Both the position numbers and the translations under genes were made by a program. DNA of 64,000 bases from positions 74,124 to 138,123 of IMG/VR virus record IMGVR_UViG_3300045988_151219. The stretch is one strand, 5' to 3'. Position 1 is the first letter of the stretch, and each line of letters starts with the position of its first letter. The stretch comes from a virus. The notes beneath the pieces were generated by a model. It made no database searches. It was not told the DNA's origin and was given only the letters and a program-made list of their open reading frames with translations. Positions 1-64,000 of the stretch are shown here, in pieces.

Positions 1-438
1 TGAGTGTTTTTTCACTTTTTCAGAAAAGACGTCTGCCCATTTACCTTGCTCTTCTTTTACAGGCTTTAGTATATTTCCCTTTTTGTAACACCACAAGAGA
101 TATTCATGTTGATAACGTATTGTAAAAGCTGCCGGAATACCTGTGACTTTATCCCAAACAATTCTTGCATGTAATGAATATCCTAAGTCATGCATCATCT
201 TCTCTGTTTGAAATAAATATTTCTCTATCGTCCAAACAAAAAAATTATGCTTTTCTTCTGTCTTTACTTGTTGAAGTATATTCTTTATATCATTTAAAGA
301 CATTGTAGGATAATCTAAATTTTTTCCGCTTGAGTTAGGTCTTGCCACTTTCTTCCCGCCTTTCTTTTGTTCCCACGGAGGGTCAGCATAAATTATGCTA
401 TATTTTTTATTATTGCTTTTTAAATCCGTTATGACCAT
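1..438 (-). CDS. MT-A70-family N6-adenine DNA methyltransferase (N-terminal 146 codons; ORF runs off window start)
   Basis: Own minus-strand translation from ATG at 438 (absent from ORF track): MVITDLKSNNKKYSIIYADPPWEQKKGGKKVARPNSSGKNLDYPTMSLNDIK... IIYADPPW is the MT-A70 catalytic DPPW motif. The frame is open to base 1 and an AGGAGAT RBS lies upstream. Confidence 0.75.
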   Translation of the reverse strand, partial: MVITDLKSNNKKYSIIYADPPWEQKKGGKKVARPNSSGKNLDYPTMSLNDIKNILQQVKTEEKHNFFVWTIEKYLFQTEKMMHDLGYSLHARIVWDKVTGIPAAFTIRYQHEYLLWCYKKGNILKPVKEEQGKWADVFSEKVKKHS

Positions 439-471
439 TTAAATATCTCCTATTATAATAAAACTTTTTAG

Positions 472-1050
472 TTAGTTTATCCACTTTATAATAGGGTCTC
501 CTGTATAACCCTTCTCCCAAACATACCAGGCGAAAGCTACAGCCCCACCTTTAGGTAATGTCCTGTCATTATTTTTATAAGTAGTTATACGTCTTCTTGC
601 TACATATAAAGTCTTAAGCGGAAACTCTTCAAATAGTCTTGCTCTTCCCTGGCTTTCTAAAAAGAGTAGCCTAAGGAACATACATACTTTTCTTCCCTCC
701 GGAACTAAAGCCATAGCATGTGCTACAAACTCTTCCGCTGCATGATACGGTGGATTAGTTGCTATATCCCCATCCCATTTATTTAAACATTTAAAGAAGT
801 CTATTCCAATTTCTCCATATCCGCGGTCTACTAAGTCAGAAGCTCTTCCTAAAACTCCTTTCTCTTTAAAGACTTTAGCAAGTTCCCCATCTCCGCAAGC
901 ACATTCCCAAACATTATTTAAGCTTTCTACCTCTAAAAGAAGATACGCCGCTATATTATCAGTAGCATAAAAATCGTATTCCTCTCTCTTGTCTTTAGAG
1001 TGGTTGGAAGCTCCCATTGTTACAAATACATTTTTGTTTGACTTTGCCAT
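472..1050 (-). CDS. Amino-DNA methyltransferase (N6-A or N4-C), NPPY type
   Basis: Motif I-like ECACGDGELA and catalytic DIATNPPY in a 192-aa ORF. Confidence 0.8.
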   Translation of the reverse strand: MAKSNKNVFVTMGASNHSKDKREEYDFYATDNIAAYLLLEVESLNNVWECACGDGELAKVFKEKGVLGRASDLVDRGYGEIGIDFFKCLNKWDGDIATNPPYHAAEEFVAHAMALVPEGRKVCMFLRLLFLESQGRARLFEEFPLKTLYVARRRITTYKNNDRTLPKGGAVAFAWYVWEKGYTGDPIIKWIN

Positions 1051-1051
1051 T

Positions 1052-1627
1052 CTACCACCCCCTATATTTTGATAAATAAAGTAACTTCCATAAGAACATA
1101 GCCTGTATTATATTATTCCTCGATGTATTAGGTTCTTTATCTGTCTTGATATACCTCTCTATCTTAAACCCTAACTCCGTAAGTGAGTTCGCTAAATCTT
1201 CTTTGTCTTGCTCATTCTTGCAGTATTCATCTAAGCTTTCAAGCTGTAGATTTAATATAGAGAAGTCTATTCCGCTAAACTGTGTATTGCATATAGATTC
1301 TGTATTCGTATCCATAATAGTTGAATCTACAGCAAAATCTTTATTCATCTTATATACATAGTTATGAATCTCATTCCTTATTCCTGTATATAAATAGTTA
1401 AATAAAGAAGCTTTCTTTGGATTATAATTTGACCTCTGTAATAAAGACAAAGCTTTATATAATCCTACCTGCTTTAAATCTTCTTTGTCAAAAGCCGGAT
1501 TAGAATAGAAATGCCTTGCCATTACTATATCACATAAGTTACATATGTTTTTATAACCATTTTCGGTTAGTCTGAATTTGAAGTCTTCTGTGTAAAAGTC
1601 TTCTATTTTAACGTCTATCTTCTGCAA
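1052..1627 (-). CDS. Sigma-70 region-2-like transcription factor
   Basis: KEDLKQVGLYKALSLLQRSNYNPKKASLFNYLYTGIRNEIHNYVYK matches the sigma region 2.1-2.4 pattern; no clear region 4; TTG start. Confidence 0.5.
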   Translation of the reverse strand: MQKIDVKIEDFYTEDFKFRLTENGYKNICNLCDIVMARHFYSNPAFDKEDLKQVGLYKALSLLQRSNYNPKKASLFNYLYTGIRNEIHNYVYKMNKDFAVDSTIMDTNTESICNTQFSGIDFSILNLQLESLDEYCKNEQDKEDLANSLTELGFKIERYIKTDKEPNTSRNNIIQAMFLWKLLYLSKYRGW

Positions 1628-1631
1628 TTTA

Positions 1632-3794
1632 CTACCTCAAAGATTTTGTTAATATCTGAAACACACATAATAACCCTGTCTGCAACTCTAAGTCAGATTT
1701 AAAAGAATCTTCTAAAATCCACGGAGCTAACAAGAACTTTATTATCTTAAGAGTATTAGCTCCAAATAAGCTGTTAATCTTCTTAGACTGCTCCGCATAA
1801 GGCGGATAATTAACCATGGCTTTTGTCATGTCGGCTAAAACTTCCTGGAAGTCCTGCTGCACAGTTACTAAGGGAAATTTTAATATACTGTCTATTGCTT
1901 TAAAACAGGTCTCTTTATCTTTCTTTGCAATCGATTCAAGAAATAGATAAATATAAGGATGTGCTGTCCGTACAGATTGTACAAAAGCATCATGACCTAT
2001 TAAGAAGTATTTGTCTAAAAGCATGTGTGCATTTCTCATATGCCCTCTTGAACGTTTGCAAATCACATCTATTACATTATCAGGTACTTCTTTGTTTAGC
2101 TCTTTAGAAATATTCTTTAAATTCTTGAACATTTCTTCTTTTGATATACCATCAAATTTAAGCTCTATAGAACGTGACCTTATTGTCTTGAGTAATTTCT
2201 CCGGATTAGTTGTAGCAAATATAAAGAAAACTTTTTTAGGAGCTTCTTCTATAATCTTAAGTAAAGCTGCTTGCCCCACACTCGAAATCAGTTGGGCCTC
2301 GTCCAGCACTACTACTTTATAGAATGAACCTGAGGAATAGGCAAACGTATCTCTTAGTTCTCTAATATGGTCTACAGAACCCATAGCCGCTGAATCAAGT
2401 TCCATATAATACGGCGTTGTATCTAAGTCTACTGTATTATCGTGATTTATTTCTCTGGCAAAAATTCTCGCACAAGTTGTATTGTGATTATATGTACCTT
2501 GGGCGTAAAATTCATGACACTTCTCTGTTGTTATGTCATAAACATCTTCTACTGTGTCAGTGTATGATAAAATCTTAGCATATGTATACCCTATTAATTC
2601 ATCAAAACATGACGGCAAATACCCTAATTCATTCTTAAGATTAATAAGAGTCCTTTCTGTAACACATCTACCCGCTCGTAAATTATGTAAAACAGCACGT
2701 ACTCTACTCGTTTTTCTTCCTTTTACATAATGTTCTAATTCTTCCGTCATTCTTCTTGTAACTGAAATAACATTTCTGGAATTAGCTGTATTTTTATCTT
2801 CTAAAATAAACTGTCTACTTGTCCATTTAAAGTCCTGTAAAGAATGATTTTTTATATATATTTTATAATAAACATTTCCTTTATATCGTCCGGTAGTTAG
2901 TGTCTTAGGTATTATCTTTGTAGCTACCCCTAAAGACATGAAAATCTCCTGGTACCCCTTTACCAGCTTTTCAGACTTGCTCATTAATTCAAACTGATTC
3001 TTTGAAATGCACCCATCAGTATCAAATAAGCCCTGAATGAATGCTTTCCTCGTCTCTACGTCTGTATTAAAAACCCATTCCGGAACATACTTATTTCCTG
3101 CTCCGTGCATGATTTCTATACTCATCTTGTCTTTTAAAGAAGACCTTATATTATAAACGTCTTCTTTTCTCTTATCTTTAGACAGCTTCCCGCTCCAGCC
3201 TACAATTCTTTTAAATTTCTTGCAAGCTTTGAGTGAACCACAATACCCTGCTGCTGTTCTGTCTCTGCTGCACCACCCATCAGAAAGCCACACGGCTTGT
3301 GCATAAGCTAAATCAGGACAGTGTTTAGCATTCTTAAACTCTATAGGTTTCTTAGGAAATAAAATATAATCTCCTATTTTTAAATTGCCTAATGGAAATA
3401 ATCCAATTTCCCCATCTTTAAAAGCTAAGACTTTGTGTCTTAGTGTTCCCCTTACATTATTATTTACATTTAAATTTACTGTACGGACTAAAGCTTCTCT
3501 TTCAAAATATTTTGCTACTATCTTGTCTTTACCAAACCTGCCCTCTGTCTCTCCTTTACAGTCTGTAAATCCCTCGTCTATCCCTTTACAGTAATCTCCT
3601 ATTTTTACATATCCATTCTCTGTTAAAATGCGTATATCTCCTGGAACGCATTTTCCACAACCATATTCTCCATAAAGTATAAGAGACCTCGGAGCTTCTT
3701 CCGGTTTAGCTACCAGTGATTTTAATATTTTTACATTTAAATCCTGCCCTACTACTTCATCAAAAGTTGTCGGTCTGAATTGCTGCGTAATCAA
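1632..3794 (-). CDS. Clamp-loader AAA+ ATPase (DnaX/RFC-like) interrupted by an intein
   Basis: Exteins join to GEYGCGK+TTCARIF, restoring Walker A GxxGxGKT. Walker B VVVLDEAQ, sensor-1 FIFATTN, and TIRSRS box are present. Confidence 0.85.
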   Translation of the reverse strand: MITQQFRPTTFDEVVGQDLNVKILKSLVAKPEEAPRSLILYGEYGCGKCVPGDIRILTENGYVKIGDYCKGIDEGFTDCKGETEGRFGKDKIVAKYFEREALVRTVNLNVNNNVRGTLRHKVLAFKDGEIGLFPLGNLKIGDYILFPKKPIEFKNAKHCPDLAYAQAVWLSDGWCSRDRTAAGYCGSLKACKKFKRIVGWSGKLSKDKRKEDVYNIRSSLKDKMSIEIMHGAGNKYVPEWVFNTDVETRKAFIQGLFDTDGCISKNQFELMSKSEKLVKGYQEIFMSLGVATKIIPKTLTTGRYKGNVYYKIYIKNHSLQDFKWTSRQFILEDKNTANSRNVISVTRRMTEELEHYVKGRKTSRVRAVLHNLRAGRCVTERTLINLKNELGYLPSCFDELIGYTYAKILSYTDTVEDVYDITTEKCHEFYAQGTYNHNTTCARIFAREINHDNTVDLDTTPYYMELDSAAMGSVDHIRELRDTFAYSSGSFYKVVVLDEAQLISSVGQAALLKIIEEAPKKVFFIFATTNPEKLLKTIRSRSIELKFDGISKEEMFKNLKNISKELNKEVPDNVIDVICKRSRGHMRNAHMLLDKYFLIGHDAFVQSVRTAHPYIYLFLESIAKKDKETCFKAIDSILKFPLVTVQQDFQEVLADMTKAMVNYPPYAEQSKKINSLFGANTLKIIKFLLAPWILEDSFKSDLELQTGLLCVFQILTKSLR
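2481..3650 (-). mobile_element. Intein with LAGLIDADG homing-endonuclease domain (390 aa, residues 49-438 of the clamp loader)
   Basis: Starts CVPGDIRILTENGYVKIGDY (block A), has TLRH (block B) and LAGLIDADG-like AVWLSDGWC and FIQGLFDTDGCIS, and ends YNHN followed by Thr+1. Junction codons were checked on the DNA (TGC at 3648-3650, AAT at 2481-2483, ACA at 2478-2480). Confidence 0.85.
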
Positions 3795-3807
3795 AATAAG
3801 CTCCCCC

Positions 3808-4509
3808 TTAAATATTGCATCCTAATATTGACAGTTGTGTTTTGTAATATTCTTCTAAATAGTCAGCTTCATATGATTTTCCAAAATACCTATAATCTGT
3901 AAGTGTTCCTACGTCTTTTATTCCGTCAGGATGGTCAGCTATTGAAACATCAAAATATTTCTGTAGCTTATAATACTCTCTTTTGCTTCCTTTCTTTCCC
4001 TGTTCATCGTTATCTAACAGCAAGATTACTTTATTGGTAAGTGTCTTGAGTATCTCTCTTCCCATCGATGAAAGCCCTGTAGACTGCAAAGCAAATACAT
4101 ATGGATAAATCTTTCCTAAGGTATCCCTGTCTTTCAAGCCCTCTACTAATACTATAGGCGTTTGCGGTGTAAATTTCTTGTCTAAAGAAAAAATACCATA
4201 TGGAAATTCTCGATAATTACCATAGGTAATAAATTTCTTGTTGATTAAACTTCGGAATATAATATAAAAGTCTTTATCTTGAAAATGATTTACTATACCT
4301 ACTACCAGTTTTTCGTCAATAATAAAAGTCTTTAAATAAGCGGGAAGTAATGAAGCTTTTCCCGCTAACTGTATTAAAGACTGCATTGTGAATAATCTAT
4401 AGTTAGATAAGTCGTAATATAACCCCATATAAGAATACGGGTCTACTACGTCTTTCTTTTTTAGTCTAAAGCTAACTTTTAACAGTTCGCTTACTGGTAG
4501 TGTACTCAT
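3808..4509 (-). CDS. Toprim-domain protein (DnaG-type primase catalytic part)
   Basis: IVLVEGLKDRDTL (Toprim Glu) and VILLLDNDEQGKKG (DxD). Confidence 0.6.
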   Translation of the reverse strand: MSTLPVSELLKVSFRLKKKDVVDPYSYMGLYYDLSNYRLFTMQSLIQLAGKASLLPAYLKTFIIDEKLVVGIVNHFQDKDFYIIFRSLINKKFITYGNYREFPYGIFSLDKKFTPQTPIVLVEGLKDRDTLGKIYPYVFALQSTGLSSMGREILKTLTNKVILLLDNDEQGKKGSKREYYKLQKYFDVSIADHPDGIKDVGTLTDYRYFGKSYEADYLEEYYKTQLSILGCNI

Positions 4510-4510
4510 C

Positions 4511-4855
4511 CTAATCCTCTTTGTTGATTTTTTCTAATTCTTTATTTATCTGTGTGACTGTCTGCGTTAAATCACTTGACTTAGAATAATAAGAAGCTGT
4601 TATGTCTATAATAGATATTTTATTAGGCATTACTCCATATAAGCAGACAATAAATAAGAAAAGAAGTGTTGCTCTTTTTATCCTTTTCTTATTGCTTGTA
4701 TTTAAATCAATCTCAAACGGATTAGTAATAAAAACAAGAAAACATCCACCAAATAAAATACTTAATATAATTACTATAACTCTTAATGTCTCATGAACAT
4801 TGCAGTATAAATTCAAAGCATATATAACCCATGGAGATATAAACAGTTCGTCCAT
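4511..4855 (-). CDS. Small membrane protein
   Basis: Two hydrophobic helices (VIVIILSILFGGCFLVFI, ATLLFLFIVCLYGV). Confidence 0.45.
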   Translation of the reverse strand: MDELFISPWVIYALNLYCNVHETLRVIVIILSILFGGCFLVFITNPFEIDLNTSNKKRIKRATLLFLFIVCLYGVMPNKISIIDITASYYSKSSDLTQTVTQINKELEKINKED

Positions 4856-4884
4856 AATATTAAATCCTCTCTAAAAGTATCTCT

Positions 4885-4894
4885 TATATTATAC
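4885..4894 (-). promoter_or_regulatory. Class B promoter-like motif (minus strand CAGTATAATATAAGAG)
   Basis: Plus-strand tatattatac sits in the gap between stop 4889 and ATG 4855; one of 10 intergenic copies. Confidence 0.45.
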
Positions 4895-7800
4895 TGTTTT
4901 CTTCGACAAATTGTACAGTAATAATCGTCCTGTACATGTAGGACACATCTTATTATAATCGTGCTTAAACAAAGAAAAAGTTAAAGAGTTTCCACACTTG
5001 CAGTTTGCATCTACTTTCATTGTCTGGTCTACCATCTGAAAAATACAGTCCTGTAAGCATTGACGGTATGACCTCTTCGTGATTGTGGACATTACTAAAT
5101 ATGGTGAAATATAAGCCGGCAGTGACATATAAACTAAAGCTCCCGCTTTGTACGGTATAGCTAATATCTTGTCTCTTAATTCCGGCATATACTTTGTTGT
5201 AAATGTCATCAGTGTATTAAGACTCTTTCCAGCTACTTTTATATTCCAGTCTGTATTTGCCATTTTGTTTTTAAAGAAGTCTACAGAATAATCGTTTATC
5301 ACTCCTAAGTATGTTATCTCGTTTTCTCTTGACTGCTTTAAAGCATCCGCATCATCATAAACAGCTGTAACTTGACACGACTCTAATTTACTGTTTACTT
5401 CTTCTAAATGTTGTAATAAATCCTGTGCTGATACTTTTTCTTTGAAAGATACATCAAAAAGCCAGCTGCCTGTATACCAACCTCTCTGGTCGTTAGCAGA
5501 TAATAATTGACAAGAGTTTCCTTCTACAGCAAAATACTTATACGCCAATCCAGGAACAGTTTTAAAAAATTGAGATGTAACGTAATACTGTAAAGCATCT
5601 CTATTATAAAAGAACCATTTAGGATTCTGCTTTACAATAAATCTAAGTATTGTAGCTTTTCTTCCTTCAGAAAAAGAATTAATGACATCATCGTAATTGC
5701 TTTCATCATATATCTTTCTGGTAGTCATATATTTTATATGCTTGGCGTCACACGTCTGGCATCCTAAACATGTAGCATCCTCATTGGCTAAAGTCTTTAG
5801 ACACAGATTAGCCGAAAAGTCCATTTTCTGTGTCCTTTCCCACCACATCTTTTTTACTCTGTCAGTGACCGCCTGCATATAATCATTGGGAAATATCCAG
5901 TCTTTAGGACGTGCATTACAAAAAAAGAACATATCTTCTATTCCATGTTCTTTTAAGACTTTTACTACTATTTCCTGGCAGTTTCTTCGAAACCTACTGT
6001 AATAAACTGCTCCTTGTTCAGACATCTTTACTAAACAATCAGTTCCTGCCGGACCAAAATCTATTAGCAACTGCTCTATCCAGGTTCCCCCAAAGATTGA
6101 ATGTATCCTTACTCTTACTTTTCTTTTCTTCATCTCTTCTATCAGATAAAGAAATTGATTGCCAGGATAAAATGACATTCTTGCAGTCTTTCTATCAAGA
6201 TATCTAAGTGCTATATTTGTATAATAAAGCAACGGAGTTATATTCATCTGTAGGGATGTTTTAGCTCCGATTTTATCCCTGATAGCGAACATCTCGTCTA
6301 CTTCTGAAATGCATTCATCTATGTCTTCTTTAGTTTCATATCCGGTTTGGATATACCCCATTTTTAAGTGCATGATTTTTAAGCGGTAGATATTTCTTGC
6401 CGCCTGCATTATAGTTTCTCTTGATAGATTTTTATTTAAGAATTGATTTCTTAGTCTGTTGGAAAATCCCTCAATAGGTGCAGATACTCTGGATAATCCT
6501 AATTTCTTTGCAATTAACAGCTGCTCCGGTGCATGTGCTATCACGTCTAACCGTTCATTTATCAAAGAAATTTTAGAAAAGTATTCCGCCCCTTTCTTTA
6601 TCATGTCCATAAACCTATAGTAGTAGTTTAGATTATAACTATAAAAAGTTACTTTATTAGCAGCAGAAGTCTTTCTTGCATACTCTAAATTCTTCTCTAC
6701 ATTATCTAAAGTACGTTCATGATAGTTTCCGGCTATAGTTGCTTCGTGACAATTGTGAGTATAAAGCATGTTGTAGCATGTCCGATGGTTAGGCAAGGTC
6801 TCTGTAGTATATGTTACTTCTTCTCTTCCTAATTTCTTCACAGACATAACATATACAGGAAAATAATCCCCGCTCGCTAAAGCTTTAAAGATTCTCGGTA
6901 AAGAACTATAAGAATATTTCTTTAATGTCTCTATAGAAATATTATTTCCTTGATATGATACAAAAGCTTTGTTATCTTTATATAAACATAAGTGAATATA
7001 TTCTCCTGTGATTTCTACAAATTTTCCTACCATACGATATAACAGTTGAATATCTGATTTAAACTTATATTCTGTTATCTTAGTTAAATCGTTTTCTACA
7101 TACTCTAAATATTTCTCTATGCTCTCTTTAGCATAATAGAATACATGGTCAGAAACTCTTTTGTTTTTAAAGTCTTCTTCGTATCTCTCTTTTAGCTCTT
7201 TTTCAGACGGAATATACTTGCCATAAGATTCTAAACCCATCTTGATATAAAAGACATCTCTTATATTGATGTCTTTTGCTAAGACTTCTTCTTCTCTTCC
7301 TTCAGATAAAATCATCCTCATCATGCGATGGTTTTCTGAACAGGTGAATTTAGAACCATCTGATAAAGTAATTTCCATTAAAGGCTGCTTTGAAGCCTGT
7401 TTTACTGTTGTATATTGCTTTTCGTCTTCTCTTAAAAATCTTGTAGTAGGCACAGCCCCCACGTCTAAAAGAGACTCTATATTCTCAAGCCCTCTTCCTG
7501 TCGGTATCTTAGTTCCTGCCGGTACTGAAAAAGAACATAATGTAGAAGCCCCTGAACAGCCTGAGGATACCTGCACATCTATAGATGAACAGTTTGACCC
7601 CGCTAAGTGAAAAGTCTTTAAAGGAAAGCCTTCCCATTCATCAAGCTCAAGTTTATTTACTTGCACTCTTTCCGGAAGTCTTTCGTCTAAAGGCTTAATT
7701 GATTTTATTGTATAGTTGTCTTCCGCATAATCCCATTTATATTTATTGGGATAAAAAATATAGTGGTTTAAAATATTCCTCGATATTAAATACTCCATGA

Positions 7801-8473
7801 ACCCATTAGTATCATGCAGATTTTTACCCTCTTTTACTTTATAGTTGTATGCACTTTCAATCAGTGTAGGTAAAATAACTTCTCCATACCCATGAATAGT
7901 CATGTCTACTAAAGATGAGCCTAAGTCTTTCCCCTCTTCATCGTAAACATGTCCATAAAGTATCGGGGCTTCCGTTGCAGAAGCTCCCCCCATTATAAAA
8001 GGCGGAATCCTTAAATCTTTTGCTCTTCCCTCTACCGTGTAAGGTATGCCTGATTTCTTGAGTATTATCGGAATATGAAACATTTCCGGAATTAAAGCCA
8101 TTGATACTAATACTAAGTCATAGTCTTTTACCGGATGGTGGGAACAGTTACCAAAAAGATAAGGAATGTGGTTTTCTTCATAAACCTTTTCATTCCCCTC
8201 TTCGATAAAGTAACAGTTGTCTACAAAGATATCTTCGCCATGCTTTTCATGACATAGCCAATTCAAGCAGCTAAAGGAGTTAGATACTGTCTTGTGTGAC
8301 CCTGGCAGTAATAACACTACAAGTATTTTTAGTTTTGATTTATCCCATTTCTGTATAGAATCTTGGTTATTGTCTACCGCATACAGATATTCAGGATAAT
8401 TCATCTTCTTCATATTATTATCAAGAAATCTCTCTATCTCTTCATGAGTGACTTCTATTAAATCATTCATCAC
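4889..8473 (-). CDS. Giant radical-SAM protein of the TIGR03960/TIGR03936 (radical SAM + radical-SAM-linked) type, interrupted by an intein
   Basis: N-terminal B12-binding-like layout (KILVVLLLPGSHK..., YDLVLVSMALIPE..., PPFIMGGASATEAP). Cys cluster GCSGASTLCSF|C HEATIAGNYHER after intein removal. Core VSAPIEGFSNRLRNQFLNKNLS and LKMGYIQTGYETKEDI resemble FAPEAGTQRLRDVINKG and YFMIGLPTETDEDI of that family as I recall it. Confidence 0.6.
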   Translation of the reverse strand: MMNDLIEVTHEEIERFLDNNMKKMNYPEYLYAVDNNQDSIQKWDKSKLKILVVLLLPGSHKTVSNSFSCLNWLCHEKHGEDIFVDNCYFIEEGNEKVYEENHIPYLFGNCSHHPVKDYDLVLVSMALIPEMFHIPIILKKSGIPYTVEGRAKDLRIPPFIMGGASATEAPILYGHVYDEEGKDLGSSLVDMTIHGYGEVILPTLIESAYNYKVKEGKNLHDTNGFMEYLISRNILNHYIFYPNKYKWDYAEDNYTIKSIKPLDERLPERVQVNKLELDEWEGFPLKTFHLAGSNCSSIDVQVSSGCSGASTLCSFSVPAGTKIPTGRGLENIESLLDVGAVPTTRFLREDEKQYTTVKQASKQPLMEITLSDGSKFTCSENHRMMRMILSEGREEEVLAKDINIRDVFYIKMGLESYGKYIPSEKELKERYEEDFKNKRVSDHVFYYAKESIEKYLEYVENDLTKITEYKFKSDIQLLYRMVGKFVEITGEYIHLCLYKDNKAFVSYQGNNISIETLKKYSYSSLPRIFKALASGDYFPVYVMSVKKLGREEVTYTTETLPNHRTCYNMLYTHNCHEATIAGNYHERTLDNVEKNLEYARKTSAANKVTFYSYNLNYYYRFMDMIKKGAEYFSKISLINERLDVIAHAPEQLLIAKKLGLSRVSAPIEGFSNRLRNQFLNKNLSRETIMQAARNIYRLKIMHLKMGYIQTGYETKEDIDECISEVDEMFAIRDKIGAKTSLQMNITPLLYYTNIALRYLDRKTARMSFYPGNQFLYLIEEMKKRKVRVRIHSIFGGTWIEQLLIDFGPAGTDCLVKMSEQGAVYYSRFRRNCQEIVVKVLKEHGIEDMFFFCNARPKDWIFPNDYMQAVTDRVKKMWWERTQKMDFSANLCLKTLANEDATCLGCQTCDAKHIKYMTTRKIYDESNYDDVINSFSEGRKATILRFIVKQNPKWFFYNRDALQYYVTSQFFKTVPGLAYKYFAVEGNSCQLLSANDQRGWYTGSWLFDVSFKEKVSAQDLLQHLEEVNSKLESCQVTAVYDDADALKQSRENEITYLGVINDYSVDFFKNKMANTDWNIKVAGKSLNTLMTFTTKYMPELRDKILAIPYKAGALVYMSLPAYISPYLVMSTITKRSYRQCLQDCIFQMVDQTMKVDANCKCGNSLTFSLFKHDYNKMCPTCTGRLLLYNLSKKTV
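6752..7528 (-). mobile_element. Intein (259 aa, Ser1 class, residues 316-574) with no recognisable endonuclease motif
   Basis: SVPAGTKIPTGRGLENIESL fits block A (xLxxGTxIxT), TCSENH fits block B, and EEVTYTTETLPNHRTCYNMLYTHN ends in HN followed by Cys+1. Junction codons were checked on the DNA (TCA 7526-7528, AAT 6752-6754, TGT 6749-6751). Confidence 0.75.
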
Positions 8474-8482
8474 TTTCTCCTA

Positions 8483-8995
8483 CTATATGTCAAGGATTAA
8501 ATCGTCAAGCTGCTGTTCCAATGAATATTCTTTAGACGGACTGTCAAAAGGGTCAGCTAAAGAACTAAAGATATCCTCCTGTGTCTCTTCTATCTTATAT
8601 TCTTTCTGGTCATCTTTTGTATCGTCTAAAAGCTCCTGCGGAAACTTGTCAAACATCTTCTTTAATTCTTCTTCCGGATATTTAACTGCTTCCTCTATAG
8701 TTGCTTTCGCTCTTTTCGATTTCTTCTCTTCTTTGTTTATCTTTGTCTTCTTAAACTCAATACCAATTTGTTTGAGGAAAGGAACAAGTTCACCCTCGTA
8801 TGCTTGCTTCTTCGCCCCCATTGAAGTTTCTTTGTCTTTCAGCCCTAAGTAAACTTCATAGCATCTTTTGACCCTTTCCTCAAACGCTCTCAACTGCTCT
8901 TTAGGTATTGCGTCATATAAAGCTTTATTTACTTTTATTCCCTTTGAAAAAGATACCGCTCCCGATATCTTCTCTGTTGTCTCTATCATATTCAA
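8483..8995 (-). CDS. Hypothetical K/E-rich protein
   Basis: 170-aa ORF with AGGAGGAA RBS; no motif recognised. Confidence 0.5.
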   Translation of the reverse strand: MNMIETTEKISGAVSFSKGIKVNKALYDAIPKEQLRAFEERVKRCYEVYLGLKDKETSMGAKKQAYEGELVPFLKQIGIEFKKTKINKEEKKSKRAKATIEEAVKYPEEELKKMFDKFPQELLDDTKDDQKEYKIEETQEDIFSSLADPFDSPSKEYSLEQQLDDLILDI

Positions 8996-9007
8996 TTCCT
9001 CCTTCTC

Positions 9008-9017
9008 TATATTATAC
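9008..9017 (-). promoter_or_regulatory. Class B promoter-like motif (GTAGTATAATATAGAG)
   Basis: tatattatac lies 13 nt upstream of ATG 8995, which would give a very short leader. Confidence 0.35.
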
Positions 9018-9361
9018 TACTTCTGGAAATAGTAGGTCTTGAATATTTCAAATAACGTTCCTCTCTGGACTTGCATATTCTCGATTTCAGAACATTTTAT
9101 AGAGACTTCTCTTCCGTCATTATGCTCTGCCATTAAAAAGGCTGTATTCATAGATAAAGGATTGTGTGTTATTATCTTGAACCTCGTCTCTTTGACCCAC
9201 ACATATAAAGTATTCCCTTTGCTGAATTTTACTTTAAGACGAACATTTCCCTCTCTTAACTTTCCTAAATAGAAAACAGCCGCTCTGATAAGCATTAGTC
9301 CTGCTATATTTATTATAGATAATATTCCTATCAGAATATAAAGCAATTCAGCTATAGACAT
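9017..9361 (-). CDS. Hypothetical N-terminally membrane-anchored protein
   Basis: N-terminal helix LLYILIGILSIINIAGLMLI. Confidence 0.45.
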   Translation of the reverse strand: MSIAELLYILIGILSIINIAGLMLIRAAVFYLGKLREGNVRLKVKFSKGNTLYVWVKETRFKIITHNPLSMNTAFLMAEHNDGREVSIKCSEIENMQVQRGTLFEIFKTYYFQK

Positions 9362-9363
9362 TA

Positions 9364-10560
9364 TTAAACACTTTCTTTATATAATATGGCGTCATATTCG
9401 TTAGACGATAAACCCATTCCTTTTTCTGTCAGATAAAAAGCAATGGACGACTGTGTGCTAAAAGCTTTGAGGAAAATATAAAGCAGTTTAGACGATATAG
9501 TAAAGTTGGAACTCATCGGAGTAGTATCTCCTTCTTTCGACCCTACCAGTGTGAATTTTGAATCGCCTTTCTTTGATTTCAAAATAAATTCAACACCTGA
9601 ATCATTATAGTTAAATTCTACTTTACCTGTACTTGTCGGCAAGATAGATGAAATATCCACCAGCTTATAAAGCTGTGCATAATCAATATAGCATTTTCCT
9701 TTTGCCGCATGGATTATATTATCTATTCCGTCTCTGATAGCCTGCGGTACTGTTGAGTCTGATACTAAGAAAGCATACTCAAAATTGGAACCTTTAATGA
9801 CTTTCCTCTTTGTCACTACTGTCTCGTCTGTCTCCAATATCTCAAGCTCTTCTTCTACCTCTGATAAGACATTCCTAAGCACGTTTAAATCTTTCACTTT
9901 TAAATCCATATTGCTGAAAGATTTTCTGCATGAAATGTTACCCCACATATAAGAAGCATACGCTATGTCTTTGTCACACAGAATACGTCTTTCTGCCGGT
10001 GATACTGCATTATTAACTACTGGCGTAAAGTCTTTTACTACAGACAGCAAGTCTATTGAGTTAAGAGACTGCTCTTTGTGAACACTGTCTTTAAACATAA
10101 ATTTACTGTTGTCTACTGTATATGTTTCTAAAACGATATCTCCACCAAACAGCTTTAATTTATAATTGTCTCCGTCTTTGAAAATAACCGTCTTATTCCC
10201 TATAGCTCTTGAAAGCTTGTCTAAATAGTCTGTCGGTATGACGATATCTTCCGTCAGCACATTCTCTACATTTATTCTATCTACTTCATACTTGAAATAA
10301 ACGTCAAAGTCTGTAATATAGAATTGTACTTTGTCTCCTTCAGGATGTATCAAAATAGCTTTTGAAATGACGTCTCTTCCTGATACTACAGATAATGTCT
10401 TCGCTATTTTTATTAAAAACTTGAACTGCACCCCTGAAAACTTAATGTGAGGTGCTGTAATCTCTTCTTCTACCGTTCCAAAGTTGGACAAGTCTACGTC
10501 TTCCGTATTGTCCATTATAATATTGTCTAATTCGATTTCATTGAACACTGTCTCTTCCAT
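9364..10560 (-). CDS. Sliding-clamp (DnaN beta-like) protein
   Basis: 398 aa. The layout FKFLIKIAKTLSVVSGRDVISKAILIHPEGDKVQFYITDFDVYFKYEV...IVIPTDYLDKLSR resembles DnaN domain I, and the gene sits between nuclease and clamp-loader genes. Confidence 0.5.
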   Translation of the reverse strand: MEETVFNEIELDNIIMDNTEDVDLSNFGTVEEEITAPHIKFSGVQFKFLIKIAKTLSVVSGRDVISKAILIHPEGDKVQFYITDFDVYFKYEVDRINVENVLTEDIVIPTDYLDKLSRAIGNKTVIFKDGDNYKLKLFGGDIVLETYTVDNSKFMFKDSVHKEQSLNSIDLLSVVKDFTPVVNNAVSPAERRILCDKDIAYASYMWGNISCRKSFSNMDLKVKDLNVLRNVLSEVEEELEILETDETVVTKRKVIKGSNFEYAFLVSDSTVPQAIRDGIDNIIHAAKGKCYIDYAQLYKLVDISSILPTSTGKVEFNYNDSGVEFILKSKKGDSKFTLVGSKEGDTTPMSSNFTISSKLLYIFLKAFSTQSSIAFYLTEKGMGLSSNEYDAILYKESV

Positions 10561-11539
10561 GCTGGATTCTCCTTACTATTCCTCTTTGCTCTAAATAATA
10601 AATAATTAAATCTTTCGCTTCTTTGCCGGCAGTTATATTGTCTAAAATAGAATATACTGATGAATTACTTCTCTTCTTCGACATCATCTCTATCAAGGTG
10701 TCAAAGTTATTCGTAAGCTTGCTTGTGAGTTTAGTGATATTCTCACTCTCCATATCTTCACTGCTAAATACCAGCTTGGGGTCTGTTATCTTCTCCTGAT
10801 ACCTTTGATATTGTATTCCGTCTCCTAATGTCAGCACATCAATATTAAAATAATCCCTCTTGATATTATAATCTTTAGATGAACCTCTCGACATAGACCC
10901 AGGACGAATTATACTCTGGTCTCCTACATATTCTATCGGATAAGGAACGTGGTCATGCCCTAATACATAGTAATCATACCCATATTTTGTGACGTCTTCT
11001 TTGTATATCGTCTCAAATCTTTCTCCATACGGAAAATTGTAGTATGAGTGTGAGATGAGAATATTATACTCTCCTCGGTTTGGAAGCTCATTCACAGCTT
11101 TAATAGGTGTATTATAGTCATTCCCTACTAAGACATACTTATCACCATTTATTGTATATTCCAGTGTTACTAAATGCTCTATCACTTTTGCGTTATAAAG
11201 CAACCCTAATGCTGAACGGTGCAGATTAGCTACATTCATATATTGTATATCATGGTTGCCTGTCACTGTTAAAGCTCTAATGCCCGCTTGCTTATATTCA
11301 TTGAAGACTTCTATTACTTTATTTAAATAGTCGAACGGCTGGTGAGGTTGGTGGAAGATGTCTCCTAAAAAGATTACCGCGTCGATACCGCTCTTGCTCG
11401 CAAAGACTTTAATCTGTTTTAATTTCTCTAGCAATGCGTTGGGATAATCGTCTATTCTGCTACGGGGTGCTTGGTAATTTAAATGCAAATCTCCGATGAA
11501 TATTATATTCTTTTCAGTTAAGCTCATGATACCGACCAC
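10538..11539 (-). CDS. sbcD: Mre11/SbcD-type nuclease (metallophosphoesterase)
   Basis: FIGDLHL, LGDIFH, TVTGNHD, ISHSY, GHDHVP motifs. The true start is probably the internal MSLTEK. Confidence 0.85.
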   Translation of the reverse strand: MVGIMSLTEKNIIFIGDLHLNYQAPRSRIDDYPNALLEKLKQIKVFASKSGIDAVIFLGDIFHQPHQPFDYLNKVIEVFNEYKQAGIRALTVTGNHDIQYMNVANLHRSALGLLYNAKVIEHLVTLEYTINGDKYVLVGNDYNTPIKAVNELPNRGEYNILISHSYYNFPYGERFETIYKEDVTKYGYDYYVLGHDHVPYPIEYVGDQSIIRPGSMSRGSSKDYNIKRDYFNIDVLTLGDGIQYQRYQEKITDPKLVFSSEDMESENITKLTSKLTNNFDTLIEMMSKKRSNSSVYSILDNITAGKEAKDLIIYYLEQRGIVRRIQHGRDSVQ

Positions 11540-12167
11540 CCTCTACTTCGTATGTCTTCACCGCATTATGCATAAGACGCTCGTCATGCGTGATAAGTAC
11601 GAATATGAACCCTAACCTCTTGGCTATGTCTTCTATAAACATCTTGAGATAAATTATATATTTGTCCGACAGCTGCGTGAACGCTTCGTCTAAAAATATA
11701 ATAGGCGACAGTCCGTGATATTGTATGTAGAATACCTGGAACAAAAAACCTATAGTAACTAATACCCCGCCACCGACTGAATCCTTTAGAGATGACTTTA
11801 AAATGTCTTCTCCATTCTTTTCAATCAAATAAAGGTTTGCTTGCTTTAAGTTACGCTTGTCTTCTATCTCTATCTCTATTTTATATTCTTTGTCATAAAA
11901 GATAGTCTTTAAACCCTCATTGATGAAGTTTGCTGCCTCGTTAATGTGTTCAGTAGCCATCGTCTGTATGAGGTTCTTTAAAAGGTTTAAGCCCTCTTCT
12001 TGCAATGTACTTTTCTTAGTAAGCTCTTCGTATTCTTTCTTCTTCTCTTCATAGTTAAGCTTGAACTGGCTTAGCACTCGCTTCGTGTTCGTGATTGAGC
12101 TTTTCAGACTGATACTTTGCATTTTTGCTTGGTTGTAACGTGATATTATCTCTTCGGCGTTTCCCAT
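11514..12167 (-). CDS. sbcC: Rad50/SbcC ATPase, C-terminal piece
   Basis: N-terminal coiled coil, then signature-like SVGGG, Walker B/D-loop IIFLDEAFTQLS, H-loop LITHDE. Confidence 0.75.
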   Translation of the reverse strand: MGNAEEIISRYNQAKMQSISLKSSITNTKRVLSQFKLNYEEKKKEYEELTKKSTLQEEGLNLLKNLIQTMATEHINEAANFINEGLKTIFYDKEYKIEIEIEDKRNLKQANLYLIEKNGEDILKSSLKDSVGGGVLVTIGFLFQVFYIQYHGLSPIIFLDEAFTQLSDKYIIYLKMFIEDIAKRLGFIFVLITHDERLMHNAVKTYEVEGGRYHELN

Positions 12168-12170
12168 CTG

Positions 12171-12425
12171 TCAATCTTCCTTAATATCTAAAGAAAGACT
12201 TTCTTCGGCTTTCGCTAAAGCTCTCTCTATTTCTTCACTTAACCTCTGCACTTCGGTCTCTGCTTCTTCCAAAGTGTTAAGGTTATATTTTTCTTTTAGC
12301 TCTTTAAGTAACGCTCCCTCTCTTTCTTTTAGTACAGACAGCTTCCCGCTTAATTCGACCTGCTCTTCTTTCAGCTTGTCTCTTTTCTCGGTTAGCTCTC
12401 TGAACCGCTCTTTCATTTCTTCCAT
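12171..12425 (-). CDS. Coiled-coil piece between the Rad50 halves
   Basis: 84 aa of pure heptad-like E/K/L sequence with its own AGGAGGAG RBS. Its stop TGA lies 3 nt before the next ATG. Confidence 0.5.
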   Translation of the reverse strand: MEEMKERFRELTEKRDKLKEEQVELSGKLSVLKEREGALLKELKEKYNLNTLEEAETEVQRLSEEIERALAKAEESLSLDIKED

Positions 12426-12438
12426 CTTCGCTCCTCCT

Positions 12439-13665
12439 TTATTTTAAGATTGAGTGGCAGTATGGACAGGCTTTGAATGTTGTCAGTTCTTCCTCCACTT
12501 CTTTTTGAGTTGAAAGTGTCTTTGTCAGAAGCTGCCCCGCTGCCACTCTTTCTTTGAATACCTGTGATAGTTCCTTTGTTAGCTCTTCTATATATAATAC
12601 TTTGGCTGGGTCTATCTTTTTCAGGCTCTCACTATTTTTTAGCTTTTTGTTTATTTTTTGTATCTTGCTCTCTATTTTCTCTATATTATTCTTTGTCTCT
12701 TTTTCTTCTTCTATCCTCTTTGACATTAGCTCTGCTGTCTCAATCTTCGTTGTTAGCTTGCTTAAGTCTTCTGTGTTCTGTATCTTATTCTCTATATTCT
12801 TTATATTATCTTTTTTCTCTTTTATTGCTTCTTTTACGTTTTTAGTTTCTTTAATTATTGTATTAATTGCTTCTATCTTCTCTATATCTTCTTTTTTAGG
12901 TAATTTGATATTATTTAGCTTATTCATTATATTGGTATTTTTGTTTTCTATCTTCTCTATATTATTCTTTGTCTCTTTGATGTCTTTTTCTATATTGTGT
13001 ATGTGATTTAGTTCGTTAGCTTTACTGTCTAATTTTAAGATTGTATCGGCTGCTTCTTCGGACTCTTTTAGTTTATTGAGTCGGTTGCTTTCTTCTAAAG
13101 CAAGATTTTTGTTGGTGTCCATGGTATTTTTACAAAGCAAGATGTCTCGCTTGATACCTTTGAAGTCCTGCACCATGTCTGCTTGGACTTCCCCTAAATT
13201 TTCAAATTCAGAAGAGTATGAAAAGAATTTGAAAAGTTCTGATGGTGTCCTATTCAGTAAAAATGGATATGCCATCTGTGAATAAAAGTTAAGACGCTCT
13301 TTTGTTCCTGTAACGTCTACTTCTTTTATACCAAACGTATTCGCTAATTCCTCAAGCTGATTTCTTCCTATCTTAGAATATGTTTTGCCATCAATTATAT
13401 AAGTAGTCTTGATAGATGAATCTTTGTCTCTCGCCCATATGAAATAATGATTCCGATAAGAGAACTTGACAGCAGCTTTTTTAGCTCCCTTAGTAATGTG
13501 TGATTCTCTGGCTAAATTAAAAATTGATGTTTCTAACGCTCTAAATAAAGAAGATTTACCCTGATTGCTGGAACCTAAGATTAAGTTCAGTCCAGGCTTA
13601 AATTCTATTTTAGCATTTTTTATTCTTTGATAGTTTCTAATTTCAATCTTGAGTGAGTTATCCAT
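12439..13665 (-). CDS. sbcC: Rad50/SbcC ATPase, N-terminal piece ending at the zinc hook
   Basis: Walker A LILGSSNQGKSSLFRAL, a long K/E/N coiled coil, and C-terminus ...FKACPYCHSILK (CxxC hook, 12457-12468). Confidence 0.8.
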   Translation of the reverse strand: MDNSLKIEIRNYQRIKNAKIEFKPGLNLILGSSNQGKSSLFRALETSIFNLARESHITKGAKKAAVKFSYRNHYFIWARDKDSSIKTTYIIDGKTYSKIGRNQLEELANTFGIKEVDVTGTKERLNFYSQMAYPFLLNRTPSELFKFFSYSSEFENLGEVQADMVQDFKGIKRDILLCKNTMDTNKNLALEESNRLNKLKESEEAADTILKLDSKANELNHIHNIEKDIKETKNNIEKIENKNTNIMNKLNNIKLPKKEDIEKIEAINTIIKETKNVKEAIKEKKDNIKNIENKIQNTEDLSKLTTKIETAELMSKRIEEEKETKNNIEKIESKIQKINKKLKNSESLKKIDPAKVLYIEELTKELSQVFKERVAAGQLLTKTLSTQKEVEEELTTFKACPYCHSILK

Positions 13666-14664
13666 TTATGTTTTTATCTCTCCTTTCTCCAGTTCAACAA
13701 TATGTTTCCCTATATCATATACTACGTTTACTGTTACAGCATTTCCTGCTTGTTTATATAATTGTTCAGTGCTATTACATAATAAAGCTTTATGAAACTG
13801 CTCGTCAGTAAACCCTTGTAGCCCCCAGCACTCCTTTGGAGTAAGCTTTCTTATATAACACTTAACTCCATTAGATAATAAAACTCCGCTTATCTCACCT
13901 TTATGGTTGCTTGTTCCTTTATTGCAACCAGTCGTAAGACATCTTGCATATTCAGTTAGTTTTACTTCTTTCTCTGAAAGGTCTATGAATTGACAGTATA
14001 AACCTGTTTTTGCTCCTATACCTCCACCTTGCGATGTTATAGTACAAGCCAAATCTAAATTATATACTCTATCTCCTTGAGAACCATTTATAATTTCTTT
14101 AAGAGTTCTCTCACTTTTTCTTGTGACAGGAAGTAGCGACTGTCCTTTGTGTTCTCCATTATATCCCGCAATGTACACTCGCTCACGGCTTTGCGGAACT
14201 CCGTAGGCTTTTGAGTTGTAAACACGCCATTCAAGACTGTACCCTCTCGCAGCCATTTCAGACAAGACCTGGAAGAATCCCCAGCCATCATCAATTGAAA
14301 GCAAGTTCTTAACGTTTTCAGCGATAAGCCATTTGGGTCTATTTCCGCCTGCTTCGTCAAGAAGCCGCATAATCTCATAAAATAAGCCACTTCTGGTTCC
14401 TCGTTTGATACCTGCTTGTTTCCCTGCAATGGATACATCTTGGCATGGAAACCCGAAGGTCCATATGTCGGCTTTTGGTATTTTGTCGCCTCTAACTTTT
14501 TGGACATCATTTGCAAACCATAATCCCTCCGTGTTATATAAAGCTCTATAACTTCTTTGAGCATATTTATTAAATTCACACCAGCCAATACATTTCATTC
14601 CCGCCTTCTCAAACCCTGAATGAAATCCACCTATGCCAGCGAAAAAGTCAATAAAAGTTAGCAT
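13666..14664 (-). CDS. dcm: DNA cytosine-5 methyltransferase
   Basis: FIDFFAGIGGF (I), GFPCQDVS (IV), ENVKNL (VI), QSRERVYI (VIII), GNAVTVNV (X). Confidence 0.95.
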   Translation of the reverse strand: MLTFIDFFAGIGGFHSGFEKAGMKCIGWCEFNKYAQRSYRALYNTEGLWFANDVQKVRGDKIPKADIWTFGFPCQDVSIAGKQAGIKRGTRSGLFYEIMRLLDEAGGNRPKWLIAENVKNLLSIDDGWGFFQVLSEMAARGYSLEWRVYNSKAYGVPQSRERVYIAGYNGEHKGQSLLPVTRKSERTLKEIINGSQGDRVYNLDLACTITSQGGGIGAKTGLYCQFIDLSEKEVKLTEYARCLTTGCNKGTSNHKGEISGVLLSNGVKCYIRKLTPKECWGLQGFTDEQFHKALLCNSTEQLYKQAGNAVTVNVVYDIGKHIVELEKGEIKT

Positions 14665-14703
14665 TCTTTTTCCTCTTAAAAATTTTAGAATTTGAATTTA
14701 TTA

Positions 14704-14713
14704 TATATTATAC
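14704..14713 (-). promoter_or_regulatory. Class B promoter-like motif (AACAGTATAATATATAA)
   Basis: tatattatac in the 213-nt gap upstream of dcm. Confidence 0.45.
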
Positions 14714-14877
14714 TGTTTTCAGCAAAAAATGTTTCTAAACATATTTTGTAAAAATCGTATCATTTTAAATTCTTCCTCCCGTAAAATGTCAGTAAACCTT
14801 ATAAGAATCGTACAAAAAGAAGCTTTTACCAAACATATTGTTCAATATCAGCTTCCTTTTCTTTATTTTATGTATAT

Positions 14878-15309
14878 TTAATTATTTTCTATTAAATCTT
14901 CGGTGATATAATCTCCGTTACTTTGTTCTTCTCCGCTATAAATTTCATAGCGGTATTCTCTATTCGGATACATAATAAAGAATTTAAAATAATCTACACC
15001 ATGCTTTTTGAAAAAATCATTCCTAAGTTCCTTCTCCCTACTTACAGATATATTCTTAAACTTCGGTTTTTTAATATACACATTATATAAAAGGTTTACC
15101 ACGTTTAGCTTTATTGAATTTTCTTCCCGTTCTTTCTGATATATTTCTTCTTTAATCTCTAACTGTCTTTTAGCATCTTTAACTCGTTGTTCATCTCGGC
15201 TTATCATTACAATACGTGCTCTTTTATATGGATTATCATAATCGGTACATATTTCTTGCAATACATATATCATATTATTCCTCCGTTTTATTTCTATAAA
15301 GATGTTCAA
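14878..15309 (-). CDS. Hypothetical protein
   Basis: 143-aa ORF; no motif recognised. Confidence 0.45.
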   Translation of the reverse strand: MNIFIEIKRRNNMIYVLQEICTDYDNPYKRARIVMISRDEQRVKDAKRQLEIKEEIYQKEREENSIKLNVVNLLYNVYIKKPKFKNISVSREKELRNDFFKKHGVDYFKFFIMYPNREYRYEIYSGEEQSNGDYITEDLIENN

Positions 15310-15505
15310 CTATTCTAAAAGTGCTTTCAGCATTAGCGTTACTTTCTCCAATAGCTTTTACTATACGCTGTAATAACTCTTTTATAGCCTCATTATCTTC
15401 TTTCAAAATATTTACTTCTTTCCTTAAGTCACTCACATTCAGCTTTAAATTTCTATTCTCCAGTTTTAAAGCATTGACTTTAATTGATAACTTCAAAATA
15501 TCCAT
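15275..15505 (-). CDS. Hypothetical coiled-coil protein
   Basis: 76-aa ORF directly downstream of a class A promoter. Confidence 0.45.
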   Translation of the reverse strand: MDILKLSIKVNALKLENRNLKLNVSDLRKEVNILKEDNEAIKELLQRIVKAIGESNANAESTFRIVEHLYRNKTEE

Positions 15506-15548
15506 TATTGTTTTCCTTTCTTCTACAACACATTTAATTTACAAGTAT

Positions 15549-15577
15549 ATTATAAAAGAAATTGTAATATATGTCAA
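15549..15577 (-). promoter_or_regulatory. Class A sigma-70 consensus promoter
   Basis: Minus strand TTGACA TATATTACAATTTCTTT TATAAT: -35 at 15572-15577, 17-nt spacer, -10 at 15549-15554. Confidence 0.75.
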
Positions 15578-16248
15578 GCTTTATTTTCTATAATAAATCC
15601 GCTCCATTGGTCAGCATGTTGCAGTAATAATGCTAAAGGACATTCTTTACAAGCATACTCTTTGTTAGCATTAACATACTGTCCGTCATGTATTAAGATA
15701 GCCTGAAATTCTTCCGGTGTAAGTTTAAAATGCCACGTTAAATAATAAAGAGACCTGTGAGGAACAGACATAAACGGATAAAGCTTAGTGTTATATTGAT
15801 AACCAGCTTTCCAATCAGGTTTCTCTAAATATAAAGGATTATGAGGATTACCTGCTTTACCAAAATCATGAAATAACCCGCAAAAAGCTACGGAACTTCT
15901 GAATACATTAGGCATAGAATCTTTATGTGCTTCATAAAGATTTAAAGCTGTTTCAGCTACATTAAGTGAATGTTCTAAAAGACCAAATTTCCTATTTAAA
16001 TGATACTTAGTAGAAGCTGGAGCTGTAAGAAATCCGAAATCTTTAATCACCTCTGTAAAGAAAATTTTAAAACTGTCGATAAATTGAGAATCTCTTCCTT
16101 CTAAAATAACGTTAATAATTTTAGGCAATCTTCTATCAAATAACTCCGGATTTTCTTCCGGATAGTTTTTACTTGGCTTATCATCACTAAAATGTAAGTC
16201 GTCTAAAATGTCTTGATAATTAGTATACATCATCTTCCAACTCCTCAA
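15574..16248 (-). CDS. HD-domain phosphohydrolase
   Basis: LLEHSLNVAETAL ... FCGLFHDFGKAG (H...HD pattern). Confidence 0.7.
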   Translation of the reverse strand: MRSWKMMYTNYQDILDDLHFSDDKPSKNYPEENPELFDRRLPKIINVILEGRDSQFIDSFKIFFTEVIKDFGFLTAPASTKYHLNRKFGLLEHSLNVAETALNLYEAHKDSMPNVFRSSVAFCGLFHDFGKAGNPHNPLYLEKPDWKAGYQYNTKLYPFMSVPHRSLYYLTWHFKLTPEEFQAILIHDGQYVNANKEYACKECPLALLLQHADQWSGFIIENKA

Positions 16249-16585
16249 AAGAATTTAACCAGTCCTGCATAGTTTCTGCTTCTTCTTTATCTTTTAAATG
16301 CTTGATGTAATATCTGATAGTCTTCTTATCATTATCATCTTTAGGGTCTAATACTATAGTGTCTTTATCCGGTTTCTGATTTATATTGTCATAAACATAA
16401 AATCTCGGACATATTTCATTGTGGGCATCTGAAAGTGAAATCCTTAAGGTAGACGCCATCTCTAATACTAATTCAGAAAGTTTGTCTAAACAGTCTAATT
16501 GGTCATAGGGTGTAGTAGACATATCTAAATCGTATAGAAGTTTTGATATCTCTTTCTTGTCTTGTTCTGTCATATTAAGCTTCAT
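16220..16585 (-). CDS. Hypothetical acidic protein
   Basis: 121-aa ORF; no motif recognised. Confidence 0.45.
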   Translation of the reverse strand: MKLNMTEQDKKEISKLLYDLDMSTTPYDQLDCLDKLSELVLEMASTLRISLSDAHNEICPRFYVYDNINQKPDKDTIVLDPKDDNDKKTIRYYIKHLKDKEEAETMQDWLNSFEELEDDVY

Positions 16586-17606
16586 CCTCGTCTACTACTA
16601 ATTTTACTCCGCCTTTAGCATTAAACAGTTGCTTGACTTCATCTAAGTTATCCCTTACTAATGCAGAAAGTTTAACCTGTCCTCTCACTTTAACCATCTC
16701 TTTCATAGACGGTAACTGTACATCATACATACCCATCTTGTGAGCTTTGACGTATCCTTCATTAATGAGGAATGTACTGTAATAAGAAATGTTTGAAATA
16801 CCTTTACCAAAATAAATTGCTATCTCTGCTTTCACAAAAGGTCTGTTATATCTATTCTTTTCTGAATAAATAGTGTTTATTGCTCCATAAGGTGTTTCTT
16901 CTCTTCCGGTAATTGTTGATACCATCTTCTTAAGCTTAGTCTTAAGAGTCATCAGAAGCCTAATATCCATATTAAATTTCTGTGCAGACCCACCAGCAGC
17001 TTCATAAGTTGAACCTCTCATAAAGTTAATCTTATTGCGCATCTGATTAATAAATAAAAAGCTTGCCGGACATCCGGAATTTTTAAGTTTTGCTTTATAT
17101 TTAGGTAAAAATAAAGACATATACCTTGCTTGAAGTCCTGGCTCTATTTCCGCAATTGATTTCTCAAGCACCTTTTCCGGAAATAAATTTGTTATAGAGT
17201 CTATTACTATCAATGCAAATCTGTCGTCCGGTATCAATATTGAATCTAAAATCTCTTCCGCCTCTTCAAACGTACTAATTTGCCTATGAAAAAAGCTCTT
17301 ATTTAAATAATCTTTTAGTCCAAAGGATTCTATTTGCGTATCATTTACAGCTTTTTCACTATCTAAATAAAATGTAATATAACCATTGGCACACAAGGTT
17401 TTACAAATATGAAGTGCCATAGTCGATTTACCACAACCTGATTCAGATGAAAGCTGTATAAATTTTCTTCTCGGAAACCCTTTACCGTTAGACAGAACAG
17501 CGTCAAATACAATAGAACCTGATTCTAAAAATTCATCTTTATCTACTTCGGTCGTGTCGTCCTGGCATAATGCCGTAAGCGATTTTACTAAGTCTTGTGT
17601 TGCCAT
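16575..17606 (-). CDS. RecA-family recombinase
   Basis: Walker A SSESGCGKSTMAL, Walker B ALIVIDSITNL, 343 aa. Confidence 0.7.
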   Translation of the reverse strand: MATQDLVKSLTALCQDDTTEVDKDEFLESGSIVFDAVLSNGKGFPRRKFIQLSSESGCGKSTMALHICKTLCANGYITFYLDSEKAVNDTQIESFGLKDYLNKSFFHRQISTFEEAEEILDSILIPDDRFALIVIDSITNLFPEKVLEKSIAEIEPGLQARYMSLFLPKYKAKLKNSGCPASFLFINQMRNKINFMRGSTYEAAGGSAQKFNMDIRLLMTLKTKLKKMVSTITGREETPYGAINTIYSEKNRYNRPFVKAEIAIYFGKGISNISYYSTFLINEGYVKAHKMGMYDVQLPSMKEMVKVRGQVKLSALVRDNLDEVKQLFNAKGGVKLVVDEDEA

Positions 17607-18205
17607 TATTTACTCCTTGTGTATAATAATTTTTCTTTCTCTTCGTGAAATCTTCGCCTCATCGGTAAGTCTTTACAGTTTTTTCCGCTTGGTAATATTA
17701 TACCATTCCTCACCATAAGTCTAAAGAGAAAGATAAAAGATTCTGCTGTGTCATTATTGAGTCTATTAGTATATTGTATAACTGTTACTTTATTAAGCTT
17801 TAAAGTGTCGATTATCTCTTTAGCTAAAATAACAGATTCAGATTTAATAGACTTCTTCGCCTCTTTAACATATTTACAATATGTAGGATGTAAATTGTAA
17901 ATCGTATTAATTCCTTTATCATGTATTAACCTATAGAAAATATGAGTATCCAGTGTATATAGTCCTGATGAAAATAAAGCAGTAGGCAACGGTTCTTCTG
18001 ATATAAGTGTGTCTAAATCCCCTTTGGAATATAAAGCATCAACAACCCTATCTCCGAATAAAAGAACTCTATTAAACATTGCCTGATAAGTTTTTTCAGT
18101 TGATTCTAATTTTGAAACTGCATCTAAAAATAAAAATGAACGCTCTGTATCATAAATAGAAATACCTGTCCTTGTAAATGACGGGTCAAGCCCTGCTATT
18201 AACAT
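17606..18205 (-). CDS. RuvC-like Holliday-junction resolvase
   Basis: MLIAGLDPSFTRTGISIYD (catalytic Asp), ISEEPLP, NNDTAESFIFL. Confidence 0.65.
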   Translation of the reverse strand: MLIAGLDPSFTRTGISIYDTERSFLFLDAVSKLESTEKTYQAMFNRVLLFGDRVVDALYSKGDLDTLISEEPLPTALFSSGLYTLDTHIFYRLIHDKGINTIYNLHPTYCKYVKEAKKSIKSESVILAKEIIDTLKLNKVTVIQYTNRLNNDTAESFIFLFRLMVRNGIILPSGKNCKDLPMRRRFHEEKEKLLYTRSK

Positions 18206-18224
18206 TATACTCTCCCTATAAATG

Positions 18225-18259
18225 AAAAAAGAGATTATCTACTTTAATAAATAATCTCT
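18225..18259 (-). terminator. Rho-independent terminator
   Basis: Minus strand AGAGATTAT-(12 nt loop)-ATAATCTCT followed by TTTTTT, just after stop 18278. Confidence 0.75.
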
Positions 18260-18277
18260 CCTTTCCGTTACGATATA

Positions 18278-19051
18278 TTAGTCTGAAAAATAAGAAGAAA
18301 GGTCTTCCTCGGAACTGATAGTGTCCGGTGCTGATTCTACACGCTGGGCTATCCCTTTTTTCTCATCGTATTCCTGCTGTGTCATAGCAGTAGCTACAGG
18401 AAGTACAATGTCTTTGATGTGACGTTTCCAGAAGTCAATCACCTGTTGTTTGATTTTAGCAGATTTCTTCCACGTTGCAGCTCCGGCTACTGTGAAAGTC
18501 TTTGATTGAAATTTCTCATCATTACATGTTACCACGATATCAATGTTATTCAGCGGTGTATTCTGTACTTCTTCAATAGTTACCAAATCAGAATACTCTC
18601 TATACCCCAATACTAATACAGCATTAGTAACATGGTTAGACTGAATAACGCCTTTCCGGTCGGTCTCATAAATCAAGCATGGATATAAGTACCTTACTCT
18701 TACTTTAGGTGAACCCTTAAGCTGCAAATCGTCTGTTACAAGAATATTCGTTGATATTTCTTCATCATACACGGTCTTTATGATAATTACTTTATTTGAA
18801 ATTAATGAAATTCTTGACCTTGCAGACACTGTAAATCTTGCTTTATCAACCGGAAATCTTGATACTGTGGTTCCTGATTTCCCTACTACCACACCAGGTA
18901 CTGATGAAAGGGAACCAAAATCTAAATCATCTTTATCTTCTTTTGCTTCTACTATCTCTTCTGCTTTTGCTGCTTCTGTTTCTTCTACTTCGTTTGTTAG
19001 GACGTCTGTGTCATCAAGCACCTGGTCTAAACCTACTTCGTTCGTTGTCAT
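18278..19051 (-). CDS. Hypothetical protein with acidic termini (possible ssDNA-binding protein)
   Basis: Acidic N-terminus and acidic C-tail SSEEDLSSYFSD; sits between recombination genes and the HU-like gene. The function is a guess. Confidence 0.3.
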   Translation of the reverse strand: MTTNEVGLDQVLDDTDVLTNEVEETEAAKAEEIVEAKEDKDDLDFGSLSSVPGVVVGKSGTTVSRFPVDKARFTVSARSRISLISNKVIIIKTVYDEEISTNILVTDDLQLKGSPKVRVRYLYPCLIYETDRKGVIQSNHVTNAVLVLGYREYSDLVTIEEVQNTPLNNIDIVVTCNDEKFQSKTFTVAGAATWKKSAKIKQQVIDFWKRHIKDIVLPVATAMTQQEYDEKKGIAQRVESAPDTISSEEDLSSYFSD

Positions 19052-19072
19052 GACTTTCTCCTTTATTTTACT

Positions 19073-19564
19073 TTAAATTTCTTCAATTACTTTCTTCTTC
19101 GGCTTTTCTTCTGCTTTTGTTCCATATTTCTTGTAATCAAGCGGATGTAACACATCAAGCATCGCTTTGTCTTCCGCATCTTCTGAAACCAAAATTCCAT
19201 GGAATTTAAGAGAAGATTCAAGTTCTTCAAATCCCAGCAACTGTTCAATATAAGTCTTTACAGCTGTGGACGGATAGAACTTGAAGTGCGGTACATATTC
19301 CCATGTCTTCATTCCTGGAATTGGCTTTCCATTCTTATCAAGACCTGCTTTTGCTCCTCTCGGCTTACTGTGATTAATTTTATACTTTCCTACTCCAGCC
19401 AGCGGAATATTATGCTGGTCAATGACTGTCGTAAGCTCCGCCATTCCCCACATAATGTCTTTGTACAACTCCCATGCCTTCTGTTTCGATACATTCACAC
19501 CCAACGTATCCTTAATGATAAGCTGGATATGACGTTTGACTACTTCGGTCGTCTTAATAGCCAT
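19073..19564 (-). CDS. HU/IHF-fold DNA-binding protein (TF1-like) with enlarged arm
   Basis: IPLAGVGKYKINHSKPRGAKAGLDKNGKPIPGMKTWEYVPHFKFYPSTAVKTYI fits the HU pattern GfGxFxvxxRxaRxGrNPxTGexixI...FKxxxxLK. Confidence 0.6.
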   Translation of the reverse strand: MAIKTTEVVKRHIQLIIKDTLGVNVSKQKAWELYKDIMWGMAELTTVIDQHNIPLAGVGKYKINHSKPRGAKAGLDKNGKPIPGMKTWEYVPHFKFYPSTAVKTYIEQLLGFEELESSLKFHGILVSEDAEDKAMLDVLHPLDYKKYGTKAEEKPKKKVIEEI

Positions 19565-19594
19565 AAATTTTCTCCTTTACTAAATAAAATAAAT

Positions 19595-20035
19595 TTACAT
19601 CTTATAAGTTGAATTACTTATAAGGTATTGAGAAGAATTGTAAAACTGCAATAGCTTCTCATATTTACTTTTCAAAGTTAATGTAGCTTCTCGGACTAAA
19701 TCAACTTGTGAAAGTAAAAATTCTATTTGAGCAGTAATTTTACTGCGAATAGACGGCAAGACAGCTTCCTCTCTTATAGACTTCCTAAGCTGTCTTAATT
19801 TAATTTGTGCCTGCACCAGTAAAGCTAATTTGTTGCAGGCTTCCTGGTAATTAACAGCGGTCTCTTTATATCCCCCATAAAGTGTTGACAGCTGTGTAGG
19901 GTCTTTGATGTCCGGTATGTCTATCACGCCTTTTTCTAAGTCTGTATCAACAAAAGACATGATAGAGTTTATTACTCTTTCTAAAGAAGCACACATTGAA
20001 AGAAATTCACTTTGCTGCATAGAATTTATCCTCAA
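19595..20035 (-). CDS. Hypothetical protein
   Basis: 146-aa ORF; no motif recognised. Confidence 0.45.
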   Translation of the reverse strand: MRINSMQQSEFLSMCASLERVINSIMSFVDTDLEKGVIDIPDIKDPTQLSTLYGGYKETAVNYQEACNKLALLVQAQIKLRQLRKSIREEAVLPSIRSKITAQIEFLLSQVDLVREATLTLKSKYEKLLQFYNSSQYLISNSTYKM

Positions 20036-20849
20036 TAGTCTTAATCAACCAGGCTCTATCTTCTAAAGAGATACTCTCACTACGTTCTAATATCATAGGA
20101 ATGTTATTCTCTAAACAATAATGAGCTATCCGTAAAAGTTGAAGTTGCAGTTTACCACTATTAATATACGTTTCTGAATGCCTATCCAGATGTGACCCCT
20201 GCTTAACAAAATAAGGAATTGAGTTTAAGTGAACCAAAGAAGCATTGCTTAAAACCTTGTTCAAATAAGTCTTGTCTGTTAAGTCATCTCCATCAGCGTA
20301 AGCATGTTCCGTATCATATGTTATATATACGTTTTTGTAGTTTCCCTGTAACTGGAGTAAGTTCTTTACTACACCTATCTTAGTAGACTTTTTAGACCCT
20401 GGGTCGTTCTCATAAGTAAATTTTATTTTCTTTGAGCTTTGTCTATAAAATTCCTGACTAATATAAGAAAGCTCTTTGATATTTTCCTCATAAGACAGTT
20501 CAGGATTATATGCTCCGCAATGAGATACAAGATAAATGTTTATTCCATACTTGTCTACCATAAAAGACATTTTCTTATCTATATCTAAACAGTATTTTAA
20601 GATAAAAGCTTTATGAGTTTCTTTAATAAGAGTAAAAATAAAAGGTAAATGTATTACTATATTCACATTATCACTTGAACTTTTATTCTTTACAAGATAT
20701 TTACTCATTTCTAAGAATCGCTGATATCTCGGAACTTCCCATTGTGTAGGTGAAGATAAAAACATTTGAAACGTTCTTACTCCTTGAGTAAAAGCTTCTT
20801 TAAAGAAATCTACATTATCAACATGTACTCCGATTAAGTCGTACTGCAT
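20007..20849 (-). CDS. AP endonuclease IV-like (xylose-isomerase TIM barrel)
   Basis: VIHLPFIF, VSHCGAY, YENDPGS, YDTEHAYADGDDL, LVHLNSIP...GSHLDRHS parallel the Nfo metal-ligand motifs. Confidence 0.65.
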   Translation of the reverse strand: MQYDLIGVHVDNVDFFKEAFTQGVRTFQMFLSSPTQWEVPRYQRFLEMSKYLVKNKSSSDNVNIVIHLPFIFTLIKETHKAFILKYCLDIDKKMSFMVDKYGINIYLVSHCGAYNPELSYEENIKELSYISQEFYRQSSKKIKFTYENDPGSKKSTKIGVVKNLLQLQGNYKNVYITYDTEHAYADGDDLTDKTYLNKVLSNASLVHLNSIPYFVKQGSHLDRHSETYINSGKLQLQLLRIAHYCLENNIPMILERSESISLEDRAWLIKTIEDKFYAAK

Positions 20850-22075
20850 ACCTTGCCCTCTTTTTTCTGTGACTTAGCTCTTATATCATAAATAGCATTT
20901 TTAAGCTCATCAGCCTTATCCGTTTTCTCCCACGGGAAAATAACATTTCCAAAGAACCCTATTTTAGCCGTCATAGCATAATTCCAATCTGTAGGATGTC
21001 TTAAGTTAAGCTCTCTTTCTATCCCTGCCGGCGTTAAGTCAAATACCTGTCTAACTGCTCTTAAGATAATAGATGTAGGTATGTCTGATGTTCCAAAGCA
21101 TTTTATATTAACGGAACAGGGATTTTCTACACCAATAGCATAAGAAAGCTGTACTTCTACTTTATGAACAAGACCGGAAGCTACTAAATTCTTTGCTACA
21201 TATCTTGCCATTAATGCTCCTGATATATCCTGCTTGGTCGGGTCTTTACCATTCATAGAACCCCCACCAGCCGGAAAATACATACCATAAGAATCTACAA
21301 TAATTTTTCTTCCTGTTAATCCAGAATCTACAGCCGGACCAAACTCTGTAAATGACCCTGTAGGATTGATATAAAATCTCTTAACATCTTTAATATCAAA
21401 TCCGCTTGACTGTAATATCGGTGCAATGATTGTCTCTTTTACTCTTTTCCTTAACTCTGTTATTCCTATGTCTTTTGTTGAAGCTATAGAAATAACCACC
21501 GTGTCTACAATAAGTTTTTCTAATCCTCTATTATATCTTATTGTTACTTGAGCTTTTCCATCAGGATAAAAGGGATTGCCTAAATCAGCTAAAGCTACCT
21601 CGGTCATTCTGCATGTAAGCTTTCTTGCTAATTCAATAGGCAGCGGCATAAAGTTAGGTGTTTCATCAATAGCTCCCCCACATACTAACCCCTGGTCACC
21701 CGCTCCCTGTGTTTCAGACTGCTTTCCTCTAACATAAGTATCTTCAACACCTTGGTTAATCTCTTCTGATTGATTAGTTACTCTTACTTCTATTGATACT
21801 GTGTCATAACTAAAGCCTTTAGATGGGTCTATATAACCTAATGATTTAATAGCTTCTCTTGCTACTTTTTCATAAACACAAAAATACTTAGACTTTACTT
21901 CCCCCATAATAAGTAAAAAATCTTTACATACTGCACATTCAATTCCTACGTGTGCTTCTGAATCGTTAGCTAAAATATCATCCATAATTGACATAGCGAT
22001 AAAATCACACATTTTGTCCGGATGTCCTACACATACCGATTCAGAAGTAAATAAATAGCCTGTAACCTTATTCAT
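20834..22075 (-). CDS. metK: S-adenosylmethionine synthetase
   Basis: FTSESVCVGHPDKMCD, GAGDQGL, DGKAQVT, GGGSMNGKDPTKQDISGALMARYVAKNLVASGL. Confidence 0.95.
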   Translation of the reverse strand: MNKVTGYLFTSESVCVGHPDKMCDFIAMSIMDDILANDSEAHVGIECAVCKDFLLIMGEVKSKYFCVYEKVAREAIKSLGYIDPSKGFSYDTVSIEVRVTNQSEEINQGVEDTYVRGKQSETQGAGDQGLVCGGAIDETPNFMPLPIELARKLTCRMTEVALADLGNPFYPDGKAQVTIRYNRGLEKLIVDTVVISIASTKDIGITELRKRVKETIIAPILQSSGFDIKDVKRFYINPTGSFTEFGPAVDSGLTGRKIIVDSYGMYFPAGGGSMNGKDPTKQDISGALMARYVAKNLVASGLVHKVEVQLSYAIGVENPCSVNIKCFGTSDIPTSIILRAVRQVFDLTPAGIERELNLRHPTDWNYAMTAKIGFFGNVIFPWEKTDKADELKNAIYDIRAKSQKKEGKVCSTT

Positions 22076-22233
22076 TTAATATCTCCTTAAAATAAATATT
22101 TTCTATAGAAATTTAATTTTATTCTGTATTGCATTCTTAGAGTAGGAGATATTTTAACAGAAAATGCCTTCAGTTACTACGGCTTAATAGAATGTTATCC
22201 TTCTAAGAATTGTGTTTAAGAATAAATAAATTG
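22076..22233 (-). promoter_or_regulatory. Structured 5' leader of metK (candidate riboswitch or translational attenuator)
   Basis: Perfect 9-bp helix between RNA AUUCUUAGA (22210-22202) and UCUAAGAAU (22141-22133). The enclosed AUAUCUCCU (22152-22144) is perfectly complementary to the SD region AGGAGAUAU (22087-22079). Confidence 0.35.
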
Positions 22234-22473
22234 TTAGTTTTTATCTCTATATAATTTTAAATAATCAGAAACTAATTCACGCATATTTTCTGCAATATGA
22301 TGAATGAAATCACTATCAGAAACATTATCAGGAATATTATATTTCCACTCACCATCTTTATTGTATCTGTTTCGCAAGTCATTTAATACTTGAAAGACTT
22401 TCTCGTCTGATATAATAATTTCCGATTTATTCTCCATCTCGTGATTTATTGATATTAGTAATAAGCTCTTCAA
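22234..22473 (-). CDS. Hypothetical protein
   Basis: 79-aa ORF. Confidence 0.4.
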   Translation of the reverse strand: MKSLLLISINHEMENKSEIIISDEKVFQVLNDLRNRYNKDGEWKYNIPDNVSDSDFIHHIAENMRELVSDYLKLYRDKN

Positions 22474-23137
22474 TAGGTGTATTCATAACTTCATCAACAT
22501 CACCCTTATCAGCGTAAGTCACTCTTGAATCCCACTCTTCAATGGGGTCATCGTACTTATTAATAACTTCTTTGAAAGCTTCTGAAATATAACCATTGTT
22601 TACACTTTTAGTAGGTTCTACTTCTTCATCTATAGTTTTAAATGAAAATTCCTTTTTCCCTACTTTAGAGAAGTAATCCCCTATACGTGTATAAGCAAAA
22701 GCTCCTAAAGGCTGTTTACTGCCTATGGCTCCAACAAAAGAGTCCTCTCTTGTAGAAATTAATTTAGCTTTTCCTTCGCTGTCAACAAATAAAATAGAAT
22801 CCTGTTTGTACTTAATACCTAATTTCAATCCTAATTTAAATAAAGTGTTTTCTTCTTCTTTAGGTGCAAAGACTACTAAAGAATCTTCATCTACTACTAC
22901 AGATGAACCATCTTCTTTTTTCTCTACATAGCTTCCTTTAATTTTGTTGAACCCATAGTTAGCTGCTCGAAAATATCTTTGCAGCTCTTTAAAGTTCTTT
23001 CTATTTTCTTGAGGTGTGTTTTCATTCCTATTTGCGGAAATGAACAACAACACATCCCCACGGTCAAAATGCTGCTTAATTCTTCCTAAACTTGCTTCGC
23101 ATATCTTCATATTGTTGAACGTATCTTTTAATGACAT
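22427..23137 (-). CDS. Tandem paralog 3 of an MSLKxTF...EASLGR...FISANRNE family
   Basis: Collinear similarity to the two upstream copies along the whole length. Confidence 0.6.
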   Translation of the reverse strand: MSLKDTFNNMKICEASLGRIKQHFDRGDVLLFISANRNENTPQENRKNFKELQRYFRAANYGFNKIKGSYVEKKEDGSSVVVDEDSLVVFAPKEEENTLFKLGLKLGIKYKQDSILFVDSEGKAKLISTREDSFVGAIGSKQPLGAFAYTRIGDYFSKVGKKEFSFKTIDEEVEPTKSVNNGYISEAFKEVINKYDDPIEEWDSRVTYADKGDVDEVMNTPIEELITNINKSRDGE

Positions 23138-23765
23138 AATAATTACCTCTTTCTTTATTTAACCTTTTTGTACTTCTATTATCCCATTCAGTTAATCCGT
23201 CTTCATAACTATTTATAACAGACCTAAATGCTTCTTGTAGAAAGCCCCGCATATATTGTCTTTCAGGCTCTACTGACTCCAGAATACTGAATGAGAATTG
23301 CTTCTTTCCAATAGTAGAAAAATAATCTACCACTCTTGTATAAATAAACCTACCTAATTCTATAGCAGAATCAGTTAGTAAATTATAGTATTTTGCTTTT
23401 CCTTCACTATTTATAAAGAGAATAGCTTCTTGTTTATATCTTCTTCCTAACTGTTTACCTAATCTTAATAAAGTTATTTCATCTTTAGGTTTTCCATAGA
23501 CTATAAGAGAATCCTCTTCTACAGTAACTGTAGTACCATCTTCTCTATTTTCTACATAGCTTCCTTTGATTTTATTATACCCAAAATTAGAATCATAAAT
23601 ATAATGCTGTAACTCTTTAAAAGCTTTCTTGTTTTCCTGGATTGTACTTTCATTCCGATTAGCTGAAATAAATAAAATACAATCTCCATTATCGTAATGC
23701 TGCTTTAGTCTACCTAAACTTGCTTCATATAATTTTATATTGCTGAAAGTTTCTTTTAAAGACAT
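23076..23765 (-). CDS. Tandem paralog 2 of the same family
   Basis: The first 22 aa are nearly identical to copy 1. The C-terminal tail overlaps the start of copy 3 by 62 nt. Confidence 0.6.
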   Translation of the reverse strand: MSLKETFSNIKLYEASLGRLKQHYDNGDCILFISANRNESTIQENKKAFKELQHYIYDSNFGYNKIKGSYVENREDGTTVTVEEDSLIVYGKPKDEITLLRLGKQLGRRYKQEAILFINSEGKAKYYNLLTDSAIELGRFIYTRVVDYFSTIGKKQFSFSILESVEPERQYMRGFLQEAFRSVINSYEDGLTEWDNRSTKRLNKERGNYYVIKRYVQQYEDMRSKFRKN

Positions 23766-23766
23766 T

Positions 23767-24468
23767 TTACTCTTTCCTATTTTGTTCCACTATTTCTTTT
23801 ATTGCTTTCTCAAAAGAAGTTTTGCATATTTCTTTAACTTCAAAATCTTCCTCAACACTCCTATCCCATACTGCTAAAGGATTAGTTGAAGACTCCAATA
23901 ACTCTATAAAAGATTCTGAAAGTAACCTATCACCTAAGTTATGTTTAGGTTTTACTTCTTCTACTGTCTTAAAAGTAAAATGTCTCTTTCCTATCTTAGA
24001 AAAATAATCCCCTATCTTTATAGGACTAAATTTACCTACTGATTTCTTAGAACCTAAACTACCTATCTTAGTTCCTTCTTTAGTAGCGTAAAATTGAGCT
24101 TCTTTCTTACTATTGATAAAAAGTATAGAGTCCTGATTAAATCTTATTCCTAACTGGATACCTAATTTAAATAAGATATTTTCTTTATCTGCCGGAGCAA
24201 ATACTACTAAAGAATTTTCCGAAACAGGAACTTTTTCTCCATTACTGTTTTCTTCTACGTAATGTCCTTCTATCTTATTATAGCCAAAATTAGCTATCTT
24301 TACATAACGTTGAAGCTCTTTATAATTCTTCTTATTCTCTTTTTCTGAATTTTCATTTCTGTTTGCACTTATAAAGAGTAAACAATCTCCTTTTTCTAAG
24401 TGCTGCATAAGCCTTCCTAAGCTTGCTTCATATAATTTTATATTGCTGAAAGTTTCTTTTAAAGACAT
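23767..24468 (-). CDS. Tandem paralog 1 of the same family
   Basis: MSLKETFSNIKLYEASLGRL...LLFISANRNEN...FGYNKIEGHYVE...SLVVFAP. Confidence 0.6.
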   Translation of the reverse strand: MSLKETFSNIKLYEASLGRLMQHLEKGDCLLFISANRNENSEKENKKNYKELQRYVKIANFGYNKIEGHYVEENSNGEKVPVSENSLVVFAPADKENILFKLGIQLGIRFNQDSILFINSKKEAQFYATKEGTKIGSLGSKKSVGKFSPIKIGDYFSKIGKRHFTFKTVEEVKPKHNLGDRLLSESFIELLESSTNPLAVWDRSVEEDFEVKEICKTSFEKAIKEIVEQNRKE

Positions 24469-24469
24469 T

Positions 24470-25102
24470 TCATGAACCTCTTAAATCATAAATAATCTTC
24501 TTTGATAGTTTTAAAATGTTAGTAGTAGCCTGTGACATCTCTTTATTTAAAAATAAAGTAGTCGGGTGTGGTAACGGAATAATAACTACGTCTTTTTCTT
24601 CTTCATTATCTAATATTCCCTTAGATAACTTAGTGTAATAAATTTCTCCTAATGACTGTCTGACTGTTCCAAAGTTAAATCCAAAGAACCATCTTAGAGA
24701 ATCGTTACACATCAGAAAAATAACTTTATAATTACTAATAAAGCTAAACTCAAAATATTTTAAAGGTGCTTGTGATAAAATAGAGTTCCATAAAGGAATT
24801 TCTTCTACTACATTATATACCATACATAAATTGGAAACTTCACTCCGTGACAATCCTAATCTTAATAAATACTCATCAAACAGCTTTCCCTGTATTGTAT
24901 TTGAAGGAAATAGCATGTTATACTTAGCTTCGTTTTTATCCGGAGACCTTGAAATAAATACTATGTCCGAACCTTTAACTAAATGAGCGTGGTTGCCGTA
25001 AAGCTTAGTTTCCAACTGATATATTTTTTCTTTACTTGTTAAATTAAATCTCTGTAGATTCTTGATAGCATTTTGATTGTACTGAATTTTAAGTGACAGC
25101 AT
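24470..25102 (-). CDS. Uracil-DNA-glycosylase-superfamily (family 4/5-like) protein with non-canonical motif A
   Basis: VFISRSPDKNEAKYNMLFPSNTIQGKLFDEYLLRLGLSRSEV aligns by eye with fVGEAPGxxEdxxGxPFvGxaGxLLdxxL; PLPHPTTLF aligns with the HPS motif. Confidence 0.45.
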   Translation of the reverse strand: MLSLKIQYNQNAIKNLQRFNLTSKEKIYQLETKLYGNHAHLVKGSDIVFISRSPDKNEAKYNMLFPSNTIQGKLFDEYLLRLGLSRSEVSNLCMVYNVVEEIPLWNSILSQAPLKYFEFSFISNYKVIFLMCNDSLRWFFGFNFGTVRQSLGEIYYTKLSKGILDNEEEKDVVIIPLPHPTTLFLNKEMSQATTNILKLSKKIIYDLRGS

Positions 25103-25151
25103 GAATTATACCTTAGCGAAAGATAGTAGGAATTACAACAAATTATCAGGA

Positions 25152-25943
25152 TTAGATTTTAGTAGAACCTATTCCACCTAAGCGTGATTTATTCTGAACT
25201 TCATCGTGAGAAATAACTTTATATTCCTGGAAAATTCCCTGAATAAGTCTATCTCCTCTATTAACAATAAAAGGTTTGTCTGACATATTGTAGAACCTTG
25301 CACAGATTTCCCCTTCATTATCGGGATTATTTACATATGAGGAATCAATAATTCCTACACTGTTAGCAAGTATAATCCCATGTTTAATACCTAAAGAAGA
25401 CCTGATATGCAAAGATAAAAATTCATTCTTAGGCATATAAACTTTAACTCCGAACTTTACAATATCAGAATATTTATGAGGTTCTAAAGTAAAGCTGTAC
25501 AAAGAATAGAAATCATATCCGGCTGAACCGTCATCTGCTCTTCTCGGAAGCGGTGGCTTAAAAGGCTGAACAACGTCTCCATATCCGCCATCAATGTCTT
25601 CTCCATGTAATCCGATAAGGTTATCGAACTCCTGGATTTCATTTGATATTTCTCCCTCATCAGGCTTTGTAATTCCTATTATATCTTCTTCCCCAGCTAC
25701 TCCACATTCACATTCAGCAGCTTGTGCAAATCCTAAGCGGGAAACATATTCAAAATATCTTTTAGTCATTTCATCTAATGATTTTAAAGCTGTAGGTGAA
25801 CACCACGCAAAAAGCTTCTGCCCATTCCCTTTACCAAAAAGGTCGGGATGTTCAGTTTCAAATCTAACCAGCACCTGACGGTCTACAGCTAAGACTCGCC
25901 CAGGACCATATATTGAATGATAAACTTGTTGTCCAATAAACAT
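25152..25943 (-). CDS. dut: dUTPase with an extra ~130-aa N-terminal domain
   Basis: C-terminal half: GSAGYDFYS, IRSSLGIKHG, GIIDSSYVNNPDNEGEI, GDRLIQGIF, RLGGIGST (motifs I-V). The N-terminus GQQVYHSIYGPGRVLAV resembles the GxxVxHxxxGxGxV Tudor/CarD-like motif. Confidence 0.85.
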   Translation of the reverse strand: MFIGQQVYHSIYGPGRVLAVDRQVLVRFETEHPDLFGKGNGQKLFAWCSPTALKSLDEMTKRYFEYVSRLGFAQAAECECGVAGEEDIIGITKPDEGEISNEIQEFDNLIGLHGEDIDGGYGDVVQPFKPPLPRRADDGSAGYDFYSLYSFTLEPHKYSDIVKFGVKVYMPKNEFLSLHIRSSLGIKHGIILANSVGIIDSSYVNNPDNEGEICARFYNMSDKPFIVNRGDRLIQGIFQEYKVISHDEVQNKSRLGGIGSTKI

Positions 25944-25990
25944 TTTAATCTCCTATATAAATCTAAATGTTAAATACTATGAAAATATAT

Positions 25991-26212
25991 TTATTCCCCT
26001 TTCAAGCTCTTATAGTAATAAAGGGATAAAATCTTGCTACAATTACTACACTGTAAGTAATCTTCTGATATAACTAAGTATGACCCACAATGAGGACAGC
26101 GACACGGACAGCTAACTTCATTGTTTATTATAGAACCGAAAACTTTTTTCTTGTCTTTGCAGCTAAGCTGGATTAATTCTTTCGGAGATAAATAAGAGAA
26201 AAATTTTATCAC
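25991..26212 (-). CDS. Small zinc-ribbon protein
   Basis: CPCRCPHCGS ... CSNCSK. Confidence 0.45.
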   Translation of the reverse strand: MIKFFSYLSPKELIQLSCKDKKKVFGSIINNEVSCPCRCPHCGSYLVISEDYLQCSNCSKILSLYYYKSLKGE

Positions 26213-26880
26213 GATTTAACCCTCAAATCTAAGAGAAATGATAAAAGCTTTAAATCGCTTTTTATTCCCTTTCTCTTAATATACGATAATGTAGACTTCT
26301 TAATATTGTTACCTATCCTCAAATTGACTGTCTTTAGCAGTCTTTTATATTGTGGATTAACAGTTTGATTTTCCCAATCATTTACTCTCTCTAAGAAAGT
26401 AAACAGTGAAGATTCAACCATACTGTAAGGCAAATTATCTGTTATTTTAAATCCTGTTAGAATTAAATCCTTAAGAGATAAGCTGAAAGATTCATATAAA
26501 TCATAAATAGATTCATCTCCCTGGCTCTTGTCTACCCATTTACCAGTTAGCCATAAGATTTTAAGCAAGTAGTAAAAGTAATTATAATCACAATCATCAG
26601 CCTGTTCTATAAATCTTTTAGCTATCCTGTATTTCTTTTTCTCTATAACCCAGTTAAGTAACGCTCTGTGAGTAGATAAATCTTTATCCGGAACTCCTGC
26701 TAAGGAAATAAAATTCCTTGTATATATTTTTAAATCATCTCTTAAAGTCGGATAGTATTTCCCAGTGTAGATTATATCTAAGTTTTGACAAGATGAATCA
26801 ATGACATCCCGACACACATAATTAGGATAAAAAAAGATTACTATCTCTTTTGATTCTACACTTATTGTACAGTTTTCCAA
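26209..26880 (-). CDS. Hypothetical protein
   Basis: 223-aa ORF; no motif recognised. Confidence 0.45.
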   Translation of the reverse strand: MENCTISVESKEIVIFFYPNYVCRDVIDSSCQNLDIIYTGKYYPTLRDDLKIYTRNFISLAGVPDKDLSTHRALLNWVIEKKKYRIAKRFIEQADDCDYNYFYYLLKILWLTGKWVDKSQGDESIYDLYESFSLSLKDLILTGFKITDNLPYSMVESSLFTFLERVNDWENQTVNPQYKRLLKTVNLRIGNNIKKSTLSYIKRKGIKSDLKLLSFLLDLRVKS

Positions 26881-26894
26881 AGTGAAAACTCCTT

Positions 26895-27413
26895 TTAAAT
26901 TAAGATATCTATGATTTTTTCATAGTTCCTATTATATCTTAATAACTTATCATAATAATAAAGTTCAGGTGAATTTTTACCCTGTAAAGCCACTCTTTGA
27001 TAATAAGGTGTATTCTCTACTGTAGCCTGCTCTATCTTGCTATATCCCTGTTTCATAGTTAAAAATAATGATGTTGTCTTGTCTTTCATAGCTTTTACTA
27101 CAGTTTTAAATCTTGATAAGAAAATAAGAGAATTTTTATCATAGTAAGATAAGACTATTACTTTTAATGAAGTCTCTTCTATAAACTTTAAAAGCTGTCC
27201 TTCTACCTGCTTATTAAGAAATGAAATATCTTCTAACACAACAGGTCGGTCTAAATGCTTTATCCCTGAATAATAAGACACAAAGTCTTTAACGCCATTC
27301 AGATTTTCCACATGATACATAGGAATTTTTATAGATTTCTTAAAGTCATTAACGTAAGAGCCTATGATTAGTATTGGATAAACGCTTGGGTCTTTTAAAT
27401 TAATTTTCCCCAT
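26895..27413 (-). CDS. Clamp-loader accessory subunit (delta-prime-like, no Walker A)
   Basis: VVLEDISFLNKQVEGQLLKFIEETSLKVIVLSYYDKNSLIFLSRFKTV parallels iiIxxadxmxxxaaNaLLKxLEEPxxxxxfiLxxxxxxxxlxTIxSR. Confidence 0.45.
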   Translation of the reverse strand: MGKINLKDPSVYPILIIGSYVNDFKKSIKIPMYHVENLNGVKDFVSYYSGIKHLDRPVVLEDISFLNKQVEGQLLKFIEETSLKVIVLSYYDKNSLIFLSRFKTVVKAMKDKTTSLFLTMKQGYSKIEQATVENTPYYQRVALQGKNSPELYYYDKLLRYNRNYEKIIDILI

Positions 27414-27424
27414 AATTTCCCCAC

Positions 27425-27453
27425 AAAATAAAAAGAGTAGTTGTTTCTACTCT
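27425..27453 (-). terminator. Hairpin plus U-tract immediately downstream of a class B motif
   Basis: Minus strand AGAGTAG-AAACAA-CTACTCT followed by TTTTATTTT, located between motif 27454-27463 and ATG 27413. Confidence 0.4.
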
Positions 27454-27463
27454 TATATTATAC
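27454..27463 (-). promoter_or_regulatory. Class B promoter-like motif (TGGTATAATATAAGAG, with extended -10 TG)
   Basis: tatattatac. The 17-mer ctactcttatattatac is identical to the copy upstream of the tRNA cluster. Confidence 0.45.
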
Positions 27464-27468
27464 CATTT

Positions 27469-28107
27469 CTAAAATTCCACATTTGCTACCAAATAATTAA
27501 TTAAATCATGCCTAAACTCATGAATCACTTTTGATTTTACATTAAACATAACAGAAATTTCTTTAGCCGTAAACCCAGCTTCTAAATGAAGAACAAGAAC
27601 CCTTAAGGACATCTTGCATTTTCCTAAAATTGGAGAATCAATAACTTCGTCAAGTAAACTATCGTTAGGAATAAGTTTCAAAATTCTTTCTCTCTCTAAA
27701 CTGCTGTCCACTTCTCTTTCTAAATTCTGCTTAGAAGGTAAAACCATAGAAATTGAGAATCCGTCTTCATCTTCAATATCCATTGAAACAGAATCTCTGA
27801 TTGCTGTGAATTTATCATCTCTTTTTCTAACTGAAATATCAAGCATTGCCCGATAAACCGCTAATTGTACAAAATATTTTTTTGATGTTATCTGACTATT
27901 ATATTTATCAAAGTATCCCTTTTCAAGAAATTTAACAAAGAACTCTTCCGCTAAGTCTTCAAGTTCTATCTTTGTTTTTAAATTACTAAATTGCTCTTTC
28001 TCATAAAAGTAGCTTGTATAAAATTTAGTAAGTGTATACCCCTCTTCTACTGTTAAGACATCATTCTTCGGAATAGCTCTAATTTCAGAATATTCAACAA
28101 ACATCAA
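27469..28107 (-). CDS. ECF-like sigma-70-family factor
   Basis: Region 2-like LEDLAEEFFVKFLEKGYFDKYNSQITSKKYFVQLAVYRAMLDISVRKR; region 4 HTH-like MSLRVLVLHLEAGFTAKEISVMFNVKSKVIHEFRHDLINYL. Confidence 0.6.
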   Translation of the reverse strand: MMFVEYSEIRAIPKNDVLTVEEGYTLTKFYTSYFYEKEQFSNLKTKIELEDLAEEFFVKFLEKGYFDKYNSQITSKKYFVQLAVYRAMLDISVRKRDDKFTAIRDSVSMDIEDEDGFSISMVLPSKQNLEREVDSSLERERILKLIPNDSLLDEVIDSPILGKCKMSLRVLVLHLEAGFTAKEISVMFNVKSKVIHEFRHDLINYLVANVEF

Positions 28108-28151
28108 AATTTCCTCCCGCCCTTTAAAATGAAGTTTTCTAAGTTGTATTA

Positions 28152-28180
28152 ATTATAAAAGAGATTGTAATTTATGTCAA
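28152..28180 (-). promoter_or_regulatory. Class A sigma-70 consensus promoter
   Basis: TTGACA TAAATTACAATCTCTTT TATAAT: -35 at 28175-28180, -10 at 28152-28157. Confidence 0.75.
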
Positions 28181-28596
28181 GTCTTTTTAAAACTTTTCGT
28201 AATTGGAATACTACAATCTACAATCAATACGTTATGATTATCCACTTTCTCTAAAGAACAATAGAATTTTACTGAAAGAGAATCTTTGGGAACTATGTCC
28301 TGCATAGCCTTAACTACACTTGTACAAGATATAATAGATTGTGTAATTTCTTTATTTTTATTATATTTATAAGCTACTTTTAAATCTCCGTTTTGAACTT
28401 CATCTATATTATTCAAAAAAATAATAGCTACTTGTTCTTTTTCTTTATTGACTAATACTCTTACTCTATACGGAAATCCTAAAGATTGAAGTAACCTTTT
28501 CTTGATATAAAAGTACGGTGTCTTAGCCATTGTTAAAGTAACTGTATTGACATCTATATTATATTCTTTTCTTTTTTTCTTCTCTTCGCTGCTCAT
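28177..28596 (-). CDS. Hypothetical protein (possible AbrB/SpoVT-like fold), paralog of 43823-44185
   Basis: SLGFPYRVRVLVNKEKEQVAIIFL versus LSGPYKVKALVNPQTNQVVIFKV in the other ORF. Confidence 0.4.
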   Translation of the reverse strand: MSSEEKKKRKEYNIDVNTVTLTMAKTPYFYIKKRLLQSLGFPYRVRVLVNKEKEQVAIIFLNNIDEVQNGDLKVAYKYNKNKEITQSIISCTSVVKAMQDIVPKDSLSVKFYCSLEKVDNHNVLIVDCSIPITKSFKKT

Positions 28597-28600
28597 TTTC

Positions 28601-28822
28601 TCACCTGAAAATAAAAACCATCAGATTAACTATAATAAGCATTAATAAACCTAACAAGCAAAATTTAAAAGTTTTTTCTTTATCTTCTATTTCACCTTTA
28701 AAAGATTCAAATTCTTTCTCAACTTCCAAAATTTTATAACTGATAATATCAAATCTATCAGTTATAAAATTGTTATCAGTTTTAAATTCAAGGTCATTAG
28801 AATCCGTTGTTAAGTTTTCCAT
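28601..28822 (-). CDS. Small C-terminally membrane-anchored protein
   Basis: C-terminal helix FCLLGLLMLIIVNLMVFIF. Confidence 0.45.
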   Translation of the reverse strand: MENLTTDSNDLEFKTDNNFITDRFDIISYKILEVEKEFESFKGEIEDKEKTFKFCLLGLLMLIIVNLMVFIFR

Positions 28823-28850
28823 ATTTCCTCCTCTTTTGAATATAGGAATA

Positions 28851-28880
28851 GAGTCTTGAAAGTGCTAATTTTCAAGACTC
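28851..28880 (-). terminator. 11-bp hairpin closing the tRNA/ncRNA transcription unit
   Basis: gagtcttgaaa-(8 nt)-tttcaagactc. On the minus strand it is followed by a U-rich stretch, UAUUCCUAUAUUC. Confidence 0.45.
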
Positions 28881-29126
28881 ACCCTACTTTATCTACAACT
28901 ATTATTAAGCTGTAAATAAATTTTGGTATAACGTATGTAGAAAGGAAGCTCGAAACTACGGGCTACTTGTCTAACTCTTATACCGGAAGTCAAACAAGCT
29001 CGTTATGAGGGGTCGTGAAGAATTGCACTTCACTTAATGATACTATCTACCCCAGGTTTTCCTAATGTAATATAGTTCTCCCCTTTTTGAAAAGATAAAA
29101 TCTTATACTTTTACTACATCAGGAAA
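28881..29126 (-). ncRNA. ORF-free structured segment downstream of tRNA-Leu (candidate ncRNA or tRNA-like remnant)
   Basis: Nested helices GGGGT...ACCCC enclosing GTGAAG-aattgca-CTTCAC. A 7-bp acceptor-like pair GGTATAA/TTATACC (28925-28984) encloses GTAG...CTAC. No ORF is present. Confidence 0.3.
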
Positions 29127-29213
29127 TGGTGCGAAAGGTGGGACTTGAACCCACACGGTATTTCTACCAGGAGATTTTAAGTCTCCAGCGTATTCCGATT
29201 CCGCCACTCTCGC
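29127..29213 (-). tRNA. trnL-UAA: tRNA-Leu(UAA), type II, CCA encoded
   Basis: Manual cloverleaf: acceptor GCGAGAG/CTTTCGC, anticodon arm GGAGA-CTTAAAA-TCTCC, long variable arm, T arm GTGGG-TTCAAGT-CCCAC, ACCA end. Confidence 0.9.
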
Positions 29214-29384
29214 ATATAGACAAGCTTTTACAGAACCAGCTATTGCTGCCTTGTATGAACAATGGGAGAAAGCAGCAATATGAAGAAAAGTGTTTAGGGA
29301 TATTTTCTTAGCTGTAAGTAAAAGTATGAGGAGCGTCTGTAAAAGCCCATCTTATATAAGCAGTTTAATGACTTACTTAGGTCA
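29214..29384 (-). ncRNA. Structured 171-nt spacer between tRNA-Ser and tRNA-Leu (candidate ncRNA)
   Basis: Perfect 11-bp long-range helix GCUUUUACAGA/UCUGUAAAAGC enclosing a perfect 9-bp helix UAUUGCUGC/GCAGCAAUA, plus hairpin ATGAC-ttacttag-GTCAT. Confidence 0.3.
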
Positions 29385-29475
29385 TGGCGGATAGAGTGAG
29401 ATTCGAACTCACGCATGCATCTCTGCACCTAACGGTTTTCAAGACCGTCCTCTTGAGCCTCTTGAGTATCTATCC
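29385..29475 (-). tRNA. trnS-UGA: tRNA-Ser(UGA), type II, CCA encoded
   Basis: Acceptor GGATAGA/TCTATCC, anticodon arm ACGGT-CTTGAAA-ACCGT, long variable arm, T arm GTGAG-TTCGAAT-CTCAC, GCCA end. Confidence 0.9.
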
Positions 29476-29478
29476 ATG

Positions 29479-29554
29479 TGGTGGAAGTATCAGGACTTGA
29501 ACCTGCATCTGACGCTTATAAGGCGTCTGCTCTAACCGGTTGAGCTATACCTCC
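29479..29554 (-). tRNA. trnI-UAU: tRNA-Ile(UAU), CCA encoded
   Basis: Acceptor GGAGGTA/TACTTCC, D arm AGCTCAACCGGTTAGAGC, anticodon arm GACGC-CTTATAA-GCGTC, T arm GCAGG-TTCAAGT-CCTGA (the last pair is not perfect), ACCA end. Confidence 0.85.
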
Positions 29555-29579
29555 ACATAAGAGAAGAAATCACTACTCT

Positions 29580-29589
29580 TATATTATAC
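29580..29589 (-). promoter_or_regulatory. Class B promoter-like motif upstream of the tRNA cluster (ATAGTATAATATAAGAG)
   Basis: tatattatac lies 26 nt upstream of the tRNA-Ile 5' end. No RBS or ORF intervenes, which supports a promoter role. Confidence 0.55.
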
Positions 29590-29624
29590 TATTTCTTCTA
29601 TAGAATTTTCCAATAATTTTTCTT

Positions 29625-29888
29625 TTAATAAGCATCTAACATATATGCTATATTACCCAGACTTTCTATAAAGCCAGAATATTCATGTATATCGGTTAAA
29701 TCATGAATTTCTTTACCTGGAATTTTTAGAAATATATGATTCTTATTCTCTCTACTCTCAAGAACTAAGTATGGAAAATCTTTTTCCTATACTTTACTTG
29801 ATATGAAAAATCCATTTCTGTTCTCAATTATATTAAATTCATATGGACTACTGTTAAGAACAGCTTGTATTTCTTTCTGGCTAATCAT
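29625..29888 (-). pseudogene. 88-codon ORF interrupted by one in-frame TAG (codon 34, 29787-29789)
   Basis: Own translation: MISQKEIQAVLNSSPYEFNIIENRNGFFISSKV*EKDFPYLVLESRENKNHIFLKIPGKEIHDLTDIHEYSGFIESLGNIAYMLDAY*. The frame was checked codon by codon. Confidence 0.5.
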
Positions 29889-29902
29889 AATATACTCTTT
29901 CT

Positions 29903-30352
29903 TTAAAGCTCATGTTCTTGATTAAATAAAATATGTTTAATTTTATTTATATTTTTAAATGCCTCTTCTTCCCTCATAAAACAATTACCGATTTTAACAT
30001 TAAGTAAATCAATCATATCTCCAGAAAATGAAGAACATACTACTCCTATAGTGTAGTTATCGTCAAAATTAGAAGTAAGTTCATTTGAAGACTTTCGCCT
30101 AAAATATACATAAAAATATCTACCATTCAATTTAGGTCTATATTCAGGCACATCAATTTTCATTCGCTCAAAATTTTCAATTATTAATTTCCAGTCGTCG
30201 GCTTCTTTATCTGATTTAGCATCATATAATTTAGAGTCTTTAAAATAATAATCCAAAGAATCCCACCCTTTAGAAGTAATTGTAAATATTTCTCCTTCAA
30301 GTACACCCAGTTTCTTTTGTAGTAGGTCTATAACCTCTGATTTTAATGTCAT
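29903..30352 (-). CDS. GNCF-motif family protein, member 1
   Basis: C-terminal KIGNCFMREEEAFKNINKI and N-terminal MTLKSEVIDLLQKKLGV are shared with 33665-34096 and 34249-34650. Confidence 0.55.
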   Translation of the reverse strand: MTLKSEVIDLLQKKLGVLEGEIFTITSKGWDSLDYYFKDSKLYDAKSDKEADDWKLIIENFERMKIDVPEYRPKLNGRYFYVYFRRKSSNELTSNFDDNYTIGVVCSSFSGDMIDLLNVKIGNCFMREEEAFKNINKIKHILFNQEHEL

Positions 30353-30378
30353 AATATACTCCTCCTCTTTTCTTTAAA

Positions 30379-30744
30379 TTATTTATTATCTTTAATGACT
30401 TTAATTTTTTCGACTACTTTATCAGCTACTTTATCTAAATTATCACCCAGATTTTCTATATTTTCTTGTGTGACATATTTTGCTACTAACATTTTATATG
30501 CCGTGTCTCTATCAGGAATTATTATAAAAAGAAAAAGTAAAATACAGCTAATTCCACCTAAATATTTACCTACTCTTTTAAACTGTATAGAATCTTCAAT
30601 ATCTTCGTTTAGATTCAAATATAATAATATAACAAGAAAAGCACCAGCAAAACTAAGAATAAGTCCTAAATTAATTAAGCTTGAAAGCTTTCCAAGTAAT
30701 TCAATGAAATAAAATAGCCAAGGTGAAATAATAGGCTCACTCAT
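30379..30744 (-). CDS. Membrane protein (2-3 TM)
   Basis: Helices WLFYFIELLGKL, LILSFAGAFLVILLYL, GGISCILLFLFIII. Confidence 0.5.
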   Translation of the reverse strand: MSEPIISPWLFYFIELLGKLSSLINLGLILSFAGAFLVILLYLNLNEDIEDSIQFKRVGKYLGGISCILLFLFIIIPDRDTAYKMLVAKYVTQENIENLGDNLDKVADKVVEKIKVIKDNK

Positions 30745-31129
30745 TTAAAGCTCCTTCTACAGATAATCTTTGTAAACTAATATTAAGATTTACAAACTTC
30801 CATTTCTTGATAACAGATTTCTTATAATCTAAATAATTTTTAACTTTCTTTTCTATGTCTTTAAGCAGTTTAACTTTTACTCTATTCATAGCTAAATTTA
30901 CTCCATAATCTTCATCAAAAACATCTAATTCATGACATTTAGCTACGCATAGATACTGGTCTTTTAGAGTTAGCAACTCATTTCCAGAATCAAAGTAATT
31001 ATATAATAAATCTTGTATTCCCTCTATATAAGCTGTAACAAGTCTCTTGTTTGGATTGATGAGGACACAAACACGTATCTTTCGATTAATGCCATCTATC
31101 TTAATCCTACGCATAATATACTTATCCAT
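30737..31129 (-). CDS. Hypothetical protein with VAKC-x-x-x-D-x-FD motif
   Basis: CVAKCHELDVFDEDYGVNLAMNRVKVKLLK; the motif is shared with three ORFs at 35.7-37.6 kb. Confidence 0.5.
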   Translation of the reverse strand: MDKYIMRRIKIDGINRKIRVCVLINPNKRLVTAYIEGIQDLLYNYFDSGNELLTLKDQYLCVAKCHELDVFDEDYGVNLAMNRVKVKLLKDIEKKVKNYLDYKKSVIKKWKFVNLNISLQRLSVEGALNE

Positions 31130-31133
31130 AAGT

Positions 31134-31502
31134 TTACCCTACAGAACTAATTCTACGAAAATCTAAGAAAAGCTCAATATCTACTAAAATATCATCTATA
31201 ACAGTATAATACTTAGAACTTTTACCTGTCATAATATTCAAACAGTAAAACTCTTTCGTTATTACTTTAATTTCATTTAAAATTTCTTCAAAAGATTTTA
31301 AATTAGCTTCAGTTTTTCTATCTACAAAAGTATTTAGTATTAACAGATTAACATGTAATAAAGGAATTTTATCTTTACTACAAGCATCCCAATTAAGCGA
31401 TGTGTCATTTGACAACTTTTTTAATTGTGATTCAATTTTTTTCAGATATGATTTAGCACACTTACTATTACTTGGAATATTAAAATCTATTGTAGCTACC
31501 AT
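31134..31502 (-). CDS. Hypothetical protein
   Basis: 122-aa ORF. Confidence 0.45.
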   Translation of the reverse strand: MVATIDFNIPSNSKCAKSYLKKIESQLKKLSNDTSLNWDACSKDKIPLLHVNLLILNTFVDRKTEANLKSFEEILNEIKVITKEFYCLNIMTGKSSKYYTVIDDILVDIELFLDFRRISSVG

Positions 31503-31654
31503 AGTTAATTACACCTCTCCTTTATATTAAAATTAACTGTTATACATATAATCCATTATCTTAAGAAAGGAATCAACAGCATCCTTCTTAATAGTAAACT
31601 TAAGACCGCTAAAAGTTAGTTTACCTGTAAACTTTAATCCACCGCAAGCAGCTA

Positions 31655-31885
31655 CTACTCCAGGAGGAATCCATTCAAGCTCTTCAAATCAATTGAATCT
31701 CCTTCAGAATCCTTAAGCCGATTTATATAATTTTGATAAAAGTTTGGATTAAACCACTCTATAGGTGTTGAAATATCTTCTAACCCTTCTATTTCTCCTA
31801 AGATATCATCAGGACTGTTTTCTGATATTATCAAATCATCTATAGTCATAATATTATCTGCTTTCTTTAACAAGCTGTTCAACAA
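31655..31885 (-). CDS. Hypothetical acidic protein
   Basis: 76-aa ORF ending in a double TAG TAG; overlaps the adhesin 3' end by 32 nt. Confidence 0.4.
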   Translation of the reverse strand: MLNSLLKKADNIMTIDDLIISENSPDDILGEIEGLEDISTPIEWFNPNFYQNYINRLKDSEGDSIDLKSLNGFLLE

Positions 31886-33647
31886 TCATAGTGAGTCTTT
31901 CTACTTTATCTTTCAGCTGTTTATTTTCTTCTGTGAGTGTATTTATCTGCTCTACTAATTTCTTGTTAGAAACATAGTTAAACTGGTTACTTGATTTACC
32001 AAATTTTACTGAAAATCCGGCATTGAACATGTTGTTACCATTGCCTACAGTAGAACCTAAGCTAAACATCACATTTTCACTCGGACGGTAGAATACTCCT
32101 AAAGCTACAGCATTAGCATTTCTATAATTTCCATATCCCACAGCGAAATCCCATTTTTCTTCCGGATTAAATTCAAGCGGATGTAATGCCGCCAAGGCTG
32201 CTGAACCTGCACCTACTTTATTAACCCTATCACCTAAAAGTTTTACGTCTCTTCCTACATTAGTAATGTTATTAGTAACTTCATTGATTTTTGTGTTGAT
32301 ATTAGTAATACTATCAGAATTTTTCTTAATTGCAGCATCAAGTTTCTTATCAGCGTCAATTAAATTCTGTGCATTACTAATATACGTTGTGTGTTGATAA
32401 GCATTGTGTAATTCTGTAGTGTTTGTAGAACCAATCATATTGTGAATATTAGTATCACCAGCAATACGATTGTCTTTCTCTTTCTGTAAATCAGACGCTT
32501 TAGCTACATCTTTAATTACAACATATCCAAGCTTAGTGTCTGAATAATTATCTTTCACTTCAAGTGTAACTTTGTTGTCTTCTATATTATACTCTCCAGG
32601 TTCTACTGAATTATCCTTCAGCTTTCCTGTAAGATTGACTTTTGAACCGTCTTTCTTGACAAGAGTAATAGTTCCATCATTGTTAATAGAACCTTTTATA
32701 ACATTATTTCCATGAACTACTTCTGCCAATGAACGAAGCTGTGCTACATTGACAGCATCATCAGAACTTGTACCAGCAGCTACATTGGTAATCTGACGTT
32801 TATACTGACTGTTGCCAACACTAACAGCACCAGCTGTAGACTCCCATACGGACCATCCGGTATGCTTTGGATTAATATTCATGGTAGCAGGGTCCCACCC
32901 AAGAACTCCTTTATCAATATTTGCTAAAGACTCTTTGCCTAAAGCAATCCCGCCCTTAACATTGGTAGTTGAAAACTTTCCAATTGCAATGGCATCATCG
33001 GCGTATGTTTCTCCACCGATACCTATTACATTATCGCCTTTAACTGTCCACGCATTTATTCCAATAGAATATTTTCCATAAACATTAGTAGTAGAACTAC
33101 CTATAGCTAAAGAATCAATACCATATACGTAAGTAGAACTCCCAACAGCAACACCGTTAGAAGCAAATACCATAGCTTGTGTTCCTATAGCTACAGCATG
33201 ATAACCATGTGCTTTTGCAGTGTCACCGAAAGAGACAGCATCTTGACCGATAGCTTCAGAATTTACTCCCATTGCAACCGCTTCACCATCACCATGACTC
33301 TTTGCAGTACACCCAGAACCTACAGCTACAGAAATCCAGTTTCTACTATTATCAGCATTAGTACCATCAACTTCATTGTGATTTCCTATAGCCATAGCAT
33401 CAAAGCCTTTTACTTTATTATAAACTCCTACAGATAAACCCATAGAAGCATTTTCCATTTCCGATTCTCTACCTATCATTGTACTCCAGTTAGAGTTTTT
33501 CATTTTGAGTTTATTCCCAATGACAGTATATTCGGTACTACCTGTAACTGTGTTATTAGCTCCGTTGTCAATATCTACAGCATAAGCTGAACTTGTTAAA
33601 AGCAAGCTTACTAAAACGGCAGTAATTAAGCTCTTATTTTTCTTCAT
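31854..33647 (-). CDS. YadA-like trimeric autotransporter adhesin
   Basis: Signal peptide MKKNKSLITAVLVSLLLTSSAYA. Head repeats (AVAMGVNSEAIGQDAVSFGDTAKAHGYHAVAIGTQAMV...). Neck NVAAGTSSDDAVNVAQL. Coiled-coil stalk. Anchor GAGSAALAALHPLEF...WDFAVGYGNYRNANAVALGVFYRPS...NAGFSVKFG. Local GC is about 45% against a ~30% background. Confidence 0.85.
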   Translation of the reverse strand: MKKNKSLITAVLVSLLLTSSAYAVDIDNGANNTVTGSTEYTVIGNKLKMKNSNWSTMIGRESEMENASMGLSVGVYNKVKGFDAMAIGNHNEVDGTNADNSRNWISVAVGSGCTAKSHGDGEAVAMGVNSEAIGQDAVSFGDTAKAHGYHAVAIGTQAMVFASNGVAVGSSTYVYGIDSLAIGSSTTNVYGKYSIGINAWTVKGDNVIGIGGETYADDAIAIGKFSTTNVKGGIALGKESLANIDKGVLGWDPATMNINPKHTGWSVWESTAGAVSVGNSQYKRQITNVAAGTSSDDAVNVAQLRSLAEVVHGNNVIKGSINNDGTITLVKKDGSKVNLTGKLKDNSVEPGEYNIEDNKVTLEVKDNYSDTKLGYVVIKDVAKASDLQKEKDNRIAGDTNIHNMIGSTNTTELHNAYQHTTYISNAQNLIDADKKLDAAIKKNSDSITNINTKINEVTNNITNVGRDVKLLGDRVNKVGAGSAALAALHPLEFNPEEKWDFAVGYGNYRNANAVALGVFYRPSENVMFSLGSTVGNGNNMFNAGFSVKFGKSSNQFNYVSNKKLVEQINTLTEENKQLKDKVERLTMIVEQLVKESR

Positions 33648-33664
33648 TTCTTCTCCTCATAATA

Positions 33665-34096
33665 CTAAAATTTTGAATTGAGTTTCTTTATAATATCTTC
33701 TTTATGATTTTCAGCTTCTTCTTTTGTTCTGAAACAATTACCTATACTTACACAAAGTCTACCTAACAAGTCATCTTCATATTCAACGCATTCAATCATG
33801 TATTTATTATCATACAAAGCAAAAAAATTCTTAACTCCTATACGCCAGTATTTGTCTTTACCCTTCGGAACATAATCAGGCATTTCTATTTTTAAATTTT
33901 CAAATTGTAAAATTATATTAGCCCAATCATCAGACTCGTCTAAATATCCTGTTTCAGGCTTTTCTATGAAAAACATATGTTCAGAAAACTGATATCTCTC
34001 TTTCCTTTCATCAGGATAAGTTACAGTAAAGATAATATCATCTTTAATATTTAAAATCTCCTGTAACTAGTCAATCATATACTCTTTAAGTTTCAT
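33665..34096 (-). pseudogene. GNCF-motif family member 2 with in-frame TAG at codon 10 (34067-34069)
   Basis: ATG at 34096 reads MKLKEYMID*LQEILNIKDDIIFTVTYPDERKERYQFSEH, in frame (120 nt) with track ORF 33665-33976 (MFFIEKPE...SIGNCFRTKEEAE). The paralogs have L or N at the TAG position. Confidence 0.55.
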
Positions 34097-34248
34097 TTCT
34101 TTTCCTCCTTACGATATTTTGCATTCAGCTTTGTCAAGATTAAAGAAGCAGCTTTCTCAACCCTTTCAAAACAGCACTCATAGCTGTATCAATTATCTTC
34201 CACGCTCTATCTTCTAAAGAGATTTTAGAACTTTCTTCTTTTCCCATT

Positions 34249-34650
34249 TTACTCCTCCATGCCTAATTTCTTGCAAAGCTCATCTATGTGAGCTTCAGCT
34301 TCTTCTTTTGTACGGAAACAATTTCCAGCATATCTATTTACCTGATGTCTTACACTATCTTTTTCAAAAATACACTGTCCAATTTTCTTATCAGAAGTGA
34401 TAAAGTAATACAAATTTCCATCAGGAGGATTATATGGAGTATATGATAAAGCTACAGACTCCCATTCACTAATAAATCTACTCCAGAAAGGATAATATTC
34501 CCATTTATCATTACTTTTTACATAAAGTAACTTATGACTAAATTTAAAAGTAAATGTGAAAGCATGCTCAAAAGTAGCTGTAAATTCTTCCTCTTCACTA
34601 ACTCCAATCTTTTTTCTTAAATTTTCTAACACTTCTTCTCTATAAGTCAT
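34249..34650 (-). CDS. GNCF-motif family protein, member 3
   Basis: MTYREEVLENLRKKIGV ... YAGNCFRTKEEAEAHIDEL. Confidence 0.55.
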   Translation of the reverse strand: MTYREEVLENLRKKIGVSEEEEFTATFEHAFTFTFKFSHKLLYVKSNDKWEYYPFWSRFISEWESVALSYTPYNPPDGNLYYFITSDKKIGQCIFEKDSVRHQVNRYAGNCFRTKEEAEAHIDELCKKLGMEE

Positions 34651-34679
34651 CTTGTCCTCCTAATAACCCTAAGCTGTAC

Positions 34680-34689
34680 AATATTATAC
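34680..34689 (-). promoter_or_regulatory. Class B-like motif, variant (ATAGTATAATATTGTAC)
   Basis: aatattatac lies 30 nt upstream of ATG 34650. Confidence 0.35.
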
Positions 34690-34850
34690 TATTTAATTGA
34701 GTCAATCTTCTCTTTTATTTCAACTATTTCTTTATAAATCACTTCTTCATTGTTTAACCTCTCATGATGTAACTCTTTTATTAACTCCACCAGCTTTTGT
34801 GTTCTGTCATCTATTTGTTGTCTTAGTTGAAAATAATGATAGTCGTCCAT
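34689..34850 (-). CDS. Small coiled-coil protein (53 aa, below the ORF-track cutoff)
   Basis: Own translation MDDYHYFQLRQQIDDRTQKLVELIKELHHERLNNEEVIYKEIVEIKEKIDSIK*, preceded by TAAGGAGG. Confidence 0.45.
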   Translation of the reverse strand: MDDYHYFQLRQQIDDRTQKLVELIKELHHERLNNEEVIYKEIVEIKEKIDSIK

Positions 34851-34987
34851 TAAGGAACCTCCTTACATAAACCAGAAAGATAATATACAAAGGATAACAA
34901 AATAAATAACAAAAAAGATAAATTTTTCAGACGGCTTCCCATCTATAAACCCTGACGCTAATACTATTGATAATATTAAGTTTAAAA

Positions 34988-35563
34988 TTATTTTTCCCTC
35001 AACTTATTCTCTAATTCTGATACTCGCTCTTCTAACTTTTCTATTAAGATATTCTGCTCTTTAATATCTCTTTCTCTCTTTTGAAAAGAGATTTCTAAGC
35101 ACCTAAGCAGTAACTCAAGAGTCGCCGGAAAATCTATGCTCGTTTTAAACACCGCAGAAGCTTTAAATCCCCTTGAAGCTACTTCTCGTAAATATTTAAT
35201 ATACTTTTCTAAAACTGTAAGACTTGTTTTTTCATTAGACATTCTTTCTTCCGCTAAATATCTCTTATCAATTTCCTTATCAAATAAAGTCTCTAAATTA
35301 AACATTAAAGCTAAATATTGACTATCTATATAAAGACTATTTCCAATATTATCAAAAAACTTATTAATTCTAAGTTTTAGTTCTTTATATTTTTCTTCCA
35401 ATATTTCTGCTTTAACTGTTAAATCAGCTAATAGTTTAAATACTTCTTCCTTAATATCATTAAATTCCTGTTCCTGCTCTTTGTTAAATGGAAATCTCTG
35501 TTCAAGGATACTCTTTACACCAGAAAATACTTTTTGTAATTTCTCGTTATCTTGACTCTGCAT
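34988..35563 (-). CDS. Hypothetical coiled-coil protein
   Basis: 191-aa ORF directly downstream of a class A promoter. Confidence 0.5.
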   Translation of the reverse strand: MQSQDNEKLQKVFSGVKSILEQRFPFNKEQEQEFNDIKEEVFKLLADLTVKAEILEEKYKELKLRINKFFDNIGNSLYIDSQYLALMFNLETLFDKEIDKRYLAEERMSNEKTSLTVLEKYIKYLREVASRGFKASAVFKTSIDFPATLELLLRCLEISFQKRERDIKEQNILIEKLEERVSELENKLREK

Positions 35564-35600
35564 AATATTCCTCCCAATAAATAAATTATTTTATATTTAG

Positions 35601-35629
35601 ATTATAAACTATATTGTAAATTATGTCAA
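35601..35629 (-). promoter_or_regulatory. Class A sigma-70 consensus promoter
   Basis: TTGACA TAATTTACAATATAGTT TATAAT: -35 at 35624-35629, -10 at 35601-35606. Confidence 0.75.
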
Positions 35630-35635
35630 GTTCTT

Positions 35636-35670
35636 CTAAAATAAAAACACTTAAAATATCTAAGTGTTTT
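35636..35670 (-). terminator. Rho-independent terminator
   Basis: Minus strand AAAACACTTA-(7 nt)-TAAGTGTTTT followed by TATTTT, after stop 35689. Confidence 0.6.
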
Positions 35671-35688
35671 TATTGTTACTATTATATA

Positions 35689-36231
35689 CTATTGTCTATT
35701 CAACGAATTTTTGATTTCCTGGAAGTCATCAATTAACCCAGAAAACTTTCCTATATACTTATCTAAGTATTTATTATATCTACTAACAAACTTCTTAATT
35801 AGACGTTCTTTTACTTTCTCCTTACCTATTCTAAAATCAAAAGTATCCCCTTCAGCTAAAATAGTCCTTGCTCTTAAAGTATGTAATTTATCAATATCAT
35901 TATCCCTAATAAGAACATCTCCTAAGCCATAAGCTTCTGCTAACATGTTTATAGAAATCATTATTGGAGAATCTACACTCTCAAATTTCATCTCACCTAA
36001 ATGTTGTAATGTGTAGTGAGTTGCTTCCCCTACTATTAAGGTTTTATTGTACTTAAAATCTACATAAACAATGAGTCTATAATAAATAGAAACTCCTATC
36101 TCATTTAGTCTGATAACTTCTGCATAAGTATCCGAATGAATAGGAACTCCTTGACTTTTAGAAAGCTCCATAATATCAGTCTTTATTCCATTATGTAAAA
36201 CTTCTACAGGTGATGTAAACATATCTTCCAC
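35689..36231 (-). CDS. Hypothetical protein, D-x-FD-x-x-x-G family
   Basis: ILAEGDTFDFRIGKEKVKERLIKKF. Confidence 0.5.
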   Translation of the reverse strand: MEDMFTSPVEVLHNGIKTDIMELSKSQGVPIHSDTYAEVIRLNEIGVSIYYRLIVYVDFKYNKTLIVGEATHYTLQHLGEMKFESVDSPIMISINMLAEAYGLGDVLIRDNDIDKLHTLRARTILAEGDTFDFRIGKEKVKERLIKKFVSRYNKYLDKYIGKFSGLIDDFQEIKNSLNRQ

Positions 36232-36942
36232 TTACTGATTATAAAAAATATCATTTATTTCTTCTTTCATAACTTCTATCTTCATTTTCATATTGTGGTT
36301 TGCTCTTTTAAACATTCCGCAAGTCTCATCTAAATTATGAAAGTACCTGTCCAGAACTCGCAACAGCTTCTCAATAAAACGTGATTCAATTAATTTCAAA
36401 CCATATTCTAAATCAAAGACATCTTCCGGAGCTGTAACAGCTTTAGTCTTTAGAGAAATAGAGTTAAATGACATTTTCCCCGTATAATCAACATTTACTC
36501 CCCCAACATTATAATAGTAATCTTTAAGAGCTTTCCCTATCAAAACTTCTACTTTCTCTTTAGAAGGAACATCTCTATAAAAGATATCTTTCACTTTTGC
36601 AGCAATGATAACTCTTCCCTGGCTATCTTTGTTGATAGTATATCTATAGACAAAATGCAGACCTAGAATAAAGTCAAAAGATTTAAAAGCAGTAAGACAT
36701 TCTACTTTAGACCGGTCTACAGCTTGTGCTGCCTTTTCTTCTTTTTTCTCTAAATCAAAGACACCTACTGTGGATAAGTCAAAAGTATTTGTACTAATTT
36801 CTTCATCCCCTAAGATTTCAATTTTATCTCCAGGAAATGTTTTCTCCAACAGATGAATCCTTTTCTGTATTTCAAAATCATCTAATCCTAAAATAGTTGC
36901 TTCTTTCTTTCCGCCGATAGATACTTTTACCTTGACAGCCAT
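36232..36942 (-). CDS. Hypothetical protein, same family
   Basis: AVTAPEDVFDLEYGLKLIESRFIEKLLRVL. Confidence 0.5.
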   Translation of the reverse strand: MAVKVKVSIGGKKEATILGLDDFEIQKRIHLLEKTFPGDKIEILGDEEISTNTFDLSTVGVFDLEKKEEKAAQAVDRSKVECLTAFKSFDFILGLHFVYRYTINKDSQGRVIIAAKVKDIFYRDVPSKEKVEVLIGKALKDYYYNVGGVNVDYTGKMSFNSISLKTKAVTAPEDVFDLEYGLKLIESRFIEKLLRVLDRYFHNLDETCGMFKRANHNMKMKIEVMKEEINDIFYNQ

Positions 36943-36959
36943 TTCTTTTTCTCCTCTTG

Positions 36960-37577
36960 TTAATTCTTTTTGACAGGTTTAATCTCCAAAATCATATCAT
37001 GCAAACTATTTTTCTTCTTAAAAAGATAAAATTCATATGCTTTTAAAACTCGCAAAAGAACTTTGTCCATCTTTTCAAAAAGACGCTTCTTAATTAACTC
37101 TACTCCTGTAGCGTAAATAAATAAGTCGTGCGGGTCACAATCTACTTTGATTTTAAGACTCGGTAGATTATACTTTTTAAAATCAGCAACATGTAATAAC
37201 ACAGGAACAGAATTTTTCTGATTATTAAAGTAATCAGTTACAGCAAACATGCAAATTTCCTGTAAAGTCATTGCTGTGACATCTTCTTTATTTAAATAAA
37301 TATTTGTCACTTTACCAACAAGTCTTTTTACTTTATCAGGACGATTCATAACCTGATTGATTTTAACTTTAATATTAATCCCCATACGGTACTTAAAAGT
37401 ATAGGTATCAATATAAGTTTTGTAATCCACATCTTCAAGTAAAGAGTTAAAAAGCTCAATATCTTCTTTCCCTACTGAATCCGTTTCTTTCACTCTTTCA
37501 AGAAAATCACTCAAGCCTTTAGCTAAGGTCTTGAGTTTCTCCGGTGATAATTTCTTTCTTGTCATTTTCTCCTCCAC
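36960..37577 (-). CDS. Hypothetical protein, same family
   Basis: VDCDPHDLFIYATGVELIKKRLFEKMDKVLLRVL. Confidence 0.5.
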   Translation of the reverse strand: MEEKMTRKKLSPEKLKTLAKGLSDFLERVKETDSVGKEDIELFNSLLEDVDYKTYIDTYTFKYRMGINIKVKINQVMNRPDKVKRLVGKVTNIYLNKEDVTAMTLQEICMFAVTDYFNNQKNSVPVLLHVADFKKYNLPSLKIKVDCDPHDLFIYATGVELIKKRLFEKMDKVLLRVLKAYEFYLFKKKNSLHDMILEIKPVKKN

Positions 37578-37595
37578 AAATTACAAATAACCCCT

Positions 37596-37672
37596 TTAGT
37601 TCAGAATCAAATTCATAAACAACTTTATAAACTTGAGTCTGAACTAACAGTACGGCATAACCGTTAGTTCAG
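37596..37672 (-). promoter_or_regulatory. Leader with three mutually exclusive pairing segments
   Basis: Plus strand ttagttcag (37596-37604), ctgaactaac (37639-37648), gttagttcag (37663-37672). On the RNA the middle segment can pair with either flanking copy. A TATAAT lies at 37676-37681 (minus). Confidence 0.35.
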
Positions 37673-37741
37673 TTTATTATAAGAGATTTACCCTGGACAG
37701 GATTAAATAAGTAAACCTCTTACATATAATATACGATAGAA

Positions 37742-37957
37742 TTAATTCTGGTTTTCTTCTTCCCGCTCTTTGATTGATTTATCCAAAGCTTCTGCTTCTT
37801 CATAAGGGTCATCAAACGCAGGGGCTGCCGGAATTTCAGCATTGTCTCCTGTTTTAGGACCCCACTTAGCTTCAGATTCTTCTCTCTTTCTAAGTGCTTC
37901 TGCCTCTTCTTCCGGTGTGTCGAAAACTTCGTTGTAATACTGTCCTTCTTTTTCCAT
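37742..37957 (-). CDS. Small acidic protein with internal EEAEAL repeat
   Basis: PEEEAEALRKREE ... PYEEAEALDKSIKEREE. Confidence 0.45.
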   Translation of the reverse strand: MEKEGQYYNEVFDTPEEEAEALRKREESEAKWGPKTGDNAEIPAAPAFDDPYEEAEALDKSIKEREEENQN

Positions 37958-37969
37958 GACTAATCTCTC

Positions 37970-38287
37970 CTATCTATAAATAAAAACTTGTTTAACTCGC
38001 CTACCCCATTCAATAGCCCGCTGGTAATCGTGCATAAATATATCTACGCAACCATCGATACCACAGATATCATTGACGATATAATCAATTCCATCTATCT
38101 GAATTTTTGTTCCTAACGGAAGAAAGTTGCAAGCAACCCCTCCTTCATAAGGGATTTCACCTGTTGCTGTAGGATTACTATATGTTTCTACACCTGTGTA
38201 AGCTGATGTCTCAACTGTAATCCATTCTGCATAAGAAGGAGCAAAGCATCCAGAAACTATTAAAAGAGATAATATGAATTTCAACAT
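37970..38287 (-). CDS. Secreted 3D-domain (MltA/RlpA-like double-psi beta-barrel) protein, probable lipoprotein
   Basis: Lipobox-like LLIVSGC, then ETSAYTG...NPTATGEIPYEGGVACNFLPLGTKIQIDGIDYIVNDICG...VDIFMHDYQRAIEWG. Confidence 0.6.
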   Translation of the reverse strand: MLKFILSLLIVSGCFAPSYAEWITVETSAYTGVETYSNPTATGEIPYEGGVACNFLPLGTKIQIDGIDYIVNDICGIDGCVDIFMHDYQRAIEWGRRVKQVFIYR

Positions 38288-38419
38288 AAATTAACCACCT
38301 TTCTAAAATAGACCGTGTTTTCCATTTCCAGCTGTATTCACTTCTCTATGAAGTTTTGCACTGGATAATCTTCTTTAGCTGTATCAACCCACCTTTCTTG
38401 TCACATAAATTGGAACGTA

Positions 38420-38429
38420 TATATTATAC
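38420..38429 (-). promoter_or_regulatory. Class B promoter-like motif (ATAGTATAATATATAC)
   Basis: tatattatac lies 133 nt upstream of ATG 38287. Confidence 0.4.
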
Positions 38430-38436
38430 TATAAAT

Positions 38437-38739
38437 TCAAGTTTTTATCTTCTTTACTGTTACAGAAGACAAATAATCTATATAGGGAATAGTTTCTTTT
38501 AACTCTTTTATAAATTTACGATAGTCTTGATTAAATACAGGAACCGGTATAGTGTTCAGTACGCCTATCACGCAGACTTGATGAACCATGTCATTTTCTG
38601 ATTTAAGGTAATAAATAGCACTATGATAATCAAAATACCCTTCAGCATATTGAAATGAACGATATAATAAGTTTTTAAAACTATCTATAGAATCTTTATC
38701 TTCCTGCTTAAAGTAAAGCGTCATTGTTACTGTAATCAT
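38437..38739 (-). CDS. Hypothetical protein
   Basis: 100-aa ORF. Confidence 0.45.
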   Translation of the reverse strand: MITVTMTLYFKQEDKDSIDSFKNLLYRSFQYAEGYFDYHSAIYYLKSENDMVHQVCVIGVLNTIPVPVFNQDYRKFIKELKETIPYIDYLSSVTVKKIKT

Positions 38740-38754
38740 TGAAAGCTCCTTATT

Positions 38755-39480
38755 TTAAATATTTTTCATATTTTCAATGTATAAAAGGGCTTCTTGATGT
38801 CTTTCACAACATTTACATTTTGATTCAGCGTGAATACCAAATAGTTGAACATTACAATCTTCTCTTGCTTCACAAAAAGTTACTTTATTGTATAAATCAT
38901 TTTTCTGAAGGTACAAGATAATATCTTCTTTAGAAGTATTATCTAATGGAAAATCTATATTGATATCTTTTATTCCGTATATTTTAAAAATATTAGAATA
39001 TATATCTAATATTTCTTTTTTATATTGCGTTGCATCATCATCTTTGATATACCCCATAAATATTTGTATTTTATTCGGTGGTATAATGATTAATGTACTG
39101 GCTATTGATAATATCCATAATACAGGTAAAACCAAATATTTACTATATTTATGTGTTTGATTGGAAGTATATGTTTCATGCAATCTACTATCCAAAATAA
39201 TATCATATATACGGAATCCTTGATTTTTGTATATACTCATAATATCAGAAACACTATGACGTTCCCGAACAAGTATACCAGGATATCTAAAAGATGGTAT
39301 AGAATGATAAGCCAAAAATATATCACATTCATCTTTAAGATGGTTCTTTTCAATTTCTTTACAAAGAATATCAAGAATGGTTGTGCTATCACAACCACCC
39401 GAAAAGGATATGATAAATGACCGTTTTCCTTGCCTTAGGATATTAGCAATTCGTTCTTGCCCTAAAGATATAGTAGACAT
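38755..39480 (-). CDS. PP-loop ATPase, QueC/ExsB-like
   Basis: FIISFSGGCDSTTILDIL (SGGxDSTT as in QueC), 241 aa, C-terminal Cys cluster FCEAREDC...SKCKCCERH. Confidence 0.45.
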   Translation of the reverse strand: MSTISLGQERIANILRQGKRSFIISFSGGCDSTTILDILCKEIEKNHLKDECDIFLAYHSIPSFRYPGILVRERHSVSDIMSIYKNQGFRIYDIILDSRLHETYTSNQTHKYSKYLVLPVLWILSIASTLIIIPPNKIQIFMGYIKDDDATQYKKEILDIYSNIFKIYGIKDINIDFPLDNTSKEDIILYLQKNDLYNKVTFCEAREDCNVQLFGIHAESKCKCCERHQEALLYIENMKNI

Positions 39481-39488
39481 TTTACTCC

Positions 39489-39857
39489 TTATTTTAAATA
39501 TTTTTCGATAGAAATTTTATACTTAGACTCAATAATGAAGTTAGCTAAAGAAAGCAACTCTGCCCTAAATACAGATATAGGACATGTAGATTCTTTAGCT
39601 GAATAGCCTAATTTGCAGCGTAATAAGTTAAAGACTAAATCTCTTTCCATCAAAACTTTATTTGTTTTGAAAATCAAGATTTCCGCATAACGTTCGTTAT
39701 AGTCAATATAAGTCTCTTCCGGTAAGAAATCTTCCTCAAAAACAGTCGCTATTTCTACTGTAATATACCAGTGTCTTAGGTCAAATTTATCTAAGTATTT
39801 ATCAAACACTTTAGCTAAAATTTTATTCTTTGATAAATCTTTTAACTTTTTAGACAT
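39489..39857 (-). CDS. Hypothetical protein
   Basis: 122-aa ORF. Confidence 0.45.
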   Translation of the reverse strand: MSKKLKDLSKNKILAKVFDKYLDKFDLRHWYITVEIATVFEEDFLPEETYIDYNERYAEILIFKTNKVLMERDLVFNLLRCKLGYSAKESTCPISVFRAELLSLANFIIESKYKISIEKYLK

Positions 39858-39868
39858 TCAGTCTCCTA

Positions 39869-40651
39869 TTAAACGAAAATTCTGCATAACTTATAGTAAT
39901 AATAAATAACTGCTGGTAAAAGTAAAAGAGATCCTAAACCTGCACCAAAACTTTCAGGAGAAAATTTAAATAAATTTAGAATTCCAAACATTGTTGTAGG
40001 AACTATTAAAATTCCCCCAATAATAAAAACAGTGATAAGAGTATACCGGATAAAATAGAAAAACTTACTAATATTACTATAATCCCCCATCAAAACTTCA
40101 TCACTGTAAAACTCGTTAAACTTGAAATACTTACACGTACTGTACGGTTCCAAATTAACAATTTTCCGATAGTTTAAGGTTCTATGAAATTCATTTTCAT
40201 TATAGTCTGATTTACAATAATCTAAATATTTAAAGTATTTAGAAATAATATTATCGTCCTTGTCGGTATGTAGACAAGGCTTATCATAGAAATGAATAAT
40301 TCTATGTTTATTGCTTATAATAGACCTAACACTATCTATTTTAGTAGGAACATAACATTCTGTTTCTGCTAAAGGAATATCTGAAAGAGTCTGTTCATAA
40401 GCTTCCGCATGACAATTAAGAATACTTTCTAATCTTTCTAAATCTTCCTTCTCTTGAGCTTCATTTATCCAAGACTGAAACCAACCTACTTTTTCTTCCT
40501 TAGGATTTTCCTTAACAGCTTCAACTTGAACTACTTCTGTCTCTTTCTTTTCTTTCTCCTTCTTCTCTTTATTCTTACTTGCAAAATAGTTAAAAGCTGT
40601 AAGTCCTAAAGAAAGTGTAAGCAGTGTGTTGAAAGTTTCTTTTGAGTACAT
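39869..40651 (-). CDS. Membrane protein
   Basis: N-terminal helix LLTLSLGLTAFNYF and two C-terminal helices (YTLITVFIIGGILIVPTTMFGIL, GAGLGSLLLLPAVIYYYY). Confidence 0.5.
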   Translation of the reverse strand: MYSKETFNTLLTLSLGLTAFNYFASKNKEKKEKEKKETEVVQVEAVKENPKEEKVGWFQSWINEAQEKEDLERLESILNCHAEAYEQTLSDIPLAETECYVPTKIDSVRSIISNKHRIIHFYDKPCLHTDKDDNIISKYFKYLDYCKSDYNENEFHRTLNYRKIVNLEPYSTCKYFKFNEFYSDEVLMGDYSNISKFFYFIRYTLITVFIIGGILIVPTTMFGILNLFKFSPESFGAGLGSLLLLPAVIYYYYKLCRIFV

Positions 40652-40703
40652 GATAGTGTCCTTTCTCTTAACAGTAAATATTACTAATATATTTTATGTC
40701 TGT

Positions 40704-40732
40704 ATTATAATATTTATTGTAATATTTGTCAA
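40704..40732 (-). promoter_or_regulatory. Class A sigma-70 consensus promoter
   Basis: TTGACA AATATTACAATAAATAT TATAAT: -35 at 40727-40732, -10 at 40704-40709. Confidence 0.7.
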
Positions 40733-40738
40733 GTGCTT

Positions 40739-42523
40739 TTAACATTTTTCATAAGCTTCACACCAGTTACTTCCGAAAGCCCACTCATACTTAAATTTGA
40801 AATCTTTATATAAATCTGAAAAATCAAATAAGCTGTCTAAAAGCTCCTCTGCTTGTTTGTCTGTATAAGTCTCCGGAACTTCTATCAAGTGACTGTCAAA
40901 AACTCCCAACACCCATTGAATGTCTTTAATATCTTTTGTTCTTCTAACTACCATCTTAAAGAAATCAGCACATGAAGACTGTATAGCTGTGTTAAAAGCT
41001 CTTCGCTCATCAGCAGACTTTTCAGATTCATCAAAAGAATTTATGTTTACTAAAGTACGTCTTCTGCCAATTATCGTTTCTGTATATCCGTTCTTCCTGG
41101 TTTTTGCTATGACTTCATCTCTGAATTTAGCTAATTCCGGAAATAATGAGAAATATTTATTAACTAATTTCTGCCCATCTTCGTATGATATATTTAACGC
41201 TCTTGCAGTAGCTGCTCCGGCAGAACCAAAAATAGTGCTGAAAGAAACAACTTTAGACACATTTCTTTCTTCTTTAGAGATTTCTGTTTTACCTAATAAT
41301 CTTTTGGCTATCTCGGTGTGTAAGTCTACTCCTTTATTAAACCAGTCTAAAAGAGTTTTACAGTTAGAAAGATACGCTGCTATATAAAGTTCCGCTGATT
41401 TCCAGTCCGCATATAAGAATTTATTTCCTTTGTGAGGAATTATACTTTTTCTAAATTCAGCCGGATATGCTGAAACAATAGGGTCTTTTACATATACACG
41501 ACTTGAAGCAGTTCCATACCCAACTGATTCAAATACCGGATGAAAAGCTCCATCATCAGAAACCATTGAAGTTACTTTCTTTAAAGAGTTCTTGACTGAA
41601 AGATTATGTTTCAACTCTAAGATATTCGTTATTATTTTAGAGTTTTCAGTCTCTCCTTTATTAGCTAAGTTTTCAGAAAGCATATTTAAAGATTGTGCAT
41701 TGAATGACGGTTTCCCTTTAGGCGATTTTAAAGGTATTTCAAATTTCTTCTCATCTACTAAAAAACTATTTAAATCAGAAAAAGCGTTAGGTCTGAAAGT
41801 TTCTTTCCCTATCTTTTTACAGAAATTATTTAAGTCTATATCATACTTCTTGTTGACTGTATTTTCTATTTCAGTAAACTTGTCCGCATCAAAAAGTATT
41901 CCTCTTCCACTTGATTTAATAACTTCTGATATAAAGTCAAATTCAAGCTGCAAGACTTTTTTCTGCTGTATTATATTGTCTTTGTAATATTCCATTATCC
42001 TAAACGGTAAGACAGAATCTAAAGCGGAATATTGTAAAACCAGCTTATTTTCTATATCATATCTAAATTTTCCATCTTCATCAGGTGTAAAAATGTTTTC
42101 AAACTTTCGGATAAGAGAAGCTTTTTCCGGATATAAGTTAATAAAAATGTCTTTTAAAGCGTTTAACTCTAATTGAAAAACTCTTGCCATGATAAAAGTA
42201 TCAAAGTAAATAGGAACGGCTACTCCAAATTGGTCATATATTCTTGACAAATCAAATTGAAGGTTATGCCCTACTGCTTTAATACTTGATAAAAAATCTT
42301 TCAGAATAGATTTCTCAATATCAGAAAGTTCTGTATATGTGTCTGTTTTATTTGAATATGTTTTTATCGGTATAACTAAAGAAATATCTTCCTGCAAGTT
42401 ATATAAAGAAAGTAAAGTTATCGGAGATTTAAAATCCAAACTTTCTGTCTCTATGTCTAATCCTAAATTTTTATTCTTCCAGGTAGAAGGTATCTCACTC
42501 GGTAAAGCTAATTTTATCTGCAT
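40739..42523 (-). CDS. Family-A DNA polymerase, divergent paralog (3'-5' exo + pol)
   Basis: Exo I LGLDIETESLDF, Exo II VGHNLQFDLSRI, Exo III YSALDSV. Motif A LYADWKSAELYIAAY, motif B RNVSKVVSFSTIFGS, motif C LGVFDSHLIEV (FDS in place of HDE). Confidence 0.75.
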   Translation of the reverse strand: MQIKLALPSEIPSTWKNKNLGLDIETESLDFKSPITLLSLYNLQEDISLVIPIKTYSNKTDTYTELSDIEKSILKDFLSSIKAVGHNLQFDLSRIYDQFGVAVPIYFDTFIMARVFQLELNALKDIFINLYPEKASLIRKFENIFTPDEDGKFRYDIENKLVLQYSALDSVLPFRIMEYYKDNIIQQKKVLQLEFDFISEVIKSSGRGILFDADKFTEIENTVNKKYDIDLNNFCKKIGKETFRPNAFSDLNSFLVDEKKFEIPLKSPKGKPSFNAQSLNMLSENLANKGETENSKIITNILELKHNLSVKNSLKKVTSMVSDDGAFHPVFESVGYGTASSRVYVKDPIVSAYPAEFRKSIIPHKGNKFLYADWKSAELYIAAYLSNCKTLLDWFNKGVDLHTEIAKRLLGKTEISKEERNVSKVVSFSTIFGSAGAATARALNISYEDGQKLVNKYFSLFPELAKFRDEVIAKTRKNGYTETIIGRRRTLVNINSFDESEKSADERRAFNTAIQSSCADFFKMVVRRTKDIKDIQWVLGVFDSHLIEVPETYTDKQAEELLDSLFDFSDLYKDFKFKYEWAFGSNWCEAYEKC

Positions 42524-42538
42524 AATTTCTCCTATATT

Positions 42539-43810
42539 TTAAAGTATCATAGAATTTAAAAAGCTTTCAGTCATTACACAAGCATCAGGGGATTTATCAG
42601 GTCTCCACTTAATAAGTCTTGCATGCTTCAAAGCTTTAGCTCTTCCACTAACAGCTTGTCCGTCTATCTCTGCAACCCTACCATACCATTCTTGCTTTAA
42701 TGTAGGTTTTCCATCTACAGTTTCTGTTATATCTTTTCTTAAATCTAAAGGTAAAGAAGCTATATTAGCTATAACGTGATTAGCTTCTGTGCCATCTTCT
42801 TTCTTTAAAATAACTGAAAACTGTAAAGCTCCAACTAAACCTGCCCAAGCTTTATTTTCATCTGCCGGCTCAAATCCTGTAATATAAGCATCAATAGTAT
42901 CCCCTAATCCAGCCATAGCTGAACTTTCAGACATAGACCGTTTTACTTTCACCCAACCATCAGAAAGTCGATTGTTAGCTGTAGAATACTTTGAATATAA
43001 ATTCTTGAGAACAATACCCTCTCCACCTTGAGCTACGATTGCTTTATAAAATTGTTTTTTATTTGTGTAAGCTGAATAAGGAAGTTCTATTTGCATTCCT
43101 GATTTTTTTAAATCTTCAAACACCTTCAGCATTGCTACTTTACGTTCTACTAAAGGTCTATTTAAAAGCCAATTATCTTTATAATAAAGACAATCAAAAC
43201 AATTAAATTGAATTACAGGTCTCCCCTCTTGTGATTTCAGCTTCTTTTGAATATTAAGAGAATCATGAGCGTTTAAAGCTAAAAGTGCTGTAATAGCTTG
43301 CAATTGAGCTACTGTTACTACTCCCCTGGATTCCATTTCAGTTGATATAGAGTCATCTAAAGATGTAAGCTCACAATCCAAAATAAAGTCATATGGAATC
43401 TTTTCTTTATCCCAATCTTCTAAAATGTTACCGGCGTAAGATACAGGCAAAAAATCTTTGACAGAAATATTCCTGGAATAATACTGCCAATCATTATTAA
43501 ACTTGACCAGCATAAATCTTACTCCGTCAAGCTTTGTTTCTGCTATCCAGTCCTTAGACAGCCATAAAGAGTTTTGAATATCAGGCTGTAAATAATTCAT
43601 CCGTTGACATAACATAGGACTATCTATGTTTAAAATAGCAGATAAAGTCTTTGGAATATAATTTCCGTAAAGCTGCTCCATATAATATTTTCTTAAAGCT
43701 AAGATGTAATCAGTCTTTCCCAGCTTAGTTTCAGTATAAGGCAACTCTATAGATAATTCTCTACACTGTTTATCTAACCCTTTAATAGTCCTGGTTGTAG
43801 AAATAGACAT
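42539..43810 (-). CDS. ATP-dependent DNA ligase
   Basis: AETKLDGVRFML (KxDGxR), EGIVLKN, GWVKVKR. Confidence 0.85.
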   Translation of the reverse strand: MSISTTRTIKGLDKQCRELSIELPYTETKLGKTDYILALRKYYMEQLYGNYIPKTLSAILNIDSPMLCQRMNYLQPDIQNSLWLSKDWIAETKLDGVRFMLVKFNNDWQYYSRNISVKDFLPVSYAGNILEDWDKEKIPYDFILDCELTSLDDSISTEMESRGVVTVAQLQAITALLALNAHDSLNIQKKLKSQEGRPVIQFNCFDCLYYKDNWLLNRPLVERKVAMLKVFEDLKKSGMQIELPYSAYTNKKQFYKAIVAQGGEGIVLKNLYSKYSTANNRLSDGWVKVKRSMSESSAMAGLGDTIDAYITGFEPADENKAWAGLVGALQFSVILKKEDGTEANHVIANIASLPLDLRKDITETVDGKPTLKQEWYGRVAEIDGQAVSGRAKALKHARLIKWRPDKSPDACVMTESFLNSMIL

Positions 43811-43822
43811 AGTATATTTTCC

Positions 43823-44185
43823 TTACTTATCAAATCCGGTTGATTTCATATCCGTTAAATCAAACAGTAAAGCTTTATTTTCTTCATCATATGTACCATA
43901 CAATCTTCCGGTACCCCAATGAGCTTCAATATACTTTCTAAGCGGAACGCTATTAATAGAACCGTTTGATTGGATAACTTTTCCATCGGTATCTTCATCA
44001 GCTACTTTAAAAATTACTACTTGGTTTGTTTGTGGATTTACCAATGCTTTTACTTTATACGGTCCGGAAAGTTTATTAAAACCTACAGAACTAATAAACA
44101 CTCCCGCAAAGCAAGTCTTAATAAAAATGCCTCCTGTACGTCCAGGACCAGCAAGTTCTTTCGGGTCTAAAAATCCTTCTAACAT
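43823..44185 (-). CDS. Hypothetical protein, paralog of 28177-28596
   Basis: LSGPYKVKALVNPQTNQVVIFKV. Confidence 0.4.
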   Translation of the reverse strand: MLEGFLDPKELAGPGRTGGIFIKTCFAGVFISSVGFNKLSGPYKVKALVNPQTNQVVIFKVADEDTDGKVIQSNGSINSVPLRKYIEAHWGTGRLYGTYDEENKALLFDLTDMKSTGFDK

Positions 44186-44216
44186 TTTATCTTCTCCTTT
44201 AAATTAAAATATAAAA

Positions 44217-44963
44217 TTATTCCACTTCTAACTTTATTATACTATATTGTTTTCTATTTAAATCTTCTTCACTTGAAATATCAGCATTTCCAAAAATATT
44301 TAATGCATCAAGTATATAAACATCTCCATGAATTTTTGCATTATCAGTTATAATACAGTGATTATCTATAACAGCATTTTCATAGACTTCCGCATTCCCC
44401 ATAATTTTTGCTTGTTCAGATATTGTAGAATCACCATAAACTTTAGCATTATCAGATACTCGTACATATCCTGAAATGTGTGCGTTCTCATACACTTTTG
44501 CAGTTCCACCAATAACAGTACAGCCCAGCAAAACAACATGGCCATAGACACTTCCACCACCTGTAACCCAAACATTATCCTTCAATAAAGCAGAACCATA
44601 TACTCTTGCTCCGTCTATCACTCTACAGTTTCCTCTAAGTAAAGCATTTCCATATACTTTTGCTAACCCTGAAATCAAAGCATAATCTTTTATTTCCGCT
44701 ACGTCAAAAACACTTGCAGAACCTTTAATTATTACATCATCATATACTTTAGCATTTCCCCAAACTTTAGCTCCCTCATATACAATAGCATTATGATAAA
44801 CCCAGCAAGTTCCTTCTTGTGATAAGTTGTCCTCACTTTCTACATAGCCTCCTAAATCTCCAGCTTGTATATCGTTGAAAGATTTTAAAGCTCTAATTCG
44901 ATATAAAGTATTACCTAATGTTGTTTTTGTTTCATTAGTTAGTTCATATTTTCTATCGCCCAT
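44217..44963 (-). CDS. Beta-helix repeat protein (about seven 18-residue AKVYGNAxIxGxxxVxxx turns; hexapeptide/bactofilin-like)
   Basis: AKVYGNALLRGNCRVIDG / ARVYGSALLKDNVWVTGG / AKVYENAHISGYVRVSDN / AKVYGDSTISEQAKIMGN / AEVYENAVIDNHCIITDN. Confidence 0.55.
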   Translation of the reverse strand: MGDRKYELTNETKTTLGNTLYRIRALKSFNDIQAGDLGGYVESEDNLSQEGTCWVYHNAIVYEGAKVWGNAKVYDDVIIKGSASVFDVAEIKDYALISGLAKVYGNALLRGNCRVIDGARVYGSALLKDNVWVTGGGSVYGHVVLLGCTVIGGTAKVYENAHISGYVRVSDNAKVYGDSTISEQAKIMGNAEVYENAVIDNHCIITDNAKIHGDVYILDALNIFGNADISSEEDLNRKQYSIIKLEVE

Positions 44964-45003
44964 TTTTGTTTCCTCACTTATAATATAACTCTTTTATGAC
45001 TAT

Positions 45004-45032
45004 ATTATAAAATAGATTGTAATATATGTCAA
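45004..45032 (-). promoter_or_regulatory. Class A sigma-70 consensus promoter
   Basis: TTGACA TATATTACAATCTATTT TATAAT: -35 at 45027-45032, -10 at 45004-45009. Confidence 0.75.
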
Positions 45033-45046
45033 GTATTTTTTACAAC

Positions 45047-45079
45047 AAAAAAGAAAAAGCAGGGAGGAACTGCTTTTTC
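45047..45079 (-). terminator. Rho-independent terminator
   Basis: Minus strand GAAAAAGCAG-TTCCTCC-CTGCTTTTTC followed by TTTTTT, directly upstream of the class A promoter. Confidence 0.8.
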
Positions 45080-45164
45080 TTTTCGTAAGGAGAAAATACA
45101 CATCACACAAACAATTAGATTCCAAAGTGGTAATCGCTTTACCACTGCTTTAATATATAAAGTC

Positions 45165-46355
45165 TTAGTCTTCTTCCTCGATTTTATAAGTTTTCGCTAA
45201 ATAATTATAGGCATCCTCTAAGGTATCAAATTCTTCCACAGTATCAACTGCAATCGTATACGGACGTTCTTTCAAAGGAATATGTACTGCTAATTCTAAA
45301 TTCCCTTCTTCATTGTATATATTATATACTACATTATACTCTCTATCAATCTCTCTTTGTACAGAATACTCGGTTGTGTTTAACTTAAGCATTAACTGAT
45401 TTATCTTATCATAATATGGTGATGTAGGTGATGTATATAAATTGTCATCTTCATCAGATACTATTACTGTATCTTCATAAATACCCATGACTACAGCTTC
45501 GCCTATAAAGCAGCCGTTAAATACAGAAGGTTTTAAAGTAACTTCTTTATAAGCTTCTTCATCAGATACAGATTCATCTAAAGATAAATCTACTTTATAT
45601 AAATCTCCTGATTCAGAAATAAATCCGAAATATTCCCCTACAGTAGATTCTTCTACTTTAGTATTTTCTATCCTGCCATTTATTTCTTCTTTGGCTTCTT
45701 CTACAGAATCCACATTAGCTACAAAATTTCCATCAGGATCTAAAACTGTATAATGGTCTTTATCAGCACAGTATGTATAGCCTTTATATTCCTGTTCAGA
45801 TTCAGAAATAGATTTTACTTCTTTTGAGAAATCATCTTCTGACATGGAATAATATTCACCTGTAGAATCTGTTAGATAAACTATATTTTTATCTACAGAA
45901 TATACTACAAACTGCCCGTCATCAAAATCATATGATTTTCCTACTTCCGGCTTAATCGGCTTAGGCTCTTCTTCTGCCTGTTTATCTTTAGGCTCATCAT
46001 TCATATAATCAATCTTAGGTGCTAAATCAGACGCCTGTGTAGCGTCTTCTTCTACTTCTTGTTCATAAATCCTTGTATTCATATTTATATAATCAGAAAG
46101 ATTGCTTTCATCTATCTCTTTTAATCTCTCAAGCAAATCTTCTGATTTAAGATTATCCGAAACTATTTTATATGTAACGTTCCGGTCTTTAAATTGAACA
46201 CCCGAAAAAGTTGATTCTTTTATTAAAGAAAAATCTTTTTTATTAAGCTTTTCAAATTGCGGCACCTTTAAACGTTTTTCTTCTTCTTCTGTAGATTCAT
46301 TTACAGTCAAGTCTTTATTAACTTGAAGCAATGCTCCTAAGTAATCTATGTTCAT
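45165..46355 (-). CDS. Hypothetical highly acidic protein
   Basis: 396-aa ORF, D/E-rich; no motif recognised. Confidence 0.5.
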   Translation of the reverse strand: MNIDYLGALLQVNKDLTVNESTEEEEKRLKVPQFEKLNKKDFSLIKESTFSGVQFKDRNVTYKIVSDNLKSEDLLERLKEIDESNLSDYINMNTRIYEQEVEEDATQASDLAPKIDYMNDEPKDKQAEEEPKPIKPEVGKSYDFDDGQFVVYSVDKNIVYLTDSTGEYYSMSEDDFSKEVKSISESEQEYKGYTYCADKDHYTVLDPDGNFVANVDSVEEAKEEINGRIENTKVEESTVGEYFGFISESGDLYKVDLSLDESVSDEEAYKEVTLKPSVFNGCFIGEAVVMGIYEDTVIVSDEDDNLYTSPTSPYYDKINQLMLKLNTTEYSVQREIDREYNVVYNIYNEEGNLELAVHIPLKERPYTIAVDTVEEFDTLEDAYNYLAKTYKIEEED

Positions 46356-46399
46356 TTACAGTCTCCTTCGTAAGATAATAAGTGTTTATCATCAATAAA

Positions 46400-46436
46400 A
46401 ATATATATAAATAAGAGTGTAGAAATTTACACTCTT
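46400..46436 (-). terminator. Possible terminator overlapping the polA stop
   Basis: AAGAGTGTA-(6 nt)-TACACTCTT followed by an A/U-rich tract; the U-tract is weak. Confidence 0.4.
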
Positions 46437-48583
46437 TAAATTTCAAATATAGACTCTTCCTGCTCTTCTTGTACTACTTCTTCTAAAGCTTCTTCTCTAA
46501 TTTGTTCAGTAGGAACAGCTTCTACTTTAGGTGAAATAGTTCCGTCTTTATAGTTGACATTAAAATCAAAACACTTCCCCCAACAAGTTCCTATACTCGG
46601 CTCTGCTTTCATCTGACATTGCCAGTTAGGTATTGTAAACTCCATACACTTTTTAGCCAATAATAAGTTATGTATAAAGTTTTCATCATTAGGTATCGAC
46701 AAATCTATTTCATCATGAATGGTATTCATGAATCTAACCCCTGTATTTAATTTTGGATTTAACAGCTTATTCCACATTCTAAGTATGGAAAGTTTAGTTA
46801 TGTCCGCCGCTGTTGCTTGTATCTTGTCATTTATAATAGTCCGCCGTCCATAAGCTCGCATCTTTGGATTAGCAGACTCCATATAAAATTTTACTCTTCT
46901 CGGTCTCCCAAAATAAGAATAAACTGTACCTACTTTTTCTGCTCTTCTTTCTACTGTACGTACCCATTGAAATAATGTAGGTAATCCTTTTTTAAAGTCA
47001 TCTACCAGTTTTTGAGCTTCTTCTAACGGTATTTCTAATTTCTCCACGTAAGTATGTGCATTACCGCCGTAAAGCTGGGAGAAAGAAGCTACTTTAGCCA
47101 TCTTTCTTTTATGCTTATCATAATTTTCTTTTCCCCAAATCTGACAAGCGGTTTCTGCGTGTACATCTCCCCCCTGTGTAAACGGTCTGACCCATGCAGG
47201 TTCTCCTGAAATAGCAGCTGGTATTCTTAGCTCTTGTGCGTTAAAGTCAATAGCTACCCATAGACAACCTTTATCCGGCAAAAAAGAAGACCTCAAATTT
47301 AAATGCTGGTCAAATCCTTCTGCCCAAACATCAGCTTTCCGCCATGTTGAAAACAGCCAGTCTCTTATAATAATCTCGTCTTTTGTAATGGTAGATAAAT
47401 CTATGTCTTTTAATTCATGCACATAATACATGCAAGGCTCCGGCTTAGACAATGCCTGTATATTCATATGAGTAAAATATGTATTCTTCTTGTCTGAACC
47501 TGACGCCAGTCTCCCTGACGGAACATTAAAATGAATATAAGAGAAACGGCACTTTCCGTTCTGTCGAACAGCTTCATCATATAAGCTGCCAAAGAATGAA
47601 GACTGCATTTTCTTGAGTTTTGAGTATTCTACAAGCTTAGTTAAAAGCTTCGTCTCTTCTGTATTGCCTAATTTCTTTGATACAGCAGTTAATGTATTTA
47701 TATCTGTCTTCATCTGTCCGGTAGCTGTATATACTCCTGTTGTAATACCTACCGAAATTAAAGCTTCCCCTAACTGCTTAGGAGATTTTAATGTAAAAGG
47801 ATATCCTACTGTAGCGTATATCTCTGATTCTAATTTTGCTAATGCAGGCTCTATTTCATCTAATCTCGCTTTGACATAGTCTACATCAATATTTACTCCG
47901 TTATCTTCAAAGATAACAAAAGGCATTAAAATATTATTGTCTATCTTTGATGAAATTCCACCCTCTTGATAGAATTTAAAAGTCTTTGCTACTAAAGCAA
48001 AAGTTCCAATAGCATCATAGCAAGCATACTTATAACCATCTTCCGGATTAACATAATAGAAAGATGAATTAGAACCTACTGTCTCTTCAAAGGTAGGTGG
48101 CATATACCCTAAGAAATGTAAAGTGCTTTTCTTGAGTGACGGCAGCTTAACATTAGTATCCGAAAGCCATGTACACTCCATAACGTCTAAGTATTTAATT
48201 GCCTGGATATCATATCCTAACTTATAAAGCCACCGGATATCAAACTTATAGTTATAAAAGAAAACTTTCTTGCTTTCTAATAATGCTTTATACAATAAAT
48301 CAAGGGAATCTTTCCCTAAATTATTTCCCACAGCATGTTTGACTGGAATATAATATCCTTCGTCCGATGAAAAAGCTACCGAAAACCCTACTATAAATCC
48401 ATTGTCAGGGTCTAAATCGGATGTTTCAAAGTCAAGAGACATCAATTTTGCTTTATTCTCTTCAAACAGCTTTTTCAGTTCTTCTATTGATTTAATAAGA
48501 TGTGTCTTTAATGAGTTTATTCTCTCCTGATTTTCACGCACTGCTGGAATATAATGTTCGTATGCTGCTATATTCTTTGCCAA
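46436..48583 (-). CDS. polA: Family-A DNA polymerase, canonical motifs (3'-5' exo + pol)
   Basis: Exo I LMSLDFETSDLDP, Exo II FFYNYKFDIRWL, Exo III YACYDAI. Motif A VAIDFNAQELRIPA, motif B RKMAKVASFSQLYGG, motif C NTIHDEIDL. Confidence 0.9.
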   Translation of the reverse strand: MAKNIAAYEHYIPAVRENQERINSLKTHLIKSIEELKKLFEENKAKLMSLDFETSDLDPDNGFIVGFSVAFSSDEGYYIPVKHAVGNNLGKDSLDLLYKALLESKKVFFYNYKFDIRWLYKLGYDIQAIKYLDVMECTWLSDTNVKLPSLKKSTLHFLGYMPPTFEETVGSNSSFYYVNPEDGYKYACYDAIGTFALVAKTFKFYQEGGISSKIDNNILMPFVIFEDNGVNIDVDYVKARLDEIEPALAKLESEIYATVGYPFTLKSPKQLGEALISVGITTGVYTATGQMKTDINTLTAVSKKLGNTEETKLLTKLVEYSKLKKMQSSFFGSLYDEAVRQNGKCRFSYIHFNVPSGRLASGSDKKNTYFTHMNIQALSKPEPCMYYVHELKDIDLSTITKDEIIIRDWLFSTWRKADVWAEGFDQHLNLRSSFLPDKGCLWVAIDFNAQELRIPAAISGEPAWVRPFTQGGDVHAETACQIWGKENYDKHKRKMAKVASFSQLYGGNAHTYVEKLEIPLEEAQKLVDDFKKGLPTLFQWVRTVERRAEKVGTVYSYFGRPRRVKFYMESANPKMRAYGRRTIINDKIQATAADITKLSILRMWNKLLNPKLNTGVRFMNTIHDEIDLSIPNDENFIHNLLLAKKCMEFTIPNWQCQMKAEPSIGTCWGKCFDFNVNYKDGTISPKVEAVPTEQIREEALEEVVQEEQEESIFEI

Positions 48584-48597
48584 TGTTTTTCTCCTTA

Positions 48598-49119
48598 TTA
48601 TTTATTTGGCTGAATTAAGATAAATAACGTCTCCTGTCCGGAAGCAGAAACCCTGCTGATAATAGATGTGTATTCCCCCGCTTTCTCTTCCGGTATATAA
48701 AACTTTACTAACCCCTCAATAGATGAAATTTTAGGGTTATTGATTGAAATTAAAGAACTTGTGTTTGTCATAATATAAAGTGTTGTATTTTCTAAGTAAT
48801 TAGTTAGCTCTCCATATTGTGATAGAGAATTTAAAAGCTCATCTTTCTTGTTACATTTAAATTTTACTCCTATACTATCCTTATTCATGCTAAAGTTACA
48901 AGCTTGATAAAAATATTTATTCAGTTTTATAGTAAGTGAGTTCGCATCGTATATATTATATCTTAACCCTTTGTCTGAAAGGTCTATTCTAAATCCGAAA
49001 AAAATAAAATTGTTTCCGTTTATTTTTTTAGCAATAGGTGATGGAATCTCTACTACCTTAACAAACAACAATCTTATTTTCATTATTAATTTCTTTATAA
49101 ATCTAAGAATAATACCCAT
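48598..49119 (-). CDS. Hypothetical protein
   Basis: 173-aa ORF. Confidence 0.45.
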   Translation of the reverse strand: MGIILRFIKKLIMKIRLLFVKVVEIPSPIAKKINGNNFIFFGFRIDLSDKGLRYNIYDANSLTIKLNKYFYQACNFSMNKDSIGVKFKCNKKDELLNSLSQYGELTNYLENTTLYIMTNTSSLISINNPKISSIEGLVKFYIPEEKAGEYTSIISRVSASGQETLFILIQPNK

Positions 49120-49665
49120 TTACACCTGCTCCGATAAATCATTGTAAGGGTCGTAAAGCCTTAAATACAACCCTGTAAAGTTTTCTTTGTCTACACTGTT
49201 AATATAATCTAAAATTTGATAAGCAATAGTTTTGTTATTAATTCCTTGTTTGTATTCATCATACCTTGTAGAAATAAACTTTTTATATAATTCCTTCAGC
49301 TGGTTATAAAGCTCTAATGATTTTGCATCGTTTGAAATCTCAAGCTGCTTATTCCTGATATATTCTGTAACAGGGTATTTATAGACTTCTGTATAAGCAA
49401 ATACAAACAAGACTTTTTTATCATATATTAACATTTTACTAAATTCTTCTCCGCCGTGAGAAAGATTTATCAAAATCTGATATATGATATATTTTACCGT
49501 GTTTGATAGTTTATGATAATCCGTTAGACCATTAGAAAGCTTGCAAAGCTCTAAGTAAGAAGTAGTCTTGCAATTATTCTCTTTTTTATATTCTTTTAAA
49601 AAAATATCTTTAAAATATTCCAAAGCAAATATTTTTACTACTCTATCTATTTGTCCATTAGTCAT
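49120..49665 (-). CDS. Hypothetical protein
   Basis: 181-aa ORF. Confidence 0.45.
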   Translation of the reverse strand: MTNGQIDRVVKIFALEYFKDIFLKEYKKENNCKTTSYLELCKLSNGLTDYHKLSNTVKYIIYQILINLSHGGEEFSKMLIYDKKVLFVFAYTEVYKYPVTEYIRNKQLEISNDAKSLELYNQLKELYKKFISTRYDEYKQGINNKTIAYQILDYINSVDKENFTGLYLRLYDPYNDLSEQV

Positions 49666-49894
49666 AAGAACTGCTCCTTTTTATTTTGTCTTCTTCTATA
49701 TTATACTTCTTTCCTAAAACAATATTTGTCTGAATTTTAAGCAGAAGCCGTTCAGTTTCAACCAAATCTACCAGGTCATAAACCCTCTTCCTAACTATTT
49801 GATACTCTGTAGGTGCTGTTTGTTCTATGCTAAAAGAAGCTGAATTTTTAAATTCATCTATTAATTCCTGTATCTTATTCTCATCTAATATCAT
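49658..49894 (-). CDS. Hypothetical protein
   Basis: 78-aa ORF. Confidence 0.4.
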   Translation of the reverse strand: MILDENKIQELIDEFKNSASFSIEQTAPTEYQIVRKRVYDLVDLVETERLLLKIQTNIVLGKKYNIEEDKIKRSSSYD

Positions 49895-49897
49895 GAC

Positions 49898-50209
49898 TCA
49901 CACCTCTATATAAATAACTTCCCCATTTTCATATGAATTGTAAATGTTAGCGTATACTTCTTTAGAAATAATTCCATTGTTTGGAAAGTACATTGTTTCT
50001 TCAACTATGGTCTCTGAAACCAAAGTCATTTTGTTTCCTCTTGTGTCTGAAATCTTTAACGTAACTTGGAAATCCTCAAGCTCTTTAGCTTTTTCAGGCT
50101 CAAATAAGAAAGTTAAATACATCGGTTCCATTTTTACATGTACTGTATAAACTTTCTTATTAAGTGTAAATATCTGTATAGGTTTAGTTTTAGCTAAAAT
50201 ATGTAACAT
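49898..50209 (-). CDS. Hypothetical protein (start moved to the second ATG)
   Basis: The track start at 50236 lies inside a terminator hairpin. ATG 50209 is preceded by AAGGAGAA. Confidence 0.45.
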   Translation of the reverse strand: MLHILAKTKPIQIFTLNKKVYTVHVKMEPMYLTFLFEPEKAKELEDFQVTLKISDTRGNKMTLVSETIVEETMYFPNNGIISKEVYANIYNSYENGEVIYIEV

Positions 50210-50220
50210 TCTTTTCTCCT

Positions 50221-50256
50221 TAAAATAAAATCCCACCTCTTCTAAGGTAGGATTTT
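50221..50256 (-). terminator. Hairpin plus U-tract between a class B motif and the next gene
   Basis: Minus strand AAAATCCTACC-(8 nt)-GGTGGGATTTT (one G-U pair) followed by ATTTT. Confidence 0.5.
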
Positions 50257-50296
50257 TAAATCGTCTGTATTTATTTTTTCTACCTGTTTATTTAGC

Positions 50297-50306
50297 TATA
50301 TTATAC
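50297..50306 (-). promoter_or_regulatory. Class B promoter-like motif (TTAGTATAATATAGC)
   Basis: tatattatac in the gap after stop 50330. Confidence 0.4.
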
Positions 50307-50329
50307 TAAAAAGTAGAAGTTATTGTGTT

Positions 50330-50581
50330 TTATTTTACGTCTTCTTTGTTTGACGCCAGCATTTCTAATGCCGGAAGCATAGTAGACATCACACGTTTAA
50401 TTTCAACACTCTTATTTAAAAGAATCGGATATTTACCTTGCTGTACATAGTTCAGGCAAACTTCGCAAAGTTTAATCGTATTCTTCAAATCTCGTACAGC
50501 TACTCGGCGATAAGTCTGTTCTACCGTTTCTTCATCAATTCTTGACTCAAAAATATTTTTCAGATTGTACTGTTTCTTCAT
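50330..50581 (-). CDS. Hypothetical protein
   Basis: 83-aa ORF. Confidence 0.45.
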   Translation of the reverse strand: MKKQYNLKNIFESRIDEETVEQTYRRVAVRDLKNTIKLCEVCLNYVQQGKYPILLNKSVEIKRVMSTMLPALEMLASNKEDVK

Positions 50582-50634
50582 GATTAAAGTCCTTTCAAAA
50601 ATTAATTTGTTGTTACTCTAATCTATATGTTTTT

Positions 50635-50967
50635 CTATTTTGCTTTCTCAAAATATTTATCTGACAGCTTAATCGGGAACTTGATGTCTTCTATATCTAC
50701 CAAATAGAAAAGCGGTATCGGAATTTCTTTGAGATAAAGCAAATCTCCCATTACTGGGTCTACTCCATTGTACTTTAATGATGTACCTGCTTTAAGATAA
50801 AGCTGGCTGTCTTTGATATCAAAGTTTTCAAAAAAAGATTCCAAATCTAAATCTCCATTTAACTTTTCCTCATTTACTACTCGGTCAATAATTGCTCCGA
50901 TAGTAGAAAGAAAGGTCGGCAGCCTTGTATCTTTTTTTAATTTTACATATTCTCCTTCTTTAAACAT
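50635..50967 (-). CDS. Hypothetical protein
   Basis: 110-aa ORF. Confidence 0.45.
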   Translation of the reverse strand: MFKEGEYVKLKKDTRLPTFLSTIGAIIDRVVNEEKLNGDLDLESFFENFDIKDSQLYLKAGTSLKYNGVDPVMGDLLYLKEIPIPLFYLVDIEDIKFPIKLSDKYFEKAK

Positions 50968-51430
50968 CTGTTTCTTCTCCTTTTATCACGTCAATAATGT
51001 TAATTAAAAACTGGATGTGTGAACCTATATTGGCTTTATATTCCTTGAACCTGTTTAAATTCTCTTTATTATTATACCAAATAGGTGAAATAGTGTCTGT
51101 GTTGTAAGTACCAAACTCTTCTTCTAAAGCTCTTCTCTCATCAAGAGAAAGCTTATTCCAAATATTATTAAAGAGTTTTTCAACATTGTACTTTATAATA
51201 TTCTTCTTAAAGAAGTCTACCGGATGGTACACTTTCCTCTCTGAAAAGCAAAACAGAGTATCTCCGTCCTTATTGTTATAAAGCTTTGCTGCCGGCGTAT
51301 GATAATTTTCATGAAAAGGACAATAAACTTTTCCCTCATATGAGTTTACGTTATATTGCAGAAAAGAATTTAATAAAAACGGAATATTAATCTTTCTATT
51401 AATAACGTATTCCTTAAACGCCTCTTCCAT
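50960..51430 (-). CDS. Primase zinc-finger-like protein (degenerate CHC2)
   Basis: YCPFHENYHTPAAKLYNNKDGDTLFCFSERKVYHPVDFF parallels the DnaG pattern CPFHxExTPSFxV...CFGCG, but the last Cys pair is incomplete. Confidence 0.4.
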   Translation of the reverse strand: MEEAFKEYVINRKINIPFLLNSFLQYNVNSYEGKVYCPFHENYHTPAAKLYNNKDGDTLFCFSERKVYHPVDFFKKNIIKYNVEKLFNNIWNKLSLDERRALEEEFGTYNTDTISPIWYNNKENLNRFKEYKANIGSHIQFLINIIDVIKGEETDV

Positions 51431-51751
51431 TTATTTTCCTCTCTTAGGAAATGCAGCTACTCGATAAATCTCTTCTAAAGCATCTTCTTCGGTTAAATAA
51501 CCTTTGACATCACCATATCCTAACTCTTCGTCATAAATAAGCCCTCCCCTTTCGTTAGTAAGTGCTGTCTCATATAAACCTAAGTCGTGTCCATAAGACA
51601 TCCCATTTTGAATTAACGAAAGTCCATATCCGTTGTCAAACTTATACTTGTAGCTTATTCCACCTAATATACAATCCTTAGACTTATCTTCTACGTGAAA
51701 CGGTACATCTAACAATTTGTTTTTCATTTTAGCTCCTCCTAAATAATACAA
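51431..51751 (-). CDS. Hypothetical protein
   Basis: 106-aa ORF downstream of a class A promoter. Confidence 0.45.
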   Translation of the reverse strand: MYYLGGAKMKNKLLDVPFHVEDKSKDCILGGISYKYKFDNGYGLSLIQNGMSYGHDLGLYETALTNERGGLIYDEELGYGDVKGYLTEEDALEEIYRVAAFPKRGK

Positions 51752-51767
51752 TTATTTCTATATCTGT

Positions 51768-51796
51768 ATTATAAAAGAAGTTGTAAAATATGTCAA
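51768..51796 (-). promoter_or_regulatory. Class A sigma-70 consensus promoter
   Basis: TTGACA TATTTTACAACTTCTTT TATAAT: -35 at 51791-51796, -10 at 51768-51773. Confidence 0.75.
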
Positions 51797-52407
51797 GCTT
51801 TTTCTTCAACTTTTTTATGATGGTCTTCATATATTAAATCATAAAATTTTGGGAAGTTTTTAAGGTATTCACAAAAGGCTCTCCATTCAGGAAGCTTATG
51901 ATTTTTCCGCTGATTGTATATTGTTTTCAGCTGACGATAATTAGTCGTCATGCGTGCTGTGTATGAGAATCCTGTCGGAATATTATAAAGTAATTTAAGC
52001 ATTTTTTCTTCGGACGGATTCTCTGCATATTCTTTCTGTAATTTCTTTAATAAATTTTTTGCCTCTTCTGTAACGTAACTGTTACAGTTTTCATCTATCT
52101 TCAAAGCGTTTATTTTGTGTATAGTCGATTGTGAAGTAACAAAATCAATAAAATGATACCGTTGTAATTCTACCCACATCTTGATTGAACAGTGTAAATC
52201 AAACTGTGCAATAATTCCGTTGAGGTAATTATCTTCTCCCGAATTAGGTGCTTGGTGTGCTAATACTCTGGCTCTCTTAATATCGGAATCTTTAGGCGTA
52301 TCCAAATCTCTATTAACTTCTTCCGCCATAGAATATCCGGAAGCTACAATAGATTCACTAAGTCCAAAGACTCTTAAATTAGATATGATATTTTCAAATT
52401 CTTTCAT
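51793..52407 (-). CDS. ThyX-fold (flavin-dependent thymidylate synthase-like) protein with altered signature
   Basis: GEDNYLNGIIAQFDLHCSIKMWVELQRYHFIDFVTSQSTIH parallels HETPFEHxxFTFxVxxPIFVxRQWxRHRxxSxxxxSxRY, and TARMTTNYRQLKTIYNQRKNHKLPEWRAF parallels the NxRSLxxFxxLRxxxxAQxEI helix. RHR is replaced by RYH. Confidence 0.5.
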   Translation of the reverse strand: MKEFENIISNLRVFGLSESIVASGYSMAEEVNRDLDTPKDSDIKRARVLAHQAPNSGEDNYLNGIIAQFDLHCSIKMWVELQRYHFIDFVTSQSTIHKINALKIDENCNSYVTEEAKNLLKKLQKEYAENPSEEKMLKLLYNIPTGFSYTARMTTNYRQLKTIYNQRKNHKLPEWRAFCEYLKNFPKFYDLIYEDHHKKVEEKA

Positions 52408-52418
52408 TTCTTTCTCCT

Positions 52419-53837
52419 TTAAAAGTTTAATCCTAAATCAAAATCATCTGACCCCACTAAATCAGAAAGCTCATCAGACGACATCATGATTTTCTGGTCT
52501 GCATCTTCGCTTCCTACATTATACATTTCTGGGTCAAATTTAATTGCAACAGGGTCTACGATAACAGGACCGTATCTATTTTTCAGCAGACACATATTAG
52601 CTTCTTTAGCTAATTTTAAATTCTCGTCTGTGTATATAGACAAGACTACTATAGACGATTTCTCAAGCTCGTTAGCTTCAGCTATTGCTCGTAAATCATA
52701 CGCTCCCTGGTTTTTAACCGCTCTTGCCCAGCCTTCACGGTTAGCCTGCGCTGCTACCATGACATGTATCTTTCTATACTCTCCTGTGGTTTTATCTTTC
52801 CTGAAATTTAACGCTAATTTTCTAAAGTAAGAAACATACTCATTAATGACAGCATATTCATTCTGGTTCTTTGAAACCGCTCCGAATTTAAAGAGATTAA
52901 TATAATCAACAAAAACTCCGTCTATACCTTTACCTGTCTCTTTTATAAATTCATCATCTACGTCTTCCAGCTTGGTTCTGACTTCCGCTTTAGACATTGT
53001 AGCAAAATCAGTCTCATCCAGTATCTTTATTTTTCCGCCTGTCTCATAAAAGTCCGGCAAAATAGTTTCTGTAAAATACTCTGTCTCTTTTTCATTCAGT
53101 TTACACTGTCTGATTTTTTGATGTGGTAATCCAACATATTCCGTAAATTTTGACTCATTGGAATGTCTTGAAAGCAGCTGTATAAGCACATCTTCTTTTG
53201 AGACTTCCAATGATATTATTACTACATTATAGTTTTCTTTCTTGGCATTATTATAAGCACAGTTTAACATGTAAGTTGATTTACCGTTTGCTACGAAACC
53301 AAATACAGTTGAAATACCGCCCATAGGCAGTCCACCGATAGCCTCATCTATTTCCGGTATGAATGACAACAAACCAATAGGTTTGTTTTTCTTCGCCTTA
53401 TAATATTCTAAAAAAGCTTCTGGTGTGTCTGTAGTAGATTTCTCGACTTTCCCCTGGTCTACTTTAATATCAGCTAATCTGTCTTGAAGCTCCGGCGTAA
53501 ATCCTTTCGCTTTGACTTCCCCTGCCACCTGCATTAAGGTCTTGGAAATGTCTTGGTTTATTCTCTGTCTTAACAGTAGCTTATATCTTATCTTTAAATC
53601 TTCTTCTGATAAGACTTTCGCTTTGCTAAGAGGTACTTCATATTCCGGATGTTCATTTAAGAAATAGCTTTCTGTAGGCAGCTTGCCTAATTCTTTTAAG
53701 TTATCCCTGAACTCTTCAAACAGCTGTGTTTCCTGTGATGAAAAATAATTCTGGTTTTCCGGTGATAATACCTGGTTAATGATTAAAGCTGTCTCGTCTC
53801 CTGATGTATTCAGTATAGACTTAATTATAGTCTCCAC
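52419..53837 (-). CDS. DnaB-family replicative helicase
   Basis: Walker A FGFVANGKSTYML, Walker B GVFVDYINL, VMVAAQANREG. Confidence 0.8.
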   Translation of the reverse strand: METIIKSILNTSGDETALIINQVLSPENQNYFSSQETQLFEEFRDNLKELGKLPTESYFLNEHPEYEVPLSKAKVLSEEDLKIRYKLLLRQRINQDISKTLMQVAGEVKAKGFTPELQDRLADIKVDQGKVEKSTTDTPEAFLEYYKAKKNKPIGLLSFIPEIDEAIGGLPMGGISTVFGFVANGKSTYMLNCAYNNAKKENYNVVIISLEVSKEDVLIQLLSRHSNESKFTEYVGLPHQKIRQCKLNEKETEYFTETILPDFYETGGKIKILDETDFATMSKAEVRTKLEDVDDEFIKETGKGIDGVFVDYINLFKFGAVSKNQNEYAVINEYVSYFRKLALNFRKDKTTGEYRKIHVMVAAQANREGWARAVKNQGAYDLRAIAEANELEKSSIVVLSIYTDENLKLAKEANMCLLKNRYGPVIVDPVAIKFDPEMYNVGSEDADQKIMMSSDELSDLVGSDDFDLGLNF

Positions 53838-54359
53838 TTATATTTCCTCTATTTCCATTCTTTTTTGTCCTAAAGTAATTGTCTCTATCTCATTCTGCTT
53901 TAGCCATTCATGTAAAGCCAGATATTTCTGTTGTATATTTACTGTGGTCAATATCCACAAGTGCCTATTGTTTGTTAATAGATTCTCTCCTAACTGTATT
54001 ACTATATCATCCTGCCTTCTATTTTCAAATTCTGTACCTGTAAAATATACCAGGATAATATCCTGCTTTAAATCAAATATAGTTTTATACTCTTCTACGT
54101 TTCCTAAATAAATGTCTATAAGCTCATAAGCATTCAGGAATTTAACAGACTTGAATTTCTTTAGCCTTAATATTAAAGATAAAGCTACATACTTAAGCTC
54201 CTTATTGTTTTCGTATTTCACACATAAAGAGTTGTCTGATTCTATGTCTTTCACTTTATCATATATTGTTTTGAATTTTTCAAGGCTAAAATTCCTGATA
54301 GACATAATCTCCGGATAAAAAGCCTTCAGCTTATAAAATTTTTCTAACGATGTACTCAT
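53838..54359 (-). CDS. Hypothetical protein (helicase-adjacent)
   Basis: 173-aa ORF abutting the helicase gene; no motif recognised. Confidence 0.45.
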   Translation of the reverse strand: MSTSLEKFYKLKAFYPEIMSIRNFSLEKFKTIYDKVKDIESDNSLCVKYENNKELKYVALSLILRLKKFKSVKFLNAYELIDIYLGNVEEYKTIFDLKQDIILVYFTGTEFENRRQDDIVIQLGENLLTNNRHLWILTTVNIQQKYLALHEWLKQNEIETITLGQKRMEIEEI

Positions 54360-54368
54360 CAGAATACC

Positions 54369-55472
54369 TCATATAACTAAATGTAAATGTTTCTTCGCTC
54401 TCGTAACAGCTGTATAAAGCAGCCTGTCTCTATCAACCCAGTTAGCATACTTGGGAATGATAGCTACTATGTCTTCTGCTTCGGAACCTTGGTATTTCCA
54501 AACAGTAACCGCATATCCAAAATCAAATGTAGCCCTATTCATATCCCATTCATCGTCAAAAGGTTCTTGATAGAAGTTAGCAAAATCAGTTTTTAAATCT
54601 CGGCTATGATGTGTATAATCCGGCTTGAATCTCAAGAAGCCTAATAAGCCTTTGCAGACTTTAGCCATCTTACATTCTCCGGTCATTCCGTTTACAGGCC
54701 TTGCTCCCCCTATCTCCGTATTCCACATATTCTTAGTGAGTACGACTTTCTCCCCCGCTTGGGGAATTAGTCCACTAAATCCTAATTTCTGTCTGATATA
54801 CCGGTTGAGACTATTCCTGTCTTTGTTTGTAGTAACTAATATCTGGTCTGTCTTTAAACAGGTTTCTATAAAGTCTTTATTACCTTTTATATCCTGCCTT
54901 GTTAAAACTTCAAAGTCTTCCCCTTTTTCAGGCGTGATTGTCTCTCTATTCCTAATTTTTGTAGCTAATCTTACTATACCTGATTCTCCGGCTTGTCTTA
55001 TAATCTCGGTCAAGATAACGTCCGGATGGTCAAACAAGTGAGGGTCATCTCCAATAGGCGGAAGCTGGAAAGGGTCTCCAACAAATATTATCTTGTGAGG
55101 AAATTTCAGAAGGTCTTTAAAGATTTCTTTGTCTACCATAGAAGCTTCGTCTACTACTATTACTTCGCAATGCCTGATAGGCATCTTCTTTAAAGCAAAG
55201 ATTAATTCTTCCCCTTCTTTGTCTAACAAAGAATATTGGTAGTGGTGTATAGTAATCGCCGGAATACCTTTTGCGGATAAGACTGAAACTGAACGCCCTG
55301 TAGGACCTAAGAAACCTACTAAGCCTTTTTCTTTATTCTTAAAGAACTCTGAAATAATAGTAGATTTTCCTGTACCAGCATACCCTGCCAATACAAATAT
55401 TTTTCTATCCGATTGTAAGAATTTTTCCAGCTTCTCTAACGCCTCTTGCTGGGAATCAGTGAGATTTAACAT
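54369..55472 (-). CDS. SF1 RecD/Dda/Pif1-like helicase
   Basis: LAGYAGTGKSTII, VIVVDEASMV, FVGDPFQLPPI, VWKYQGSE, LYTAVTRAKKHLHLV. Confidence 0.85.
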   Translation of the reverse strand: MLNLTDSQQEALEKLEKFLQSDRKIFVLAGYAGTGKSTIISEFFKNKEKGLVGFLGPTGRSVSVLSAKGIPAITIHHYQYSLLDKEGEELIFALKKMPIRHCEVIVVDEASMVDKEIFKDLLKFPHKIIFVGDPFQLPPIGDDPHLFDHPDVILTEIIRQAGESGIVRLATKIRNRETITPEKGEDFEVLTRQDIKGNKDFIETCLKTDQILVTTNKDRNSLNRYIRQKLGFSGLIPQAGEKVVLTKNMWNTEIGGARPVNGMTGECKMAKVCKGLLGFLRFKPDYTHHSRDLKTDFANFYQEPFDDEWDMNRATFDFGYAVTVWKYQGSEAEDIVAIIPKYANWVDRDRLLYTAVTRAKKHLHLVI

Positions 55473-55737
55473 GTATTATCAACTCGTCTCCCGCTTGTAA
55501 ATTCCCAACGTCAGATATATTATTATCTTTCTTAATCTGATAAACCAATTCACGGACGTCTTCATTCTCCTTAACAATATCTTTCGCTATGTCATACAGA
55601 TTGTCTCCAGCTTTCACCGTATAATGATACGTGATAACTTCTTCTTTCGGAAAATCTGTCACAGTATAACCAGCTATAAATACAATTAAGATAAATAATA
55701 CAAGCTTTTTCATTTCTTTCTTCTCCTCTATAAACAT
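55456..55737 (-). CDS. Membrane-anchored LysM-domain protein
   Basis: TM helix LVLFILIVFIAGY, then YTVKAGDNLYDIAKDI...NLQAGDELII. Confidence 0.7.
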   Translation of the reverse strand: MFIEEKKEMKKLVLFILIVFIAGYTVTDFPKEEVITYHYTVKAGDNLYDIAKDIVKENEDVRELVYQIKKDNNISDVGNLQAGDELIIHVKSH

Positions 55738-55758
55738 AATACATTTCTTTATGTCTAT

Positions 55759-55787
55759 ATTATAAAAGAAGTTGTAAAATATGTCAA
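55759..55787 (-). promoter_or_regulatory. Class A sigma-70 consensus promoter
   Basis: TTGACA TATTTTACAACTTCTTT TATAAT: -35 at 55782-55787, -10 at 55759-55764; identical to the 51.8-kb copy. Confidence 0.75.
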
Positions 55788-55821
55788 ATGTTTTTATTTA
55801 TAAATTATATTATAAACTACG

Positions 55822-56358
55822 TTACATATTATTCTGCCACTCTCTCAAGATAACTTTCTTAGGCTGTGAATACGTGAGTCTTCTTGCTCTGTTATATATC
55901 TTATCTGAATTAAGCTGTGCTACAAAGATTGATTCAAAAAAGTTACCTAAGCTAAGTCTTGCCAAATCTGTTTCTGTACCGGTATAGTCTGTCGATTTAA
56001 TTTTGAAAGTAAGAACATCAGGCTCATTCTCTTCCCAATAAAGGTAATAATATACTTCTCCTAATTTAAGCTCCGGCTTCTTCTCATAAAAGAAACACCC
56101 TTTGAAAAATTCTTCCAAATCTTTTGTATCAAAGTCTTTCGCATAATATAATTCCCTTGTTACCGAATTAATTGATTTCCTATAAAATCCTCTCGGTTGG
56201 AATAAAAATGTTCCTTTAAAATTTGTCTGATTAAATACATGATACGGTGTAGAAAATTTAAGCTGGTGTTTATATACAAATCTGGATGTAATTGTCTCGT
56301 CTAAATTCTCCCTCGCAAAATTAACTACCCTGTCCGGCTCTTTGTAATACGGTTTCAT
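55822..56358 (-). CDS. Hypothetical protein
   Basis: 178-aa ORF. Confidence 0.5.
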   Translation of the reverse strand: MKPYYKEPDRVVNFARENLDETITSRFVYKHQLKFSTPYHVFNQTNFKGTFLFQPRGFYRKSINSVTRELYYAKDFDTKDLEEFFKGCFFYEKKPELKLGEVYYYLYWEENEPDVLTFKIKSTDYTGTETDLARLSLGNFFESIFVAQLNSDKIYNRARRLTYSQPKKVILREWQNNM

Positions 56359-56404
56359 TTCTTTCTCCTTTTAATAACAATAAATTCTTTCAAATAACTC
56401 TCTT

Positions 56405-56414
56405 TATATTATAC
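56405..56414 (-). promoter_or_regulatory. Class B promoter-like motif (ATAGTATAATATAAAGAGAG)
   Basis: tatattatac lies directly downstream of terminator 56423-56453 and 47 nt upstream of ATG 56358. Confidence 0.5.
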
Positions 56415-56422
56415 TATAAATT

Positions 56423-56453
56423 AAAAAACTGATACTGTAGATTTTAGTATCAG
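56423..56453 (-). terminator. Rho-independent terminator
   Basis: Minus strand CTGATACT-AAAATCTAC-AGTATCAG followed by TTTTTT. Confidence 0.8.
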
Positions 56454-57310
56454 ATATTATATACGACAAATCCATCTATTCATTTCTCTCTCTTTTGACA
56501 AAACTTAATAAACATACTGACTTTATTCTTTAAACAGCCAATAGTTAAATAAGTACCTGTCTTATAGTATATTTACCTCGTCTTGATAAGGCTATTTACT
56601 ACATAAACGTGACTAAGGCTTATGCAGCTATACTATCTTATAAATAGATGTACTTTCTTTTATGAATTTACCTTGGTGCTTAGTACCTCTAACGTTATAA
56701 TAACTTCTCAAGAGTGCTGCACAGGTAGCGTCCTCTATGAGGTTAAAAGCTGTGGCACATTCCTTGTTATCGTTATCAATGTTATTAGTACGTTGCGTTA
56801 TATGCTCTTCTTCTAAAGCTCTTTGATAAATTCATCATTATTCAGTTGTAACTGCTAAATTCAGCGAATTTAGCTATTTTTGAAATGGATATTTCTGATG
56901 TACGAAATCAGATTCTACCGGCCCTTAGCCTATAACCTTGTCTGCGACAGTTACCACTAAGCTCTTATAAAACACGCTCTCTGAATTATAAGAGGAACTT
57001 ACTACTCTCTTTTATTTTCTACTCTTAGTTTACTTTTCGTTACGCTTGTTTTACTTGCCCTGGTTTTTCACTCTGGCTGGTATTTTGCTTTAGTCTCTAC
57101 TTTTTCTATTTTATTTCTCGTTGACTGCAGATACCTGGGGTCACAACTCCCTTGCATCTCCTCTTAGGCTCGTCACTCCCTAAGACGGCTGGACTACTGG
57201 TTTAACCTTGCTACTGTGTACGTTAGTACAAAGCTGTCTCTCGACATTTAAAGCAGGAACGCCCGCGGCTTTTGTCTTCGTCCGTTTATCTCTATATTTT
57301 ATATATTACA
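56454..57310 (-). ncRNA. ORF-poor ~850-nt region with a GC-rich structured core (candidate large ncRNA; class unknown)
   Basis: No ATG/GTG/TTG-started ORF of 60 aa or more on the minus strand. GC is about 50-55% at 57120-57290 against a ~30% background. Perfect hairpins at 56962-56994 (9 bp) and 56854-56874 (9 bp), plus TCTTAGG/CCTAAGA at ~57155-57180. The region lies between the SNF2 stop and a strong terminator. Confidence 0.4.
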
Positions 57311-59059
57311 TCATTTTCTTCTCTTTGTCAAATTCCACAGCATTGAGTTTTTGAGAAACTTCTTGTACTTTATTACCTCTTCTCCTTTCATTGTCCGACT
57401 GAACTTGGGAATATTCTTTAAACCCTCTTGTCCGAATATCTTGTTTATAAGCTCTTTATGCTGCTCTATCAATAAGGTTTTATATTCATCTATCGTGCCT
57501 TTAGCTACCAGGGTGTATATGTTCTGTGTACTGAACTTGCTGTCTATCCTGCATATTCTACCTATACTTTGTATTATCGTATATAAGGAAAAAGGCGTGT
57601 CATAGAATATTATATTGTTCGCTTTCTGCAAATTGATAGACTCTGAACCTGCTTTTGTGATTATAATGATACTTTTAGGTATTATCTGCTCCGCCTGGCG
57701 TCTCGCCTCTTCGCTCTGCTTCCCTGTTATCGACATAAGCTTACTGTATTGTACGCTTGAACGTTTGATGTGATACTCTAAATAACTGAATACCTCGTCA
57801 TAGTCTGTATATATTATTACAGACTCGTTTTTATGTATAATGTGTGATACTAGTGTTATTAAATACCTTATCTTCGTTGATACTCTGTTATCATTCTTGA
57901 TATTAAATATGTTTGTAGCAGAGTCATACTGCGGGCTTCTCGCCCCATCCACTACCATCTGGAGCGAATGCAGCCTTGCGGCAAAGGCTTGTGGGTTCTC
58001 GCTTGTATATTCTTTCTCTTTGCTCATTAAACCTTTTGAGGCTATGTTATAAAGTCCACCCTCTTCTTCTGTGATGTCGAATTTTATGCCCTTGAAGTTT
58101 AATTTGTACTCTTTCCCTCTGGAGATGTAACACCTCTTGAGTAAAAGCTTTAAACTCTCTAAGTTCTTGTAACCTGCTATCTCTCGAACTTTCCGCACTC
58201 CTCGCCTTGTCCTGATGACCCGCTCGTGGTAAATCACAAATTTATTCTCGAAATCCCTCCTGCTGTCACTTAAATATCCTGGACGTAAAAAGTCCATGAT
58301 TGAATATACTGATATAATGTTGTTCAGTAAAGGGGTCGCTGTTAAACCATAGACTACACTAAAGCTACTACGTAAAGATTTTAGCTCTCTGGTTAAGTTA
58401 CTGTCCGGATTTCCTATCTTGTGTACTTCGTCACAAATTAGTAAAATCTTGACAGGTCGCTTGATACCTGGTTTAAATTTAATCTTCTGTATGTTATTGA
58501 TTAGATTCTTTAGCGGCGTGAGATTACTATAGTTCATTAGAAATATTCTTCCGCTTTTATGAGTCGTTGTACTTTCGTTGGTAGTTCTAATGTGATATGG
58601 TAATCTTACCCTCTTTAGCTCTTTCTTGAATGCGTTGGTCGCTGATTTAGGACATAATATTATTGTTATTATCTGTGGGATTCTCTCTTCTTTTATAATA
58701 TCTTTGTTCTTTAGTTCGTTCTGCTGGCTCGTATTATTCTTTATATTTGCTTTGTTGTTTTCTTTTATTACTATATGGTCTTTATTGACTGTATCGTTAT
58801 TAATGTGTGTGTTTTGTGTACCTGGTTTAAGGATATTTTGTGGTACGTTTATCCGTTCTGATTTTATCAGCTTTTCTTTTTCTCTCTGGGCGTATTTTTG
58901 GTCAAACTTACTCATGATTAAATAAGCCAATGAAAGTGCTTGTAACGTCTTGCCCATTCCTGGCTTATCCCCTAATACAGAATTGGGATGGTTATATAAA
59001 AATTCTACTCCCTCTTCCTGCTCTTTTGTAAGTTTGTATGAATCATTTACTTCGTACAT
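57311..59059 (-). CDS. SNF2-family helicase/translocase
   Basis: LGDKPGMGKTLQAL (I), LLICDEVHKIGN (II), GLTATPLLNN (III), QSIGRICRIDS (VI), and an N/K-rich insertion after motif I. Confidence 0.85.
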   Translation of the reverse strand: MYEVNDSYKLTKEQEEGVEFLYNHPNSVLGDKPGMGKTLQALSLAYLIMSKFDQKYAQREKEKLIKSERINVPQNILKPGTQNTHINNDTVNKDHIVIKENNKANIKNNTSQQNELKNKDIIKEERIPQIITIILCPKSATNAFKKELKRVRLPYHIRTTNESTTTHKSGRIFLMNYSNLTPLKNLINNIQKIKFKPGIKRPVKILLICDEVHKIGNPDSNLTRELKSLRSSFSVVYGLTATPLLNNIISVYSIMDFLRPGYLSDSRRDFENKFVIYHERVIRTRRGVRKVREIAGYKNLESLKLLLKRCYISRGKEYKLNFKGIKFDITEEEGGLYNIASKGLMSKEKEYTSENPQAFAARLHSLQMVVDGARSPQYDSATNIFNIKNDNRVSTKIRYLITLVSHIIHKNESVIIYTDYDEVFSYLEYHIKRSSVQYSKLMSITGKQSEEARRQAEQIIPKSIIIITKAGSESINLQKANNIIFYDTPFSLYTIIQSIGRICRIDSKFSTQNIYTLVAKGTIDEYKTLLIEQHKELINKIFGQEGLKNIPKFSRTMKGEEVIKYKKFLKNSMLWNLTKRRK

Positions 59060-60015
59060 CAGAAAAATCCATTTCTACTTAAAAATTGACCCCATCTCTC
59101 AAGACCGAAATAGGAAATAACTCTGTGTGCATAGTCTTTACCCACATTGACTTTGTATAAGTTAGGATAGTAATTATCTCGTAACTTCATCATCTGATAA
59201 TTAAATTTCAATGTTTCCTTGTTTTCTTTTATCTTATTATTATACTGGCTTTCAACGAAATTATTCTCAAAAATTTCTTCAAAAGTTTCTACACTCTCTG
59301 CTATCTCCTTAGCTTTCTTATGCGGAAACCTCGGTATTCCTTTTAGAGAATCAGAAGCATCTCCTACAATAGCTCTATAAATGGGAAGCTTAGAAGGTGA
59401 AATCCGTAAGAATTTTTTATATAATGAATTTTCTTCTTCTATTGTAGTAAACCTATCCCAATCAATTATCTCCGGCTCCCCTTTAGTGACTTTCCGAACA
59501 ATAGAAACTCTATTGTCTTCTGTGAGTGCTTGCATTAAATCGTTATCCCCTGAATTGATAAAGACTTTTGCTAAATCAATTTTCCTGGAAAGGTTATATA
59601 AATTATCATCTGCTTCTTTATCTTCATTATATGAAAAATAAACGTTTGAATGTATTGAAGCTAATTTTACTATATATGGAATATCATTAAAGAAGTTGTA
59701 TTCAAGCTCGGCTCTTCCTTCTTTATATGAACGTCCTGTTGATTCAGTTAAGATTATTCTGTCTTTCGGTACACCATCTCTTACTATTACTACTGCTGTA
59801 TTTGGATATCCAGGCATAGATAAAAAAGACTGTATAGCTTGCAGTGTACCATATAAATGCCCATTAGGAAGCTTTAATCCAGCCGGCGTTATTGTATGAA
59901 AATTTTTAAAGACATAAAAATTCCTATGCAGCTGCCATGATAAATCCATAACAACAACATAGTCATATGTGTTTAAATATGATGGTAAAAATTCTTGTAT
60001 GTGTATTTGACCCAT
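59059..60015 (-). CDS. 5'-3' exonuclease / flap endonuclease (FEN, T4 RNase H/T5 D15-like)
   Basis: VVVMDLSWQLHRNFY, VVIVRDG, EADDNLYNL, INSGDNDLMQAL, IVGDASDSLKGIP. Confidence 0.85.
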   Translation of the reverse strand: MGQIHIQEFLPSYLNTYDYVVVMDLSWQLHRNFYVFKNFHTITPAGLKLPNGHLYGTLQAIQSFLSMPGYPNTAVVIVRDGVPKDRIILTESTGRSYKEGRAELEYNFFNDIPYIVKLASIHSNVYFSYNEDKEADDNLYNLSRKIDLAKVFINSGDNDLMQALTEDNRVSIVRKVTKGEPEIIDWDRFTTIEEENSLYKKFLRISPSKLPIYRAIVGDASDSLKGIPRFPHKKAKEIAESVETFEEIFENNFVESQYNNKIKENKETLKFNYQMMKLRDNYYPNLYKVNVGKDYAHRVISYFGLERWGQFLSRNGFF

Positions 60016-60024
60016 TTCTCCCCC

Positions 60025-60378
60025 CTATAATGTTGTTGAGTATAGCTCATTCAAATCCAACCATTCACCTTCTATCTCGGCGTAAATAGTAAAGTCGTCC
60101 GCTATTAAAGTAGTCTTTTTTATTTCTCCATCTATTATATACTCAAAGGGAATAGTCATTGATGAAATTGATATACTGTTTACTGATTCTTTTACAGAAT
60201 TTATCGGATTAATATAGTGACATTTAGGACATTCCCACAAAGACTCGTTAGGAAATCTTCCATCAGAATAAAAAATCTCATCAAAAAGCCCAAAGTCATA
60301 TTCGTATTCTTCTCTATGATTGCACATTGGACATGTTAAATAAAATTCAGGAAATAAATGCCCTTTGTATTTCTCCAT
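60025..60378 (-). CDS. Zinc-ribbon protein
   Basis: CPMCNH ... CPKCHY. Confidence 0.45.
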   Translation of the reverse strand: MEKYKGHLFPEFYLTCPMCNHREEYEYDFGLFDEIFYSDGRFPNESLWECPKCHYINPINSVKESVNSISISSMTIPFEYIIDGEIKKTTLIADDFTIYAEIEGEWLDLNELYSTTL

Positions 60379-60396
60379 CTCTTTTTCCTCCGTCTT

Positions 60397-60406
60397 TATA
60401 TTATAC
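60397..60406 (-). promoter_or_regulatory. Class B promoter-like motif (ATAGTATAATATAAAGACGGAGG)
   Basis: tatattatac lies directly downstream of terminator 60418-60447. Confidence 0.5.
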
Positions 60407-60417
60407 TATATTTTAGG

Positions 60418-60447
60418 AAAAATAAAATAGCTCCAATTAAGGAGCTA
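60418..60447 (-). terminator. Rho-independent terminator
   Basis: Minus strand TAGCTCC-TTAATT-GGAGCTA followed by TTTTATTTTT, after stop 60468. Confidence 0.7.
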
Positions 60448-60467
60448 TATATTGATAAAAGTTTTGT

Positions 60468-61022
60468 CTACCATTCATATAAAGTATATGATACAGTGAC
60501 CCCTTTTATACCTGTATTATTAAAATGTACTGTAGAATCAACTCTTCCGCACTGATAAGAAGCTGTCGGATAAACTTTTGAGTCTATAACAGAAACACCC
60601 GCTTTTATTTTGTGTACTTTTTTCAAATTTATTTTATATACGTTTACTTGCTTTTTATCTTCGTCCGGTGAAACTACCGTTTTATCAGATTTATCTGTCA
60701 TAACTTTAGGCAGATTAGGTGACTTCTTGTCTATATCTTTTGATATGTCTTTAGCTAATTGTTCAGTTGATTTTGCTTCTGTGTAGTATGTAAGAACAGG
60801 TTTTGCTTTACTTATCTCTTTTACTATCTGATAAGATGTGTTCTTGTCTACATTCAGTTTCTTTTCTATGACTTCTTCGTTCTTTATACCTTCCGCCGGT
60901 ATTATCTTAGATTTCTTTTCATTTTCTTTATGATAATACATATAACCCGAAAGGCATAAAATAAGACACATTGAAGCTATAAAGAAATAGAAAACTGTTT
61001 TCTCCTTAAATTCATATCTCAT
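60468..61022 (-). CDS. N-terminally membrane-anchored protein downstream of the endolysin (possible spanin-like lysis accessory)
   Basis: TM helix FYFFIASMCLILCLSGYMYY; the functional guess rests on position in the lysis cassette only. Confidence 0.35.
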   Translation of the reverse strand: MRYEFKEKTVFYFFIASMCLILCLSGYMYYHKENEKKSKIIPAEGIKNEEVIEKKLNVDKNTSYQIVKEISKAKPVLTYYTEAKSTEQLAKDISKDIDKKSPNLPKVMTDKSDKTVVSPDEDKKQVNVYKINLKKVHKIKAGVSVIDSKVYPTASYQCGRVDSTVHFNNTGIKGVTVSYTLYEW

Positions 61023-61601
61023 TTAATACTCCCACTCGTTAAAGTCTACCGCTGAAACTCCATATGCCGGCTTGTCTAAAGCATACTGCCACCCTACTAC
61101 ACGTAAAGAAGGATTTTCAATAGCAAAATCATTCTGGTTAGACGGGTCAGCTACCCAATAAGGAACATAATCAGCTAAATCATAACACTGTACTTGGTTA
61201 GACAATGTATAATATGTTCCATAAATTCCTGCTGAAAATCCATTTTCATTACATCTTACTACAAAAGCTGAACAGCAAGCAGTTAAAATATCTGAATCTA
61301 ATGAGTCAGCATGTTCAGGCTCTACATCATACCATATACCTAATTCAGGTTCTCCTAATTCATAAAGCTCATCTATAACGGTTTGAGCTTCTTGAACCGC
61401 TCGGTCTTCATGAGGAGCGTGTGTTAAACAATATACTCCCCACGGAATACCTAATTCTTTGGCTTTTGCAATATGTGTACTATATAAATCTTGAAGAGAA
61501 CAACCTTCAGAAATCTTAACTATAAGTCCACGCATACCGTCTTCATATGCTTCGTCAAGGTCGATTCCTTCCTGCCAATCTGATATATCAATAACCTTCA
61601 C
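61023..61601 (-). CDS. GH25 muramidase (endolysin)
   Basis: MKVIDISDWQEGIDLDEAYEDGMRGLIVKISEG ... GIWYDVE ... WVADPS ... WQYA pattern of GH25 lysozymes. Confidence 0.85.
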   Translation of the reverse strand: MKVIDISDWQEGIDLDEAYEDGMRGLIVKISEGCSLQDLYSTHIAKAKELGIPWGVYCLTHAPHEDRAVQEAQTVIDELYELGEPELGIWYDVEPEHADSLDSDILTACCSAFVVRCNENGFSAGIYGTYYTLSNQVQCYDLADYVPYWVADPSNQNDFAIENPSLRVVGWQYALDKPAYGVSAVDFNEWEY

Positions 61602-61604
61602 TTT

Positions 61605-62003
61605 TTAACTCCTTGTACTATTATTCTTAATTACAGTCTGTGCAGTCTCTGTTACTTTAGTAGCTACTCTTGCTGCTGGACTATTTGAATCAACGGATGA
61701 AATCTTTCCTTCTTCTATATTTCTTTCTACCATGTCAGGAATCCCATTATTATTTCCATCATGTAAGTATGTAGAAAGAAATCCCACTACTAAAGTCATG
61801 CCAATAAATGAGTTTATGAAATTTCTAAACTCTGTAAGCTTGGGTACTAAAGTATATAAGGCATCCAATATCCATGCAACAACATAAACTATAATCAGTA
61901 AAATAAACATCACAGCGAAAAAGTCTATTAATAGCATAGACTTCTGTGTTCTTCTTTTTCTTTTAAATATCCTTTTTATCTTTGCTAATATGGTCATTTT
62001 CAT
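61605..62003 (-). CDS. Holin-like two-TM protein
   Basis: Helices LLIDFFAVMFILLIIVYVVAWIL and FIGMTLVVGFLSTYL, a polar C-tail, and a position directly upstream of the endolysin. Confidence 0.5.
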   Translation of the reverse strand: MKMTILAKIKRIFKRKRRTQKSMLLIDFFAVMFILLIIVYVVAWILDALYTLVPKLTEFRNFINSFIGMTLVVGFLSTYLHDGNNNGIPDMVERNIEEGKISSVDSNSPAARVATKVTETAQTVIKNNSTRS

Positions 62004-62307
62004 ACTTTGTATAGATAATTGGTAAAGTGTCTATATCACGCATAATGCCTGTGATTACACCATTACCGCCTAAGTTATCATAAGACTTATAAAGTTTATT
62101 AACTACTTCTTTTTTGAGATATGAGATACCGTGTAAAGACATGCATTCTTCATGTACATTAATAATTTCAGACCTCAATAAGGCTACTAAGCCTTCTTTA
62201 ATTGATGTATACTGTGAGGATATATAGTGAATTTTTGCCCAAAACATACCACACAGAAAAACAATAAATACTTGTATCAGTTGACTAAGAATAGAATTAA
62301 AATCCAT
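61963..62307 (-). CDS. Single-TM protein of the lysis cassette
   Basis: N-terminal helix LIQVFIVFLCGMFWA; LYKSYDNLGGNG motif. Confidence 0.4.
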   Translation of the reverse strand: MDFNSILSQLIQVFIVFLCGMFWAKIHYISSQYTSIKEGLVALLRSEIINVHEECMSLHGISYLKKEVVNKLYKSYDNLGGNGVITGIMRDIDTLPIIYTKYENDHISKDKKDI

Positions 62308-62320
62308 AGTGCATATCCTT

Positions 62321-62977
62321 TTACTCTAATTCATCTGCCCATTGCGAAAGTTTACCTCGATAGTTCTTTTTAAGCTCACATTGTATAGCCCAATCTTTCT
62401 TTGTCATGTGCTTGATATAACGTTCAAAAGCATTATCGTTTTTACCTTCATAATTATCGTACTGTTTTGAATGTCCTATAAAAACACATTTTGAATTATC
62501 AGATATACGTGTAAGTATAAGTTTTAAATCAGATAATCTGCCGTTTTGAGCTTCGTCTATAATTACATAAGAGTTATCTATATTAATACCTCTCATAGAA
62601 ATATCAGTTAATATCTTGATAGAGTTTTCCATGATTAAGCTTTCAATATATTCCGGCTGTAATCCGCATGTTTCTAAAGCGTCATAGAAAGGTGCTGAAT
62701 ATATTGACTGCTTATCTTCTTCTGTACCAGGTAAGTATCCTAAACGTAAAGACCGGTCATCTGGTATTCTTATATAGTAAATCTTTGAAATCTTCCCTGT
62801 TAAAAATAAAGTTAATCCAGCTAATACTGATATAAAAGATTTACCGGTTCCTGCCTTAGCGTCTACTGCTATAAATAAGTGATTTTGTATACTGTCATAG
62901 AAATGTTTTTGGTAGGTGTCAAGCTTTGTATAGAGTCTTTGTAAATGTTTTTCTTCTATGGAAAAATCATAACTCAA
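62321..62977 (-). CDS. phoH: PhoH-like ATPase
   Basis: VDAKAGTGKSFISVLAG, LGYLPGTEEDK, MRGINIDNSYVIIDEAQN, LILTRIS...FIGHSKQYD. Confidence 0.8.
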   Translation of the reverse strand: MSYDFSIEEKHLQRLYTKLDTYQKHFYDSIQNHLFIAVDAKAGTGKSFISVLAGLTLFLTGKISKIYYIRIPDDRSLRLGYLPGTEEDKQSIYSAPFYDALETCGLQPEYIESLIMENSIKILTDISMRGINIDNSYVIIDEAQNGRLSDLKLILTRISDNSKCVFIGHSKQYDNYEGKNDNAFERYIKHMTKKDWAIQCELKKNYRGKLSQWADELE

Positions 62978-63004
62978 ATTTAACCACCTCTTATTTTTAT
63001 TTTC

Positions 63005-63346
63005 TTAGAAAAGTGAGTCGATGTCAGCTACTTCTGTTTTCTTAACCGTGACATTAGCTAAGTCTGTTTTCTTAGCGTAATCATCTGCATCAGTTAATTG
63101 TGCAACTGTACTCGGTACTGTAATATCAACTGCTTTAGAGTTAATAGCTACGTCTACTCCATTGACTTTTACTTTCTCTATTTTATTCACTTGAGCAGCG
63201 TCTTCTACTCCAGCTAATTTGTCTTTGTCTACGGTGGTGTAATCATTCGATGAAAGAACTTTGGCTCCGTCTTTCTGAACAAATTTATCTTTTATCTGGG
63301 TCGTATATGTCGTTAAACCTTCCAGCGTAAGTAACTTTTTAGTCAT
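63005..63346 (-). CDS. Tail-fibre-associated small protein
   Basis: GAKVLSSNDYTTVDKDKLAGVEDAAQVN resembles the GKxLSxNDxTxxxKxKLxGIexgA motif of phage fibres. Confidence 0.4.
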   Translation of the reverse strand: MTKKLLTLEGLTTYTTQIKDKFVQKDGAKVLSSNDYTTVDKDKLAGVEDAAQVNKIEKVKVNGVDVAINSKAVDITVPSTVAQLTDADDYAKKTDLANVTVKKTEVADIDSLF

Positions 63347-63361
63347 TATCTTATCTCCTTA

Positions 63362-64000
63362 TTAATTAAACAAAGCTAAGATTTCAGCATTTGAAATAAC
63401 TTCTGAAGGTTCAGCACTTATCATTATATCAGCTGTTCCATCAAAATCAATTCCATTAATCTTAACAGCTGTTTTTAATTTAGTAGCAGAAGTAGCATTA
63501 CCTACAACATCTCCTGTAAATGTTGACGCTGTTAAATGGTCGGCTGTAATGTCTCCGGTTACTGTTCCACCGGTCAAAGGTAACTTAGTATTATCAGCTA
63601 CTACTATATTAGCGGTACCATCAAAAGCTACTCCGTTAATAGTCCGTGGCGTTTCAAGCTTAGCAGCTTCTCCAGCTTTAGCTGCATTAGTAGCATTAGC
63701 TACCTGCGTTATAGTAATGTCGGCTGTACCATCAAAGGCTACTCCATTAATATTTCTTGCCGTCTTAAGTTTTAATGCTTCGTTAGCGGTGTCTGCTGTA
63801 GAAACTTCCGCCCCTATCTGTAAGAAGCTGTCAGAAGCTTGTATATAACGATATACTTTATTAGTATCCTCGACTACATAGATAACGCCTTCCTGCTTAT
63901 CAGAAAGTGCTGTTAAAGCAGCATAATTAGCTACGTTAATTACAGCATCTACATAAGACGGTAACTGGCTGGAAGGAACTTTTCCGGCAGCATCTAAAGA
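63362..64000 (-). CDS. Tail-fibre protein, C-terminal 212 codons (ORF continues beyond window end)
   Basis: Own translation is open from base 64000: SLDAAGKVPSSQLPSYVDAV...KLKTARNINGVAFDGTADITI...KLETPRTINGVAFDGTANIVV...KLKTAVKINGIDFDGTADIMI...ALFN*. It contains three copies of the fibre repeat K-L-x-T-x-x-x-I-N-G-x-x-F-D-G-T-A. The track shows only the last 71 aa. Confidence 0.8.
   Translation of the reverse strand, partial: SLDAAGKVPSSQLPSYVDAVINVANYAALTALSDKQEGVIYVVEDTNKVYRYIQASDSFLQIGAEVSTADTANEALKLKTARNINGVAFDGTADITITQVANATNAAKAGEAAKLETPRTINGVAFDGTANIVVADNTKLPLTGGTVTGDITADHLTASTFTGDVVGNATSATKLKTAVKINGIDFDGTADIMISAEPSEVISNAEILALFN

What the first reader, a model, noticed from the sequence alone, without database searches (positions are those of the whole stretch)
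31854..33647. Phage-encoded YadA-type trimeric autotransporter adhesin with an extra tail after the membrane anchor
The 597-aa ORF has every TAA hallmark: a cleavable signal peptide, YadA-head SxAxG repeats, the neck DAVNVAQL, a coiled-coil stalk, and the four-strand anchor ending in GFSVKFG. It is markedly more GC-rich (~45%) than its neighbours and sits in the tRNA/paralog island, consistent with capture from a diderm host. TAAs normally end at the last barrel strand. Here about 47 further residues of heptad-like sequence follow (31857-31997, KLVEQINTLTEENKQLKDKVERLTMIVEQLVKE), and these would be periplasmic. A lytic-looking phage carrying an outer-membrane adhesin suggests infected-cell aggregation, superinfection exclusion or a host-range function. 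It also constrains the host to a diderm.
Basis: partly seen in the sequence, partly recalled or inferred. Interest (0 to 1): 0.7.

Follow-up and report, generated by a model that had tools for sequence, protein, structure and literature searches.

The report
Phage-borne Negativicutes-type trimeric autotransporter adhesin
A large tailed phage, probably of the gut bacterium Dialister, carries an intact, conserved gene for a bacterial surface adhesin; its "extra tail" is the normal periplasmic coiled coil of such adhesins in this bacterial group, but similar adhesin genes sit in several unrelated large phages, which appears not to have been described.

Summary
The 597-aa ORF (31854-33647, minus strand) is real and is a complete trimeric autotransporter adhesin (TAA). 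YadA_anchor, YadA_head and YadA_stalk all score above Pfam cut-offs. It has a Sec-type signal peptide, four anchor strands, and a 47-aa helical heptad tail.

The tail is not an anomaly. All 120 best homologues carry a post-anchor extension, either a coil alone or a coil plus an SLH domain. Published work reports this for 99.8% of Negativicutes TAAs and shows the coil is needed for protein stability.

The "~45% GC" claim is wrong. The gene is 36.2% GC with GC3 of 23.5%, which is phage-like and not an outlier.

The window belongs to a 138-146 kb tailed phage with a T4-type portal and its own replication genes. The gene keeps its position in diverged relatives and is under purifying selection (dN/dS about 0.1, tail included).

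The nearest cellular homologues are from Dialister.

The unexpected part is that relatives 57-72% identical sit in an unrelated ~259 kb phage. Head cassettes have been exchanged between the two phage lineages. IMG/VR holds 141 viral contigs with TAA relatives.

Function on the infected cell surface is inferred, not shown.

The parts
31854..33647 (-). TAA gene, 597 codons plus a TAA stop (31854-31856)
   Evidence: ORF list. Pfam anchor, head and stalk all score above cut-offs. NCBIfam YadA_autotrans gives a partial match, 9e-28.
33653..33658 (-). Shine-Dalgarno GAGGAG, 5 nt before the ATG. The upstream gene's stop codon (33665-33667) is 17 nt from the ATG.
   Evidence: Sequence read. No promoter stands out above shuffle expectation and no terminator is found. 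This suggests co-transcription with the neighbouring genes.
33579..33647 (-). Signal peptide, aa 1-23 (MKKNKSLITAVLVSLLLTSSAYA, AxA cleavage motif; no ESPR)
   Evidence: Direct reading of the sequence. AF2 gives helix 5-15 at low pLDDT. There is no PF13018 hit.
32913..33578 (-). Beta-roll head, aa 24-245 (YadA_head repeats). This is the exchangeable cassette.
   Evidence: Pfam YadA_head. AF2 strands span 33-240 with pLDDT 72-90. The head is 94% aa / 86% nt identical to the jumbo-phage P0009 head, while the stalk is 48% identical.
32700..32795 (-). Neck, aa 285-316 (RQITNVAAG...DAVNVAQL)
   Evidence: Pfam YadA_stalk/HIM covers 285-316. The columns are invariant in the alignments. It matches the SadA and YadA necks in PDB.
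32499..32699 (-). Small beta insert domain, aa 317-383, conserved across all phage and Dialister copies
   Evidence: AF2 strands at 327-379. The segment 285-400 is 80-96% identical in all relatives.
32190..32498 (-). Coiled-coil stalk, aa 384-486
   Evidence: AF2 helices at 384-404, 410-417 and 429-486.
31998..32189 (-). Membrane anchor, aa 487-550 (four beta strands, last strand ends in FSVKFG)
   Evidence: Pfam YadA_anchor 494-549. AF2 strands at 499-508, 511-523, 526-535 and 540-549. Foldseek top hits are the AtaA, Hia and YadA anchors, TM 0.61-0.66.
31857..31997 (-). Post-anchor periplasmic tail, aa 551-597. It has a linker (551-560) and a roughly 4-heptad coiled coil (561-596).
   Evidence: Heptad core is 8/10 hydrophobic with one Asn. 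AF2 gives helix 561-596. It aligns with the CbpF (PDB 9gh4) post-anchor tail. dN/dS is 0-0.16. It carries no SLH domain, and no SLH remnant lies downstream.

Best explanation
The gene encodes a functional, phage-maintained trimeric autotransporter adhesin of the Negativicutes type.

Inferred pathway:
- It is co-transcribed with the surrounding genes, which lie beside the replication genes on the same strand, during infection.
- It is exported by Sec and cleaved after AYA23.
- Three protomers each contribute four strands to a 12-strand outer-membrane barrel assembled by the host BAM machinery.
- The head, neck, insert and stalk are threaded to the cell surface.
- The last 47 residues stay in the periplasm as a short three-stranded coiled coil. 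This is the lineage-typical 'short periplasmic domain' that protects the trimer from degradation.

The host is a Negativicute, most likely Dialister. The most likely role is to give the infected cell a new adhesive specificity (auto-aggregation, co-aggregation or surface retention), so that lysis happens among dense susceptible cells. The head is a swappable specificity cassette shared with unrelated large phages.

Shown here: domain architecture, conservation, purifying selection, mosaicism and phage context. Inferred: export, trimerisation, timing of expression, ligand and benefit to the phage.
For: Architecture:
- Pfam domains, PDB sequence matches, AF2 model and Foldseek anchor matches.

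Tail is the norm:
- None of the 120 best homologues lacks an extension. 74 have coil-only tails (median 52 aa) and 46 have long tails, 45 of them with an SLH motif.
- In the literature, 99.8% of Negativicutes TAAs have a periplasmic domain, and deleting the coil of VtaA/E/F causes degradation and loss of function.

Phage identity:
- Two PolA genes, ligase, DnaB, Dda, UvsX and SbcCD lie in the window.
- A T4-type portal, a GH25 lysozyme and PhoH lie just outside it on 138-kb contigs.

Maintained function:
- The position is syntenic in L091 and L092, which differ by dS of about 0.22-0.24.
- dN/dS is 0.10-0.14 overall, 0.03-0.05 for the anchor and 0-0.16 for the tail.
- A strong SD and tight packing indicate operon expression.

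Host:
- The closest cellular TAAs are from Dialister pneumosintes.
- A 64%-identical copy sits on a 1.78-Mb chromosome whose IMPDH is 87-89% identical to Dialister MAGs.

Recurrence and mosaicism:
- The TAA is the only substantial DNA similarity between the window and the 22-kb jumbo-phage locus L001, which comes from a 259-kb PolB/topoisomerase phage contig.
- The window head is 94% identical to the P0009 head. The P0008 head is 85-92% identical to the P0011 head, on a window-type C-terminal module.
- 141 IMG/VR viral contigs encode TAA relatives. Among the 80 loci kept, nearly all anchor-bearing ORFs have post-anchor tails. Some contexts include multisubunit-RNAP jumbo phages.
Against: - There are no expression, localisation or binding data.
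- The head's ligand is unknown.
- The host is inferred from homology only. No CRISPR spacer or isolate links the phage to Dialister, and the candidate host chromosome is 45-50% GC against 33% for the phage.
- A virulent lifestyle is not proven. Only about 85 of 138-146 kb were examined.
- The AF2 model is a monomer of an obligate trimer, with mean pLDDT 66 and a low-confidence linker at 551-568.
- Whether a TAA can be assembled usefully within a lytic cycle is untested.
- The Dialister chromosomal copy is frameshifted and has phage-like GC3, so the direction of transfer is open.
Confidence: 0.65

Rival explanations
1. Superinfection exclusion or receptor masking. The phage-made fibre layer, or its mixing with or replacement of host TAAs, blocks adsorption of competing phages to the infected cell. 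Alternatively, shed vesicles bearing the TAA act as decoys.
For: - The gene sits among replication and small accessory genes, away from the portal region, a position where exclusion genes often lie in other phages (own knowledge).
- Two unrelated phage lineages probably sharing a host carry near-identical heads.
- The Dialister chromosomal homologue is pseudogenised in 20 contigs. That could reflect selection against a surface structure that phages use.
Against: - Known exclusion proteins are small membrane or periplasmic proteins, not 600-aa adhesins with ligand-binding heads (own knowledge).
- Nothing shows that any phage uses a TAA as its receptor in this host.
- Tandem arrays of 2-4 different TAAs in other phages fit diversification of binding better than masking.
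Confidence: 0.15
2. Conversion factor of a temperate or carrier-state phage. The adhesin benefits a long-lived infected host, as Eib-type TAAs of temperate coliphages do, rather than acting within a lytic cycle.
For: - Temperate E. coli phages do carry TAAs. Phage GER2 (Sepvirinae) has an 'adhesin' whose YadA_anchor lies at aa 296-354 of 354.
- That Eib genes are prophage-borne is my own knowledge (Sandt & Hill 2000/2001); it was not found in the held library.
- About 55-60 kb of the phage genome was not examined.
Against: - No integrase, repressor or partition gene was seen among the genes annotated in the window or the 20 kb of flanks.
- The replication set (UvsX, Dda, own polymerases, SbcCD, tRNAs) and the single-strand gene order are typical of virulent large phages.
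- The gene has no promoter or terminator of its own, unlike classical morons.
- The contigs are free-standing at 138-146 kb, with no bacterial flanks seen.
Confidence: 0.1
3. Virion component. The protein is a tail fibre or decoration built from YadA-like modules, like the 'YadA domain-containing structural proteins' of cyanophages and others.
For: Anchor-less YadA-domain proteins are bona fide virion proteins in several phages (PMC9146016).
Against: - It has a Sec signal peptide, a full four-strand membrane anchor and a periplasmic coil. This is the same build as chromosomal TAAs.
- It lies beside the replication genes, not near the portal.
- A 64%-identical copy lies on a Dialister chromosome next to SLH porins.
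Confidence: 0.04
4. Recently captured passenger gene with no function for the phage, or a tail created by a sequencing or assembly error.
For: It lies in a variable island of small paralogous ORFs and tRNAs.
Against: - dN/dS is about 0.1 across relatives with dS of about 0.23.
- GC3 is fully phage-like.
- Synteny is conserved.
- The tail is identical in many independent assemblies.
- The same class of gene recurs in other large phages.
Confidence: 0.03

Closest known systems
Veillonella parvula TAAs with a short periplasmic coiled-coil domain (VtaA, VtaE, VtaF); Bechon 2020 PMC7549365, Dorison 2026 bioRxiv 10.64898/2026.01.22.700529
   Same: The order is signal peptide, YadA-type passenger, YadA anchor, then a coiled coil of under 100 aa after the anchor. 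In V. parvula the coil is required for protein stability and function. Both belong to the Negativicutes lineage.
   Different: - Those are chromosomal and about 3000 aa long.
- The window protein is phage-encoded, 597 aa, and has a plain short signal peptide with no ESPR hit.
- Sequence identity to named Veillonella and Megasphaera proteins is only about 33-35%.
SLH-bearing Negativicutes TAAs (e.g. V. parvula VtaG, 576 aa) and the jumbo-phage/Dialister copies P0009, P0010 and P0011
   Same: They are 57-72% identical overall. The head is up to 94% identical and the neck plus insert 80-83% identical. The tail lies at the position of their coil linker.
   Different: They continue for about 100 aa into an SLH domain (PF00395). 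The window clade stops at ...QLVKESR, and no SLH remnant lies downstream. The stalk (48%), anchor (57-65%) and tail (12-16%) are much more diverged than the head.
Fusobacterium nucleatum CbpF (PDB 9gh4/9gh5; PMC12012533)
   Same: It is the best solved-structure match by sequence. The alignment runs through the anchor and into a similar post-anchor heptad tail (query 448-596, E 7e-15). It is of similar size (489 aa).
   Different: It is a chromosomal gene from a different phylum that binds CEACAM1. The heads did not align significantly.
Temperate-coliphage TAAs (Eib family; 'adhesin' of Escherichia phage GER2, MG710528)
   Same: It is a TAA with a YadA_anchor encoded in a phage genome.
   Different: - It is from a temperate Stx-type or lambdoid phage of a proteobacterium.
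- Its anchor is at the extreme C-terminus with no periplasmic tail.
- It is placed among tail-fibre genes.
- It is only 29% identical over the anchor, with E of 0.07.
Phage 'YadA domain-containing structural proteins' (cyanophages, phiEco32 and others; PMC9146016)
   Same: They share YadA-like passenger modules and are phage-encoded.
   Different: Those are virion proteins detected by mass spectrometry and named only for a YadA-like domain. The cited paper does not describe a signal peptide or membrane anchor for them; that they lack both is my own reading and was not tested here. The window protein has both.

Membership tests
Trimeric autotransporter adhesin (type Vc secretion) | C-terminal YadA-like membrane anchor (PF03895), four beta strands per protomer | tested here: met
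   PF03895 scores 43.4 bits against a cut-off of 22.7, at aa 494-549. AF2 gives four strands at 499-549. Foldseek top hits are the AtaA, Hia and YadA anchors.
Trimeric autotransporter adhesin (type Vc secretion) | Passenger built of head repeats, neck and coiled-coil stalk | tested here: met
   YadA_head scores 36.5 (cut-off 25) and YadA_stalk/neck 34.5 (cut-off 28.4). PDB matches include the YadA head 1p9h, SadA 2yo0 and AtaA 3wp8. AF2 gives a beta-roll at 33-240 and helix 429-486.
Trimeric autotransporter adhesin (type Vc secretion) | N-terminal Sec signal peptide | tested here: met
   The sequence shows n-region KKNK, a 13-residue hydrophobic core and AYA before V24. No dedicated signal-peptide predictor was available.
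Trimeric autotransporter adhesin (type Vc secretion) | Obligate homotrimer inserted in the outer membrane with the passenger on the surface | not testable with these tools
   Only a monomer model could be made. This needs biochemistry or a multimer prediction.
Negativicutes/Terrabacteria TAAs with a 'short' periplasmic domain (Dorison 2026) | More than 10 and fewer than 100 residues after the last barrel strand, mainly coiled coil, with no peptidoglycan-binding domain | tested here: met
   There are 47 residues. The a/d heptad core is 8/10 hydrophobic. AF2 gives helix 561-596. There is no SLH or OmpA hit.
Negativicutes/Terrabacteria TAAs with a 'short' periplasmic domain (Dorison 2026) | The domain is periplasmic and needed for protein stability | not testable with these tools
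   Only indirect support is available: dN/dS of the tail is 0-0.16. The experimental basis is in V. parvula.
'Long' periplasmic-domain TAAs (coil plus SLH) | SLH domain (PF00395) after the anchor | tested here: not met
   There is no PF00395 hit. The alignment ends where P0009-P0011 enter the SLH domain. tblastn finds no SLH remnant in 30001-32100.
ESPR-type autotransporters | Extended signal peptide region (PF13018) | tested here: not met
   There is no PF13018 hit, whereas many cellular homologues have it.
Phage virion 'YadA domain-containing structural protein' | A virion protein named for a YadA-like domain; the expectation that it lacks a secretion signal and membrane anchor and is encoded with structural genes is my own criterion, not taken from the cited paper | tested here: not met
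   The window protein has both a signal peptide and an anchor and lies beside the replication genes. Presence in virions was not tested.
Eib-type prophage TAAs of E. coli | Temperate lambdoid or Stx prophage context, anchor at the extreme C-terminus, immunoglobulin binding | tested here: not met
   No lysogeny genes were seen among the annotated genes. The anchor is followed by 47 aa, unlike the GER2 adhesin. Ig binding was not tested.

The most novel reading that the evidence does not exclude
Large, virulent-type phages of Negativicutes in the human gut and mouth routinely carry compact, ESPR-less copies of their hosts' trimeric autotransporter adhesins. They display them on infected cells and trade the ligand-binding head cassettes among unrelated phage lineages, and with the host chromosome. 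On this reading phages are both users and a mobile reservoir of adhesin specificities in these biofilm communities. This would be a class of auxiliary 'adhesion' genes not described for lytic phages.
Probability: 0.4. Interest if true: 0.7.

Novelty: new member of a known kind. Interest (0 to 1): 0.5.

Why it matters
The tail itself is ordinary. It shows only that the protein follows the Negativicutes TAA design, which narrows the host to that group.

The phage context is what matters. A full outer-membrane adhesin is kept under purifying selection in a 138-146 kb phage. Homologues occur in a 259 kb phage and in many other IMG/VR viral contigs. Head modules have been exchanged between phage lineages. 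Together this suggests that phages alter the adhesive behaviour of infected Dialister or Veillonella-type bacteria and spread adhesin specificities.

TAAs drive aggregation and biofilm formation in V. parvula (Bechon 2020). Phage-borne copies could therefore affect community structure, phage transmission in biofilms, and the evolution of adhesin repertoires. The idea can be tested directly in the V. parvula genetic system.

Tried and rejected
- tblastn of the whole protein against 50,697 GenBank phages found no match at 1e-5. Megablast of 20-44 kb also found none. At E<=1 the anchor region hit only Eib-like adhesins of temperate coliphages.
- Single-protein scans of GTDB genomes and IMG/VR found nothing, because the exact-peptide patterns are too specific. 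The alignment-based IMG/VR scan worked.
- Scans of IMG/VR and JGI metagenomes with the window PolA, meant to find window-lineage genomes lacking the TAA, gave none and one useless 7-kb contig. Whether the gene is core or accessory beyond the sampled clade is therefore unresolved.
- A search with the C-terminal module alone found no closer donor for the stalk, anchor and tail. The best hits were about 46-60% identical and all Negativicutes.
- The idea that the coil-only tail is a recent truncation leaving an SLH pseudogene was rejected: no remnant lies downstream.
- The idea that GC marks a recent capture was rejected.
- PHROG scans of ten neighbouring small ORFs gave no function.
- Literature searches for phage-borne TAAs in Dialister, Veillonella or jumbo phages returned nothing relevant. 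The 2026 global TAA survey never mentions phages.
- A coincidence in contig length (16,050) between clusters 1 and 2 was checked and is not a hybrid.
Full report
**1. Observation**

The ORF at 31854..33647 on the minus strand is real, at 597 aa with an ATG start. A GAGGAG Shine-Dalgarno lies 5 nt upstream of the ATG. The upstream gene stops 17 nt before the ATG, and the next gene's ATG lies 4 nt after the stop. No terminator-like site is found, and promoter-like sites are no more frequent than in shuffled sequence. The gene therefore looks co-transcribed with its neighbours.

Pfam gives three domains above their curated cut-offs:
- YadA_anchor at aa 494-549, 43.4 bits against 22.7.
- YadA_head, 36.5 bits against 25.
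- YadA_stalk (the neck) at aa 285-316, 34.5 bits against 28.4.

NCBIfam's YadA model matches aa 142-548 at 9e-28. Sequence search of the PDB finds the YadA head (1p9h), the YadA anchor (2lme), SadA, AtaA and UspA1.

An AF2 monomer model (mean pLDDT 66) shows the following:
- a beta-roll head at aa 33-240, pLDDT 72-90;
- a neck;
- a small beta domain at aa 327-379;
- a long helix at aa 429-486;
- four strands at aa 499-549;
- a final helix at aa 561-596.

Its best structural matches in the PDB are the membrane anchors of AtaA, Hia and YadA.

The N-terminus MKKNKSLITAVLVSLLLTSSAYA/VD reads as a classical Sec signal peptide. There is no ESPR.

Exactly 47 residues follow the last barrel strand. 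Their best heptad register puts L564, I568, L571, N575, L578, V582, L585, V589 and L592 in the a/d core.

The gene is 36.2% GC, not about 45%. Eight of 31 large window genes are at least as GC-rich. Its GC3 (23.5%) is below the window median of 26.2%. It only looks GC-rich beside its very AT-rich small neighbours (28%).

**2. The tail**

All 120 best database homologues have a post-anchor extension. Seventy-four have coil-only tails of 37-99 aa (median 52). Forty-six have tails of 100 aa or more, 45 of them with an SLH motif. None lacks an extension.

The named homologues are all Negativicutes: Veillonella, Megasphaera, Negativicoccus, Acidaminococcus, Mitsuokella and Phascolarctobacterium.

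This is a published feature:
- Bechon et al. [quoted passage not shown]
- Dorison et al. 2026 found periplasmic domains in 99.8% of Negativicutes TAAs.
- The same study defined a 'short' type (under 100 aa, coiled coil) and a 'long' type (coil plus SLH).
- It also showed that deleting the coil of VtaA, VtaE or VtaF causes degradation and loss of function.

The best solved-structure match by sequence is F. nucleatum CbpF (9gh4; identified through PMC12012533). It aligns through the anchor into a very similar tail.

The tail is therefore the normal 'short periplasmic domain'. It is not an artefact: it is 96-100% conserved in at least 8 independent assemblies.

The closest relatives outside the window clade (P0009, P0010, P0011) continue from the same position into an SLH domain. 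No SLH remnant lies downstream in the window.

**3. Context**

The window holds the replication module of a large phage:
- two PolA-type polymerases;
- ligase;
- DnaB-like and Dda-like helicases;
- UvsX;
- SbcCD;
- a methyltransferase;
- dUTPase.

It also carries three tRNAs. Walking off both ends on 138-kb contigs finds a T4-type portal, a GH25 lysozyme and PhoH. No lysogeny gene was seen among the genes annotated in roughly 85 kb examined.

Relatives 95-98% identical at the protein level lie on 139-146 kb contigs. They keep the gene at the same position.

Against two relatives with dS of about 0.22-0.24, dN/dS values are as follows:

| Region | dN/dS |
|---|---|
| whole gene | 0.10-0.14 |
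| head | 0.05-0.06 |
| anchor | 0.03-0.05 |
| tail | 0-0.16 |

The phage is therefore maintaining a working gene, tail included.

**4. Host**

The closest cellular cluster (34% identity, 44-aa coil tail) is annotated as Dialister pneumosintes.

A cluster 64% identical (P0010, 1659 member sequences) is chromosomal. It sits on a 1.78-Mb contig beside SLH porins, IMPDH and ABC permeases. That contig's IMPDH is 87-89% identical to Dialister MAGs.

This chromosomal copy is split by a 1-nt insertion, lies next to an IS110, and has GC3 of 32% against 44-58% in its neighbours. It may itself be of phage origin, so the direction of transfer is open.

The host is thus inferred to be a Negativicute, probably Dialister. 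No CRISPR spacer or isolate evidence was available.

**5. The unexpected part**

P0009 (72% identical) and P0011 (57% identical) are encoded on contigs of about 259 kb and about 95 kb respectively. Both sit next to a topoisomerase subunit, a dUTPase and a family-B polymerase. The TAA gene is the only substantial DNA similarity between the window and the 22-kb L001 locus from that phage.

The similarity is mosaic:

| Region | Window vs P0009 (jumbo phage) | P0008 vs window | P0008 vs P0011 (jumbo phage) |
|---|---|---|---|
| signal peptide | 35% | 96% | 43% |
| head | 94% aa, 86% nt (aa 24-120) | 47-64% | 85-92% |
| stalk | 48% | 97% | 47% |
| anchor | 65% | 96% | 59% |
| tail | 16% | 96% | 12% |

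The flanks of P0008's contig align to the window, so it belongs to the window phage type. Its head matches the other jumbo-phage variant instead.

Head cassettes have therefore been exchanged between two unrelated phage lineages. The cassettes are bounded by the conserved KLKMKNS block and by the conserved neck plus insert (80-96% identity in all copies).

An alignment-based scan of IMG/VR found 141 viral contigs encoding TAA relatives. In the 80 loci kept, there are 99 anchor-bearing ORFs, and nearly all have coil or coil-plus-SLH tails.

Several of these loci sit in clearly phage contexts with other replication machinery:
- a GyrB-like topoisomerase and a divergent DnaB in L129;
- PolB, SbcC and a GH66 gene in L153;
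- split multisubunit RNA polymerase in L172 and L135.

Four representatives were confirmed by Pfam. Some loci carry tandem arrays of 2-4 TAAs. Local flanks of the groups share few or no genes. Different regions of one jumbo-phage family cannot be excluded, so a safe count is at least three unrelated phage types.

The TAAs in the jumbo-phage and other large-phage contexts checked are compact (roughly 440-1200 aa) and start with short signal peptides. Many cellular homologues carry ESPR.

**6. Mechanism**

Shown: architecture, conservation, purifying selection, mosaicism and phage context.

Inferred: Sec export, BAM-dependent trimeric barrel assembly, surface display on the infected cell, the periplasmic coil stabilising the trimer, and an adhesion or aggregation benefit to the phage.

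Rivals considered:
- Superinfection exclusion or receptor masking.
- A conversion factor of a temperate or carrier-state phage. TAAs are carried by temperate coliphages such as GER2, whose anchor is C-terminal with no tail.
- A virion fibre. Phages do have YadA-domain virion structural proteins, but this protein has a signal peptide and a membrane anchor.
- A functionless passenger, which is contradicted by selection and recurrence.

**7. Novelty**

As a protein, this is a new member of a known kind, the Negativicutes short-periplasmic-domain TAA.

Full TAAs carried in large virulent-type phages, with head exchange between phage lineages, were not found in the literature searched. No similar gene was found in 50,697 GenBank phage records. 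This gives the finding moderate interest.

Noticed in passing
L006 9553-11647 (Dialister chromosomal contig, 1.78 Mb): The chromosomal TAA is 64% identical to the window protein. It is split into 169 and 548 aa by a 1-nt insertion near position 10025, and the same 548-aa product is seen on 20 contigs. It has GC3 of 32% against 44-58% in neighbouring genes and lies next to an IS110 transposase. It may be a phage-derived, decaying copy rather than the donor.
   Followed up: partly
L153 10907-13078 (IMG/VR contig of 239 kb): A GH66 (dextranase-family) gene (E 4e-103) lies directly downstream of a 1198-aa TAA with SLH in a jumbo-phage context. It has no obvious signal peptide. This may be a biofilm-related gene pair in a jumbo phage.
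   Followed up: partly
L131, L132, L110, L124, L135, L163, L166-L172: Tandem arrays of two to four different TAA genes lie on viral contigs. Some contigs also carry split multisubunit RNA polymerase genes, as phiKZ-like jumbo phages do.
   Followed up: partly
window 22427-24468 and 20834-22075: Three tandem paralogues (50-57% identical) belong to the S-AdoMet lyase family, judged from the Pfam calls on the same genes in L091 and L092. They lie next to a full SAM synthetase gene. SAM degradation and SAM synthesis in one phage is an odd combination.
   Followed up: no
window 1632-3794: The clamp-loader-like gene carries an intein with a LAGLIDADG endonuclease. A second intein-bearing 1405-aa gene lies just outside the window, next to the T4-type portal (L173).
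   Followed up: no
window 4889-8473: A 1194-aa protein shows only weak Radical_SAM signals and has no PHROG family.
   Followed up: no
window 40739-42523 and 46436-48583: There are two PolA-family DNA polymerase genes in the same module, about 30% identical to each other.
   Followed up: no
window 29903-30352, 33665-33976, 34249-34650: A family of small paralogous proteins (27-38% identical, shared ...GNCF(R/M)(T/R)(K/E)EEA... motif) flanks the TAA. It has no PHROG match. The slot immediately upstream of the TAA differs between related phages (L091, L092).
   Followed up: partly
window 29479-29554: A tRNA-Ile with anticodon TAT sits in the three-tRNA cluster (Leu-TAA, Ser-TGA, Ile-TAT). All three read A-ending codons, which fits the AT-rich phage.
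   Followed up: no
window 41072-41218: tblastn with the C-terminal SLH region of P0009 hits a stretch in frame inside the PolA ORF. The match is 43% over 49 aa, with E of 3e-5 in a 64-kb search. This is unexplained and may be chance or composition.
   Followed up: no

Follow-up and report, generated by a model that had tools for sequence, protein, structure and literature searches.

We consider that the region described here, which lies in a 64-kb window (the whole stretch of phage DNA analysed), is best explained, somewhat beyond an even chance, as a structured non-coding RNA gene of ~875 nt, one arm of which could regulate the message of the neighbouring SNF2 helicase gene. That the region specifies a functional structured RNA of some kind appears probable. 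Constraint, pair-preserving substitution, strand bias and complementarity to the SNF2 start were computed directly. The initial annotation had read the region as a non-coding RNA that is large, structured and ended by a terminator of its own, and this proposal was supported by conservation, by the substitution pattern, by strand asymmetry and by the placement of promoter and terminator signals. The phage lineage is uncultured, with genomes of ~140 kb and a DNA polymerase that shares no more than ~25% identity with any GenBank phage counterpart. The features discussed below are collected in Table 1.

Table 1. Position, strand and main attributes of the features proposed in and around the region.
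Feature	Position	Strand	Attributes
Sigma-70-type promoter-like site	57303..57331	-	TTGACA 57331-57326, 17-nt spacer, TAATAT 57308-57303
Proposed non-coding RNA transcript, ~875 nt	56422..57296	-	Proposed from promoter/terminator placement, folding and conservation
Terminal helix, 5' strand (predicted)	57285..57297	-	RNAalifold prediction; partner 56459-56470
GC-rich 5' core	57130..57284	-	50-52% GC; near-invariant
GNRA-tetraloop hairpin	57235..57246	-	UGUC-GAGA-GACA in the window
Peripheral hairpin, length-variable	57213..57234	-	Differs in L003, L007 and L019
Purine-rich linker, unstructured	56995..57129	-	54% A and 75% purine on the RNA strand; SCI 0.08
Domain 2 (D2)	56853..56994	-	Four hairpins; SCI 0.93
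Antisense arm (candidate)	56882..56908	-	Complementary to the SNF2 translation start region
Domain 3 (D3)	56652..56846	-	Long irregular hairpin arm, ~195 nt; SCI 0.81 minus, 0.58 plus
Domain 4 (D4)	56473..56650	-	Branched, ~180 nt; 10-bp closing helix; SCI 0.90 minus, 0.76 plus
Intrinsic terminator	56422..56453	-	CUGAUAC...GUAUCAG, then U6
178-aa orphan gene, downstream	55822..56358	-	Alongside the RNA in all six full-length clade contigs
Proposed target	59049..59075	-	Junction of the 5'-3' exonuclease gene stop and the SNF2 start codon (AUG 59059-59057)

Gene content, composition and transcription signals

The exonuclease and SNF2 genes lie to one side of the region, the PIF1-like, DnaB and DNA polymerase genes to the other, and the neighbouring genes all lie on the same strand (minus) as the proposed RNA gene. 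On this strand no ORF of at least 30 aa was found between the SNF2 stop (57311) and the start of the next gene (56358), leaving a gap of 952 nt (56359-57310) with no usable ORF. It is the second-largest ORF-free gap in the window; the largest (28823-29902) contains the three tRNA genes, and the description of the region as the only long stretch without a gene is correct if tRNAs are counted as genes. All three kinds of stop codon (UAA, UAG and UGA) break all three minus frames, so that stop-codon recoding cannot rescue a gene here and was ruled out. The region displayed none of the marks of a protein-coding gene or pseudogene: across the relatives no ORF or open frame was kept, the substitutions presented no three-base or codon periodicity and the indels were mostly not multiples of three, and the open frames of the region gave no match to protein homologues in Pfam or PHROG.

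The raised GC content was confirmed, with 50.3% at positions 57120-57290 vs. 32.9% for the window and 50-52% for the tRNAs; only 0.18% of 160-nt windows reached 48% GC. Among the local helices annotated before, CTCTTATAA/TTATAAGAG (56962-56994) and GCTAAATTC/GAATTTAGC (56854-56874) are present, as is TCTTAGG/CCTAAGA, which we place at 57162-57185 (formerly near 57155-57180). At the reported palindrome GGTTAAACC there is indeed an inverted repeat, but it comprises only 4+4 nucleotides around one base. The A-rich tract is real as well, and nowhere else in the region is conservation lower. Fold z-scores against dinucleotide shuffles were -5.9 for the minus strand and -1.9 for the plus strand, and the SCI was 0.83 for minus vs. 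0.73 for plus.

The final codons of SNF2, its stop included, are overlapped by a sigma-70-type promoter-like site (score 10/12), and every relative carries the same -35 hexamer. At the opposite end, the terminator described before was found, with a stem that occupies 56429-56453 and a T6 run after it on the minus strand; in contig L019 this stem bears a compensatory change from C-G to U-A. Both signals lie on the same strand (minus) and both are kept in the relatives, an arrangement consistent with a free-standing non-coding RNA gene. We infer transcription itself, the RNA ends and any regulatory effect: TTGACA-17-TAATAT may work as a promoter, transcription would start from it with the 5' end placed within ~4 nt, and it would finish at the terminator, the U-tract of which would form the 3' end. 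No internal promoter or terminator splitting the RNA in two was found.

Since no terminator separates SNF2 from the region, read-through exonuclease-SNF2 transcripts would carry this sequence as their 3' end too. This absence fits a purely cis-acting element with no free-standing RNA, acting either as a long structured 3' UTR of the exonuclease-SNF2 operon or as an 870-nt leader whose terminator gates the 178-aa gene. The terminator lies 63 nt upstream of the start of that gene, the gene's own promoter-like sites are weak (9/12), the RNA and the orphan gene co-occur and do so only in this clade, and the long-range duplex with the SNF2 start (see below) forms in the read-through fold. We nevertheless regard a purely cis-acting role as unlikely: the conserved TTGACA-17-TAATAT is situated exactly at the RNA 5' end, the most constrained part, the 5' core, has ~700 nt between it and the orphan gene and ~1.8 kb between it and the SNF2 start, and no alternative antiterminator pairing supported by variation was found. 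The orphan protein gave as its sole match among 1.84 billion representative proteins its own cluster (97% identity), no match was obtained in Pfam or PHROG, and its AlphaFold model was unusable (pLDDT 33).

Conservation and predicted architecture

The region is kept in five related phage contigs, and the set compared comprised six full-length and two partial copies with flanking proteins at least 90% identical. Because all the copies come from closely related phages, covariation is sparse and an R-scape-type test would be powerless. The mean pairwise difference varied depending on the part of the region, being lowest in the 5' core (0.054), followed by D4 (0.071), D3 (0.104) and D2 (0.127), and highest in the linker (0.206). 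Taking as neutral yardstick 612 four-fold-degenerate sites of the flanking genes (0.195 ± 0.011), the region minus the linker evolves at 28-65% of the four-fold-degenerate rate and the linker about neutrally; constraint on D2 and D3 is only moderate.

Substitutions also respected the predicted pairs. Standard pairs accounted for 97.5-97.7% of pair cells, and six pairs were changed on both sides, whereas shuffling gave 1.8 ± 1.0 such pairs (0/500) and slid controls gave 0-2. With the structure predicted from the window only, substitutions in the relatives struck 110 pairs vs. 153 ± 11 expected, and 48% of the struck pairs stayed paired in contrast with 28 ± 4% expected (0/1000). Pairs are maintained by compensatory or wobble-compatible changes beyond chance, with the limited power that six close relatives give. 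The pair-preservation test was also positive on the plus strand (41% vs. 24%), so it is the G.U pairs, the fold energy and the transcription signals that decide the strand. There were 109 G.U cells for the minus vs. 7 for the plus strand, and variable pairs were kept in 27/46 vs. 9/46 cases, respectively, counts that use the minus-strand predicted structure and so lean towards minus. The G.U pairs, the fold z-score, the promoter-like site and the terminator all point to an RNA encoded on the minus strand.

These rates and substitutions bear on the view that the region is a decayed gene or neutral spacer whose folds are chance features of AT-rich sequence, which we judge highly improbable. A start-less frame of 67 codons (56631-56831) does exist, as the initial annotation pointed out when suggesting a decayed gene; however, it is truncated, shifted or absent in relatives and has no protein-family match. 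Similarly, the 19/19 same-sense match of the region to coding positions 51116-51134 is at chance level, since 14 of the 72 control segments score as high. Divergence in D2 and D3 is only a little lower than at third codon positions, but every structured domain lies at 28-65% of the four-fold-degenerate rate, well under neutral, and the substitutions either avoid pairs or keep pairing. No conserved frame or periodicity supports a former gene.

The RNA would be modular, made up of a near-invariant GC-rich 5' core with a GNRA-capped hairpin, a drifting purine-rich linker and three AT-rich 3' domains. A terminal helix is predicted to join the 5' and 3' ends; its pairs present almost no variation among the relatives, and for this reason it is predicted and not proven. 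One G of this helix (A2 alignment column 11) faces U rather than C in L009, a partial copy, and would form a G.U pair there provided that the unsequenced 5' strand is unchanged. The 5' core is predicted to form a multi-branch domain plus two hairpins. Two alifold runs disagree on its inner fold, so that only parts of it are supported, and since most core positions never vary the core fold is unproven. Within it, the tetraloop at 57235-57246 is GAGA, GCAA or GCGA depending on the relative, GNRA every time, and the closing pair of this hairpin switches from C-G to A-U. The adjoining peripheral hairpin takes a shorter form in L003 and an altered one in L007 and gives way in L019 to another stem, of 6 bp, remaining a hairpin throughout. 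The four hairpins of D2 (56962-56994, 56924-56961, 56888-56919 and 56853-56876) include compensatory changes from UGUC/GACA to UGCC/GGCA and from GCUAAAUUC/GAAUUUAGC to CUCUAAAUU/UUUUAGAG, and D3 contains several changes from G-C to G.U and from U-A to U.G.

The linker varies in both sequence and length, ~75 nt of it missing in L004, and is relevant to the idea of a replication origin, either transcription-primed (T4/ColE1-like) or iteron-based, within the replication module. ColE1 RNA II and T4 oriF/oriG are primer or origin transcripts, and the candidate resembles them as a predicted promoter-driven, partly structured non-coding transcript in or near replication functions with a purine-rich stretch; this stretch, of ~130 nt, could favour R-loops, and a promoter-like site is present in the midst of replication genes (exonuclease/SNF2 on one side, PIF1-like/DnaB/DNA polymerase on the other). 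The candidate differs from those transcripts in that its position is not kept in relatives sharing the gene order, its purine tract is unconstrained, drifting neutrally and mostly deleted in L004, and a skew signal is lacking, cumulative GC skew being monotonic without inflection. Distant phages with the same order of replication genes (L008, L017 and L018) carry in the slot a protein gene, for an LRR or Hydrolase_2 protein, and no non-coding gap. The repeat search gave only two-copy short repeats and no iteron family; CTACTCT, which had been put forward as an iteron, occurs only twice, within the variable A-rich tract. The strand-specific conservation of G.U pairs points to RNA. An origin is very unlikely because distant relatives hold protein genes in the slot and there are neither iterons nor a skew shift.

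Complementarity to the SNF2 start

The candidate antisense arm consists of a 7-nt loop, UUCGUAC, with a YUNR motif at its beginning, the 3' strand of its stem and nucleotides downstream. It matches the SNF2 start at 24 of 25 positions in the window and perfectly in L003 (24/24 by blastn), and the sole non-identity in L007 is a G.U position. No inverted match in the 64 kb is stronger (42.1 bits); the inverted matches of 72 control segments had a mean of 28.9 ± 3.0 and a next best value of 36.2. The duplex energy was -43.3 kcal/mol vs. -21.7 ± 4.6 for 87 start regions, and the SNF2 start was the top match of the arm in all five genomes; no further antisense target stood out after SNF2 within the window. 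The loop is predicted to be accessible (unpaired probability 0.88), and complementarity to a translation start region from such a loop is what an antisense regulator would present. The duplex also appeared in the MFE fold of a 2.7-kb read-through transcript.

Variation among the relatives gave a mixed picture. The two changes on the RNA side of the arm are both C to U, which retain pairing with G. In contrast, a T/A polymorphism of the target is not mirrored in the arm, and the resulting U.U mismatch in the window, L004, L005 and L019 has no compensating RNA change. About half of the arm sits in helices that are constrained anyway. We hold it possible, at somewhat less than even chance, that pairing of the arm with the SNF2 start region is functional; the complementarity could also be a relic of an inverted duplication. 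A recurring 13-mer, UCCUGCUUUAAAU, was found at chance level.

In P22 sar, P1/P7 c4 and P4 CI RNA, phage antisense regulators pair with a translation start region, and the loops of plasmid CopA-type antisense RNAs bear a YUNR motif. Like these RNAs, the candidate has a hairpin loop that opens with YUNR, and beyond it a long complementary stretch that spans a start codon; as with c4 and CI, the proposed regulator and its target share strand and gene cluster. It is dissimilar in being encoded downstream of its proposed target and in size, those RNAs measuring ~70-100 nt whereas the arm here takes up a minor portion of 875 nt. A 25-nt arm leaves the length of that RNA unexplained.

Relation to known RNAs and proposed function

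The scan with cmscan against the 4227 families of Rfam 15 gave only the three tRNAs at gathering score, and a permissive-filter scan of 56300-57450 at E ≤ 10 gave just three sub-threshold chance matches to small RNAs. The covariance models of GOLLD (RF01998) and ROOL (RF03087), an affiliation that had been considered for this region, produced no match at gathering score, and relaxing the threshold to E ≤ 10 brought up nothing credible. Neither did the Rfam 15 models for group I/II introns, RNase P, tmRNA, 6S and OLE match, and ARAGORN detected no tRNA or tmRNA over the region. As Rfam 15 yields no match, the region is not, by the measure of these models, GOLLD, ROOL, an intron, RNase P or tmRNA. 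No homologue was found by blastn against GenBank phages (50,697 phage records), in JGI metagenomes or in GTDB genomes; the IMG/VR search with core patterns retrieved only two chance 18-mer matches inside coding genes, and a 5'-core covariance model recovered the known copies only, missing phage K, L001, L008, L017 and L018. Mimicry of rRNA, prompted by GCAAGGTTAAA and CCAGTAGTCC, was rejected, the best match to an E. coli rrn operon being a 13-mer of 26 bits that 8 of 100 shuffles equalled.

As a phage-encoded RNA of ~0.6-0.9 kb with many helices, the candidate is like GOLLD and ROOL. GOLLD is usually placed beside phage tRNA islands; in contrast, the only tRNAs here are at 29127-29554, ~27 kb off. 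Both GOLLD and ROOL have structured regions linked by a disordered linker, and one half of GOLLD is highly conserved and the other half less so (PMC12286853). The predicted structured regions of the candidate are likewise joined by a disordered linker, and as in GOLLD conservation is stronger in one part than in the other. Unlike GOLLD and ROOL, the candidate matches neither covariance model in sequence or structure, is confined to one narrow phage clade as known, and carries a predicted antisense arm against a neighbouring gene. Size, phage origin and the internal linker shared with both (PMC12286853) would be compatible with a divergent member of a known family (GOLLD, ROOL, OLE, group I/II intron, RNase P, tmRNA or 6S), a reading with a negligible chance of being right considering the three tRNAs as the only Rfam 15 hits at gathering score and the distance of 27 kb to the tRNA island.

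RNA-seq of Staphylococcus phage K (Kayvirus) has revealed two abundant long non-coding RNAs, lnc001 and lnc002 (PMC9241854). The candidate, known from sequence alone, shares with them a large (~140 kb) low-GC phage genome, Gram-positive-type hosts and a non-coding transcript within 0.6-1.15 kb; however, no similarity was found between them, the 5'-core model misses the phage K loci, and the phage K RNAs flank tRNA genes, which the candidate does not.

For the structured RNA gene that we favour, the YUNR-type loop of one 3' hairpin and its 3' flank could cover the SNF2 start codon with a duplex of 25-27 bp. Because the arm can form this duplex, the most likely concrete activity would be to repress or process the SNF2 helicase message, by an antisense or long-range mechanism. 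A second function, such as protein binding, stability or RNA assembly, may reside in the conserved 5' core.

To our knowledge, the bacterial or phage non-coding RNAs described above 500 nt are very few, and most of them await a function. Each new large non-coding RNA has been structurally surprising, as with the RNA-only cages of GOLLD and ROOL. The region is a clade-restricted candidate for a new large non-coding RNA family. More speculatively, and with odds that we put well short of even, it might be the founding member of an undescribed phage RNA family of ~0.9 kb, with an active core (protein or ligand binding, catalysis or self-assembly of the GOLLD/ROOL type), 3' domains tethered by the linker and an arm that shuts off or processes the SNF2 message in trans or by fold-back. 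Unlike GOLLD and ROOL, the candidate offers a testable functional handle in its arm of 25-27 nt towards the start codon of the neighbouring helicase and, if the proposal is true, a large ornate RNA would be tied to the control of a replication or recombination enzyme.

Coding content and base composition of the gene-free stretch

All gene-like ORFs of at least 90 aa in the 64-kb window, a segment of a 138-kb metagenomic contig, were found on the minus strand. DNA polymerase and DnaB were about 25% identical to their best GenBank phage matches; the phage is far from cultured phages. The stretch under study was located inside the replication module, in which the 178-aa orphan gene is followed along the minus strand by a small LysM protein, a PIF1-like helicase and DnaB, with DNA polymerase A further on (Table).

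The gene-free stretch is a real feature. In agreement with the initial annotation, which saw no convincing gene here, ORFs of 30 aa or more were absent from the minus strand between 57310 and 56359; TAA, TAG and TGA interrupted all frames, thus excluding stop-codon recoding as the cause of the gap. A GC-rich core resembling the tRNAs was confirmed (57120-57290 had 50.3% GC, the window 32.9% and the three tRNAs 50-52%), and the helices, the terminator and the A-rich tract (54% A, 75% purine) were also present. Windows of 160 nt reached 48% GC at only four places in 64 kb; one of these, 14110-14339, lies inside an ORF (13666-14664) overlapped on the same strand by a second long ORF (14088-14588). 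Compared with shuffled sequences, the minus strand folded far better (z = -5.9) whereas the plus strand did not (z = -1.9).

Searching the whole window against Rfam 15 with cmscan at the gathering score retrieved three tRNAs only, and three sub-threshold matches to small RNAs obtained for the RNA region at E ≤ 10 were taken as noise. Hence the region does not belong to GOLLD, ROOL, OLE, introns, RNase P, tmRNA or another curated family, and the GOLLD/ROOL affiliation initially considered was discarded. No match was obtained by blastn against 50,697 phage records, and no copy of the region turned up when IMG/VR, JGI metagenomes and GTDB genomes were scanned with exact patterns. The largest ORF-free gap of the window (28823-29902) contains tRNA-Leu(TAA), tRNA-Ser(TGA) and tRNA-Ile(TAT), flanked on either side by around 300-350 nt of non-coding DNA; it is the sort of site where GOLLD and ROOL usually sit, and Rfam detected nothing besides the tRNAs in it. 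Elsewhere, three neighboring genes, each encoding about 230 aa (22427-24468), shared 68-73% nucleotide identity over around 350-380 nt and thus look like tandem paralogues.

Coordinates of the features described in the text, with mean pairwise differences for the parts of the putative RNA
Feature	Coordinates	Strand	Remarks
5'-3' exonuclease	59059-60015	-	Before SNF2 along the minus strand
SNF2-family helicase	57311-59059	-	After exonuclease, before gene-free stretch
Proposed target at SNF2 start	59049-59075	-	
Proposed 5' core	57130-57284	-	Mean pairwise difference 0.054
Proposed purine-rich linker	56995-57129	-	Mean pairwise difference 0.206
Proposed domain 2	56853-56994	-	Mean pairwise difference 0.127
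Putative antisense arm	56882-56908	-	
Proposed domain 3	56652-56846	-	Mean pairwise difference 0.104
Proposed domain 4	56473-56650	-	Mean pairwise difference 0.071
Terminator	56422-56453	-	
178-aa orphan gene	55822-56358	-	Directly after gene-free stretch
Promoter-like family members	55759-55787, 51767-51807, 44980-45049, 15538-15597, 28152-28186, 40675-40740	-	
Slot, window	55456-57310		RNA, 178-aa orphan, LysM
Slot, L008	2928-4243		LRR protein and LysM-like protein
Slot, L017; L018	9512-10075; 9525-10768		Hydrolase_2 cell-wall hydrolase

Distribution and sequence constraint among relatives

The SNF2 protein search yielded five clusters at 90-95% identity, the next match being at 52% and the others at 39% or lower. 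In all of the close-relative contigs (L003, L004, L005=L006, L007 and L019), SNF2 and the 178-aa gene were still separated by about 870-970 nt without a gene, and two partial copies of the RNA region were found (L009 and L010). The corresponding slot was occupied by an unrelated leucine-rich-repeat protein gene (303 aa) in the 52% relative, L008, and by a Hydrolase_2 gene, without a non-coding gap, in L017 and L018 (two relatives at 38-39% that share this gene order), so the slot is variable. Between SNF2 and the PIF1-like helicase, it constitutes an accessory-gene hot spot in an otherwise conserved module order. The 178-aa protein had no homologue beyond its own cluster among 1.84 billion representative proteins and no Pfam or PHROG match, and its single-sequence AlphaFold model reached a pLDDT of 33. 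The candidate RNA is known from one phage clade, with around two dozen orphan-protein variants on contigs of up to 147 kb (Logan, ENA, NCBI, JGI). The RNA region and the orphan gene form a cassette specific to this clade rather than a conserved component of the replication machinery. The SNF2 protein, 582 to 619 aa long in close relatives, carries after its Walker A motif an Asn/Lys-rich stretch of around 75-100 residues (about residues 55-130) that is missing from more distant homologues (470-515 aa), which align only from about residue 132.

Six flanking genes provided a neutral yardstick of 0.195 ± 0.011 (mean pairwise difference at 612 four-fold-degenerate sites). Judged against it, the structured parts of the region are under purifying selection; the purine-rich linker drifted at the neutral rate and lost around 75 nt in L004. 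A decayed gene, also raised initially, is unlikely: besides the constraint on the structured parts, substitutions in the region showed no three-base periodicity, indels were mostly not multiples of three, no open frame was conserved on either strand, and its frames had no match in Pfam or PHROGs. A replication origin, initially considered with CTACTCT iterons, is also unlikely, since just two copies of this motif occurred without any iteron family, no skew shift was detected, the purine tract was neutral, and the region was missing from relatives with the same gene order.

Predicted structure and probable transcribed strand

RNAalifold, run with five and then six sequences, gave around 220 pairs in about 30 helices, with 97.5-97.7% of cells paired. 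Six pairs were changed on both sides, vs. 1.8 ± 1.0 in shuffles (0/500) and 0-2 with slid partners. Since this structure was fitted to the alignment, the test was repeated on a fold predicted solely from the window sequence, with a permutation preserving shared ancestry; substitutions in the relatives then touched 110 pairs (153 ± 11 expected) and left a standard pair in 48% of cases vs. 28 ± 4% (0/1000). Substitution events were few because the relatives are close. The 5' core was mostly invariant, its predicted inner fold differing between the two alifold runs, and a terminal helix pairing both RNA ends was predicted. Features regarded as hallmarks of a real RNA are present: a tetraloop that was GAGA, GCAA or GCGA, GNRA in every case, with a covarying closing pair; a peripheral hairpin shortened, altered or replaced among relatives and retained each time; and hairpins 11 and 14 that, like the stem of the terminator, carry compensatory changes.

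The pair-preservation test was positive for both strands, as expected from the complementarity of helices. The minus strand was favored as the putative RNA strand by G.U cells (109 vs. 7 in the plus strand) and variable pairs kept (27/46 vs. 9/46), counts that are biased by the structure prediction method, by fold energies and SCI in every domain, by minus-oriented signals at both ends (5', conserved TTGACA-17-TAATAT; 3', hairpin-U6 terminator), and by the orientation of all genes. The initial proposal of a large structured non-coding RNA, still a candidate, was thus backed by constraint, pair preservation, strand signals, and the promoter-like site and terminator. That site falls outside a family of near-identical minus-strand elements of the form CTTGACATATWTTACAAYTTCTTTTATAATATAGA, with a perfect TTGACA-17-TATAAT and conserved spacer and first transcribed bases, which may be jointly regulated promoters, possibly early ones, or else a site bound by a regulator.

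Complementarity to the SNF2 start and proposed reading

The segment UUCGUACAUCAGAAAUAUCCAUUUC (56882-56906), made up of a hairpin loop of 7 nt, its 3' stem strand and the next bases, was complementary at 24 of 25 positions to the message at 59051-59075, where the exonuclease gene stops and SNF2 starts, the SNF2 AUG being included; adjoining A-U and G.U pairs extend the duplex to 27 bp. It was the strongest inverted match when compared with 72 control segments taken from the window (42.1 bits vs. 28.9 ± 3.0; next best 36.2), and its duplex energy was -43.3 kcal/mol vs. -21.7 ± 4.6 for 87 gene start regions (next best -31.9). The SNF2 start was the top antisense match in the 5/5 genomes tested; complementarity was perfect in L003 (24/24 by blastn), the sole non-identity in L007 was a G.U position, and both RNA-side changes were C to U opposite G. 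YUNR motifs are typical of antisense recognition loops, and the loop of the arm, with an unpaired probability of 0.88, starts with UUCG, which fits this motif. In the absence of a terminator after SNF2, both duplex partners would be present on read-through transcripts, and the duplex was present in the MFE fold of a 2.7-kb read-through RNA. Arguing against a role for the pairing, a T/A polymorphism at the target (59062-59066 and the same site in relatives), in the penultimate exonuclease codon (Phe or Tyr) and inside the proposed duplex, had no compensating RNA change; the RNA matched the Tyr (A) allele in every case. An inverted duplication could also have left this complementarity behind.

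What the evidence supports best is a putative modular structured RNA gene of around 875 nt that would also form the 3' terminus of the SNF2 operon, its modules being a constrained GC-rich core, an unconstrained disordered linker, and 3' domains including an arm antisense to the SNF2 start. The region may instead act purely in cis, as a 3' UTR or a leader of the orphan gene. The candidate RNA resembles GOLLD and ROOL in kind, sharing with them a phage-borne location, a length of 0.6-0.9 kb, numerous helices and a disordered linker inside the molecule (PMC12286853), and it also resembles in kind the abundant long non-coding RNAs found in phage K by RNA-seq (PMC9241854); it nevertheless belongs to none of these, the 5'-core model finding no match at the phage K loci. 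Given sequence-based evidence and a shallow phylogenetic depth, the RNA is a candidate only; most likely, it would represent a large structured phage RNA that is new and narrow in distribution, and its putative link to the neighboring helicase gene is testable.
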